DNA of 45,314 bases, from sequence record SRR22947725_1942; one strand, given 5' to 3'. The translations under genes and the position numbers were made by a program. Shown here in pieces: positions 1-45,314 of this stretch. The number at the start of each line of letters is the position of its first letter. Position 1 is the stretch's first letter. The notes beneath the pieces are model-generated. The model did no database searches, was not told where the DNA came from, and worked only from the letters and a program-made list of their open reading frames with translations.

Positions 1-1
1 T

Positions 2-358
2 TTTCGGAACTGGGCTTTTCAGGTGGCCAAGAATGAAGCACTCAATCACCTGACCCGGGCTCGAAGAGATCGCCATGTCTTTAGCGAGAAAATGATTGAA
101 CTCTTAGCCTCAGACAATTCCGAGGAAGCCGATAAACTGGAAGCCCGTCGTCGTGCATTGGATTCATGTGTGGAGAAACTTCCACAGGACGATCGTGAAA
201 TAGTCTCCGGCTGTTATGCCGAAGGTGCCACCGTACAATCCTACGCCAAACAAAAGGGCGGCACCGCCAATAAATTTTATAAAAAGCTCAATCGCATTCG
301 CGGTAAATTACATCAATGTATCGAAGCTCAACTTGGAATAGAGGGGAGCATGATCTGA
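2..358 (+). CDS. ECF sigma-70 factor, Rhodopirellula/Verrucomicrobium type (5'-truncated by window edge)
   Basis: Frame is open from base 2 (FRNWAFQVAKNEAL, region 2) through ALDSCVEKLP...FYKKLNRIRGKLHQCI (region 4). Clear paralogue of 25328-25864. Stop overlaps the next ATG (TGATG). Confidence 0.92.
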   Translation, partial: FRNWAFQVAKNEALNHLTRARRDRHVFSEKMIELLASDNSEEADKLEARRRALDSCVEKLPQDDREIVSGCYAEGATVQSYAKQKGGTANKFYKKLNRIRGKLHQCIEAQLGIEGSMI

Positions 359-1686
359 TGAAAGATAAGGAATTTCAGGAGTTAATTGATCAGTCTCTTA
401 ATGAAACTATTAGTGAGGTTGGTATGAAAGCCTTGGAGGAACGAATGCTTCAAGATCCCCAAGCCCGTATTCACTACCTAAGCTCGGTTGGTCTGCATGC
501 TTCTTTAAGACGTCGATTTTCAAGTCAGCAGGAGGAAGAGGGACCGATTCTGTTTCCCGGGCAAAGCATTTTTACCCGTAAAACAGTGTGGGCGGTTGCC
601 GCCTGCCTGGTTCTGTTTTTTGGGCTGCTTATTTTTCAGGTATCCAATCGGCCATTTGCCGAGGTGGCTCATGTTATCGGTGCATACCGTGCCGATGGAG
701 TTACCTACAAGACTGGGGAAACAGTGGAGCCTGGAATCCTTTCCTTGACTCGTGGGTTATTGAGACTGGATTTTTCAAATGGGGCACGGGTTACGGTGCA
801 GGGACCTGCAGAATTGGAGGTTTTTGATCAAGATCGAGTCCTGCTTCATAAGGGTTTGGTGACTGCGACGATCCCAGAATCCGCGGTTGGTTTTGTGGTC
901 GACACAGTGGCAGCTCATGTGGTGGATCTCGGTACATCATTCGGGGTTTCGGTGAGCGAGAATGGCCAAACTGAGGTATGCGTATTTGATGGCGAGGTGG
1001 AAGTAAGTCTGCCCCGTGAAGCAGGGCTGGAAGAAGTTTCTCATTTAGTAAGGGAGGGGGAATCAATAAGTGCACGTGTTAATTCTTCGGTGATTGATTC
1101 CGTTTCTTATGAAACCAGTCAGTTTGAAAATGCTTTGCCGGTTAATTATGGTGTTCTTCAAACCACCGGTTCCATGCGATTTGTCTCTCCGGGACCAGAC
1201 TTTCATCCCGGGAATTATAAAGATAACGAACACATCGTTGTCTTTCCTGAAAAGAGAGGTTTTCTTTCCAGCGAGAGTATGCGGGTGGATATGATTGACC
1301 CCGGGGAATATGAGAAGTCACATTATGAGGAAAAACCAACCCTTGTTCCTCATCGGGCAATGACAAGTTACTTGTTACAGTTGGATGCCTACCCTGAAGG
1401 AGAGAATCCGAACCGTCGCCGTAGTGTCATTGGACAGATTACATTTGCGAAGCCCATTGTGGGTGTTATCACCGAAGATCGTTTATTAAATGAATCCGAG
1501 GTCGTTTTTGGCATACCCGGGGCAGACTACCCCTCTGCACGAACCATTGAACCCAGACCGGAAGGTGATGAAAGAAAGGGTTTTGATAAGTTAATTCTAA
1601 CCGCGGATAGACATTCGCTTATTCTTGAATTAAGGGAAAACCCCGGACATTTAGACCAAGTAAGAGTATTGGTTGAAGCACAGTAA
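358..1686 (+). CDS. FecR-domain anti-sigma factor with uncharacterised C-terminal periplasmic domain
   Basis: ATG at 358 is coupled to the sigma stop, with GAGGGGAG upstream. N-terminal helical anti-sigma domain, TM segment (VWAVAACLVLFFGLLIF) and FecR motifs VVDLGTSFGV and VCVFDGEVEV. Confidence 0.9.
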   Translation: MKDKEFQELIDQSLNETISEVGMKALEERMLQDPQARIHYLSSVGLHASLRRRFSSQQEEEGPILFPGQSIFTRKTVWAVAACLVLFFGLLIFQVSNRPFAEVAHVIGAYRADGVTYKTGETVEPGILSLTRGLLRLDFSNGARVTVQGPAELEVFDQDRVLLHKGLVTATIPESAVGFVVDTVAAHVVDLGTSFGVSVSENGQTEVCVFDGEVEVSLPREAGLEEVSHLVREGESISARVNSSVIDSVSYETSQFENALPVNYGVLQTTGSMRFVSPGPDFHPGNYKDNEHIVVFPEKRGFLSSESMRVDMIDPGEYEKSHYEEKPTLVPHRAMTSYLLQLDAYPEGENPNRRRSVIGQITFAKPIVGVITEDRLLNESEVVFGIPGADYPSARTIEPRPEGDERKGFDKLILTADRHSLILELRENPGHLDQVRVLVEAQ

Positions 1687-1707
1687 TTACGGTTCAATTT
1701 TCGTTAT

Positions 1708-4344
1708 ATGATCCAAATAAGTAATCATTTTAAAACATCTCACTGCCGTGCATTTAATTGGATTCTGTTTACACTCGCTATTTTATTTTTGTTCTTAAAT
1801 GCGTACGCAGAGGACCGTTCAGAAATTAAAATAGATCCCGATCCTCTATCCACCACTTTTTCTCCGGAGGATTCCCTTTCAAAAATTCGTGTGCCGAATG
1901 GCTTCAAATTGGAACTGGTTGCCGCAGAGCCCATGATCGAAGAACCGGTTTGCATGGCTTGGGGACCAAACGGGGAGCTGTATGTTGCCGAAATGCGGAG
2001 CTACATGCAGGATATTGATATGAGTGGCGAATTAGACCCGGTCAGTCGTGTTGTGAAACTAGTCGATTTGGATGGGGACGGGTGCATGGATCAAGCGACT
2101 ACCTATCTGGATAATTTAGTTCTGCCCCGGGCGATCCTCACGCTGGATAATAAAGTGTTGATTGGAGAGCCGCCCCATCTTTGGTTGTGCGAAGATACCA
2201 ATGGGGATGGTAAGGCCGATATAAAAGTCAGTATTTACGAGAATTTCAGCAAAAGAGAATCCGGCAATGTGGAGCATAAAATTAATGGATTGCAGTGGAC
2301 CATGGATAACTGGATTTACAATACCAAGAGTTCCTCTATTTTCCGATACCGGGATCAGACGATTGAAGAGAGAAAAGTAGTCTTTTCCGGACAGTGGGGC
2401 CAGACGGTGAATGACCGGGGTGAAAGCATCGCCACCAAAAATAGTGAACCAGGTTTAGCGACCATTTTCCCTGGAAAATACTTGGGTGATCTTTCCCTTT
2501 CGAACAAGTATAGACATTTATTCGAACGAGTTAAGCTGGGACAAGGTTATGGAGCCACTTGGCCGATTCAGGGAACCTCCGATTTGCAGGGTGGGCGTGG
2601 ATTAGGAAGATCGGAAGACGGCTCTTTACAACGGTTCACCGGAGCTTGTGGGCAGACCGTTTTTCGGGGAGACCGGCTTGGAGATGACATGAAGGGCACC
2701 TACTGGGTTTGCGAACCTGTGGGACGGATGATCCGGTGCTCGGATGTAGACTATGACGAAGGCATGATCACCCTGCATAACCGGTTGGAGAAACAGAGGC
2801 TCGAATTCATTGCCTCCACCGATCCTAATTTCCGTCCTGTAAATGCCTATACCGGTCCGGACGGGACTTTATACTTTATAGATATGTATCGTGGTATCAT
2901 TCAGCATGGCAACTGGACCAGAGAAGGCAGCTACCTGCGCGAGGAAATCCTGCGTCGCGGTTTGGACAAAAATGTTGGTAAAGGACGTATTTATCGATTG
3001 GTTCGTGAGGATATCGAACCCGGACCGTTGCCCCGCTTAGGAAAGTCTGATGCGAAGGAATTAGTGGAAGCATTGGGCCACCCAAATGGATGGTGGCGGG
3101 ACGAAGCCCAGAAACTGCTGGTTTTACGCAAGGAAACGAACGCGATCCCCCTTTTAAAGAATATGGTAAAACAGGCGGAGACGGGCTTGGCCCGGGCTCA
3201 TGCACTCTGGACCCTGGACGGAATGGGCGAATGGGATGAGTCATTGGTGTTGAGTGCGATCAAGGATAAGAATATCGAGGTTCGTTTGGCCGCGTTGCGG
3301 ATAGTCGGTGAAAGACTGCTTCATCATGAAGCTTCGGATGCCCTTCTTGATGCGGTGGGGCAAGCTCTCCCTGATGATGACCTCGATATCGCTGCCCAGC
3401 GTTTGATGTCCCTGAGCTTTTACAAAAAACAAACCAAAGCACATCTAGTTCGTGCGGGACACATCGAACGCGTCCTCAATGCCGCGGGAAAATTCATCGG
3501 TAAGGAAATTATTGCCAAAGCATTCATGGTGGCCCTGAATTCGGCTGAGTACATTCCTGCATTGGAATTGCTCAGTAAAGAAGCTCGCTTTCAGAATCTG
3601 GATACGCACCCGCTTCCCCAGCACCTTGCTTTTGCTTGTTTTACCTTGGCTGATGAGGAGACTTCCTTCACGGCTCTGCTTGATTTTACGGCACAAACTC
3701 AATCCGGGTTTCGTGCTTCGCTGCTGGAGGGATTCCGCCTTGGCAGCCAAGGCGGGAGATCTGTTCCCAGAGATTTGATTCGCTGCAAAAGTAAACCTTC
3801 CGGTTTAACGAGAATGGAAGAAGCCGGGGTTCCAGAATACAGCTTGGCGATTCTCTATGACTTTCTTACCTGGCCAGGCGATCCAAAGTACAAGCTGCAA
3901 AAGGCCTTACCTTCTTTAGACGAATCTGAGTTGGCTCGCTTTAATAAAGGTCGTGAAATTTATCAGGGTCTTTGTGCCTCTTGTCATGGAAAGGAAGGAC
4001 AGGGGGTAAACATGCCGGAACCGCAGAATCACACGATGCTCGCACCCTCGTTGGCAGGTTCTCCCCGAGTCAACGAAAGGAATTATCGTTACTTGGCGGA
4101 AATTATTCTTAAGGGAATGACCGGGCCGATTGATGGCGTCACTTATGGGGGTGTTATGGCACCCATGGAAGCTTATGATAATGAATGGATCTCATCTGTC
4201 ATGACCTATGTTAGACGATCTTGGGGAAACAGCGGAGCTCCCGTAAATCCCAAAGATATTGAAAAAGTACGTGGTTGGAACAAAAAGCGATCCACTGCAT
4301 TTACTCTGGCCGAATTGAATATACCCAGTCCGAAAGCAAAATAA
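1708..4344 (+). CDS. PVC-type putative membrane-bound dehydrogenase: beta-propeller + HEAT repeats + C-terminal cytochrome c
   Basis: Signal peptide. VPNGFKLELVAAEP, DLDGDG/DTNGDG blades and FRPVNAYTGPDG. HPNGWWRDEAQKLL and RAHALWTLDG HEAT-like repeats. CASCH haem motif with a distal Met (GVMAPM). Confidence 0.88.
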   Translation: MIQISNHFKTSHCRAFNWILFTLAILFLFLNAYAEDRSEIKIDPDPLSTTFSPEDSLSKIRVPNGFKLELVAAEPMIEEPVCMAWGPNGELYVAEMRSYMQDIDMSGELDPVSRVVKLVDLDGDGCMDQATTYLDNLVLPRAILTLDNKVLIGEPPHLWLCEDTNGDGKADIKVSIYENFSKRESGNVEHKINGLQWTMDNWIYNTKSSSIFRYRDQTIEERKVVFSGQWGQTVNDRGESIATKNSEPGLATIFPGKYLGDLSLSNKYRHLFERVKLGQGYGATWPIQGTSDLQGGRGLGRSEDGSLQRFTGACGQTVFRGDRLGDDMKGTYWVCEPVGRMIRCSDVDYDEGMITLHNRLEKQRLEFIASTDPNFRPVNAYTGPDGTLYFIDMYRGIIQHGNWTREGSYLREEILRRGLDKNVGKGRIYRLVREDIEPGPLPRLGKSDAKELVEALGHPNGWWRDEAQKLLVLRKETNAIPLLKNMVKQAETGLARAHALWTLDGMGEWDESLVLSAIKDKNIEVRLAALRIVGERLLHHEASDALLDAVGQALPDDDLDIAAQRLMSLSFYKKQTKAHLVRAGHIERVLNAAGKFIGKEIIAKAFMVALNSAEYIPALELLSKEARFQNLDTHPLPQHLAFACFTLADEETSFTALLDFTAQTQSGFRASLLEGFRLGSQGGRSVPRDLIRCKSKPSGLTRMEEAGVPEYSLAILYDFLTWPGDPKYKLQKALPSLDESELARFNKGREIYQGLCASCHGKEGQGVNMPEPQNHTMLAPSLAGSPRVNERNYRYLAEIILKGMTGPIDGVTYGGVMAPMEAYDNEWISSVMTYVRRSWGNSGAPVNPKDIEKVRGWNKKRSTAFTLAELNIPSPKAK

Positions 4345-4350
4345 GAGTTC

Positions 4351-5316
4351 ATGAAGCCAGCCCAGTATATCCTTCTGTTGGCCTATTTTATGGCTTCCTT
4401 TTTATGGGGAGCGACAGGGGAACGGGATCTGTCTGCTCCCAAAGGAGGGTGGGTACCTCCAACGGAGGAGGAATTAAAGATGGTCGAGTCCGCGATTCCA
4501 GAAAAGTTACCAGCAGAACCGAGGAAAGACCGGAAACTCCTGATTTATAGCCTTAGTCACGGTTTCAAGCATAACTCCCGATTGATCGGCGAAGAAATGC
4601 TGAAGCGGATCGAGCGTAAAACCGGTGCTTTTACCCTGACCATTAATAACGATTCAACTCAGTGGACTTCAGCTTACCTCAAACAGTTTGATGCGATTGC
4701 GGTATTGAACGCTACCAGTCTGCATGGCGGTTTTAAAGGCGAAAACCGTGAGGCTTTTCTTAACTTCGTATATGAAGGCGGTGGCTTATTCGGATGCCAT
4801 GCCGCCACTGACGGTGGAAAAGATAAGTGGCCAGAGTATTCGCAGCTCTGGGGTGGTGCATTCGGCGGCCATCCTTGGGGTAAAACCGGTACTTGGCGAA
4901 TACGAAACTATGACCCGAGGCATGCCATAAACCTGTGTTTTCATGGAGAGGGATTTGACATCAATGATGAGCTTTATCGCCAGATCCACCCTTATAAAAA
5001 AGGTAACTTCCATACATTGACATGCATCGATCTTTCAGCGAGGCAGAACACCCATAACAACAACGGTAAAATCAAAACCGTCCCTCCCGAAGCGGAACGG
5101 AAGCCGGGTGAACCCAACCCTGCTAAAGTCCCGCTCAATTTAGAGCGTGAGTATCCAACTTCCTGGTGTAAAAAAGCACGCAGGGGACGCGTCTTTTATG
5201 CCACTTTCGGGCACAATGAATCGGCTTATTGGAACCCTAAGATCGTTGAGCATTACCTTCGCGGACTTCAATATGTTCTTGGTGACCTTGAGGCCGATGA
5301 TGTGCCGGACCGCTGA
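4351..5316 (+). CDS. ThuA (trehalose utilisation)-domain protein, exported
   Basis: Signal peptide. SHGFKHNS, GGGLFGCHAATD, GGAFGGHPW, DELY and GRVFYATFGH motifs. Confidence 0.88.
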   Translation: MKPAQYILLLAYFMASFLWGATGERDLSAPKGGWVPPTEEELKMVESAIPEKLPAEPRKDRKLLIYSLSHGFKHNSRLIGEEMLKRIERKTGAFTLTINNDSTQWTSAYLKQFDAIAVLNATSLHGGFKGENREAFLNFVYEGGGLFGCHAATDGGKDKWPEYSQLWGGAFGGHPWGKTGTWRIRNYDPRHAINLCFHGEGFDINDELYRQIHPYKKGNFHTLTCIDLSARQNTHNNNGKIKTVPPEAERKPGEPNPAKVPLNLEREYPTSWCKKARRGRVFYATFGHNESAYWNPKIVEHYLRGLQYVLGDLEADDVPDR

Positions 5317-5371
5317 ACCGCTTCAATATCTCGCCCACGAATAATAAGCCCGGTGACTCTGATTAAAAATT

Positions 5372-6988
5372 ATGAAAAATTTATTTAATTCTTTTTCTTA
5401 TAATGTCTGCCTTTTGAAAACATTGGTAGCGATTTTGGCACTACCTTTCATCTTAAAAGCATCCAAATCTCCAAACTTTGTGTTGGTGTACATGGATGAT
5501 CTCGGTTGGGCTGAGACTTCGGTTGAAATGATCAAAGGGCGCGAGGATACGCGGAGTGATTTTAACCGGACTCCCAATGTGGAAAGACTGGCACGCGAGG
5601 GGATGGTTCTGTCCTCCTGCTACTCACCCTCGGCTTTGTGTGCTCCGTCAAGAAATAGTCTACTCCATGGAATGACGCCTAGTCGGTTGAGGTACACCGT
5701 ACTTTCTGCGGTGGAAGCGAAGAAGCAATATCTTGGACAAATTACGATTCCGCTGGCTTTAAAAAAAGCGAACTCAAATTATCAGACTGCTCATTTTGGC
5801 AAGTGGCACAATGAAAGTATTAAGCCGACTGAAGCTGGATATGATGTCACGGATGGACCGAATGGGAACGGGCCTGGCGATTTTGATGATGACGGCAAGA
5901 CGCATCTCCCTGAAGATGATCCCAAGCGAATCTTTTCGCTTACTGAAAAAAGCATCAACTTCATGAAGGAACAGGTAGCTGCTGAGAAGCCTTTTTATTT
6001 GCAGCTCTCTCATTATGCCAACCATATTTGGCACGACTCGCTCAAGGGAACCCGTGAGAAATACAAGAAACTACCGAAGGGTAAGAAATATGAGAAAAAA
6101 GACGGAATGCCGGACGAAGAAATACCCATTGCCATGTATAACCATGGATGGATCATTAATTACGCTGCCATGCTCGATGATGTGGACCGTGCATTTGGAA
6201 CCTTATTGGATGCGATTGATGAACTTGGGATAGAGGAGGAAACTTATGTGATTTTCACCTCGGATAATGGAGGTGGTTTTCGTGGAAATGCTCCGCTTAA
6301 GGCCGGAAAAGGATGTCTTTATGAAGGCGGCATTCGCATGCCATCCTTCGTTCGTGGGCCTGAAGTAAAGGGAGGGAGTTACTGCAAGGTTCCGATCGTA
6401 CAATGGGACTTTCTACAGACTTTTTATGACTTGGCAGGCGGTACGGATCCACTGCCCAAGGATTTGGACGGAGGTAGCCTGCGTGATGTTTTTCAAAAAG
6501 GAAACAAGGGACGGGTAAAACGTAATACCAAGGAATTAATTTTTCATTTTCCCTGGCATACCGGCGTCGCCGAGTCTGTCATCCGCTCCGGTAATTATAA
6601 ACTGCGCAAGGACCTCGATTCTTTGAACACTGAATTGTTTGATATTAGTAAGGACCTAAGTGAAGAAAATGATTTGGCTGCGGATATGCCCGATCTTGTC
6701 CGGAAGCTTGATAAGAAACGGGCGAAGTACCTGAAAGAGGTTAATGCGGAGACGGTTACCTTAACTCGACGTAATTATGTTGAGCTACTTGAGGGAGGGT
6801 GGATTGAAAATGGAAGGAATCGGTTGGCTAAACTGAAGGCGGAACTGGTTACCGATCCGTCGAATAAGCAAAAAGCTTTTCAGGTGGGTGTTTCCCAGAA
6901 CCATGTTGATTTTCAGGATAAACAACTCGAACGTTCCAAACGGCTGATCCAGATGCACGAGGATCGTGGAACTGCTAACCAAAACTAA
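5372..6988 (+). CDS. S1 formylglycine-dependent sulfatase (tandem copy 1, canonical motifs)
   Basis: PNFVLVYMDDLG, CAPSR, GKWH, SHYANH, FTSDNGG and GKGCLYEGGIRMP. Signal peptide. Confidence 0.95.
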   Translation: MKNLFNSFSYNVCLLKTLVAILALPFILKASKSPNFVLVYMDDLGWAETSVEMIKGREDTRSDFNRTPNVERLAREGMVLSSCYSPSALCAPSRNSLLHGMTPSRLRYTVLSAVEAKKQYLGQITIPLALKKANSNYQTAHFGKWHNESIKPTEAGYDVTDGPNGNGPGDFDDDGKTHLPEDDPKRIFSLTEKSINFMKEQVAAEKPFYLQLSHYANHIWHDSLKGTREKYKKLPKGKKYEKKDGMPDEEIPIAMYNHGWIINYAAMLDDVDRAFGTLLDAIDELGIEEETYVIFTSDNGGGFRGNAPLKAGKGCLYEGGIRMPSFVRGPEVKGGSYCKVPIVQWDFLQTFYDLAGGTDPLPKDLDGGSLRDVFQKGNKGRVKRNTKELIFHFPWHTGVAESVIRSGNYKLRKDLDSLNTELFDISKDLSEENDLAADMPDLVRKLDKKRAKYLKEVNAETVTLTRRNYVELLEGGWIENGRNRLAKLKAELVTDPSNKQKAFQVGVSQNHVDFQDKQLERSKRLIQMHEDRGTANQN

Positions 6989-6993
6989 TTACC

Positions 6994-8703
6994 ATGAATA
7001 CCATTCGTCTAATCACGATATTTTTTCCCTTTGTCGCGTCACTTTGCTTATCGGCAAAGGCACCCAATTTTATTCTCATCTATGCGGATGATCTCGGCTA
7101 TGCGGATACTTCGGTACAGATGATGGATGCAGAGCCCTCAACCCAAAATGCTTTCATTCAAACACCCGGAATCGAGCGGCTCGCTGAAATGGGAGCCCGC
7201 TTTACTGCTGCATACGCTCCATCACCTACCTGTACCGCATCTCGGATCAGTATCCAGCATGGTCAGTCGACCGCCAAGATTCAGTACCGGAATGTTTTTG
7301 ATGTTCTGTCTCAAGTTCAGCGTCCGGACGGGTATGAAGCTGAAATTACCATGGCGGAAATGCTCAAGGAGTCGGGAAAGAATTATATCACCGCTCATTT
7401 TGGCAAGGGATGTAGTGCGATGGGACGATTTGACGAGGCCGGGTATGACCTAACCGATGAAAATCCGGGTGAACCGGGAGGAAATGGTAACGGGCATGGT
7501 TCCTATTGGGATCCGATTAAGGATAAAACCCCGTTTCCTCCGGATAATCCGAAGCGGATGCATTCTTTACGAAAAGATGCTGCAGGCTTCCTTAAGAAAC
7601 ATGCCGGAAAGCAGCCCTTCTTTATGATGGTTTCGCATTACGCTCCTCATATTCCTTTTGTCTGTACTCGGGAGGCTTTTGAACGAACTAAAAAGCGGTG
7701 GATCGCAGCAGGATATGATACGAAAGGCCTGGAAGAACTAAACGATGATCCGGTTAATAACCCGAAAGGAGAAGCAAATAAAAAGATTACCTATGCAGCC
7801 ATGGTGGAGGAAATGGATCTCACATTGGTCGATGTGCTTGATGCACTTGAGCAAGCAGGCGAATTGGAAAATACCTACATCATCTTTACTTCCGACAATG
7901 GAGGCGGACATTCCGAAAAGCGAAAAATTGATGGAGGAATCCGCAGGTTTAATGGTCCGTTACAGGAGGGGAAACGTTCCATTTATGAGGGTGGAATCCG
8001 TGTGCCCACCGTCATATCCGGGCCAGGGATTAAAGCGGGTTCGCAATGCGATGTGCCCATCGTACAGTGGGATTTTCTGCCCACCTTTCATGACCTGAGT
8101 GGGAGTGAGGCACCAATGCCTCCGAATACCGATGGAGGAAGTTTGCGTCAGGTATTTAAGAAAGGGAACAAGGGAAAGGTCAAACGGGTCGCACCGGGAA
8201 TTATCCATCATTATACCTGCCACTACCACCCACCAATCAGTTCAATCATTATGGGCGATTACAAATTAATGCGTCATTTAAACTCCAATGAATTTAAATT
8301 GTTTAATTTGAAAAGCGACTATCGCGAGGAAAAAAATTTGGCATCCGCCATGCCTGAGAAGGTCAAGGAAATGGATCAGGCTTGTCGAAAATATGTCAAG
8401 AAAGTGGATGGCGGAACGGCCGAACAGGTTAGACAGGCACACCATAAACTGATGGATCATTTCAGCCAGCAGTCGGTATATTTCTACAGGAAAAGGTTAG
8501 CGGTCCTGAAGGAACAGAGTCTTCCTGATTTTGAAGACCGAAAGGCAAAAATGCTCAAACAGCTCAACGACGATCTCTTCAAAAATATAGTGAACAAGGA
8601 GAAAACAAATGTACACCGAACCCTTTATTCCTGGAGAGAGGGGCCGGAAAAGAAAGAGGCAGAAAAAAATGCCCGCATAAAATTTGTTGAATTTATAGAT
8701 TAA
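6994..8703 (+). CDS. S1 sulfatase (tandem copy 2, divergent motifs)
   Basis: PNFILIYADDLG, CTASR, GKGC (no His), SHYAPH, FTSDNG and GKRSIYEGGIRVP. Confidence 0.93.
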   Translation: MNTIRLITIFFPFVASLCLSAKAPNFILIYADDLGYADTSVQMMDAEPSTQNAFIQTPGIERLAEMGARFTAAYAPSPTCTASRISIQHGQSTAKIQYRNVFDVLSQVQRPDGYEAEITMAEMLKESGKNYITAHFGKGCSAMGRFDEAGYDLTDENPGEPGGNGNGHGSYWDPIKDKTPFPPDNPKRMHSLRKDAAGFLKKHAGKQPFFMMVSHYAPHIPFVCTREAFERTKKRWIAAGYDTKGLEELNDDPVNNPKGEANKKITYAAMVEEMDLTLVDVLDALEQAGELENTYIIFTSDNGGGHSEKRKIDGGIRRFNGPLQEGKRSIYEGGIRVPTVISGPGIKAGSQCDVPIVQWDFLPTFHDLSGSEAPMPPNTDGGSLRQVFKKGNKGKVKRVAPGIIHHYTCHYHPPISSIIMGDYKLMRHLNSNEFKLFNLKSDYREEKNLASAMPEKVKEMDQACRKYVKKVDGGTAEQVRQAHHKLMDHFSQQSVYFYRKRLAVLKEQSLPDFEDRKAKMLKQLNDDLFKNIVNKEKTNVHRTLYSWREGPEKKEAEKNARIKFVEFID

Positions 8704-8730
8704 TCTCAATTTCAAATAATAGAATAATTT

Positions 8731-10401
8731 ATGAAAAAGTTTTTGTTTCCATTACCTTTTCTCGTACTTTCAGTTTTTACATCCTTTGCCAAGGATTCCC
8801 CCAATTTCATTATTATTTACATGGATGATCTGGGTTGGCATCAGACCTCCGTCCGGATGATGGATTCGGAACCGCTCTCGAAGCATTCTTTTTACAAAAC
8901 ACCAAACGTGGAGCGTCTAGCTGAAATGGGTATGTGCTTTTCGAATGCTTATGCACCCACTGCGACCTGCACTGGATCACGTGTTAGTATTCAATTCGGG
9001 CAAACCTCCGCCCGTACGCAGTATCGATATGTATTTGATGTTTACCATAAAAAGCAGCGCCCCGAGGGTTATGCCGGACAATATTCACTTGCAGATTCCG
9101 TGAAGACTGCAGGTAAGAATTATATTACGGCCCATTTTGGTAAGGGGATGACGGAGAAGCTAAAGATGTTGAATTATGATGTCACCGATGAATACGAAGA
9201 GCATGCACCTAACGGTAATTTACATGGTGAAAAAATTGATATTCCTACCCGCGAGGATCTTCCTCCGGATAATCCCAAGCGAATCTATTCACTTATTGAT
9301 GAATCGATGAAATTTCTTAAGAAAAATGCAGGGAAGCGTCCGTTTATGATGATGGTTTCCCATTATTCTGTTCATGTACCGCATGCGGCATCCAAAAAAT
9401 ACATGGATAAGTGGCAGGCTAAATATGACGCCCTTGAAAAACCCACGGATAAGGAAGAACTCAGGCTTTTCGAAAGGGAATGCAAACCGCTGTATGGGGC
9501 CATGTTGGAAGAAACGGATCAGCACATAGGCATCATTCTTGATTACCTAAAAAAAACGGGCGTTTTGGATAACACTTATATCATATTTACCTCCGATAAT
9601 GGGAGTGAATGTATCCCCCGAACAAAAGAAAATCGTCGCAACAACGGTCCGTTGCAGGAGGGTAAATATTCCTGCTTTGAGGGAGGCATTCGTGTTCCCT
9701 TTATTGTATCTGGACCCGGAATCCGAGACGGTGCCTATTGTGATGTTCCGGTTGTTCAGTGGGATCTTCTTGCCACCCTGCACGACTTGAGTGGAAATGA
9801 GACTCCCTTGCCTGATGATATTGATGGAGGAAGCTTGAAGAATGTCTTTTATAAGGGTAACAAGGGGAAAGTGAGACGCGGTGCACCGGGTATTATTCAT
9901 CATTTTCCTAGTCACTATCAAGTACCAATCAGTGCGATCCGTATAGGAGATTATAAATTTATGCGTAATATGAACACCGATGGAAAAAAACTTTTCAATG
10001 TTGTGGTGGATTACCGCGAGAAGAATGATCTTGCCCAAAAGATGCCTAAAAAAGTGGCTTCTATGGATAAGATTCTACGAACCTATATCGAGGAAGTGGA
10101 CGGGGGTGATGTGAAGGACAGTTACCAGGCTTTTTACGAAACCATGGATGATTTCGAAGGACGAGCGGAAGAGGATCATAGACGAAAGATGAAGAAACTC
10201 GATGAGAACAAGCCTTTTGATTACCAAGAGCAAAAAGCAATTATTGATCAAGAACTCGAGCTTAAGAAACATAAATTTTTCGCAAACCGGGCGATCACAA
10301 AAAAACAGGAAACCTGGCCTGACTGGTACGACACAGCCCGTAAAACCGTTGAAGCCGAAATCGGTATGACCAAAGGTGGGAAGCTGATCAAAAAAAAGTA
10401 A
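8731..10401 (+). CDS. S1 sulfatase (tandem copy 3, divergent motifs)
   Basis: PNFIIIYMDDLG, CTGSR, GKGM, SHYSVH, FTSDNG and GKYSCFEGGIRVP. Confidence 0.93.
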   Translation: MKKFLFPLPFLVLSVFTSFAKDSPNFIIIYMDDLGWHQTSVRMMDSEPLSKHSFYKTPNVERLAEMGMCFSNAYAPTATCTGSRVSIQFGQTSARTQYRYVFDVYHKKQRPEGYAGQYSLADSVKTAGKNYITAHFGKGMTEKLKMLNYDVTDEYEEHAPNGNLHGEKIDIPTREDLPPDNPKRIYSLIDESMKFLKKNAGKRPFMMMVSHYSVHVPHAASKKYMDKWQAKYDALEKPTDKEELRLFERECKPLYGAMLEETDQHIGIILDYLKKTGVLDNTYIIFTSDNGSECIPRTKENRRNNGPLQEGKYSCFEGGIRVPFIVSGPGIRDGAYCDVPVVQWDLLATLHDLSGNETPLPDDIDGGSLKNVFYKGNKGKVRRGAPGIIHHFPSHYQVPISAIRIGDYKFMRNMNTDGKKLFNVVVDYREKNDLAQKMPKKVASMDKILRTYIEEVDGGDVKDSYQAFYETMDDFEGRAEEDHRRKMKKLDENKPFDYQEQKAIIDQELELKKHKFFANRAITKKQETWPDWYDTARKTVEAEIGMTKGGKLIKKK

Positions 10402-10449
10402 TTTACCGACTTATCTCAAAAAGATTTTAATTCTCTACATTAACTACCA

Positions 10450-12057
10450 ATGAAAATAATCACCCTCTCCACTTTAACTCTAATCCTATCGTGTTTCTGT
10501 CTGTACGGAAAGAAAGCACCCAACTTCATCTTGATCTATGCAGATGATCTGGGCTATACCCAGACGAGTGTTCCCATGATGAAGGATCGACCTGAACTTG
10601 GGCATTCCCTTCATCAGACTCCAAACCTGGAAAAGCTGGCGGAGCGTGGTATGCGTTTTTCCAATGCCTATTGTCCTTCTCCGGTTTGCACCTCTTCCCG
10701 GGCAAGCATCCAGTTTGGAATGACCACTGCCCGGGTGGGTTGTGTTTCCATACATGATGTGGTGATGAACAAGAGGCAGGTGGATTTTGAAAAGAAACTT
10801 TCTCTGGCCGAAATGCTCAAGGAATCGGAAAAGGGCTATATCAGCGGTTTTTTTGGCAAGGGCTGTACTCCACTCGGTTGGTTCAAGGATCATGGATATG
10901 ACGAGACTGATTTCATTCACAAACACCCCAATGGCAATGGACATGGGGACTGGTGGGAACCGGCAGACAAAACCCTCATCCCACTCGATGATCCCAAACG
11001 TGTTTTCAGCTTGGCCAAGACTTCCAATGCATTTCTTGAAAAGAGAGCCAAGGATAAGAAACCATTCTTTCTGACGATTTCTCATTATGCCTTGCATGTT
11101 CGAAATATGTCGTTGAAAAGCACCCGCCGTAAATACTTGGATATGATTGCCGAACGGGAGGGTATCGAAGAAAAAATTCCGGATATTTCAAAATTTGATC
11201 CGAATGCAGATGAAATGCCACCGAAAATGAAGAGTCATTGGGAGCGGGCCAACTATGCGGCAATGATGGAAAATATGGATACCTCGATTGGAATGGTGCT
11301 TGATAAACTTAAGGGACTGGGTTTGCACAAAAATACTTTTGTAATCTTTTCTTCCGACAATGGGGGTGGAGCCAGTAATAAACCACTCCAGGGAGGAAAA
11401 GCCAGGATGTGGGAGGGGGGTATTCGGGTACCCATGCTCGTGTCTGGTCCCGGTATCCCCGCCAATTCACAGTGCGATATTCCAGTTGCCCAATGGGATT
11501 ACCTTCCCACCATGCACAAACTTTCGGGAAGTGAGGCCCCACTGCCCAAGGACTTGGATGGCGTAAACTTGCGTTCTGTCCTGAAGAAGGGAAATGAGGG
11601 AAAACTTCCCAAGCGGGACACGGGTCTGGTCTTTCACTTCCCTGCCTACTACACGATCCCGATCACTTCTTATCGGGATGGAGATTACAAACTGATGCGT
11701 CATTTAAACACCGGTGAGATTAAGCTCTTTGATGTGGCCAAGGACATGGGGGAAACCAAGGATTTATCCGCTTCTATGCCAGAGAAAAGAGATTCTATGG
11801 TTCGGAACCTGGATGCTTACTTGAAGAAAGTAGGAGCTTGGACTATGGAGGAAGTCTATGAAACCCGCCTTGATGAATTAAACAAATGGATCGGAGAGAA
11901 GCAGCAGCAGATTTCAGACTGTCAGAAAAAACTTAAGATTTCCCCGGATGACAAACAAATTAAAGTACAATTGAAACAGGCGCAGGATTCCCTTAGCAAA
12001 TTCCAAAAGACCCGTTCCCATGTCCTGGCTAACCAGTCCTCTTCCAACTGGCTGTAA
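10450..12057 (+). CDS. S1 sulfatase (tandem copy 4, divergent motifs)
   Basis: PNFILIYADDLG, CTSSR, GKGC, SHYALH, FSSDNG and GKARMWEGGIRVP. Confidence 0.93.
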   Translation: MKIITLSTLTLILSCFCLYGKKAPNFILIYADDLGYTQTSVPMMKDRPELGHSLHQTPNLEKLAERGMRFSNAYCPSPVCTSSRASIQFGMTTARVGCVSIHDVVMNKRQVDFEKKLSLAEMLKESEKGYISGFFGKGCTPLGWFKDHGYDETDFIHKHPNGNGHGDWWEPADKTLIPLDDPKRVFSLAKTSNAFLEKRAKDKKPFFLTISHYALHVRNMSLKSTRRKYLDMIAEREGIEEKIPDISKFDPNADEMPPKMKSHWERANYAAMMENMDTSIGMVLDKLKGLGLHKNTFVIFSSDNGGGASNKPLQGGKARMWEGGIRVPMLVSGPGIPANSQCDIPVAQWDYLPTMHKLSGSEAPLPKDLDGVNLRSVLKKGNEGKLPKRDTGLVFHFPAYYTIPITSYRDGDYKLMRHLNTGEIKLFDVAKDMGETKDLSASMPEKRDSMVRNLDAYLKKVGAWTMEEVYETRLDELNKWIGEKQQQISDCQKKLKISPDDKQIKVQLKQAQDSLSKFQKTRSHVLANQSSSNWL

Positions 12058-12093
12058 CTCGGGGTATTTTTTAATTCGTATTCAACAGGACGG

Positions 12094-12111
12094 CAGCTAA
12101 GTTCTTAGCTG
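12094..12111. promoter_or_regulatory. Perfect 8-bp inverted repeat (operator-like or start-occluding hairpin)
   Basis: CAGCTAAG-TT-CTTAGCTG. The last G is the first base of the GTG start at 12111. Confidence 0.35.
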
Positions 12112-13100
12112 TGGAAATTGAGCAGGTAGATAGGTTTATTTTAGAACGAACCAACGCGAATCGGATTACGAACCGGGTCGAAGTTCAGAGCCTTTGGAGT
12201 GGATACGGGAGTATTCAACGGCTGGACTTGGATGGAGGTGAGTTTTCGAGTATTATCGTGAAGCATGTTCAGCCCGGCAGGGGATCTCACCCAAGGGGAT
12301 GGAATACAGATCTGTCTCACCAGCGAAAACTCAAATCCTACCAGGTGGAAGCAAGTTGGTACCGAAAACAGGATGTGGATTGTAAAAATGGCTTCGCACG
12401 GATTCCGTCTTGCCTGGGAACGAAGAACGTGGGAGAGGAGGTATTACTTCTATTGGAAGATTTAGATGCTTCCGGATTTAGAGGCCGTAAAAGTTTCGTC
12501 AATCAGGCCGAGTGGAAGGCATGCGTTAGTTGGTTAGCTTCCTTCCATGCCGAGAATTTGGATGGGGATGCGACTGGGCTTTGGGAGAGTGGAACCTATT
12601 GGCATCTGGAGACGAGACCCGACGAATTGGAGCGGTTGGAGGATCAGGTGATTAAAAAGGCAGCCCCCGCGATTGATACCAAGTTAAAAACCAATAAGTT
12701 TCAAACCCTTGTTCATGGTGATGCCAAGTTGGCAAACTTCTGTTTCAATTCAGACGGAACTCGGGTGGCGGCAGTCGATTTTCAATATGTGGGTGGCGGT
12801 TGTGGGATGAAAGATTTAGCCTATTTTGTCGGGAGTTGTTTTCGAGATGAGGAAGCGGAAGAAATGGAGGTTGAGGTCCTTAATTATTATTTTACTCAGT
12901 TTCGAAAATCACTTGCACGAATAAATAGTCAAGTGACCGGCGAAGAAGTTGAGCTGGACTGGCGTTCTTTATACCGTGTCGCTTGGGCTGACTTTCATCG
13001 TTTTATGAAAGGTTGGAGTCCAGGGCACTGGAAGCTGAGCGACTACAGTGAACGGGTGACCCGGGAAGTAATTGAATCCTTGTGGGAGGAAAACGCCTGA
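12111..13100 (+). CDS. APH/choline-kinase-like small-molecule phosphotransferase (DUF1679/EcKinase-like)
   Basis: QSLWSGYG glycine loop, IIVK, LLLEDL, Brenner-type motif [10 protein letters not shown] and [17 protein letters not shown] start. Confidence 0.85.
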
Positions 13101-13957
13101 TGGATCTCAATCGGCTAACCATTCATGCGGTAAATGCCGCTCTTGATGCGGGTAATTTGATTCAACGTTATCAGGATATTGAGGTAGAAGTTTTACATAA
13201 GGACGGGGGAAGTACTTATGCTTCTCAAGTGGTGACCGAGGTGGATCAAAAAGCGCAGGATGCGATCTTACGAATTCTTAAGCCGACTTGTTGTGAGTTT
13301 GATTTGGCATTACTAACTGAGGAAAGTGAAGACGACCGTTCCCGATTCGAGAAGAATTATTTTTGGTGTATTGATCCTTTGGACGGCACTCTGCCTTTCA
13401 CTCGAAAGGAACCGGGCTATTCCGTTTCTATCGCTTTGGTTGCTCGGGATGGTTCGCCTCAAATCGGAGTGGTCTACGATCCGGTTCATGATATTCTTTG
13501 GCAGGCAACCAAAGGATACGGGCTGAAAAGGAATGGTATACCATGGAAAATGCAATCGAAGGGAAAAGAGTTGGTCTTTACTTACGATCGAAGTTTTGAA
13601 GATCATCCTGAACGATTACGGGTGTTAAGGGAGTTGGAAAACTATGCTGGCTCAGTTGGACTGCAAGGGGTAGTGGCGACTCAATTCGGTGGAGCTGTGA
13701 TCAATGCCTGTCATTCTCTGGAGTCGGCTCCCGGGTGTCATTTTAAATTTTCCAAGCCACAGGAGGGCGGGGGTAGTATTTGGGATTATGCAGCCACCGC
13801 TTGTCTGTATGAAGAGGCGGGTGCTGAAGTAAGCGATGTGCATGGTAATTCACTTGATTTAAACCGGAATGATTCAACTTTTATGAATCATGGCGGTGCT
13901 GTTTATGCCACGGACCAAGCACTAGCGCTCAAAATTAAGGAAATTCTAAGCCTTTAA
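13100..13957 (+). CDS. Inositol monophosphatase/CysQ family phosphatase
   Basis: VVTEVD, LTEE, CIDPLDGT and WDYAA motifs. ATG overlaps the kinase stop (TGATG), with GGAGG upstream. Confidence 0.9.
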   Translation: MDLNRLTIHAVNAALDAGNLIQRYQDIEVEVLHKDGGSTYASQVVTEVDQKAQDAILRILKPTCCEFDLALLTEESEDDRSRFEKNYFWCIDPLDGTLPFTRKEPGYSVSIALVARDGSPQIGVVYDPVHDILWQATKGYGLKRNGIPWKMQSKGKELVFTYDRSFEDHPERLRVLRELENYAGSVGLQGVVATQFGGAVINACHSLESAPGCHFKFSKPQEGGGSIWDYAATACLYEEAGAEVSDVHGNSLDLNRNDSTFMNHGGAVYATDQALALKIKEILSL

Positions 13958-14051
13958 TTTTGGTCTTCGATTGATTTTCGAAAATTCAGTGAGTCTCTCC
14001 TTATCCCTTGCCACAAAGAGGGATAAAATGAAAAGGTAATTTTATTATATA

Positions 14052-16214
14052 ATGAAAAATCTAATCCTTTTCTTACAAACATCCTGTTTTATTTTAGCCA
14101 GTGTTGCCTTTGGAGCGGAGCGCCCCAACATTCTTTATTTATATGTGGATGACCTCGGTTGGGGCTCGATTGGCCCGAATGGTCAAGCTGAGAGAAAAGC
14201 CGAAGGTAAGCCCTATGTGCTTACACCGAATTTGGACCGCTTGGCGGAGCAGGGAATCAACTTTACCCGAGGTTATGGATGTACGGTTTGCTCACCTGCA
14301 CGGTCATCCCAGCAAACCGGATTTCATCAGGGGTATACCTTTGCTGACCGTAATGATCCGGATAATGCCAAGAAGGCAATTCGTAAGGATGACATTACCA
14401 TGGGTGATGCACTTACCAAGGCTGGATATGCTACCGGATATTGGGGAAAGTGGGGATATGGAGGATCCAAGGATATGCAAAATCCAACTATCGATAATGT
14501 GCAGACTCTCCCCACTTCTCACGGATACAAGTTTGTTGTCGCGGAACTCCATCATGTACGTGCCCATACCTTTTTCCAGCCAACCCTTTGGAATGCACCT
14601 TCGAAACGAAGGCTAGCCGGAGGGTTGGAGCTCAAGGCTAACAGCATGGCAAAATACAGGAAGCAACAGTCTTATTCGAGTTATCCTGCATTTCAAAATC
14701 ATCCTGAATACCCCGATCCTGCCTATTGTGATGATGTTTATGCATTTGCCTGCCTTGATTTTGTGAGGAATCAGGCACAAGAATACAATCGTTCAGGCAA
14801 GCCATTTTTTGGCTTATTTGCGGCTCAGATTCCTCATGCTCCTTTTAAGGAAGTGGAAAAACTTCCGAACTGGGATCATGACTACAAAGACAAATCCTTT
14901 TTTAAAAAATTATCTCCCCAATCCCAACAGTGGTGTGCCATGGTCACCCGGATTGATGCTCATTTTGGTAATATTCTGGAAGCCTTGGATGACCCGAATG
15001 GAGATGGAGATAAGTCAGATTCTGTAGCTGATAATACGCTGGTTGTTTTTCAATCGGATAACGGCGGTCCGGGTGGGAGCAATCGTGAACAATTAGACGC
15101 GAACGGAGGACTTCAGGGATCAAAGGGAAGTATTTATGAAGGAGGTATTCGAGTACCCACAATTATACGATGGTCAGAGAAGATAACTCATCAATCAAAG
15201 CTGAAAAAAGGATCAAGTACTGACTTGGTTATGGATTGTTCGGATTTGCTACCCACTTTTTGTGAACTTGCAGGAGTACCGATTCCTCTTGGGGTGAGCG
15301 GTGTCTCCCTTGCTCCCACTCTTACAGGTAAGGGCATTCAACGACCAAGAGATTATTTGATTCACGAAGCAGGAAATCAGGCGTCGATTATTCAGGGGCA
15401 GTATAAATTAATTCGCCCGCGCGGAGATACAAAGTCATCGGCAAGCAATAAAAAGAAAAAGCGAAAAAAGGAACCCGTTACCATGCTTTTTGATCTCAAT
15501 ACTGATCCTGCAGAGCAAAATAATCTGGCTAATGTTCGCCCACAATTGGTTAAAAAGCTTAATGCACTCCTGACTGCGGAACGGGTGGATGAACCCGCAG
15601 GGTTTGCCAATACCTATCATACGTGGAATGCGAAAACCTATAATGGTTCCCTTGGTTCGTCTTCGAATTGGTCGGAGTATATTTATGAAAATGCGGAAGT
15701 GATGTATATGAAGGAAAGTGGCGCACCCAAATCTCATTGGTGTGCTCGGATTCAAGAGGGAACGGCGGTCGCATTGAAAGAAACTAATTTTCTGGGCCTC
15801 GAGGTAAGCGGAGTTCTTGTCGTAAAGAAGGGAGCAAAAGTAAGTGCAAGAAATGAACTGAGAGTCTCTCATGCAGGGCAAGTCAACCTGCAAGGAGGGA
15901 TGATCGGATCTGATCGTTGGCTTGAGATAAAAAAGGGGGGAGTCCTTAAGGGACACGGAATGATTAAAGGAGATCTTTATAACCAAGGAACATTTGCTTT
16001 GCAGATGGACAAACCTATACAGGTTGATGGTTCCGTGAATTTGTCCGGTAGGTTAGAGTTATTAAAAACAGGTACAATCAATAATGGTGAAAGTTATACC
16101 GTACTTCAGGCCAATTCGGTTTCAGGAGGTTTTGAGAATGATGAGGTGTCAATTGGCGGTAAAAGTTTTTCGGTCTTCTACACTCCGACCTCAGTGACCG
16201 TGAAAGCAAAGTAG
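14052..16214 (+). CDS. S1 sulfatase with ~200-aa C-terminal beta-rich (passenger-like) extension
   Basis: RPNILYLYVDDLG, CSPAR, GKWG, QIPH, QSDNG and KGSIYEGGIRVP. Gly-rich beta repeats follow DPAEQNNL. Confidence 0.92.
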   Translation: MKNLILFLQTSCFILASVAFGAERPNILYLYVDDLGWGSIGPNGQAERKAEGKPYVLTPNLDRLAEQGINFTRGYGCTVCSPARSSQQTGFHQGYTFADRNDPDNAKKAIRKDDITMGDALTKAGYATGYWGKWGYGGSKDMQNPTIDNVQTLPTSHGYKFVVAELHHVRAHTFFQPTLWNAPSKRRLAGGLELKANSMAKYRKQQSYSSYPAFQNHPEYPDPAYCDDVYAFACLDFVRNQAQEYNRSGKPFFGLFAAQIPHAPFKEVEKLPNWDHDYKDKSFFKKLSPQSQQWCAMVTRIDAHFGNILEALDDPNGDGDKSDSVADNTLVVFQSDNGGPGGSNREQLDANGGLQGSKGSIYEGGIRVPTIIRWSEKITHQSKLKKGSSTDLVMDCSDLLPTFCELAGVPIPLGVSGVSLAPTLTGKGIQRPRDYLIHEAGNQASIIQGQYKLIRPRGDTKSSASNKKKKRKKEPVTMLFDLNTDPAEQNNLANVRPQLVKKLNALLTAERVDEPAGFANTYHTWNAKTYNGSLGSSSNWSEYIYENAEVMYMKESGAPKSHWCARIQEGTAVALKETNFLGLEVSGVLVVKKGAKVSARNELRVSHAGQVNLQGGMIGSDRWLEIKKGGVLKGHGMIKGDLYNQGTFALQMDKPIQVDGSVNLSGRLELLKTGTINNGESYTVLQANSVSGGFENDEVSIGGKSFSVFYTPTSVTVKAK

Positions 16215-16386
16215 CAGGCATTTCTTTAACTCTAATTTCCGCCCTGTAAAATTGAAAATTTGAGGGGTTTTTAAAAGTACCTTCATCATATTTGTTTTAC
16301 TTTATCAAAACTGATCGGTTGCACGCCCTGCTTTTTTTGTTCATCAAAAAGTATAACCCGATTAACCAACCAACCCTCAAATTGCC

Positions 16387-17718
16387 ATGAATAAACAGCC
16401 CGTTTCTCCCCCCTTAAGTCGAAGATCCTTTGTCAGAGCAGCTGCAGTAACATCGGTAGTGGCTGGATTTCCCGCCATTACTCATTCCAAATCTCCCAAT
16501 GGGAAACTTGCGATTGGATTGATCGGGGTAGGGGGGCGAGGTCGCGGACATGTTGCGGGTTGTCGAAATGAACAGGTAGTATCTCTTTGCGATGTGAATA
16601 AGAAAAATCTCGATGGTGCCGCTCGTTTTCCTTGGTGCAAGGATGCCCGCACAACCTCCGACTTTCGTGACTTTTACGAAAAGATTGATGATCTCGACGC
16701 AGTGGTGGTTTCGACCACAGAACATACTCATGCCTTTTCCACGCTTCCTGCCTTGCAGGCAAAAAAACATGTTTATTGTGAGAAACCCCTTACCCGCGAT
16801 GTTCATGAGTGTAGAATTATCACCGAGGCTGCAGCCAAGGCAGGTGTGCAGACTCAAATGGGCACACAGATTCATGCCGGGGAGAATTTCCGTCGGGTGG
16901 TGGAACTGATTCAATCGGGAGCGATTGGGGAAGTACGGGAGGCTCATACCTGGGTGAGTCGGGCATGGGGCTGGAAGAGTTCGGCCGATGATACCCCCAA
17001 AGAAGCTCATCCAATTCCTGAATTTTTAGACTGGGATTTGTGGATCGGTCCTGCTCCTTTTCGTCCCTTTAACAATGTCTATTTCCCTGGCCCCAAATGG
17101 TACCGATGGTGGGACTTTGGAAACGGGACCATGTCAGACTTGGGCAGTCATCGTAACGACCTTCCTTGGTGGGCACTAAAGTTAGACGCACCTCTCACCA
17201 TTGAGCCTCTTACTGGTCCGAAGCCACATCATGATATTGCACCTGCATCTATGAGTGTGAAGTATACCTTTGCCGCTCGCGGTGATGGATACCCAGCGGT
17301 GGAACATACTTGGTATCAGGGAACCGAGAAGCCCAAGATTTGGCATGAGAAAAAGATTCCTCAGTGGAGTAATGGAACCCTTTTCATTGGTGATCAAGGA
17401 ATGGTTCTGTCCGAATACGGAAAGCACACACTTCTCCCCGAGGAAAAGTTCAAAAATTTCGAACGGCCTGAGCGATGGATTGAACCTTCTCCTGGACAAA
17501 TGGCTGAATGGATCCGTGCCTGCAAGGGTGAAGGTCCTGAAGCTTTGTGCAACTTTGCTTATGCCGGGCCGCTCACCGAAGCCAATCATTTAGGCAATGT
17601 TGCCTATCGGGCTCAAAGTAAGCTCGATTGGGATGCCAAGAACATGAAGATTCCCAATGCCCCCGAAGCTGAAAAGTATTTGGGGAGAACTTACCGCAAG
17701 GGTTGGAAACTTGTCTGA
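16387..17718 (+). CDS. Gfo/Idh/MocA family NAD(P) oxidoreductase, Tat-exported
   Basis: SRRSFV Tat motif. [31 protein letters not shown] and [13 protein letters not shown]. Confidence 0.93.
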
Positions 17719-17729
17719 TTATTCATTTT

Positions 17730-18710
17730 ATGAAAATACCATTCACTATTGTATGTGCCCTGCTTTCACTTACCGGTACACTTATATTTTCGAGTTGTTG
17801 CACACCAGCTCCCCAATTTCCTAATGAAGACTCAAGTGATCGGTTGCAAATCATCGACACTCACATCCACCTCTACGATACCAACCGCTCACAAGGGGTG
17901 GATTGGCCTCCGGTGACGGACAAGGTTTTGTATCGTCCAGTTCTTACCGAAGACTTCGATAAAGTAGCAGATCGGGAAGGTATTGCATCCACTGTAATTG
18001 TGGAAGCGAGCAGTCGCGTGGAGGACAACCAATGGATGCTTGATTTGGTTAAGGAAAACCCGGATCGTTACTTGGCATTGGTGGGCAACCTGCCCATTGG
18101 TACGGATGAGTTCGCCGGCTTGATTGACCGGTTCTCCAAAGATTCCCGCTTTGTCGGGCTCCGGATGAGGGATCGCCCAGATGGAGATGCCTTCTTCACC
18201 GATGCGGTTTGGCGAGACTTGGCTATCCTGGAAGAAAAAGGTCTGTCCCTTGATGTCCTTATCAATAATTTTTCCATCGACGAGGTCACTGAGGTTGCCA
18301 AGCGACTACCTGACTTGAAGATCATGATTAATCACTTGGGTGGCTTGAATATTTCCAATGATCCCTTTGATGAAAAATGGAAGGAAGCAATGAAGAAAGT
18401 AGCACTTCATGAAAATGTGTACTGTAAAGTAAGCGGTATTTTCCAGCGAGCCGGGGTAAACCCTACACCCAAGAATCGATCTTTTTACTCTCCCGTTTTT
18501 AAGGTTGTTTTCGACGCCTTTGGAGAAGACCGTGTAGTGTATGGAAGTAACTGGCCCGTAACGGATCGGGGCGGGAGTTATGCTGAGCAGTTAAATATTA
18601 TTAGAGGATACTTTAATCCACCAGTCATGAGGCTTAAAGACAGTATCAAGGGAGAACTTATCGCCAAGAAACTATTCCGAGAAAATGCGATCAGGTTTTA
18701 TGGCCTTTAA
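17730..18710 (+). CDS. Amidohydrolase_2 family protein (L-fuconolactonase-like), probable lipoprotein
   Basis: IIDTHIH, GLRMR, NHLG, YCKVSG and YGSNWP. ATG at 17730 gives MKIPFTIV...FSSCC, a lipobox-like leader. Confidence 0.85.
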   Translation: MKIPFTIVCALLSLTGTLIFSSCCTPAPQFPNEDSSDRLQIIDTHIHLYDTNRSQGVDWPPVTDKVLYRPVLTEDFDKVADREGIASTVIVEASSRVEDNQWMLDLVKENPDRYLALVGNLPIGTDEFAGLIDRFSKDSRFVGLRMRDRPDGDAFFTDAVWRDLAILEEKGLSLDVLINNFSIDEVTEVAKRLPDLKIMINHLGGLNISNDPFDEKWKEAMKKVALHENVYCKVSGIFQRAGVNPTPKNRSFYSPVFKVVFDAFGEDRVVYGSNWPVTDRGGSYAEQLNIIRGYFNPPVMRLKDSIKGELIAKKLFRENAIRFYGL

Positions 18711-19030
18711 TCAATAAAAGAACAGATGTATTCGCAGATGCCATCGTTTACTTCGATGGTAAAGCCACTCTTTTCCGGTACATGAAATGATTGATTCTCG
18801 CCGTAGGAATTTGATTCCTCTGAGCCGTCTAATCTCACATCACAGGTCCCGGCAATGATTTCCATTTGTTCTGCTTGATCCGTATTAAAGTGGTAGCTAC
18901 CCGGATAAATTAATCCAAGTGTTTTTTGGGCACCGTCTGAAAGTACCACGGAATGACTGACCACTTTTCCGTCAAAATAGACATTTGCTTTTGCAGTTAC
19001 TGTGGCTTGGTTGAATTTAATGGTTTCCAT
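18707..19030 (-). CDS. ppnP: Pyrimidine/purine nucleoside phosphorylase (DUF1255)
   Basis: KANVYFDGKVVS, KTLGLIYPGSYHFNT, EQMEIIAG, F-V-P--S-F and EYICSF. ATG at 19030. Confidence 0.9.
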   Translation of the reverse strand: METIKFNQATVTAKANVYFDGKVVSHSVVLSDGAQKTLGLIYPGSYHFNTDQAEQMEIIAGTCDVRLDGSEESNSYGENQSFHVPEKSGFTIEVNDGICEYICSFID

Positions 19031-19039
19031 AAGGATTGA

Positions 19040-19069
19040 GCATGCTGTGGGGATGAAGAAAAAAGTCAA
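19040..19069 (-). promoter_or_regulatory. Possible sigma70 promoter of ppnP
   Basis: TTGACT at 19069-19064. The -10 candidates (CAGCAT at 16-nt spacing, CATGCT at 19-nt spacing) are weak. Confidence 0.3.
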
Positions 19070-19122
19070 GAATGGCTTAATATTACATCCTCTTAAGTTT
19101 ATTTTTAATCTAAGATAATTAG

Positions 19123-19317
19123 GATGATTCCCTTCTCAAGGAGAAGGACCGCTATGCCAGAGCTTTTGTTAGCCATCTTCTTCGGTTCCTTACCTCCAGA
19201 GAACTGACCCCGAGGGATACCTTAGAGGTCGAACGGATCGTGGCTTTGGCAAAACCTTACGATTACCGCTTAAAATCTTTAATTCGAGAAGTTGCTTTGA
19301 GTCAAAGTTTCCTTTAA
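19123..19317 (+). pseudogene. Orphan 3' remnant of a DUF1592/DUF1588/DUF1585 multidomain gene (DUF1585/PSD2 domain)
   Basis: Start-less frame after an in-frame TAG at 19120: DDSLLKEKDRYARAFVSHLLRFLTSRELTPRDTLEVERIVALAKPYDYRLKSLIREVALSQSFL*. This matches the recognisable C-terminal pattern of these PVC proteins. Confidence 0.75.
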
Positions 19318-19334
19318 TTTCTTAAAACTAAGAT

Positions 19335-19973
19335 TTAAAGTTTTCGGATTTTCAGATTTTGAAACCAAACTCGATCATTGTGATCCTGTAAGAGAACGGG
19401 TCCTTCCCAACTACCAAATCCCTCATTCTTACGATACTTACTTTTCTGAAATCTCTTCTTCCAGTCATCTGAACCCCATGTAACCTCAACCACTTTCTTA
19501 CTATTCAGCCAATGTTCTATTTTATGTCCATTGGCTACAATACGACCTGTATTCCATTTACCAACGGGTTTAAGAGTCTTTGAGTCAGGTGCGGCCACTA
19601 GTTCATAGAGAGATCCTGCCCGATGGGTGGGGTTTTTATTATCCCGATGTTTTTGATCATCCAAGACCTGGTACTCCAAACCAAGACTTCCCCGGGTCCG
19701 GTATTTGATTCCACTGTTCCCCGCCTCGGAAATTTTCCATTCGAAAGTTAATTCAAAGTCTTTGAATTTTTCTTTGGTTATGATGTCCCCACTCAAACTT
19801 TTTCGGTGAATCACGCCATTATTTATTTCCCAACCTTTCCCCACTGGCTTTCCTTTAACATTTGTCCATTGCGAAAAGTCATCTTTCTCGAAGAGATCAT
19901 GCATTTTTTCCAGCTTTGCTGCATGAATATTCCCGATTATAAAAAAAGAAAATAGAATTTTATATAATTTCAT
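19335..19973 (-). CDS. DUF1080 (3-keto-disaccharide hydrolase/lyase family) protein, exported
   Basis: DIITKEKFKDFELTFEWKI, GNSGIKY, EYQVLDD, AGSLYE, WNTGRIV and LQDH...VWFQNLKIR. Confidence 0.93.
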   Translation of the reverse strand: MKLYKILFSFFIIGNIHAAKLEKMHDLFEKDDFSQWTNVKGKPVGKGWEINNGVIHRKSLSGDIITKEKFKDFELTFEWKISEAGNSGIKYRTRGSLGLEYQVLDDQKHRDNKNPTHRAGSLYELVAAPDSKTLKPVGKWNTGRIVANGHKIEHWLNSKKVVEVTWGSDDWKKRFQKSKYRKNEGFGSWEGPVLLQDHNDRVWFQNLKIRKL

Positions 19974-20118
19974 ATAGTAGTTAATTAAAAATGATAAGTA
20001 TGGTGCAATGGATTAAAATTTTTCAACCTTCAACCATCAATTTTTCGATTTCATTTGTTGTGTGAGTAATAAATCAAATGAACTTAAATCAAAGAATTTC
20101 ATAGTTTCATAATGAATT

Positions 20119-21885
20119 CTATTTATTAAAACCTTTATGATTCATAAATTCCCAGATTCGATTCATCCAAGTGAAACTACCGGTTCCCGGAGCTGCTTTG
20201 CGTTGGAAGCAGTGACCTCTTTTGGCCAGTGTGTGCAGGTCCGATTGTATTCCCATTCGCCTAAGCTGTTCCCAGCATTTTACTGAATTCATTGGAGAAT
20301 ACCCATCGGCATCTCCGTGAATAAACAGCATGGGGCAGGTATCCAGATCGAATGCAAATTCGGGAACGATCCGGGCGTCGTCCGGATTACCACCTTGGGA
20401 GTTGGTTCCATTGACCCCGTCTGTAAGAGCATAGGCTGGGTAGATCGCCACAGCCCATTGCACTTTGCAGGAGATTTTATGGAGATCATCGATTGCCCAG
20501 GATACTTTCTGTTTTGAGCTAGTCGCCCCCATAAGGGTTAAGTGTCCACCGGCTGATGATCCCATAATACCAATCAGATCGGGGTCGAGATTCTCTTTCT
20601 TCGCCTGGTTCCGAACCATACGGATGGCCCGTTGTAAGTCTTGCCAGGCGGTTGTGTGTTTGGCTAAGTCTCCCTGTGGTCGCGGTGTGCGGTATTTCAT
20701 CGTCACCACCGTCATTCCTTTTTCGTTCAAATAACGCCGTGCCGGGGTCACTTCAAATCCGTCCGGGTTATTGCCACCATAGCCTCCGCCCGAATAAATG
20801 ATCTGAATGGCTTTGGTTTTGGGATCCTTGGGGAAATGCCATTCGAGGTAGGGTTGGCATTGGTTTGTCTGTACATCTGGCATTCTACCATTTGGCCAAA
20901 TCGGCTCTTTGCGGTAATCACCCCGCGCCTTGTCACTTGAATAGCGAGACATCAAATCGACCTCCTTACCGAGACACCCGTCAAAATTCATCTGTCGCAT
21001 GAATTCGCAGACCCGATCGAGCCAATGATCGTATGCTGTACCACTCTCTTCCTTGTTTGGATCCCCCATAAAGCCGTGTCCTCGATCGGCAAAGAGGTGG
21101 ACCTCGGCTGGTATTTTCATTCTTCGGAGTTGTCGATAGATCTTGGTGGAACCAATGGGGGAATAAGGATCGGTGCCGCCGTGAAAAAGGGCCATAGGGC
21201 AGGTCTTTGAGTCAAACTTAAATACATCGGAAAGCTTGGCATCGATCGCATCGCCCCCTCGGGTATTTGGGCCGGTTAGGCCGTCGGTGAGTGCATAAGC
21301 GACATAGATTGGAACTGCCCAATTTACATGGCAGGGAAGCTGGTCGAGTGTATCCACTGGTTCGTAGGCCGGGGAGAGGGCACTGGTTCCAAGTAATACG
21401 GTGAGGTGTCCACCTGCGGAGAAACCCAGAACCCCGATTTTCTCAGGGTCAAACCCACGCTCTTTGGCTGCCTGGCGTACCAAACGAACCGCCCGTTGCC
21501 CGTCCTGCCAAGCACTTTGATATATGGGTAGATCTATGGGCCTCGGTGTGCGGTAGGTCAGGCTCACGCAAACATACCCAAGATCGGTAAACTTTTTTGC
21601 CACGCGGTCGATCCACCGCCAGTCACAGCAGTTCTGATATCCTCCGCCGGAGATGAGCAACATACAGGCACCATTTTTCTCTGCCGGAGCATCGAACCAT
21701 TCGATGTAGGGCATAGTATGCTCCTCGCGATTAAAACCAGCTTGTTTTACCTCTTTGGTAGTAGCGGCAATTTGCTGGGGTTGGAAATTGGGAATCTTGC
21801 CTTCCGGCCATAGCGATATGCGCTCTCCGGCACAGATGAGAGTAAATAGAAGAAAGCTGCAACTGAAAGTAAATTTATTTTTCAT
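20119..21885 (-). CDS. Tandem double alpha/beta-hydrolase (acetyl/feruloyl esterase-like), exported
   Basis: Two homologous halves: SGGGY/SGGGY, YRTPRP/YRTPRP, AWQDGQRA/AWQDLQRA, GFSAGGH/GSSAGGH, HGGTD/HGDAD and RGHGF/RGHCF. Confidence 0.9.
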   Translation of the reverse strand: MKNKFTFSCSFLLFTLICAGERISLWPEGKIPNFQPQQIAATTKEVKQAGFNREEHTMPYIEWFDAPAEKNGACMLLISGGGYQNCCDWRWIDRVAKKFTDLGYVCVSLTYRTPRPIDLPIYQSAWQDGQRAVRLVRQAAKERGFDPEKIGVLGFSAGGHLTVLLGTSALSPAYEPVDTLDQLPCHVNWAVPIYVAYALTDGLTGPNTRGGDAIDAKLSDVFKFDSKTCPMALFHGGTDPYSPIGSTKIYRQLRRMKIPAEVHLFADRGHGFMGDPNKEESGTAYDHWLDRVCEFMRQMNFDGCLGKEVDLMSRYSSDKARGDYRKEPIWPNGRMPDVQTNQCQPYLEWHFPKDPKTKAIQIIYSGGGYGGNNPDGFEVTPARRYLNEKGMTVVTMKYRTPRPQGDLAKHTTAWQDLQRAIRMVRNQAKKENLDPDLIGIMGSSAGGHLTLMGATSSKQKVSWAIDDLHKISCKVQWAVAIYPAYALTDGVNGTNSQGGNPDDARIVPEFAFDLDTCPMLFIHGDADGYSPMNSVKCWEQLRRMGIQSDLHTLAKRGHCFQRKAAPGTGSFTWMNRIWEFMNHKGFNK

Positions 21886-21980
21886 CGGACATATTGTATC
21901 GTTAGCCAGTAATTATTCTGACGGTAATTGCGGTTAGAGGGAATGTTTGAAAATAGTATAAGCGAATTGTGTTATCACGC

Positions 21981-23975
21981 TTATTTTTGAGTATCGTGGT
22001 TTTCCAATTCGATTGATTTATCAATATCGGCCTGAAAGATTTTCTGAAATTCTTCGATCGATAATTTACCACCCGGGTAGAGCAGGGGAGATGAATATTT
22101 ACCACCTATCCATTGAAGGTTGCGAAGTTCCCGCTTGCCCGGCCAGGTTCCTCCGCTGAGGATAGTTTTCTCTTCGCCCGGAATCCTGTGCAATCCTGCC
22201 ACAATTTGAAGCTCAGTAATCCCCTGCCAACTTTTGGGACAGGGAGGAATACCTGAGCTTCTTGGCTTTAAATCCGAAAGTTTGATGGTTACCGTTTGCC
22301 AATCCTCTGTTTTAGCAAGTGCTTTCACGCAATAGTACCCGCCTTTGGTCAAACCTGGATACGCACCCCAGTTGTTTACATCAAAGGCCATGAGGAAATA
22401 GCCACCCTGTGGATCTTTTACATCTATGCTCAGGGTAGCTCCATCAGGGCCACGCCATTTAGGTTCGGTTAGTTTTCGGGTTCCTGCAACGGCATGCTGG
22501 TGATTACTCCACCTTACTTGATACCAATCTCCCCAATCATCAAAACTACGCTGGATAATGCGATCTGGACGGTCGATTGCTCTTACGCCGGCTGTCTTTA
22601 ATGCGGGGGGATCTATGATTGTTTCCCAAGTGCTAACGAGGAAATTGTCAGGGGAGTTCCCCATATGCCGAGACCCTATCAACTTCTGGGGTTGGGGATA
22701 TTCCACATTGGCCATCACAAAGAGGGGCATGTCGGTGCTCAAAATGGGCAGATGTGCTACCCAATTGTTACGATGCTTAGCAGTCGCTGCACGGCGCCAG
22801 AAGCGTGTCAGGGAATGCGGGTTAATGCTGTAGTAAATCTGGACATTTTGTATCTGGCCGACATCGTGGGGGGAGACAGAGGCAATGGGGATACCATTGG
22901 CTGTCTTTAGATTTACGGACAATTCCGGTCTCTTCGGGAAAGTACCTTCTCCTTTGAGAAAGACATCAAAGAATCGATAACGAGTGAAAGCGGATTTCGC
23001 GATGTGGCGATGGTTGAGGTGCGGGGAAATACTGAAGTGTACCAGTGAGGGGTCGGGGATGACCTTCCAGTTATAGTTTAAATCATCGTAGATACAGTTG
23101 AAGTCATTTTGTGGCGTTTGGCCAAGGATAGGGTAGTTTAGACTTTTAAGTGATGCAGTGGCATCAATGGTGCTCGAATACAGTTTGTCTCCAACTCGTC
23201 TGTCTGATGATGCACCAGATCTGGCAATGTTTGCAGCCTGAGTGATGCCTGCTCCTCCGCAAGAGGGCACCGCTGCCTTGATTCGGTTGTCAAGGCCGGC
23301 CACCTGTCCGGTAATCGTACCTCCCATGGAATGTCCGTAGACTCCCAATTTATCCCTATCCACAATGGGTTGCTGTTCGAGAAAAGTCAGACCTCGGCGA
23401 GTAGCGAGAGTAAGGATAAACCAATTATTGTTTCGCGGGCTGTAAATAGATTCTGCAGTTTTGTCGTCTGGAGTGAGCCTGAAGTAGTGGCTGACATGTT
23501 TTTGAGTCGGGTCAATTGCTCCCCAGTCCGTGCCCGGCTCGCCAGTTTTTTGATCTTCCAATTCACGCCCTCCCCAATTCAGGGATAGGCTGGCATATCC
23601 ATTAGCCGCATCCACGACTACAATATTTTTATCTGCCCGCTGACCTCCCCCGTGTACTTGAACAAGCCCGGGAACTGTGTCATTAATATCCTTTGGGTAA
23701 CCATAGTAAGCAGAAATCCGAGAGACCTCATTTTTGAATGTACCCACAGTAAAGGTAAGCATCTGAATTCTGATCTTTTTTCCTTCATAACTCTCATCCC
23801 ATTCACGGGTCACCTTGATATCCAATGGCTCAATTCGGGGATCATAGCCCATCCATAATTCACTTACACTATGAGCCACTTTTCCTTTTTCAAGTGGATA
23901 TAGTGAATTTTTGGAAAGCAAAGCATGACCAAGCGTGGAAAGTAAAAGTGAAAGGCTGAGAATTTTGATATTCAT
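21981..23975 (-). CDS. Dienelactone hydrolase/acetyl-xylan esterase-like alpha/beta hydrolase with C-terminal beta-sandwich domains
   Basis: Signal peptide. PGLVQVHGGGQ, GHSMGG nucleophile, NDF and LNH. CBM11/CIA30-like WQTVTIKLSDL near the C-terminus. Confidence 0.85.
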   Translation of the reverse strand: MNIKILSLSLLLSTLGHALLSKNSLYPLEKGKVAHSVSELWMGYDPRIEPLDIKVTREWDESYEGKKIRIQMLTFTVGTFKNEVSRISAYYGYPKDINDTVPGLVQVHGGGQRADKNIVVVDAANGYASLSLNWGGRELEDQKTGEPGTDWGAIDPTQKHVSHYFRLTPDDKTAESIYSPRNNNWFILTLATRRGLTFLEQQPIVDRDKLGVYGHSMGGTITGQVAGLDNRIKAAVPSCGGAGITQAANIARSGASSDRRVGDKLYSSTIDATASLKSLNYPILGQTPQNDFNCIYDDLNYNWKVIPDPSLVHFSISPHLNHRHIAKSAFTRYRFFDVFLKGEGTFPKRPELSVNLKTANGIPIASVSPHDVGQIQNVQIYYSINPHSLTRFWRRAATAKHRNNWVAHLPILSTDMPLFVMANVEYPQPQKLIGSRHMGNSPDNFLVSTWETIIDPPALKTAGVRAIDRPDRIIQRSFDDWGDWYQVRWSNHQHAVAGTRKLTEPKWRGPDGATLSIDVKDPQGGYFLMAFDVNNWGAYPGLTKGGYYCVKALAKTEDWQTVTIKLSDLKPRSSGIPPCPKSWQGITELQIVAGLHRIPGEEKTILSGGTWPGKRELRNLQWIGGKYSSPLLYPGGKLSIEEFQKIFQADIDKSIELENHDTQK

Positions 23976-23987
23976 CAATTTTTTAGA

Positions 23988-25331
23988 TTATTGAGCCCCA
24001 AAAACATCAATTTCGCCAAAGAATGTTGGGCCGTGAACTTCAATCAATAAGTATCTATAGCAACCAATCTGTCCCTTCGAGGCAAAAATAGAGCATGCTT
24101 GTTGTGCGGGTCGATCGATGTCTTCCTGGACATCAAAGAAACGGTCACTATTTACTCTTACTATTCTGTCCCATCCCGTTTCGTTGGCTGGCAGATTTAA
24201 ATCTGGCAGTTCTTCATCCTTTAGCCCGTATAGAGTAAATACCTGTTTGGCTCTATTTTTATGATCATTTATTCTTTGGTTTTGATGCCAGGAATAGGAA
24301 TTTACCTTATCAATTCCTATTTCTCTACCCAAATCAATGAGTAAATTCCCGTAAGTCCCGTCTGTTTTTTGTAAAAAGACTGATTCTTTTGGAGAATCCG
24401 GTTCAGTCTGACCTTTTCCATCTAGTAGGGACATGGGATTTACTTCCCAGTTCGGTTGCTTAAGGACCTTCCCTTTTCCTACCGAAACACTTGCGAGTCC
24501 TCTTGAAGTATCTGCATAATCATGGTCACTCGGGGGTTGGATTGTAGGGAAAATAAATAATTTCGATTCATCTCCTGATTCAATTTTAGTCAAATATTTT
24601 CGCTTTCCTGGTTCCACAAATATCGCTTCTCCAGCCTGAATAATGTGGTGTTCATGGTCTAGCTCTACAATCAAATTAACTTTCCCTTGAGTTACATCCA
24701 GTCGACTTAACCCGTCTGGGCCAACACAAGCAGCAAAGGCGGTTCCCAGGTCAACGAAGGTAGAGCTTGGAGTTTTAATTGAAAAACCTTGTGATTCCTT
24801 TGTGTCTGCTATGACGGCAGCCCTACCTAGAGTAAGAAAAGCCGAGTTGGCCGAATTGACCTCAACGATTGAAGGCCCTCTCAATTTCATGATAGCCCCA
24901 GTATTAAAATGAATGTGAGCGACTCCTGATGACAGCTCAATGCGATCATTCACAAAAAGAGAACTCCCCTTAGCTACTTCATGGCCGGGGTTCATCCACC
25001 TGCAATTGTCAAGTTCTTCAAAATGGGCAACGGCCAGTTTGAGCGGACTTTCACTGACCGAGTTTACTGATTTAAATTTTAAGGCAAAAAGAAAGATTAA
25101 AATCGCTGCAATCGATGCCCAAACAGGCCAATAGGAAATAAGGGAAGTTTCCTTCTTTGCTGGAGTAATGGAGTAAGGGAGTGCGGCATCAAGACGTGCG
25201 TAAGCGAGAAAATCTTTTCTAAGTTGATTGTCTTTTTGCATCTTTTGTTCGAGAAGTTGGATATCATCCGTACTCGCTTGTGAATCAAGGTAAAGCCTGA
25301 CGAGTTCCAAGTCTTCTTTAGATGATTTCAT
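23988..25331 (-). CDS. FecR-domain anti-sigma factor with discoidin/galactose-binding-like C-terminal domain
   Basis: TM segment WASIAAILIFLF and FecR motif FVDLGTAF...LDVTQGKV. C-terminal LLDG..LLIDLG..VNSYSW..RYLLIEV..FGEIDVF. ATGA overlap with the sigma gene. Confidence 0.88.
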   Translation of the reverse strand: MKSSKEDLELVRLYLDSQASTDDIQLLEQKMQKDNQLRKDFLAYARLDAALPYSITPAKKETSLISYWPVWASIAAILIFLFALKFKSVNSVSESPLKLAVAHFEELDNCRWMNPGHEVAKGSSLFVNDRIELSSGVAHIHFNTGAIMKLRGPSIVEVNSANSAFLTLGRAAVIADTKESQGFSIKTPSSTFVDLGTAFAACVGPDGLSRLDVTQGKVNLIVELDHEHHIIQAGEAIFVEPGKRKYLTKIESGDESKLFIFPTIQPPSDHDYADTSRGLASVSVGKGKVLKQPNWEVNPMSLLDGKGQTEPDSPKESVFLQKTDGTYGNLLIDLGREIGIDKVNSYSWHQNQRINDHKNRAKQVFTLYGLKDEELPDLNLPANETGWDRIVRVNSDRFFDVQEDIDRPAQQACSIFASKGQIGCYRYLLIEVHGPTFFGEIDVFGAQ

Positions 25332-25864
25332 ACAATCCCCTCCTGTTTTTTTAAATCTGCACGAATACAGTCTGCCAATGCAATCCGTATGCGGTGTAGT
25401 GCTTTGTAGAGAGACATGGGGGTTCGTCCTGCTCTTTCAGCCATCTTGTCGATTTTGGTACCCTTGGAATAGGCCTGTTGAATTAGAGTTCTATGTTTTT
25501 CAGGTAATTTGGTTATACATTTCTCTAGAGCCTTTTCTTCCAATTCGCCTGAATCTGCTTCATCTTCTGCTTCTTTAGCTAACTGATTTACTAATTTCTC
25601 GCTAAAAACATGGCGATCGCGTGCTTTATCCCTGCGATAGGAGAGGGCTTCAAACCGGGCAACCCCAAAAGCCCAGCGCCTGAAATTTTTCGGAGAATCC
25701 AATTGATCAAATTTTCGCCAAAGCACTGCAGCCGTTCCCTGCATTACTTCTTTGGCGTCTTCTAAAGTGGGAACAAGAGAGCGTACAAAACCTCGTAATG
25801 AACTTTCTGTTTCAACATAAAGACGCAGGAATTGATCGTGCTTCTCTTTTTCTTGGTGGTTCAT
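25328..25864 (-). CDS. ECF sigma-70 factor, Rhodopirellula/Verrucomicrobium type
   Basis: FLRLY..LRGFVRSLVP..DAKEVMQ..LWRKFD..FRRWAFGVARFEAL..ALEKCITKLP..LYKALHRIRIALADCI. Confidence 0.95.
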   Translation of the reverse strand: MNHQEKEKHDQFLRLYVETESSLRGFVRSLVPTLEDAKEVMQGTAAVLWRKFDQLDSPKNFRRWAFGVARFEALSYRRDKARDRHVFSEKLVNQLAKEAEDEADSGELEEKALEKCITKLPEKHRTLIQQAYSKGTKIDKMAERAGRTPMSLYKALHRIRIALADCIRADLKKQEGIV

Positions 25865-25876
25865 TCTAATTAAAAT

Positions 25877-25900
25877 ACTCCATCAGAATAAACTTTTGCC
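25877..25900 (-). promoter_or_regulatory. Candidate ECF promoter (autoregulatory) GGCAA-N14-GGAGT
   Basis: Minus strand GGCAA aagtttattctgat GGAGT, ending 12 nt before the sigma ATG. Identical boxes and spacing recur at 33155-33178. Confidence 0.55.
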
Positions 25901-25916
25901 GAGAAATTTTAGATTG

Positions 25917-28610
25917 CTATTCCCAGCCTTTCATAAAAGCAACAATATCCGCTACATCTTGAGCCGAAAGAGCGAGTTGTTCAGCAGAGAGCATCAGAGA
26001 CCGTTTCATTCGTTTAGAGCTTTTAACCTTCGACTGGGGAACCATTTGAGTAAGCCCGCCTTGAGAAAGAACAATAGCGGGATCACCCCGAGACTCAGTT
26101 ATTCCATGAAGGGTAGTTCCATCTTTGAGAATGTATTCTGTTCCTTGAAACCCATGGGCAATTCCCTGAGATGGATTAACGATCGCGTGGATGATTGCGG
26201 TGGTGGATTGCTTGGCTGCCCATCCTTCAAGGCGTGGTCCGTAATTTGCACCTATGCCGTTCACTTCGTGGCACATCGTGCATCGCATGATACTGGTCTT
26301 TCCTTTTACTGGATCTCCCCTGAGCTTTGCGATATTTTCCACCTTAAGACTTGATTTTTGAGGGGGCTCTGGAGTGCTCATGGGAACAAGTTGAATATTG
26401 TCCGGGTCGTAAATTCCGGAACTTTTGAGTCTTTTATTCAAGTCATATTGGTTCCACGCGGTAATACTTCGTTTTAAAATCCATTGAGCAATCGCATTTT
26501 TAATTCTAGTATCATTTTCACTTTTACCCAGAGTAAATAGAGCACCGGGAGCCAGGGGGTGATTGATGAAAGCGATCGATTCAATCGCAAAAAGCCTCTC
26601 TTCCATCGCGAGCTTCTGATTCTGAACTCTGGATGTTAAGTCTGTCAGTGCTTCTTTGGTGCCAAGACGCCAAGTGATTCGGGCAAAAGCTTCATCCCAT
26701 TTTGTGGAGTTTTGAAAACCAAGATTATCTCGCAGGTAAATCCAGAGGGCACTCTCTTTTCCGCCAGCACCCAATCCAATGGATTCGACATAATTTTTAT
26801 CCTGACCGTCATACCTTTTAGCTACTTCCAACAAGACTGGGTTTGCCTGTTCTGCAGAGAAGGCTCTCATGGAGAGTGCCACATCCCGACGGACTCCAGC
26901 AGATGAGTCCTTGGCCATTTTTTCAGCATAAGGAAAAAGCTTTTGCTCTGACCTACGAAGACTTCTGTAAGCCACGAGTCGATGCACAGATTTTTTTGAA
27001 TCCAAAAGCTTATGGACTTCTTTTAATCCTTTATTACCCAGGTAGGGAAGTAACCAGATGGCTCGTGCCGCAATATAGGGATTTTTATGATTAAGCAGAA
27101 CGGATACTTTCTTGTATGCTTTCGCTCCCTGTTTTTGCAAAGCGAGAAAACCCAGGTGCCTAACATTGGGGGTGGGGCTGAGCAAAGCATTGATTTGACC
27201 ATCTATGGAGTCCAAGTTCAATTCAGGAATTGAGGGAGCAAAGTTCTTAGGGGCAATTCGGTAGATGGCCCCTGAAGAAGATTCATCCCGGGTGGCGTGT
27301 CCACCAGATCCCGGGTCGTACCAATCCGCAACATAGACCGCACCGTCCGGTCCAATCGCTACATCGGATGGTCTAAAGTGAACCCGTTCATCCCGATCCT
27401 CATCACTAACGGAAGGTGAAGTGGAGCGGGTACTTACAAAGTTGAAGCGATTCATTGAATAAGTTGCACCTTGAGGTTTGGGTTTGTACCCAAAAACTGT
27501 GTTCCGGGAAGCTTCACCAGAGAGGTAGGTACCGATCCATTTATCTCCCAAAGATCCATTTTCATAAAAAGTTACTCCAGTTGGTCCACCAGATCCATAC
27601 ACATCACCGGCATCAAATGTTCCGGGGTCGTCCTGTCGCCAATGAGCCCTGGGAATTGCTTGGCCGGGTCGTTTGTCTGCTTGCCATTTATGCTGCCCGT
27701 CCAGGGAATAATAACCGGCAGACCCGAATTCTAAAACATAAGAATTTCGACAACTTGAATAATCATCGTTATCGCTTTGGTACATATCACCCAAAGAATT
27801 GACCACCTGTTCGTAGCTATTTCGATAGCCATGTCCAATAATTTCCGCCTGGGTGCCATTTGGGTTCATGCGAACACTGAAACCGGAAGTCCACACATAT
27901 CCATCATCACTCTTTGCACCTTTGAGCTCATGGGTTGGAGTATAAAAATATTTCTCGCTGGCTCCGCCCCGATAGTTGGTGTTCATTCGAAAGGTCTTGC
28001 CTGAATTATCGGTAAATATCGCTCCACAATTCCCGCTGTTAAAATACCATTTTCCATCTGGTCCTGAGGTAACTGAATGGAGAGAATGATCATGTTGGCG
28101 TCCGTTAAAACCGGTGAGTAGAACTTCTTTTTTGTCGACCTTTGGGTCAAACTTCAGATCCCGATTGATATCGGTATAAACGACAATGTCAGGCGGTTGA
28201 GAAATAACTATTTGGTTATCAAAAACAGAAATACCCAGAGGCGACTCCAAATATGGGTCTTGAAGAAAGACTTTGGACTGGTCGGCTATGCCGTCGTTGT
28301 CAGAATCTATCAAGACTACTATCCGGTCACCCGCGTTTCGGCGAATGCCTAGTTTTTCCCGATAGTTTACCCCCTCGGTTATCCAAATTCTACCGTATGG
28401 GTCGATGTCCATATTCGTTGGATTATACAACATTGGGCTTTTTGCCCACATGGTTACCTTTAATGTTGGGTCCACAGTAAATTTATCAACGCTAACATGA
28501 TTTGGTTTACTTGATGGGGGCCATGCCATGGCTGACTTTTTAGGAGGTGCTGAAAAAGCAATACCTGCACTCAAACCAGTAAGCAAAAGGAAGGGGATAA
28601 AATGTTTCAT
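25917..28610 (-). CDS. PVC-type haem-binding CxxCH protein (membrane-bound dehydrogenase propeller + HEAT + haem domain)
   Basis: ATG 28610 gives the signal peptide MKHFIPFLLL. NPTNMDIDPYGRIWITEGVNYR, HDHSLH, GYRNSYE, SDNDD and FRPSDVAIGPDG. CTMCH...YGPRL...IVNPS...SLM. Confidence 0.9.
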   Translation of the reverse strand: MKHFIPFLLLTGLSAGIAFSAPPKKSAMAWPPSSKPNHVSVDKFTVDPTLKVTMWAKSPMLYNPTNMDIDPYGRIWITEGVNYREKLGIRRNAGDRIVVLIDSDNDGIADQSKVFLQDPYLESPLGISVFDNQIVISQPPDIVVYTDINRDLKFDPKVDKKEVLLTGFNGRQHDHSLHSVTSGPDGKWYFNSGNCGAIFTDNSGKTFRMNTNYRGGASEKYFYTPTHELKGAKSDDGYVWTSGFSVRMNPNGTQAEIIGHGYRNSYEQVVNSLGDMYQSDNDDYSSCRNSYVLEFGSAGYYSLDGQHKWQADKRPGQAIPRAHWRQDDPGTFDAGDVYGSGGPTGVTFYENGSLGDKWIGTYLSGEASRNTVFGYKPKPQGATYSMNRFNFVSTRSTSPSVSDEDRDERVHFRPSDVAIGPDGAVYVADWYDPGSGGHATRDESSSGAIYRIAPKNFAPSIPELNLDSIDGQINALLSPTPNVRHLGFLALQKQGAKAYKKVSVLLNHKNPYIAARAIWLLPYLGNKGLKEVHKLLDSKKSVHRLVAYRSLRRSEQKLFPYAEKMAKDSSAGVRRDVALSMRAFSAEQANPVLLEVAKRYDGQDKNYVESIGLGAGGKESALWIYLRDNLGFQNSTKWDEAFARITWRLGTKEALTDLTSRVQNQKLAMEERLFAIESIAFINHPLAPGALFTLGKSENDTRIKNAIAQWILKRSITAWNQYDLNKRLKSSGIYDPDNIQLVPMSTPEPPQKSSLKVENIAKLRGDPVKGKTSIMRCTMCHEVNGIGANYGPRLEGWAAKQSTTAIIHAIVNPSQGIAHGFQGTEYILKDGTTLHGITESRGDPAIVLSQGGLTQMVPQSKVKSSKRMKRSLMLSAEQLALSAQDVADIVAFMKGWE

Positions 28611-28629
28611 TCGGAAGTGGAGCAGGGAT

Positions 28630-29667
28630 TTATTTTTTCTTAGGTTTTTTGGGAGCCCGCGGGGGCATTCTTCCATCCGGTCCAAGAATCGGTTTTTTTC
28701 CTGGTTCCTGCGTTAACAAATCGGGAGTGGGCAATTCAATTTCCTCCGGAAAGTCTGGACGGTTTAAATTTTGATTGAGCATGGCCTTGGTAACTTTTTG
28801 TGAGGGAACTCCACCTTGTGGCACATCCATACGGGCAACCCAGGCAATGGTATTAAGAATGAGTTTCCGATAGTTATCGAGTGCCCAGTTTCGATGATAA
28901 TGCCCACCAACGAATCCGGCTCCTCTTGCTCCTTTTTCAGGATCTGAACACCAGAGTAATGCTTGGGGAGTACCCAGCTTTTCTTCTGCCTGTTTGTTCC
29001 AAAACTTAGAACTGCCATAACGAATCATATTTTTTTCAGTCGGGACTGCAGTGGCAAGGGGATAGCAGTGCTTACATTTTTCGGGGTCAGGAAAATTTAA
29101 ATTCCAGTAAAATTCATCGTATGCGGTAAGTGAGCCCACCCCTCGGCCAACAGGGTGACCTTTTTGGGGTTGGATTTTCGCTACCCAGGATGGATTGACG
29201 GAAAAATCATCATCAAAGTATCCTCCGATCCAATCACGATAATATTTCTCCGCCACTTCTTTAGTGGGATGAACACCATAGTGCATAAACATAATCCCCA
29301 TACCGGCTTTTACTTTCCTGTCTAAGAATGCATACTTTTGGCCAAACTCTCCTCCGCCGTCTGCATAGATAATGCAGGCATCGACATCATTAAAGATAGT
29401 TTCATCTTCCGGCCATCCGTACCAGTGGACTTTAGTCTGAACAGGAAGGCCACTTTTATTAAGTGCGTCAGCAAGTAAAATGGAACCCGCTTTGTATTCA
29501 TGAAATCCATGACGGTGTTTGGTATCACCGGCTATAAAGAGAATATTTTTTGTATCCTTTTGAGGATGATCCTTGGCTTGTGTGGGTATGTTGCAACATA
29601 GCACTATCAAGACAAGAGAACTTGAAAATTTGGTAATAAAGGAGAGGGCACCAATGGGAGAATTCAT
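28630..29667 (-). CDS. ThuA-like (class I glutamine amidotransferase-like fold) exported protein
   Basis: ILFIAG..H..HEYKAG, IYADGGG, MHYGV, HPVGRGV..DEFYW and GGHYHRNW..LILNTIAW. Confidence 0.82.
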   Translation of the reverse strand: MNSPIGALSFITKFSSSLVLIVLCCNIPTQAKDHPQKDTKNILFIAGDTKHRHGFHEYKAGSILLADALNKSGLPVQTKVHWYGWPEDETIFNDVDACIIYADGGGEFGQKYAFLDRKVKAGMGIMFMHYGVHPTKEVAEKYYRDWIGGYFDDDFSVNPSWVAKIQPQKGHPVGRGVGSLTAYDEFYWNLNFPDPEKCKHCYPLATAVPTEKNMIRYGSSKFWNKQAEEKLGTPQALLWCSDPEKGARGAGFVGGHYHRNWALDNYRKLILNTIAWVARMDVPQGGVPSQKVTKAMLNQNLNRPDFPEEIELPTPDLLTQEPGKKPILGPDGRMPPRAPKKPKKK

Positions 29668-29701
29668 ACAAATACCTCTACAATATTACCCATAGATGGC
29701 A

Positions 29702-29728
29702 ATCCAAAGGAAGCGTTTAGGCTTCCTT
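29702..29728 (-). terminator. Stem-loop after the propeller/DUF1080 gene (weak terminator or mRNA stabiliser)
   Basis: 8-bp stem AAGGAAGC-ctaaac-GCTTCCTT (29728-29707) overlapping the stop codon. The U tail is short. Confidence 0.45.
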
Positions 29729-31916
29729 AGATGGAAGAAGCCGAGGACCTTGGAAAGGTATTCCGAAAAGCGGGCAAGTTTAGATCGTAGGGGAAATCTT
29801 CGATAATCCAAAGATTGCGAAATGATACGCCGGTTCCCTTATGGTCCTGTATCATAAGAGGTCTTTTACCATGTTTCTTGTAGGGTCCTCCCACTTCTCC
29901 ATACACCCATGTGTCATTATGGATTAAAATTCCATTATGAAATGCGGTGACACGGAGCGGCTGATCCACATTTCCCTTATCGGAAAAAACGGGAGCTTTC
30001 ATGAGAATATCATAGGATTGCCACTCTCCAGGCTTACGGGAAGAGTTTACGCGGGGAGGGTGCTGTCCATAAATGGAACCGCATGTTCCGTCTGCAAAGG
30101 TTGAATTTTGAAAGCTGTTGACCACCTGCATTTCATAGCCTGACATGAGAAAGATTCCCGAATTTCCATAAAGTTGTCCTTTCCAGTCTGGGTTATCCGA
30201 TTGATCAAACCGAAATTCCAAATGGATTCGTGCATCTCCGTAAGCCTTTACTGTGGAGTTATTCCCTTTCCCTCGGGGCATAACCCCATTTTTATCTAAT
30301 ACCCAGTTCGGGTTTGTCCATTGAGTGGAGTCCAATTGGGTAGCTTCTTTGGGTGCGGGAATAGCACATTTGTCAGCAGATAGCGGAGCAACCACAGGGG
30401 GGAGTGGACGGTTTTTATCATTTCGATTCCAACTGGAACCGGCAAGGGACCATCCAACATTTCTTCCTGGTCGGGGTTCACGAACAGGACGAGTTTGGTT
30501 GAGCGTGTAGTAGATGGTATCAAAATCCAGCATTTCGGCTTCTGTGTTTCTTTGCTCGGTAAAAGTAATAGCGTAGATTTTCTTTTTGCTTAAAGGAACA
30601 TCAAATGTGACCGTTTTACGGTCTTTAGAAAGTTGATAATTACTCACTTTTAACTCCTGTTGGTCAACTGGGGGAGATCCATAGGTACTATAGTAATGAT
30701 ATCCCCAACTGGAAACTTTTGGAGTCATCTTCTTTCCAATCCGTTCGGTGAAGCGAACAGAGAATCCAGTCTTGGTGAGGCTTGCTGAATGAATGGCAAA
30801 AGGTGTGGTTTTCTTGTCCCACTTCACATATTGAATTGCGGTACGCTTACCTCCCTTACTAAACCAGCCTCTGCCCACTTGGGCAGACCAAAGACGACCT
30901 TGTGAATCGAAGGACATTTTGACTGGGCCACTTTCCAAGCCACGGAGAAAATCGATGCACCAGCCTTGGTATTCTCCGTTAATTTTCTCAACACCGCTTC
31001 GAAAATAATTGGATTGCCTTTGGTCACCTATAAACATTTGTCCCTTGAAGGGTCCAAATTTACCATTCGTAGTATCCCAGATTGGACTGCCGGGAGAATT
31101 GGCAATTTCCTCGCGTACTAACCAAACTGCAGGAGACGTACGAATCTTCTCAAAATCCTCAGCGTTCATGGATAGGACTTTTTCTTTGGTGAAATCCGGA
31201 CGAGCTGGCAGGGATGCAGGGTGACCATAAAAATTACCTTCCCGTACATGATAGAGGGCACAATCTGCAACCCAGTCACCTTGATTGTCGGTAATGAAGA
31301 GTTCATCCTCAGGACTCATTCCGATTCCACACGGCGAGCGAAATCCACCGGCAAGAGGTTGGAAATGGCCTTTCCGGTCGGAGCGGTAAACCCAGCCTCG
31401 CCAGGGTGCGTTGTAGGACATATTCCCTCCACCTTTCCCAAATGGTTTGCCATCCGGTACAGTAAACTCGCCTCGGGCCGCCAGATTAAGCGATGCATAT
31501 TTTCTGCCTAATGAATCAACAACCGGGCCGAAATGATATTCATGGTATTCTCCGGATATTCCAAATGCATCGGTTATACACTCGTAACGATCGCAAACCC
31601 CGTCTTTATCGAGATCAATCAGTCTGGTTAACTCAGGTTTTTGTCCTACATAGTAAGCATCTTCTTTTTCGTCGAAATAGATTCCATTTGGTTCCATCAA
31701 GTTTTCGGCAAACTTTGTCCACACCTCTCCCTTCCGTTCCCACACTTCACCTTCCCATGTGCAAATCGCAAGTGTACCATCAGGTTTGTGACATAATCCA
31801 AGAACCGAAACTGAACCACGGGGTAGGGAAATAGATTGGATTTTATATCCATCAGGTATCTGTGCAGATAAAATTGAGAAACTGAATAAAAGAAGGAGTG
31901 CAGAAAGTATGTTCAT
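29727..31916 (-). CDS. Exported beta-propeller (sugar dehydrogenase-like) fused to C-terminal DUF1080
   Basis: YHEYHFGP, GFRSPCG, TDNQGDW, GNFYGHP and FGPFKGQMFIGD, then Ig-like GFSVRFT. DUF1080 motifs GNSGIFL, YEMQV, CGSIYGQ, WQSYDI and QDH..VSFRNLW. Confidence 0.87.
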   Translation of the reverse strand: MNILSALLLLFSFSILSAQIPDGYKIQSISLPRGSVSVLGLCHKPDGTLAICTWEGEVWERKGEVWTKFAENLMEPNGIYFDEKEDAYYVGQKPELTRLIDLDKDGVCDRYECITDAFGISGEYHEYHFGPVVDSLGRKYASLNLAARGEFTVPDGKPFGKGGGNMSYNAPWRGWVYRSDRKGHFQPLAGGFRSPCGIGMSPEDELFITDNQGDWVADCALYHVREGNFYGHPASLPARPDFTKEKVLSMNAEDFEKIRTSPAVWLVREEIANSPGSPIWDTTNGKFGPFKGQMFIGDQRQSNYFRSGVEKINGEYQGWCIDFLRGLESGPVKMSFDSQGRLWSAQVGRGWFSKGGKRTAIQYVKWDKKTTPFAIHSASLTKTGFSVRFTERIGKKMTPKVSSWGYHYYSTYGSPPVDQQELKVSNYQLSKDRKTVTFDVPLSKKKIYAITFTEQRNTEAEMLDFDTIYYTLNQTRPVREPRPGRNVGWSLAGSSWNRNDKNRPLPPVVAPLSADKCAIPAPKEATQLDSTQWTNPNWVLDKNGVMPRGKGNNSTVKAYGDARIHLEFRFDQSDNPDWKGQLYGNSGIFLMSGYEMQVVNSFQNSTFADGTCGSIYGQHPPRVNSSRKPGEWQSYDILMKAPVFSDKGNVDQPLRVTAFHNGILIHNDTWVYGEVGGPYKKHGKRPLMIQDHKGTGVSFRNLWIIEDFPYDLNLPAFRNTFPRSSASSI

Positions 31917-31931
31917 CGATTTAAAAATAAA

Positions 31932-33056
31932 TTAGAAAGAGAGTTTGTAGGAATTTTTTCCATCCGGGCTAATGCTGAATTTCTTCTGTTGCCCGTCCAC
32001 AAGGGTGGCGATTGTTACCGAGTCTCCAGAGGTTTCATAATGTAAAAGATTAAAACGATCACCTTCCAGTACCGTCTTTGCGATACCGGTTAATTCTATT
32101 CCTTTAACTTCAGATTTTTTTTGACTTCGACTGTCCAGAGAGGGGGTTTGATTAATAAATGCCGATTCCCAACCTTTAATAATTTTACCGCTTGCGGAGT
32201 CATAGGCCAATAAGACTTGATTGGGCAAAAGTAGAAGCAATGTTCTTGGGGGTAAGCCATCAATCCATTTTCGAATGACTTTTGCTTTTTCGCCTGAACG
32301 AACAACTTTGGGAACGCTTCCCTCTAAACTTTTCCCCGTCAGCATCCAATGTTTACCGTTCAATTTTTGCAACCTGACTCCGAACCTCATGGAATGGGAA
32401 GTGGGTTCTTCATGAAGGATTTCCAAGTCATGGATGCCTGCCGATAATTCAAATTCATTAGTAAAGTAGGTATCACTCTTTTTTTTATCATTGCTGTAGT
32501 GAACTTCTTTCCCGTTCACCCAAATCGATGTTCGGCCTTTGCCATTAACATTAAAACGATACTTCCCGGGAGTCTTTATAAACAGTTTAGACTGACCACG
32601 TAGAACCCCGTCAAACATTCTATCCACATAATAGAAGTTTTCCGGCAATCGGGTTTGGGAAGTTGATTCAATCGAATCAAAAAGGTCGGGGTGTAATCTT
32701 TTTCCTACAAAATAGTCCCGAGCATAAGTCGAGCGGAGTGTTTGCCGGTTTCCTTCCTGTTTATCAATAATAAATTCGGTGAGCGAATGGAGATCATTTT
32801 CAGGATAGACTAATTCGTAAGCGATCATTTCAGTACCGGCTACCCCCTTGGCTATGCTGCGGTATACAGCATCGTAGGAATCCCCATTTTTCCAGTATGA
32901 ATCCACCAAGTTTGGGCCAATTCCACCGTCTAATTTGGGTCCATGGCAATTAAAGCAAATTTGATTATAGACTTCCTGTCCGCGTTTCATATCAGCAAAG
33001 CCAATATAAAGTCCAAAATTGAAAATGATGAGGTACTTGAAAAGGTAAAATTTCAT
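31932..33056 (-). CDS. Cytochrome c + PA14-like domain + C-terminal domain (DUF6797-like)
   Basis: CFNCHG..GGIGPNL....W..G....I..G..GTEM (cbb3 subunit III-like c domain). PGKYRF..IWVNGKEV..LSAGIHDLEILH (PA14-like). VIRKWIDG..LAYD..GW..FI tail. Confidence 0.8.
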   Translation of the reverse strand: MKFYLFKYLIIFNFGLYIGFADMKRGQEVYNQICFNCHGPKLDGGIGPNLVDSYWKNGDSYDAVYRSIAKGVAGTEMIAYELVYPENDLHSLTEFIIDKQEGNRQTLRSTYARDYFVGKRLHPDLFDSIESTSQTRLPENFYYVDRMFDGVLRGQSKLFIKTPGKYRFNVNGKGRTSIWVNGKEVHYSNDKKKSDTYFTNEFELSAGIHDLEILHEEPTSHSMRFGVRLQKLNGKHWMLTGKSLEGSVPKVVRSGEKAKVIRKWIDGLPPRTLLLLLPNQVLLAYDSASGKIIKGWESAFINQTPSLDSRSQKKSEVKGIELTGIAKTVLEGDRFNLLHYETSGDSVTIATLVDGQQKKFSISPDGKNSYKLSF

Positions 33057-33154
33057 TACGCTAAAAAAGGATTTTATTTATTGGGAGTTCTTGTGAAGGT
33101 GATCCCGAAATAATCGAGAGTGGAGAAGGTTATAATGATGGCAATCTATATTAC

Positions 33155-33178
33155 ACTCCGAAATTTCAAAGACTTGCC
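33155..33178 (-). promoter_or_regulatory. Candidate ECF promoter GGCAA-N14-GGAGT at the head of the minus-strand gene run
   Basis: Minus strand GGCAA gtctttgaaatttc GGAGT, about 100 nt upstream of ATG 33056. Same boxes and spacing as 25877-25900. Confidence 0.5.
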
Positions 33179-33243
33179 AATTAAAGTTATTTAAAAACAT
33201 AAAAAAAATTCGACACTCCCCATTTAAAAATGAAGAGTTATGT

Positions 33244-34080
33244 ATGAAAAGAAGAGAATTTTTGACCACAAGTTCAGGTGCATTATGTTTTTCTCATCTG
33301 GTAAGGGCTGAAGAACACTCCTTTAAGGGGAAAATTAAAATGGCGGTTAAATTCGGGACTAAACCCAATGAAAAACAAATGCAAAAGTTGAAGGATTTAG
33401 GCTTTGATGGCATTGAGGGATCTGGACCAGGGCTTCAAATCGAGCCAATGAAAATGGCCTGTTCGAAATTTAAGCTGCCTATGCATGGGGTGGTTTACAA
33501 TAAACATTGGAAGGTTAGGTTGTCCGATCCAAATCCGGAGGTTCGCGAAAAAAGCAGAATCGGGCTAGCACAGGCCATGCGAGAGGCAAGGGGAGTCGGT
33601 GGAACATCTGTGCTTTTGGTACCTGGTCGAGTTAAGGGCGATCAAGAAACTCATCAACATGTCTGGGACCGGTCGATTGAACAAATTCGTAAATTGATTC
33701 CTTTGGCAAGCGAGCTAAAGATACATATTTTGATTGAAACTGTTTGGAACGGATTTTGTTACAAACCAGAGCAGTTTCGTGATTATATCGATGCCATTAA
33801 CAGTCCTTGGGTTCAGGCATATTATGACATTGGAAATATGCAGAAATATGGACCCAGTCACAAATGGATCCGGATATTAGGTAAAAGAACCCTTAAATTG
33901 GATGTAAAAGATTGGGGGTCCAAGAATGGATTCTGTCCCCTCGGGCAGGGAGATGTGGATTGGAAAAAAGTCCGCCACGAACTTGAGCAAATAGACTTTA
34001 GAGGCTGGGCAACCCGAGAGGGTAATGATGGAGGAGTCGAGAATACTGCCCGTTTGATGAATGAATTACTTGCTTTGTGA
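33244..34080 (+). CDS. Sugar phosphate isomerase/epimerase (xylose isomerase-like TIM barrel), Tat-exported
   Basis: MKRREFL Tat motif. GFDGIE, VLLVPG, IETVWN, YYDIGN, LDVKD, LGQGDVDW and GWATRE. Confidence 0.9.
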   Translation: MKRREFLTTSSGALCFSHLVRAEEHSFKGKIKMAVKFGTKPNEKQMQKLKDLGFDGIEGSGPGLQIEPMKMACSKFKLPMHGVVYNKHWKVRLSDPNPEVREKSRIGLAQAMREARGVGGTSVLLVPGRVKGDQETHQHVWDRSIEQIRKLIPLASELKIHILIETVWNGFCYKPEQFRDYIDAINSPWVQAYYDIGNMQKYGPSHKWIRILGKRTLKLDVKDWGSKNGFCPLGQGDVDWKKVRHELEQIDFRGWATREGNDGGVENTARLMNELLAL

Positions 34081-34101
34081 TTATCGCATAACAAGGGGAG
34101 A

Positions 34102-34125
34102 GCAACTCTACATCGTTGCCTTTTT
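34102..34125 (+). terminator. Weak intrinsic terminator candidate
   Basis: GCAAC-tctacatc-GTTGC-c-TTTTT, 21 nt after the stop codon. Confidence 0.3.
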
Positions 34126-34144
34126 GCCCACACATGAAGAACCA

Positions 34145-34178
34145 ATTGAAAGTGAACGGCGTTGAGAACACCGATTCA
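34145..34178 (-). terminator. Intrinsic terminator candidate downstream of ferredoxin
   Basis: Minus strand TGAA(T)CGGTGTT-ctc-AACGCCG-TTCA followed by CTTTC. The G-U pair works only on the minus strand. Confidence 0.45.
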
Positions 34179-34185
34179 ATAATGC

Positions 34186-34497
34186 TTAAAATGGAGCAAC
34201 CTCTACCACAATACCATCCAAAGAATCACTCATTTCCACCTGACAGCTGAGGCGACTGCGTTCATCAGTCCCCTCTTCAATATCAAACAGATCCTGTTCG
34301 GCTTCAGTGGCTCTCCCGGTTTTCCCCAGCCAATCTGGATGCACGCGAACATGGCATGTTCCGCAGGAACAGCAACCGCCACATGCTCCCAAAATTCCTT
34401 CGACATCATTTTCACGGGCAATTTCCATTAGGTTGCCGGTTGCATCTTGTGCCACCACTTCGTTTCCGTCCTCAGTTATAAAAGTCACTTTTGACAT
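34186..34497 (-). CDS. fdx: 2Fe-2S ferredoxin, adrenodoxin/putidaredoxin type
   Basis: CGGCCSCGTCHV...SRLSCQ and NLMEIA..NDVEGI. Confidence 0.92.
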   Translation of the reverse strand: MSKVTFITEDGNEVVAQDATGNLMEIARENDVEGILGACGGCCSCGTCHVRVHPDWLGKTGRATEAEQDLFDIEEGTDERSRLSCQVEMSDSLDGIVVEVAPF

Positions 34498-34590
34498 GTT
34501 CAATTTGTTTTAAGATAATAAAAGCGTTAATTAAATTCGCGGACAGCCAATGAATCAAATTCAAAAACAAAATAAATGCGTTAGTAGTTT

Positions 34591-36462
34591 CTATTCAACA
34601 GGAATGGCAAACTTGGCGAATTTTTCTTTTGCTTTAGAGAGAGTGGGATAATCTGGGGTTTCAGGGTGACTGACTAGAAAACTATTTTCATCAATCAGGT
34701 TAAGAAAGCAGTGAGTGGTTCCTTTTGGAAGTGTGAAACTTACACCTTTTGATGAATTTTTTGGAGCAACTATTCTGAACCACTCTTCGTACTGCTGATT
34801 ACCGTTGAGGGTATAAATCAAGTCAGCACGAATGACTTTTGCCCCTTTTTCTCGAAATTTAAAATGAATGGTCTGTCCATCTATTTTGTGTGAGATGTCT
34901 TGGGGAACTTTAAGTTTTTCGGGCCCAACATGCCGTGCGTGAGGATTATAGTAGGGAAAACTTGCCTTCATTTCTTTGAGCTCAGCTGATAATTTATCAT
35001 CAAGTTCTTTTGTAAGTTCCGGAAAATCATCTGCGAGATTATTGGCTTCCTCAATATCACCTCGGATTTGTTTGCCATTATCTTGCCTGTAAAGCTTGTA
35101 GAGTTCCCGCTCAGGATTTTTTGGGTGGAATTTGTGATCGTAGTTACGGACGAGTTTGAATCCTTTTACCCGAATGGAACTTTCAAAAGCCGCACTATTA
35201 GGAAAATGCCAAACCATAGAATCCCGTGTCTTGCCGTTTTTACCTTTTATTAAATTTGAATCTGTCGGATTATTCAGGAGCAAGTCTTTTAAGTCAGCTC
35301 CATCCAAGTTTTTTCCATCCGGTTTAGGGGTTCCGGTCAAGGTCAGGAGAGTGGGATAAAAATCCAGGCCGTTTACCATTACATCAGATTCAATTCCCTC
35401 TTTGATACCCGGGCCAGTTATAATTAATGGTACACGTGTACCTCCTTCCATTAGTGAAATCTTTCCCTTATCCAAGGGATAGTTATCAGTGATAACCTCC
35501 CTCGGGTGTCCTTCCATACCTCCATTGTCGGAGGTAAAAATGACATATGTATTCTCAACGAGCTTATGTCCAGGCCACCGTGGATCTTCTGTGTTGTTCA
35601 AGTAGTTAAAAACTTTACCCATGTAATAATCAAGTTCTTCCACCATGGCGCAATAGAATGGATTATTTTGTCCTTTCTTTGTCCAGCCTTGGTTGTCCGC
35701 TGGTCTTTCCACTCCAAGTTTCTTGCAGTATTTTTCAAGGAGCTTTTCAGAACGAGTGTGAATGGGTGTGTGTACGAGCCAAGTGGCGTAGTACAGGAAG
35801 AAAGGTTTGTCGTGGTTCTCCCTCAAGAAGGTTAGGGCATCCTCACTGGTTTGATGGTAGGGATAGCCATTTTCATCTAACCGGTAGGGGTCTTTTACTC
35901 GAGTGGAGGCAAATCCTTCAACCCGATTGGGCATACCTGATCTCGCTCCACGGCTGCTTCTCGTCCAGTCAAAGCCTTGGTCTTCAGGTTGAGGAAAAGC
36001 TTTGTGGTCGATGGCCATGTGCCATTTTCCAGAATGCCCAGTTACATATCCATTTTGTTGTAAAACTCGGGCGATTGTCATTTCGTTTTCGGGCATTCTG
36101 CCACTGTACCAGGGGGCGATCATGGTCCAGCCGAATTTATGGTTCGGGGTAGGGGGGGCTCCTCCCACCACATGGGTCTTTTGAGCCCGGGCTGGATGGT
36201 TTCCGCTCATGATTGCACAGCGAGAAGGCGCACAGGTGGGAGCTGGTGAGTAGGCTTGCCAAAACTTTACTCCTCTTTCAGCAAGGCTGTCGATATTGGG
36301 AGTTTCAATGGGGGAGGGCTCATCAATGTCATAGCATTTTACATCCTGCCAGCCCAGGTCGTCGGTAAGGATTAAGACCACATTGGGTTTAGATGGCCGT
36401 TCCTTGGCAATTATTGCAATGGGTAACAAGATAATCAATAAAGCAGTGGACAAAATTTTCAT
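34591..36462 (-). CDS. S1 sulfatase with C-terminal beta-sandwich extension
   Basis: KPNVVLILTDDLG, CAPSR, GKWH, VHTP, FTSDNGG and GKISLMEGGTRVP. Signal peptide. Confidence 0.95.
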   Translation of the reverse strand: MKILSTALLIILLPIAIIAKERPSKPNVVLILTDDLGWQDVKCYDIDEPSPIETPNIDSLAERGVKFWQAYSPAPTCAPSRCAIMSGNHPARAQKTHVVGGAPPTPNHKFGWTMIAPWYSGRMPENEMTIARVLQQNGYVTGHSGKWHMAIDHKAFPQPEDQGFDWTRSSRGARSGMPNRVEGFASTRVKDPYRLDENGYPYHQTSEDALTFLRENHDKPFFLYYATWLVHTPIHTRSEKLLEKYCKKLGVERPADNQGWTKKGQNNPFYCAMVEELDYYMGKVFNYLNNTEDPRWPGHKLVENTYVIFTSDNGGMEGHPREVITDNYPLDKGKISLMEGGTRVPLIITGPGIKEGIESDVMVNGLDFYPTLLTLTGTPKPDGKNLDGADLKDLLLNNPTDSNLIKGKNGKTRDSMVWHFPNSAAFESSIRVKGFKLVRNYDHKFHPKNPERELYKLYRQDNGKQIRGDIEEANNLADDFPELTKELDDKLSAELKEMKASFPYYNPHARHVGPEKLKVPQDISHKIDGQTIHFKFREKGAKVIRADLIYTLNGNQQYEEWFRIVAPKNSSKGVSFTLPKGTTHCFLNLIDENSFLVSHPETPDYPTLSKAKEKFAKFAIPVE

Positions 36463-36514
36463 GGAGGAAGAAATGGTTGGGTTAGACTTTTAGTGTAGGG
36501 AGGAGACTTGAAAG

Positions 36515-37933
36515 TTAGGGAAGTAAGAAAAAACAGATAACAGAAATCACAATTGCTCCGAGAATATTCAATACCAGACCTTCACGGGCCATTTTACCCA
36601 CGGTAATTTCACCGGTGCCAAAAACCACTGCATTAGGAATCGTTGCAACAGGTAGCATGAAGGCACAACTTGCACTCATCGCCGCAGGTATCATTAAAAG
36701 GATTGGATCTAAATTCGAAGCAGTTGCGGCGGCTCCGAGTATGGGCATGAGTACATTAGTCGTGGCTGTATTGCTGGTCATTTCAGTGAGAAAGGTCACT
36801 AGAAGACAGATTCCAAGCAGTAATCCGAAAAGAGGGAGGTTCTCAATACCCGAAAACACGCTGGCAATGGATGCACTGAGACCGGACTGCTTGAAAGCTT
36901 CCCCTAAACAAAGCCCTGCACCAACCAATACCAACATTCCCCAGGGGATTTGGTTGGCAGTCTTCCAGTCAAGGAGGCGATCTCCTTTACCATCACCACT
37001 GGGCAGGCAGAAAAGTACTATTACGGCTAAGAAGGCAACACTGGCATCATTGGCATTGGGCAGATCCAACCAGGTTTTCCATCCACCAAAAGGTTCAGAT
37101 CGGGTGATCCATGCAAGCGCGGTCAGGCCAAAAACAAGGAGTGTTCGGACTTCAGCCACTCGCCAATTTCCCGGATGAGGGAGTGAGATTTCCTTATTGC
37201 CGGTGATTCCACGGGATAACCAAAGCCAGATAACAAGGACCATAATGATTGTCACCGGTATTCCAAATTTCATCCATTCACTAAATGAGAGTTCCGGGTA
37301 TCCCAGGTCAGAATAAGCACCTATCATTACAAGATTGGGAGGAGTTCCAATCGGGGTTCCAATGCCTCCGACATTGGCGGCAAAAGCAATACCCAGAAGT
37401 AAAGGAATGGTCAATTGGTGATTACGACTTCCCTGTATTACGGCAAGAGCCATGGGTAACATCATCAATGTAGTGGCCGTGTTTGAAATCCACATGCTTA
37501 GAAAAGCCGTCGCGATCATAAACCCGAGAATAAGAAATTTTTCGCCGCTCGGACAGGCATTGACCATCATCAGGGCAATTCTTTTGTGGGCTCCACTTTT
37601 TTCCATCGCTTTGGAAAGAAGAAAACCACCAAAGAGAAGAAGGACAAGTGGGTGTCCGTATTTTTCTCCCACAACTTTTGGACTTAACACTCCAAAGAGA
37701 GGCAGTAGGGAAAGAGGAAGGAGAGAGGCGATAGGAATGGGTACCGCTTCGAATATCCACCAGAGTGCTGTCCAAATCGCGATCCCAAGTGTGATGACCG
37801 CTGTGGTTTCCATCTCACCAAAGTGATGAAAAAACCAACTTATCAGAATTGCAAGTGCCGGGGCAGCCAAAAGCATTGGATTACTTCCTTTCGAATCCTG
37901 TGAGTCTGATAAACTTTTCTCCTTATTGGACAT
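36515..37933 (-). CDS. DASS/SLC13 anion:sodium symporter
   Basis: Multiple TM segments. WISNTAT, GTPIGTPPN, EMTSNTAT and AFMLPVATIPNA signatures. Confidence 0.95.
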   Translation of the reverse strand: MSNKEKSLSDSQDSKGSNPMLLAAPALAILISWFFHHFGEMETTAVITLGIAIWTALWWIFEAVPIPIASLLPLSLLPLFGVLSPKVVGEKYGHPLVLLLFGGFLLSKAMEKSGAHKRIALMMVNACPSGEKFLILGFMIATAFLSMWISNTATTLMMLPMALAVIQGSRNHQLTIPLLLGIAFAANVGGIGTPIGTPPNLVMIGAYSDLGYPELSFSEWMKFGIPVTIIMVLVIWLWLSRGITGNKEISLPHPGNWRVAEVRTLLVFGLTALAWITRSEPFGGWKTWLDLPNANDASVAFLAVIVLFCLPSGDGKGDRLLDWKTANQIPWGMLVLVGAGLCLGEAFKQSGLSASIASVFSGIENLPLFGLLLGICLLVTFLTEMTSNTATTNVLMPILGAAATASNLDPILLMIPAAMSASCAFMLPVATIPNAVVFGTGEITVGKMAREGLVLNILGAIVISVICFFLLP

Positions 37934-38012
37934 TTCAATCTTATTAGAACAAATCCCCTTTTAGATTCCGATTTTATTTTACGCATAAATCGAAGTCGTA
38001 AAGGATAATATC

Positions 38013-40166
38013 ATGAAGTTTGTCATTTTACTTTCTCTGTTCATGGGTTTCATTTTTTCTTTGGGTGCTAAATCCCGTCCCAATGTAATTGTCGTGTTGG
38101 TTGATGATATGGGGTATTCTGATCTTGGATCATTTGGCGGAGAAGTCAGAACTCCCCACTTGGATCGTTTAGCAAAAAACGGGTTACGATTTACTCAAAA
38201 TTATAATTCTGCTCGTTGCTGTCCATCCCGGGCTTCTTTGCTTACCGGGCTTTATTCTCATCAAGCCGGGATTGCAAATTTTACGGGCCGGGATTCGACG
38301 GATCGCTTGGGCCCTGCTTACCTTGGGAAACTGAACAAGCAATGTATGACCTTAGCTGAGGTTCTAAAAGGAGTGGGCTACTCGACCTATGGAGTGGGTA
38401 AGTGGCATGTTGGCCACGAGGAGCTGCCTACAGAGCGAGGATTTGACGAATACTATGGATATATCCGTGGGCATAGCACCAGTCAGTGGAAAGCAGGCAA
38501 TTACCAGAGGTTACCCGAAGGCAGAAAAGAGGAATTGAAGTATGAAAACGACGAGTATTATGCAACCGATGCTTTCAATGATTATGCAATCGAGTTTCTC
38601 GGTCAGGCTCAGAAAAAAGAAAAGCCCTTCTTTCTATACCTTGCTCATTCCTCACCCCATTTTCCTTTGGAGGCACCAGCTGAAACCCGGGACTCTTACC
38701 TTAAGACTTATCGTAAGGGTTGGGACAAACTTCGAAAAGAACGTTTTGCAAAACAAAAACAATTGGGACTGGTAACGGATTCGTGGAAATTTACTAAGCT
38801 TTCCGATGTACCGGTTGACCGCGATGACATTGCCAATCAATATGCTGGAAAACCAAACCCTAACTGGAAGGATATACCTCAAAACCGTCAGGAGGACCTT
38901 GTTTACCGAATGGCTACTTTTGCCGCAATGATCGACCATGTGGATCAGGGGATTGGCAAAATCCTATCGCTTTTGGAAAAGGGGGGCGATTTGGAAAATA
39001 CCCTCATTCTATTCACCAGTGATAATGGAGCCTGCTACGAATGGGGGCCCTTTGGTTTCGATCAAAGCAGTCGTAAAGGTTTCACCAAGCTTCACGAGGG
39101 AAAGGAACTTCAAAATGTGGGCGGTCCGGGCACGTATCATTCGGTGGGGAGTGCTTGGTCCTGCTTGAGTAATACTCCATTGCGTATGTATAAGCATTTT
39201 AACCATGAGGGTGGCAATTGTAGCCCACTACTTGTGCATTGGCCAAAGGGAATAATAGATACCGACCGTTGGATTCGCTCCCCTGTTCACCTCATAGACT
39301 TTATGCCTACGGTCCTAGAAGTTTCCCAAGCTCACTACCCAAAGAACTTTAAAGGCGAAGACTTGATTCCGGTTGAGGGCAGGAGCTTGGTTCCTTTCTT
39401 CAACGGGGAAGGAAATACCGACGATCGTGTTCTTTGTTTCGACCATTTTGAATCAAGTGCGATTCGGAAGGGGGATTGGAAATTGGTGCGTGGAAACAAC
39501 CGATATAAGAATCGGACTTGGGAACTTTATAACTTAGCTGAGGACCGATGCGAAACGAACAATCTAATTGATTCTCACGCGGCCAAAGCAGAAGAACTGG
39601 AGGCTGAGTGGTTGCAGTGGGCAAAGCGGGTTAAGGTCAGTCCTTACTACAGTCATGTAGTAGAAAATCCAGCCAAGGTAAGAAAAAAACTGAAGAAAGA
39701 TGCTCAGGGGTCTTATATTTTAAAACATGGGGACCAAGTCGCTCGTGAGTACGCACCTAAGTTTGCCCAGAAATCCATAGAGATAAAACTTTCCATTACA
39801 CGAGGGAAGGAAAAGAGCGGAGTTTTGATTTCCCATGGCGGAAACCATTGTGGCTATTCTCTTTATCTCGTTGATGGAAGGCCGGTTTTTTCCTGTCGTT
39901 TGGAAGGAGCCTTACACACTATTCGGGCAAACAAAATTCTGACTAAGGAACGAGCTTCCCTGTCAGCAGAAATTTTATACGATGGGAGAGTATTCCTTAA
40001 AATTGATGGCAAGGTGGAAGGGAGAGGAAAACTACCGGGGCTTTTTAATAGCCATCCTCAGGATCCGCTTGAGATTGGAAATGATTCTCAGTCTACAGTG
40101 GTAGCATATGATTCAAGTTCACGCTTTAAAGGCAGGCTCCATGAGGTTAAACTCAAGCTTAAATAG
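38013..40166 (+). CDS. Arylsulfatase (S1) with C-terminal LamG/concanavalin-like domain
   Basis: RPNVIVVLVDDMG, CCPSR, GKWH, SPHFPL, SDNGA and NTPLRMYK..HEGG. C-terminal GVLISHGG..GYSLYL..LEIGND..FKGRL. Confidence 0.94.
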   Translation: MKFVILLSLFMGFIFSLGAKSRPNVIVVLVDDMGYSDLGSFGGEVRTPHLDRLAKNGLRFTQNYNSARCCPSRASLLTGLYSHQAGIANFTGRDSTDRLGPAYLGKLNKQCMTLAEVLKGVGYSTYGVGKWHVGHEELPTERGFDEYYGYIRGHSTSQWKAGNYQRLPEGRKEELKYENDEYYATDAFNDYAIEFLGQAQKKEKPFFLYLAHSSPHFPLEAPAETRDSYLKTYRKGWDKLRKERFAKQKQLGLVTDSWKFTKLSDVPVDRDDIANQYAGKPNPNWKDIPQNRQEDLVYRMATFAAMIDHVDQGIGKILSLLEKGGDLENTLILFTSDNGACYEWGPFGFDQSSRKGFTKLHEGKELQNVGGPGTYHSVGSAWSCLSNTPLRMYKHFNHEGGNCSPLLVHWPKGIIDTDRWIRSPVHLIDFMPTVLEVSQAHYPKNFKGEDLIPVEGRSLVPFFNGEGNTDDRVLCFDHFESSAIRKGDWKLVRGNNRYKNRTWELYNLAEDRCETNNLIDSHAAKAEELEAEWLQWAKRVKVSPYYSHVVENPAKVRKKLKKDAQGSYILKHGDQVAREYAPKFAQKSIEIKLSITRGKEKSGVLISHGGNHCGYSLYLVDGRPVFSCRLEGALHTIRANKILTKERASLSAEILYDGRVFLKIDGKVEGRGKLPGLFNSHPQDPLEIGNDSQSTVVAYDSSSRFKGRLHEVKLKLK

Positions 40167-40193
40167 TAAACAAATATATTTATCTAAATCAGA

Positions 40194-41135
40194 ATGAACT
40201 TAATAAAATCTGCCTGCCTCCTCTTAACATTAGCCCTATTTGCATCCGCAAAAAATGAAAACCCCGATCTAAACTTTGGTAAACAAGTCAGCGATAGTGG
40301 AATTCGGCATTCATTTTTAATCTGCGGAAACAAAACTGTCCTTATAAACGAGGATAATCAGATTGTATGGCAAACCAACGGGTATGGGCGGGATGGATTT
40401 GTTTTGGGGAATGGAAATATTTTGGTTTCGGTGGGAAATGTGGCGAAAGAAATTACTCGTGAAGGGAAGCTGGTATGGAGTTATAAATTGAGTAAAGGGA
40501 ATAAAGAACTGGGGACTTGCATGCGGCTTGAGAATGGAAATACATTGGTTGTCGAGCGGGGTGTAAAGCCACAATTATTGGAAGTCGATCTAAAGGGATC
40601 CATTGCTGTACGCGTTCCCCTTCAACCCGATACCAATAATGCTCACATGCAAACCCGGATGGCTCGCAAACTGCCTAATGGAAATTATATTGTTCCTCAT
40701 CTGCTCGCTTTTGCTGTAAAGGAATATAAACCGAATGGTACTGTAGTAAGGACCATTAAAACGGATTTGACTGAGCTGGGTGGGCGTAAACAGAGAAATT
40801 GGCCATTTACTGCAATTCATTTAAAGGGTGGAAACCTTTTGGTTAACTTAACCAATGGAAATAAAACCGTAGAGTTCAATCGAGATGGAAAAGTTGCCTG
40901 GCGGGTGGATAATTCTGATGTGGGGGGAAGGTTTGCCGATCCATGTGGAGGGCAGCGTCTAGCAAATGGGAATACGATTATCTGTAGTTACGGGCAAAAA
41001 AAGGGAGATATGCCCAAAATCTTTGAAGTTACAAAAGATAAAAAAGTCGTATGGGAATATTTCAATCCTCAAGTCCGCGCTCATGAAGTTCATGTGATTA
41101 GTACCAATGGAAAAAAAGAAGGATCTTTAAAGTAG
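40194..41135 (+). CDS. Exported beta-propeller protein, arylsulfotransferase(ASST)/PQQ-like repeats
   Basis: Repeated xLxNGNx(L/I)V blades (LGNGNILV, RLENGNTLV, KLPNGNYIV, HLKGGNLLV, RLANGNTII) and EV..D.KVVWEY. Confidence 0.7.
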   Translation: MNLIKSACLLLTLALFASAKNENPDLNFGKQVSDSGIRHSFLICGNKTVLINEDNQIVWQTNGYGRDGFVLGNGNILVSVGNVAKEITREGKLVWSYKLSKGNKELGTCMRLENGNTLVVERGVKPQLLEVDLKGSIAVRVPLQPDTNNAHMQTRMARKLPNGNYIVPHLLAFAVKEYKPNGTVVRTIKTDLTELGGRKQRNWPFTAIHLKGGNLLVNLTNGNKTVEFNRDGKVAWRVDNSDVGGRFADPCGGQRLANGNTIICSYGQKKGDMPKIFEVTKDKKVVWEYFNPQVRAHEVHVISTNGKKEGSLK

Positions 41136-41184
41136 CAATTTTTAAATATTTGCCATGAATGAAATTCATGCCTTCAGTAAAAAT

Positions 41185-41676
41185 ATGAAGAGTATTTTGT
41201 TCCTACTTCCCGCAATTCTTCTTTTTCCTCTGCTAGGATTTTCTGAATCTCTAGAACCATCAGAGGATCGAAGGAAAGTTGAATTTTTTGAAAAGCTATA
41301 TGACACAACGATCACGGGAATAAAACCAATCGGAGAATACGATGATCCGGATACTTTTTATTCTGAAATCGCCAAGCAGGTCGGTATTCCAGAGATTGTT
41401 TATAAAGCGGTTGAAAAAAAGTTTGGATGGAAAAACGATGATAAGAACTTTCTTGCTCTGATGATAAAGGGTGGGGGGAACTCGGATGACTGGGGGGTGA
41501 TGGTGACCAGGATTCCTAATTCTATTAAAGGTTTTAAGGAAGAAATTATGAGCACGAAGTCCGAAGCAGAAAAAAAAGAAATCAAGACAAGGATGCTTGA
41601 TGTGCTAAAAGATATGGAAATGAAAATGGTGGTTATTGGGTATGATGGAAAGGTTTCCTTTCCTAAGAAGAAATAA
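41185..41676 (+). CDS. Hypothetical exported protein
   Basis: ORF with signal peptide MKSILFLLPAILLFPLLGFS. An alternative start exists at 41155. Confidence 0.75.
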   Translation: MKSILFLLPAILLFPLLGFSESLEPSEDRRKVEFFEKLYDTTITGIKPIGEYDDPDTFYSEIAKQVGIPEIVYKAVEKKFGWKNDDKNFLALMIKGGGNSDDWGVMVTRIPNSIKGFKEEIMSTKSEAEKKEIKTRMLDVLKDMEMKMVVIGYDGKVSFPKKK

Positions 41677-41680
41677 GTGT

Positions 41681-42058
41681 ATGCTTCGGGTTCCTAACTT
41701 TGCTTTGATCTTTCTTACCTGCGTAAGCGGTTGCTCGGTTTTTCAAACTGAAGAAGTAAAGGAGTTTTCTATGACTTGGAAAGTAGACCGCAATCAAAAC
41801 AACAAGGGACATAATCTGGTTGAATTTGAATTTGTGGATTTTCCAGGCCATGTAATTGGTCATTACTCAAATGGTTTAATTGATCACTTGGAGCGACAGG
41901 GTAAGGAAGAGGTCATTATTCAAATTGAAATAACCCGTGATATTTTCGATGAAGTAATTGGGTATAGCGAATCTGATATTGCTGGCTACGATGGAAATGC
42001 TTCCACTTTTTCTTATTATGGTACAAATGGAGATCCTCCTGTTTCACCCTTTGAATAA
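41681..42058 (+). CDS. Hypothetical lipoprotein
   Basis: ATG 4 nt after the previous stop. Hydrophobic leader ending VSGC. Confidence 0.72.
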   Translation: MLRVPNFALIFLTCVSGCSVFQTEEVKEFSMTWKVDRNQNNKGHNLVEFEFVDFPGHVIGHYSNGLIDHLERQGKEEVIIQIEITRDIFDEVIGYSESDIAGYDGNASTFSYYGTNGDPPVSPFE

Positions 42059-42177
42059 AGATAGTTTTTATTTTAAACCCTTTATGAATTTTTCAAGAAG
42101 GGAGCGAAGACTGGAAAAGAGTTAACAATGCCATGAATATGAATATGGCGTGCTTTCAATTTATAAACTTATTTACT

Positions 42178-42618
42178 ATGAGTAGATTATTCTTTCTCTC
42201 TTTGCTTTTCTTAATGGTTTCCTGCTTGGATTTCGGTGACGATATCGAACTGGATGGAGCCGAGATCACGGGGAAAGAAATGAATTATGTATCCAAGCTT
42301 ACTGGGGTAGTTTTTCCTGATGGAACGGAACCTATTGGCTATTACTTTTTGGGATCTGGGATCGATCGATCTTTGGCCTTAAAAGTGGCAATCCCTGAAG
42401 CTGAAAAAGAAGCGTTTATGAGAAACGATATTTTTAAAAATGGTAGTAACTCAAAGTCTGATTATCATTTTGCTCAGAAACAAAAATGGTGGAAGGTGGA
42501 GGAATTAAAGGACCGAATTGATCGAGCACTCGAGCTTCCTAAGTTAAAATTTGTTGAATGTATTCTTGGGCGGGAAGACGGTAATCTACATGCCTATGTG
42601 ACATGGTTTGAAATCTAA
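42178..42618 (+). CDS. Hypothetical lipoprotein
   Basis: MSRLFFLSLLFLMVSC lipobox-like leader. Ends 11 nt before avtA. Confidence 0.75.
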   Translation: MSRLFFLSLLFLMVSCLDFGDDIELDGAEITGKEMNYVSKLTGVVFPDGTEPIGYYFLGSGIDRSLALKVAIPEAEKEAFMRNDIFKNGSNSKSDYHFAQKQKWWKVEELKDRIDRALELPKLKFVECILGREDGNLHAYVTWFEI

Positions 42619-42629
42619 GAATAAAACGA

Positions 42630-43889
42630 ATGAAATTTTCAGATTTTGGTAAACGGTTTGCGGGTGAGATAGGCATTGGCGAGTTGATGGATGATTTAGG
42701 GGATGCCCTCGTCTCTGATCCTGCGCCCTTGATGCTTGGTGGTGGGAACCCAGCACATATAGCTGGAGTGCAGGCTTTATTCCGGTCAAGGATGAAGGAT
42801 ATTCTTTCCAGTGCGGGAGAATTTGAGCGATTAATTGGAAACTATGACACTCCGCAAGGTGCTAAGGCATTTGTAGGTGCCTTGGCCGATTTGTTTCGTG
42901 ATGAGTTCGGTTGGAGTATCGGACCTGAAAATATTGCCCTGACCAATGGAAGTCAGAACGCCTTCTTTTCTCTTTTTAATTTATTCGCTGGGAAGTTTGA
43001 AGGTGGGCACTCAAAGCAGATTCTTTTGCCGCTGGCCCCTGAATACATCGGTTATTCCGAAGTGGGCTTGGAACCTAATTTTTTCCAAGCCAATCGTCCA
43101 GATATCGAATTATTAGATGATAGATTATTTAAGTACCGTGTTGATTTTGACCGACTTAAAATGAACGATAGTATTGGAGCAATTTGTTTTTCCAGACCAA
43201 CTAATCCGACTGGTAATGTGGTCACAGATGATGAGGTGTCACGACTTCGAGAACTTGCCAATGCTCAGGGTATTCCTCTGATTATTGATAACGCGTATGG
43301 CACGCCTTTTCCCAATATTATTTACACGGAAGCACAGCCGGTTTGGGATGAAAATATTATACTTTGCTTAAGTTTGTCCAAGTTTGGGTTGCCCAGTTTG
43401 CGCACGGGTATCGTGATTGCCCGGAAAGAAATCATTCAGGTTATTTCACGGATGACTTCTGTTTTTAGTCTTGCTCCGGGTAGTCTCGGACCTGCTCTCG
43501 CTTTGGACTTGGTAAAGAGTGGTGAAATTACCAGAGTGAGTAATGAAATGGTTAAACCATTTTACGAAGAGAAGGCCAATAGGGCTGTGGCACAACTTCG
43601 AAGAGAAATGGGTGAGCATATTCCGATGAGGATTCATAAGCCCGAAGGAGCCTTGTTCCTATGGCTATGGTTCGAGGGTTTGCCGATAAGCAGTCAGGAA
43701 CTGTATCAAAGACTCAAGAAAAAGGGAGTCCTTGTGGTGTCCGGCCATTATTTCTTTCCCGGCATGGAAGAAGACAACTGGGAGCATAAGGGAGAATGCA
43801 TACGAGTTACTTACGCTCAGGATGAAGAAGTAGTGGCTAAAGGAATTCGTTTAATTGCTGAAGAAATTATAAAAGTTTTTGCTCAATGA
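42630..43889 (+). CDS. avtA: Valine--pyruvate transaminase
   Basis: MKFS.FG..F, LMDDL, MLGGGNPA, NIALTNGSQ.AFF.LFN, PLAPEYIGY, SRPTNPTGN, DNAYG.PFP, SLSK.GLP and IHKPEGA.FLW. Confidence 0.95.
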   Translation: MKFSDFGKRFAGEIGIGELMDDLGDALVSDPAPLMLGGGNPAHIAGVQALFRSRMKDILSSAGEFERLIGNYDTPQGAKAFVGALADLFRDEFGWSIGPENIALTNGSQNAFFSLFNLFAGKFEGGHSKQILLPLAPEYIGYSEVGLEPNFFQANRPDIELLDDRLFKYRVDFDRLKMNDSIGAICFSRPTNPTGNVVTDDEVSRLRELANAQGIPLIIDNAYGTPFPNIIYTEAQPVWDENIILCLSLSKFGLPSLRTGIVIARKEIIQVISRMTSVFSLAPGSLGPALALDLVKSGEITRVSNEMVKPFYEEKANRAVAQLRREMGEHIPMRIHKPEGALFLWLWFEGLPISSQELYQRLKKKGVLVVSGHYFFPGMEEDNWEHKGECIRVTYAQDEEVVAKGIRLIAEEIIKVFAQ

Positions 43890-44599
43890 AATCTTGTTTA
43901 ACTTTTGGTGTTTTCTTGTGTTTTTGGATGTCCTTCATTTCCATCTCGGCTATTCCACTACCCACGAATGAGGATGTGGGGTCTAAAAGTAAGCTTGGCC
44001 AGAATGGCATAGTACGATCTTATTTAGTTGGAGCTGTTCTAACTCAGGCGGAGGAGAAAATTATTTTGAAACTAGCCAAGAAAAGAGGAATCAAAAGAGT
44101 CGGCAAGATTGTAACACATTACATGCTTCCAAGCTCAGCCAAAGCCATTCGCGTAGAAGGTTTTGCTGAGAAAAAAGGGAGGGAGGTTTCAAGGGAAATC
44201 TTGAGCGTTACTCGTAAGGGATGGACCTTCCCCAATGCTAAGCCCGGGAAGAATGATTTAGTTTTAGGCGATTTTTGGGCTGGCAATGTTTATGTGAGAA
44301 AACAATTTGAACTGAATGTGAGCGGCAAGATCTACTTGTGTAGTTCAGTTATTGGCATGTCGATTGAAGAAGCGGAATCTCTCCTTGGCATGTTTCAAAA
44401 TAAAAAGTTTAAGGTCAACCCCAGCGTTCGCCAAAACTCTCTAGATGAGGTTAATTGGACTCAACCTACTCGTTTTAGTCGGAAAGGGGATATTATCTCA
44501 GTTGGATTTCTTGCTAAAGATGAAGGTTTTTTCGATCTTCAAATTAAGGAAGAAAGCGGTATTCTAACTATTCTTCAAATGATGCAGGCAATGCCTTGA
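43886..44599 (+). CDS. Hypothetical exported basic protein
   Basis: 237-aa ORF with ATGA overlap with avtA and an N-terminal signal peptide. Confidence 0.75.
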   Translation: MKSCLTFGVFLCFWMSFISISAIPLPTNEDVGSKSKLGQNGIVRSYLVGAVLTQAEEKIILKLAKKRGIKRVGKIVTHYMLPSSAKAIRVEGFAEKKGREVSREILSVTRKGWTFPNAKPGKNDLVLGDFWAGNVYVRKQFELNVSGKIYLCSSVIGMSIEEAESLLGMFQNKKFKVNPSVRQNSLDEVNWTQPTRFSRKGDIISVGFLAKDEGFFDLQIKEESGILTILQMMQAMP

Positions 44600-44754
44600 T
44601 TATTTCTCTGATTTTATTCCAAAGGGCATTAGCTGGAGAGAAAGTAGTATTTTTGCATGAATTATTTTTATAGTCAGATAATTTCATCTATGTTTCTATC
44701 ATGGAATAAAACTTACTCTGTTAATGAATTAACCTTCCTAAAACCAAAGATAAA

Positions 44755-45000
44755 ATGAAAGTAATCTTTCTCTTAAGCATCTTACTCTTTCTGTTTAGTT
44801 CCTGCAGTTATTCTTCTTCAAGAGGTTGGAGTTTTTCAAACAGCGAATCATTTGAGAAAGAAAAGGCCCGACGCAGGGCAGTGGATCGAAAAACAGATAG
44901 GATTTTGGAAGTCGGCAGAATCGAGGATCGAGCAGAGGCCCGGAGGCAGGGCAAGGGAGAAGTTTTCGAGGAGGAATTTTTCCGATCGACCCGACCATGA
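44755..45000 (+). CDS. Small hypothetical lipoprotein
   Basis: MKVIFLLSILLFLFSSC lipobox followed by a charged helical tail. Confidence 0.65.
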   Translation: MKVIFLLSILLFLFSSCSYSSSRGWSFSNSESFEKEKARRRAVDRKTDRILEVGRIEDRAEARRQGKGEVFEEEFFRSTRP

Positions 45001-45080
45001 TGTTTCTTTGACTATTATTTTACTTGTTCCGAACAACTTCTGATGGGCGGTGGTTGGAAAGCCTTTTAATTAAAAAAAAG

Positions 45081-45314
45081 ATGAAAAAAATACATTTCAC
45101 TGGAATTTTTGGAATAAGCTTTCTCATGCTGTTTTCTTCCTGCAAAGAGATCGAATCCCATTGGAAGAGTGATGATATGAAAAAGGTCATCTCCGCCACC
45201 TCCTTTGCAAATTCTAACATGACTTGTCGTGCTTTTCGGGTGTATGACTCTTATCCTGATGGAGAAAAAAACTTGGAAGGTAATTCCTTGCATGGTTATG
45301 AGATCATTTCAGCT
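45081..45314 (+). CDS. Hypothetical lipoprotein (3'-truncated by window edge)
   Basis: Not in the ORF track because it has no stop. MKKIHFTGIFGISFLMLFSSCKEIESHW... stays open to the window end. Confidence 0.7.
   Translation, partial: MKKIHFTGIFGISFLMLFSSCKEIESHWKSDDMKKVISATSFANSNMTCRAFRVYDSYPDGEKNLEGNSLHGYEIISA

Follow-up and report, generated by a model that had tools for sequence, protein, structure and literature searches.

A Tandem Cluster of S1_16-Like Sulfatases from a Probable Marine Opitutia Bacterium, Three of Which Lack the GKWH Histidine and Carry a Putatively Ancestral Pocket Histidine

Introduction

Sulfatases gate the breakdown of the ocean's sulfated algal polysaccharides. Structural papers on carbohydrate sulfatases usually call the S site of these enzymes invariant, and the histidine of the GKWH motif (here HisA, the counterpart of His115 in AtsA/PAS) is described as completely conserved in solved structures, yet approximately one fifth to one quarter of the family lacks one of the site's histidines. 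Glucosamine-6-sulfatase-type enzymes read GKYL at this motif. The PROSITE pattern PS00149 ends in [HL], and a survey of 4058 S1 sequences (PMC5066984) gives HisA as conserved in 81% of them, with a SulfAtlas 2016 pattern that ends in [HLGN]; because conservation is limited to 81%, absence of HisA does not exclude a protein from the S1 family. For the formylglycine (FGly) motif, the same survey gives the consensus C/S-x-P/A-x-R, in which Ala is accepted at the Pro position, and places Gly and Ser at this position in <1% of the sequences each (PMC5066984). In PAS, an H115A variant retained measurable activity (bioRxiv 327643).

The pocket of subfamily S1_16 has been described as including a Trp (Trp79/Trp109, replaced by Val in most marine members), a loop histidine (His149/H182), and HisA. 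In AMOR_S1_16A (9FO1), a thermophilic kappa-carrageenan sulfatase, His149 is located near the S0 sugar and is referred to, in PMC11760155, as conserved and characteristic in S1_16. In BT3057 (7OZ9), a 4S-Gal/GalNAc sulfatase from Bacteroides thetaiotaomicron, H182 forms a hydrogen bond with O6 of the sugar in the 0 subsite, and an H182A substitution led to an approximately 20-fold loss of activity (bioRxiv 2021.07.23.453482). The literature searched contained no characterized HisA-less sulfatase from the branch described here, and no report on a HisA-less S1_16-like clade or on a relocated histidine was found. Here, we describe four tandem sulfatases (c1 to c4) encoded in a window comprising the whole 45,314-nucleotide stretch of sequence record SRR22947725_1942, three of which lack HisA and carry a histidine in an NGN(G/L)HG loop (here, the loop His).

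Results and Discussion

A Tandem Array of S1 Sulfatases Most Similar to S1_16

The window contains seven sulfatases, four of which lack HisA. All four tandem copies (Table 1) match Pfam PF00884 (118–135 bits, as compared to a gathering cut-off of 25), and their motifs and coordinates agree with the original prediction, in which c1 was singled out as the canonical copy. The array appears to represent a conserved cluster of co-oriented genes for secreted, formylglycine-dependent (S1) carbohydrate sulfatases, carried by a marine host that is probably Candidatus Seribacter sulfatis or a close relative within the Opitutia; c1 is likely to be an old sister paralogue of the c2–c4 lineage.

Table 1. 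Positions of the sulfatase array and flanking genes in the window, with the motifs of each sulfatase.
Feature	Position	Strand	Length	FGly motif	GKWH-type motif	Loop	Description
FecR-like (anti-sigma type) gene	316..1686	+					Pfam FecR E 5.1e-06; upstream of array
c1	5372..6988	+	538 aa	CAPSR 5639-5653	GKWH 5798-5809 (His codon 5807)	NGNGPG 5861-5878	Canonical S1 sulfatase
c2	6994..8703	+	569 aa	CTASR 7231-7245	GKGC 7402-7413	NGNGHG 7483-7500 (His168 at 7495-7497)	HisA-less S1 sulfatase
c3	8731..10401	+	556 aa	CTGSR 8968-8982	GKGM 9139-9150	NGNLHG 9211-9228 (His 9223-9225)	HisA-less S1 sulfatase
c4	10450..12057	+	535 aa	CTSSR 10687-10701	GKGC 10855-10866	NGNGHG 10930-10947 (His 10942-10944)	HisA-less S1 sulfatase
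EcKL/APH-like kinase gene	12111-13100	+					Downstream of c4; overlaps phosphatase gene
IMPase/CysQ-like phosphatase gene	13082-13957	+					Downstream of c4; overlaps kinase gene
Fifth sulfatase	14052..16214	+	720 aa	CSPAR	GKWG		Different lineage; HisA-less

By top sequence and fold matches (6UST, 9FO1, 7OZA, and 7OZ9; 25–28% identity), the closest subfamily of c1–c4 appears to be SulfAtlas S1_16; the AlphaFold2 model of c2 had a mean pLDDT of 93.8. The best matches by both sequence and fold, 9FO1 and 6UST (a Hungatella hathewayi sulfatase), share the Ca2+ and sulfate ligands and the histidine of a GHP loop with c2, but differ from it (27–28% identity) in having GKWH and CxPxR and in lacking an insertion before the loop His. 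Sequence comparison gave E 4.1e-50 for 6UST with c2, and E 4.7e-69 for AMOR_S1_16A with P0125, another member of the clade. BT3057 has the S1 fold in common with c2 (Foldseek E 1.5e-26), and its loop (IGHPGSYY) resembles that of c2 (NGHGSYW), with equal distance from G[FY]D and with the 0-subsite ligand H182 as its histidine. In contrast to c2–c4, BT3057 has a Ser nucleophile, the motif Pro, a shorter loop before the histidine, and a HisA that it seems to keep in a GKAH motif; it also has Trp109 where c2 has Val101. At this S1_16 Trp-pocket position, the alignments show Val in c3 as well, Ile in c4, and Leu in c1. AtsA/PAS (1HDH, Pseudomonas aeruginosa) shares the catalytic scaffold and has, in His115, the residue that is missing from c2–c4, but it belongs to a distant subfamily and is an aryl rather than a glycan sulfatase (Foldseek E 7e-22, 22% identity).

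Two other readings of BT3057 were considered and rejected. A pairing of AHFGKWD of P0125 with AHFGCMG would have left BT3057 without a GK..H motif; the HCGKAHFG stretch of its relative 6USS indicates that AHFG most likely follows GK, with HisA in KAH. A placement of H182 two residues past the loop His was dismissed because the sole histidine nearby is that of GHP, at chain position 181. A BT3796-type sequence has Gly at the loop index of the BT3057 GHP histidine, which agrees with the paper.

Active-Site States of the Four Copies

As had been predicted, c2–c4 lack the signature Pro as well as both Trp and His of GKWH, and carry an insertion after YDxTD (6, 5, and 4 residues in c2, c3, and c4, respectively) and a histidine in the alignment column of c1 Pro168. 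While all four changes are present in each of c2–c4, the idea that they form one package did not hold, because basal GKG lineages (i.e., relatives with GKG in place of GKW) retain the motif Pro (CTPSR with GKGM, GKGI, or GKGC); loss of the motif Pro postdates loss of HisA. At the central residue of the FGly motif, c1 (Pro) and c2 (Ala) carry accepted amino acids, and c3 (Gly) and c4 (Ser) carry ones outside the published [PA]. Retention of the remaining catalytic positions was confirmed, with DD, Cys, Arg, the GK Lys, SHYxxH, DN, and the second GK Lys invariant in the alignment of the four copies. Cys and Arg of the FGly motif are present in c1–c4 and in every full-length orthologue row; the Ca2+ ligands (D32, D33, D301, and N302 in c2 numbering) are invariant in c1–c4 and in nearly all homologues; and LysA (K138), HisB (H219), and LysB (K327) are invariant in 74/74 rows of alignment A2. 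The second histidine of SHYxxH, H219 in c2, is identified as the sulfate-binding catalytic histidine (HisB) because it matches His201 of 9FO1.

These states bear on whether c2–c4 could be glycan-binding or regulatory pseudo-enzymes in which loss of Pro blocks FGly formation. Two signature features, HisA and Pro, are gone; Gly and Ser are rare at the Pro position across the family; and the nearest genome (G001, 96% complete) has FGE-domain genes (best E 1e-75) and no anSME match, FGE being the maturation system thought to prefer Pro. However, Ala is accepted here in the family consensus, and the Pro position toggles between A and G and between S and P among close orthologues in which all else is fixed, suggesting that this position is simply relaxed (among c2 orthologue clusters, A is found in 71/120 and G in 47/120). 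In addition, Cys80 and Arg84, like all of the metal and sulfate ligands, do not vary over hundreds of clusters, a constraint that would be needless for a binding protein. A pseudo-enzyme role is, overall, very improbable. Bacterial FGEs may tolerate Ala where Pro is usual; a search for literature on FGE tolerance of CT[A/G/S]SR yielded nothing usable.

Conservation and Transcription of the GKG Clade

Among orthologue clusters retrieved with c2, GKG[A/C/S] is found in all 120 and the loop His in 118 (Gln takes its place in one of the remaining two and Arg in the other), while all 120 clusters retrieved with c1 have both GKWH and the loop Pro. This fixation indicates that the motif states reflect more than chance; the proposal that they do not represent decay was borne out. 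The loop His was also found in 35/36 representatives of the GKG clade, as expected if it were conserved among GKG homologues. Orthologues of c3 with identical motifs were found in three loci (L004, L039, and L064); those of c4 span at least 11 loci and in part carry CTPSR rather than CTSSR; the c1–c2 tandem is kept in at least 10 of the 74 loci, from Verrucomicrobiota and Planctomycetota.

The clade is large, common, conserved, and transcribed. Many MAGs of marine Verrucomicrobiota and Planctomycetota carry it, single clusters at 90% identity reach 650 member sequences, and RNA-library contigs from three studies cover c1, c2, and c4 at an identity of at least 95%. RNA-contig cover of c3 has gaps (approximately 8940–9160), which do not amount to a sign of silence. 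The active-site wall of this clade differs from the canonical one. W139G is always paired with Q212M, suggesting repacking, and a third pocket histidine (alignment column 409) that is common in HisA-containing relatives is missing. Given these losses of the bulky W139 and H140 and of the column-409 histidine, along with the insertion (3–6 aa in the GKG clade), the loop could sit differently than it does in BT3057. S1 sulfatases naturally without the motif histidine are known, and c2–c4 resemble them in showing that the GKWH histidine is not universal; in those lineages, however, the residue preceding the variable position is aromatic, where the GKG clade has Gly, and none of the residues found in the clade at the HisA position (Cys, Ala, Met, Ser, Ile, or Val) is part of the published pattern.

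Origin of the Loop His and Recurrent Loss of HisA

The original prediction held that the loop His was gained by, or migrated in, c2–c4. This finds no support in the S1_16 structures 6UST, 9FO1, and 7OZ9, in which the same histidine (in GHP or GHG, 12 residues past the Gly of G[FY]D) coexists with the GKWH or GKAH histidine, nor in its role as a sugar ligand in BT3057. Because the two histidines coexist in S1_16, c2–c4 appear to have kept an ancestral pocket histidine and lost HisA, with the reverse having occurred in c1.

Loss of HisA is recurrent in this branch of the S1 sulfatases. HisA changes five times on a tree of 70 rows, and is absent from 39 of 140 representative domains; the fifth sulfatase of the window, from an unrelated lineage, lacks it as well (GKWG). 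A compensatory swap, in which HisA was lost and the pre-existing loop His, pushed inward by the insertion of 3–6 aa, filled the space vacated by W139G and H140C/A/M and regenerates FGly, would predict near mutual exclusion of the two histidines. Within the narrow clade, this is the pattern found; among 335 rows of at least 500 bits (not deduplicated), 183 have the loop His without HisA, 139 have HisA without the loop His, 13 have neither, and none has both. The association extends to the 140 representative domains (Fisher p 8.5e-5, a nominal value that ignores relatedness and represents no proof). Near fixation of the loop His in the GKG clade, the insertion as a synapomorphy of this clade immediately preceding the loop His, the repacking suggested by the W139G–Q212M pair, and the ability of the homologous histidine in BT3057 to reach the sulfated sugar also fit such a swap. 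However, 26 of the 39 HisA-less domains also lack the loop His. HisA-less lineages persist without it, including the P0124 lineage within the clade (GKGV/NGNGGG), rows with TNNG[D/E]G (among them a cultured Botrimarina), and 8 of the 12 GKW[G/D] rows, which have neither HisA nor any loop His. Insertion and loop His are not tied together, because HisA-less P0125, P0134, L063, and L065 have the histidine without the insertion. The loop His is also ancestral, with a documented sugar-binding role beside HisA, and phylogenetically independent contrasts number only two on well-supported branches (five on all branches), so that a test based on them has no power. We therefore consider compensation by the loop His unlikely; there is likewise only a small chance that, in this marine PVC S1_16-like clade, the base regenerating FGly is any recruited pocket residue (i.e., the repositioned loop His or another group) instead of the GKWH histidine. 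No other conserved histidine or base common to all HisA-less enzymes was found in the alignments; His135 and His89 are not conserved in c4 or c3, and an Arg following the motif Arg, found in 23/45 rows that have neither HisA nor the loop His, is absent from c2–c4.

Instead, we favor, with moderate confidence, the reading that c2–c4 are active S1_16-like glycan sulfatases in which HisA is dispensable and the loop His is an ancestral pocket residue. Judged by its sequences, the c2–c4 lineage seems to represent a variant within a known enzyme family rather than a rewired enzyme.

Neighboring Genes and Possible Substrates

A FecR-like gene is located directly upstream of c1 orthologues in several loci, in the order FecR-c1-c2 or FecR-c1-c4 (L006, L009, L042, L044, and L054). 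The kinase and phosphatase genes downstream of c4 are syntenic with it in six loci (L004, L005, L036, L038, L039, and L064), in four of which (L004, L036, L039, and L064) they are followed by the fifth-sulfatase gene.

The kinase-like and CysQ-like phosphatase genes after c4, along with a remodeled pocket side around HisA, would fit a GKG clade that hydrolyzes esters other than O-sulfates (i.e., sulfamates or phosphate/phosphonate esters), with HisA loss as part of the shift; phosphonate monoester hydrolases, which belong to the same superfamily, are not known to have a His at the HisA position either. However, LysA, LysB, HisB, the Ca2+ ligands, and the Cys-x-x-x-Arg core are all retained; the NCBIfam PehA phosphoric/sulfuric ester hydrolase model scores 50–60 bits against a cut-off of 900; the genes lie near canonical sulfatases in genomes rich in these enzymes, with 154 PF00884 matches in the 3.7 Mb of the nearest genome (G001); and HisA loss is spread across many sulfatase lineages. 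No hint of the sulfamate or phosphoester chemistry that had been suggested was found in the sequences, and a change of chemistry is highly unlikely.

Conclusions

Under the favored reading of c2–c4 as active sulfatases, the GKG clade, in which Gly and a small residue have replaced Trp-His of GKWH and the next loop has become longer, seems to retain all else that is needed for Ca2+ binding, FGly formation, and binding and cleavage of the sulfate ester. HisA normally assists when the hemiacetal of the sulfo-enzyme collapses and when the Lys and the substrate are positioned; without HisA, this step may be slower, or may be carried out by solvent or neighboring groups. The loop His of c2–c4 would position the substrate, as in BT3057, rather than serve as a relocated general base, and HisA may be dispensable often enough to allow for its repeated loss in this branch of the sulfatases.

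If a recruited base were nevertheless to be found, it would represent a natural relocation of a catalytic residue, with the canonical sister paralogue adjoining as a control. In either case, c1 and c2 provide a natural experiment, being sister paralogues in one operon-like cluster with HisA present in one and absent from the other, and this pair would reveal the real contribution of HisA as well as the function of the S1_16 loop His. If c2–c4 are ordinary active sulfatases, annotation filters that demand GKWH or CxPxR discard real enzymes.

Four tandem sulfatase genes of a probable S1_16 type

The four co-oriented genes c1–c4 are separated by gaps of 5–48 bases, and their products, each with a hydrophobic, signal-like N terminus, all matched the Pfam Sulfatase model (PF00884) far over threshold; alignment and motif positions bore out every motif and coordinate in the original prediction. 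The closest solved structures by sequence were 6UST, 6USS, 7OZA, 9FO1, and 7STT for c2 and 6UST, 9FO1, and 7STT for c1. A Foldseek search with the AlphaFold2 model of c2 (mean pLDDT 93.8) returned S1_16 entries first (6UST, 9FO1, 7STT, 7OZA, and 6USS) and 7OZ9 (i.e., BT3057) at rank 25. P0125, a c2-clade homologue without HisA (i.e., the GKWH His, His115 of the P. aeruginosa sulfatase AtsA, PAS), matched 9FO1 (AMOR_S1_16A) at E 4.7e-69. At the S1_16 Trp79/Trp109 position c2 has Val, which is more frequent at this site than any other residue in S1_16 sequences of marine origin (Luis et al., bioRxiv 2021.07.23.453482). These sequence and model matches suggest that c1–c4 are likely S1_16 members; no NCBIfam equivalog model matched at its cut-off.

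Features of the window, with coordinates
Feature	Coordinates	Strand	Family or best match	Motifs and remarks
FecR-like gene	316-1686	+	Anti-sigma type	
c1	5372-6988	+	PF00884	CAPSR / GKWH / NGNGPG
c2	6994-8703	+	PF00884	CTASR / GKGC / NGNGHG; 6 extra residues past YDxTD
c2 residue 85 column	7246-7248			Follows the motif Arg
c2 Cys409 column	8218-8220			'PHY' His position; C-terminal subdomain
c3	8731-10401	+	PF00884	CTGSR / GKGM / NGNLHG; 5 extra residues past YDxTD
c4	10450-12057	+	PF00884	CTSSR / GKGC / NGNGHG; 4 extra residues past YDxTD
Kinase gene	12111-13100	+	EcKL/APH-like	Overlaps the next gene by 19 bases
Phosphatase gene	13082-13957	+	Inositol-monophosphatase family	Best NCBIfam model CysQ (PAP phosphatase), 94.8 bits vs. 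cut-off 228.8
Further sulfatase, 720 aa	14052-16214	+	Different lineage	CSPAR, YWGKWGYG; GKWG, without HisA
First sugar-breakdown flank	16387-19973			
Second DUF7133-cytochrome c, ThuA, and ECF sigma set	25331-29667	-		
Second sugar-breakdown flank	29727-34080			

No differences among c1–c4 were seen at the Ca2+ ligands (DD and DN), the Cys, the Arg, the GK Lys, both histidines of SHYxxH, or the second GK Lys. Comparison with His201 of 9FO1 places HisB, the sulfate-binding His, at the second SHYxxH His (c2 H219), a column with His in 74 of 74 aligned homologues. A search with the c2 protein yielded 6234 proteins at E <= 1e-20; among the best 120 clusters examined (at least 66% identical), GKG[A/C/S] was present in all 120 and the loop His (i.e., the His of NGN(G/L)HG, c2 His168) in 118, with one Gln and one Arg as exceptions. 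The middle position of the FGly motif held Ala in 71 clusters and Gly in 47, and could not be read in two truncated rows. The best 120 c1 clusters (at least 67% identical) all presented GKWH and the loop Pro. By these alignments, the sequence states of both c1 and c2 are under selection. The view that c2–c4 are not decaying was right. It is very unlikely that they are non-catalytic proteins. RNA-library contigs from three studies covered c1, c2, and c4, along with stretches of c3, at no less than 95% identity, with one spanning the c1–c2 junction; this fits with transcription of the cluster but is no proof, because such libraries can hold DNA.

Genomic context

The nearest genome (G001; 3.7 Mb, 96% complete) contained 154 PF00884 matches and FGE-domain genes (best E 1e-75); no match to the anaerobic maturase model TIGR03942 was found in this 96% complete genome. 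A genome-collection scan identified a homologous locus with 99% identity to c2 in Candidatus Seribacter sulfatis (L006). Relatives of c2 with 58–93% identity were found in MAGs labeled Opitutia, Puniceicoccaceae, Coraliomargaritaceae, Akkermansiaceae, Kiritimatiellia, Planctomycetaceae, Rhodopirellula, and Rubripirellula, some of which labels may be wrong because these genomes are bins.

The c1-then-c2 tandem occurred in at least 10 of 74 loci (L006, L009, L011, L012, L015, L016, L017, L019, L043, and L044), and the c2-c3-c4 order recurred in L004, L039, and L064. A FecR-like gene is often found upstream of c1 (e.g., before the c1 orthologues in L006, L009, L042, L044, and L054), and the genes downstream of c4 are often a kinase-like gene, a CysQ-like gene, and an additional sulfatase gene. 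The kinase-phosphatase pair after c4 is present in the window, L004, L005, L036, L038, L039, and L064. In the window, as also in L052, the FecR-like gene is separated from c1 by a DUF7133-cytochrome c gene and a ThuA-like gene. The same gene order, with c1 and c2 orthologues 63–74% identical, was observed in both Planctomycetota and Verrucomicrobiota MAGs (L009, L013, L014, L017, L043, and L044 vs. L004–L012 and L015–L020), which suggests either transfer of the cluster between these phyla or binning errors. Genes for a GFO/IDH/MocA oxidoreductase, amidohydrolase-2, 3-keto-disaccharide hydrolase, and xylose-isomerase-like TIM barrel occupy the two flanks; the gene set around the sulfatases is that of an oxidative (3-keto-glycoside) sugar breakdown route.

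Origin of the loop histidine

At index 12, counted from the Gly of G[FY]D, a His is present in 6UST (…GFDVNIGGCSWGHPHEG…), 9FO1 (…GFDINVAGTFRGHPESY…), BT3057 (…GFDVNIAGSGIGHPGSYY…), and HisA-less relatives that lack the insertion, such as P0125 (…GYDISDGPMGNFHGDW…); c1 has Pro at this index, and NGHGSYW of c2 aligns with IGHPGSYY of BT3057. HisA is also present in 6UST and 9FO1, as GKWH, and is probably present in BT3057, as GKAH, by analogy with 6USS. The loop His is therefore old rather than newly gained, and the proposal that the catalytic His had "hopped" from GKWH to the loop does not hold, the loop His being ancestral and standing beside HisA in these enzymes. The co-occurrence of both histidines in solved S1_16 enzymes makes differential retention the evolutionary account: from an ancestor with both, the c1 lineage lost the loop His and the c2–c4 lineage lost HisA.

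A role for this loop His has been described. His125 (HisA) and His149 (loop His) of 9FO1 are reported as conserved, S1_16-characteristic, and near the S0 sugar (PMC11760155). In BT3057, N-delta-1 of H182 is a ligand of O6 on the 0-subsite Gal/GalNAc, and the H182A mutant is about 20-fold less active (Luis et al., bioRxiv 2021.07.23.453482). Taking H182 to be the GHP His, which is at chain position 181, presumes that the numbering of the paper differs by one; BT3057 has no other His within ten residues. The same authors report Gly at this position in BT3796, in agreement with Gly at index 12 of 6USS, a BT3796-type sequence.

A tree of 70 rows (62 clusters at 80% identity from 335 clade rows, plus eight outgroups) was built by an IQ-TREE quick search under a mixture model, with trait columns taken out beforehand. 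The 10 rows of the c1 clade, all of which have GKWH and lack the loop His, grouped as sister to a GKG clade of 36 rows that includes c2–c4 (SH-aLRT 92). An adjoining Planctomycetota group contained 10 GKW[G/D] rows, three with and seven without the loop His, and GKWH lineages fell outside all three groups. The tree requires at least five changes for HisA, five for the loop His, three for the motif Pro, and two for the Trp. The GKG clade has as synapomorphies the insertion and W139G, which always occurs with Q212M. Basal GKG lineages retain Pro (CTPSR with GKGM, GKGI, GKGV, or GKGC), so Pro was lost after HisA; this position toggles between close orthologues (A/G in the c2 group, S/P in the c4 group).

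Loss of HisA and possible compensation

In the founding SulfAtlas alignment, 81% of the 4058 S1 sequences keep His115 and 59% keep the Trp before it, and the revised pattern ends [WMYNLF]-[HLGN] (PMC5066984). Among the 150 best representatives around c2 (50% identity clusters), reduced to 140 domain rows by leaving out any that were gapped in the GK Lys, HisA, or loop column, HisA was absent in 39, 26 of which also lacked the loop His, and six rows had both. The unrelated 720-aa sulfatase has GKWG, and four of the seven sulfatases of the window are therefore HisA-less. HisA loss is thus not rare across these sequences. PAS H115A retains enough activity for detailed kinetics (bioRxiv 327643). 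Structural papers describe the S site as invariant, with HisA completely conserved among the solved structures compared, and our literature searches found no characterised HisA-less enzyme of the c2–c4 branch; such an enzyme therefore appears to be missing.

The 335 clade rows (183 with only the loop His, 139 with only HisA, 13 with neither, none with both) present the pattern expected if the loop His compensated for the lost HisA, and the loop His persists in 35 of 36 GKG representatives after clustering. However, most of these rows come from three large orthologue groups, and only two independent contrasts fall on well-supported branches, so that a test of association has no power. Some lineages that lack both histidines persist in multiple genomes (e.g., a cultured Botrimarina and the P0124 type adjoining c2 orthologues in L011 and L012), and the loop His has a documented, different role where it has been studied; compensation, the second-ranked reading, is therefore unlikely. 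The remodelling near HisA consists of W139G, a small residue for H140, the insertion, and loss of the column-409 'PHY' His; a larger or differently shaped substrate pocket is an equally good reading of it. Altered chemistry in c2–c4 is very unlikely. The 'PHY' His was present in 56 of 118 HisA-containing rows and essentially no HisA-less row; this second pocket His therefore tends to be lost along with HisA. Of 45 rows lacking both histidines, 23 have a second Arg immediately following the motif Arg (C-x-P-x-R-R), in a column where HisA-containing rows mostly have Ala, Asn, or Tyr; this Arg may be another residue that compensates, on counts that ignore phylogeny.

The original prediction was thus right about a real, conserved active-site variant and wrong in its headline of a relocated His: the HisA-less c2–c4 type is a variant of a known enzyme family. 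We moderately favor the reading that c2–c4 are active glycan sulfatases, similar to S1_16, that can do without HisA and use the loop His to position the sugar. The pairing of c1 with c2–c4 offers a ready-made natural test of the contribution of HisA, and c2–c4 are a warning for motif-based annotation.
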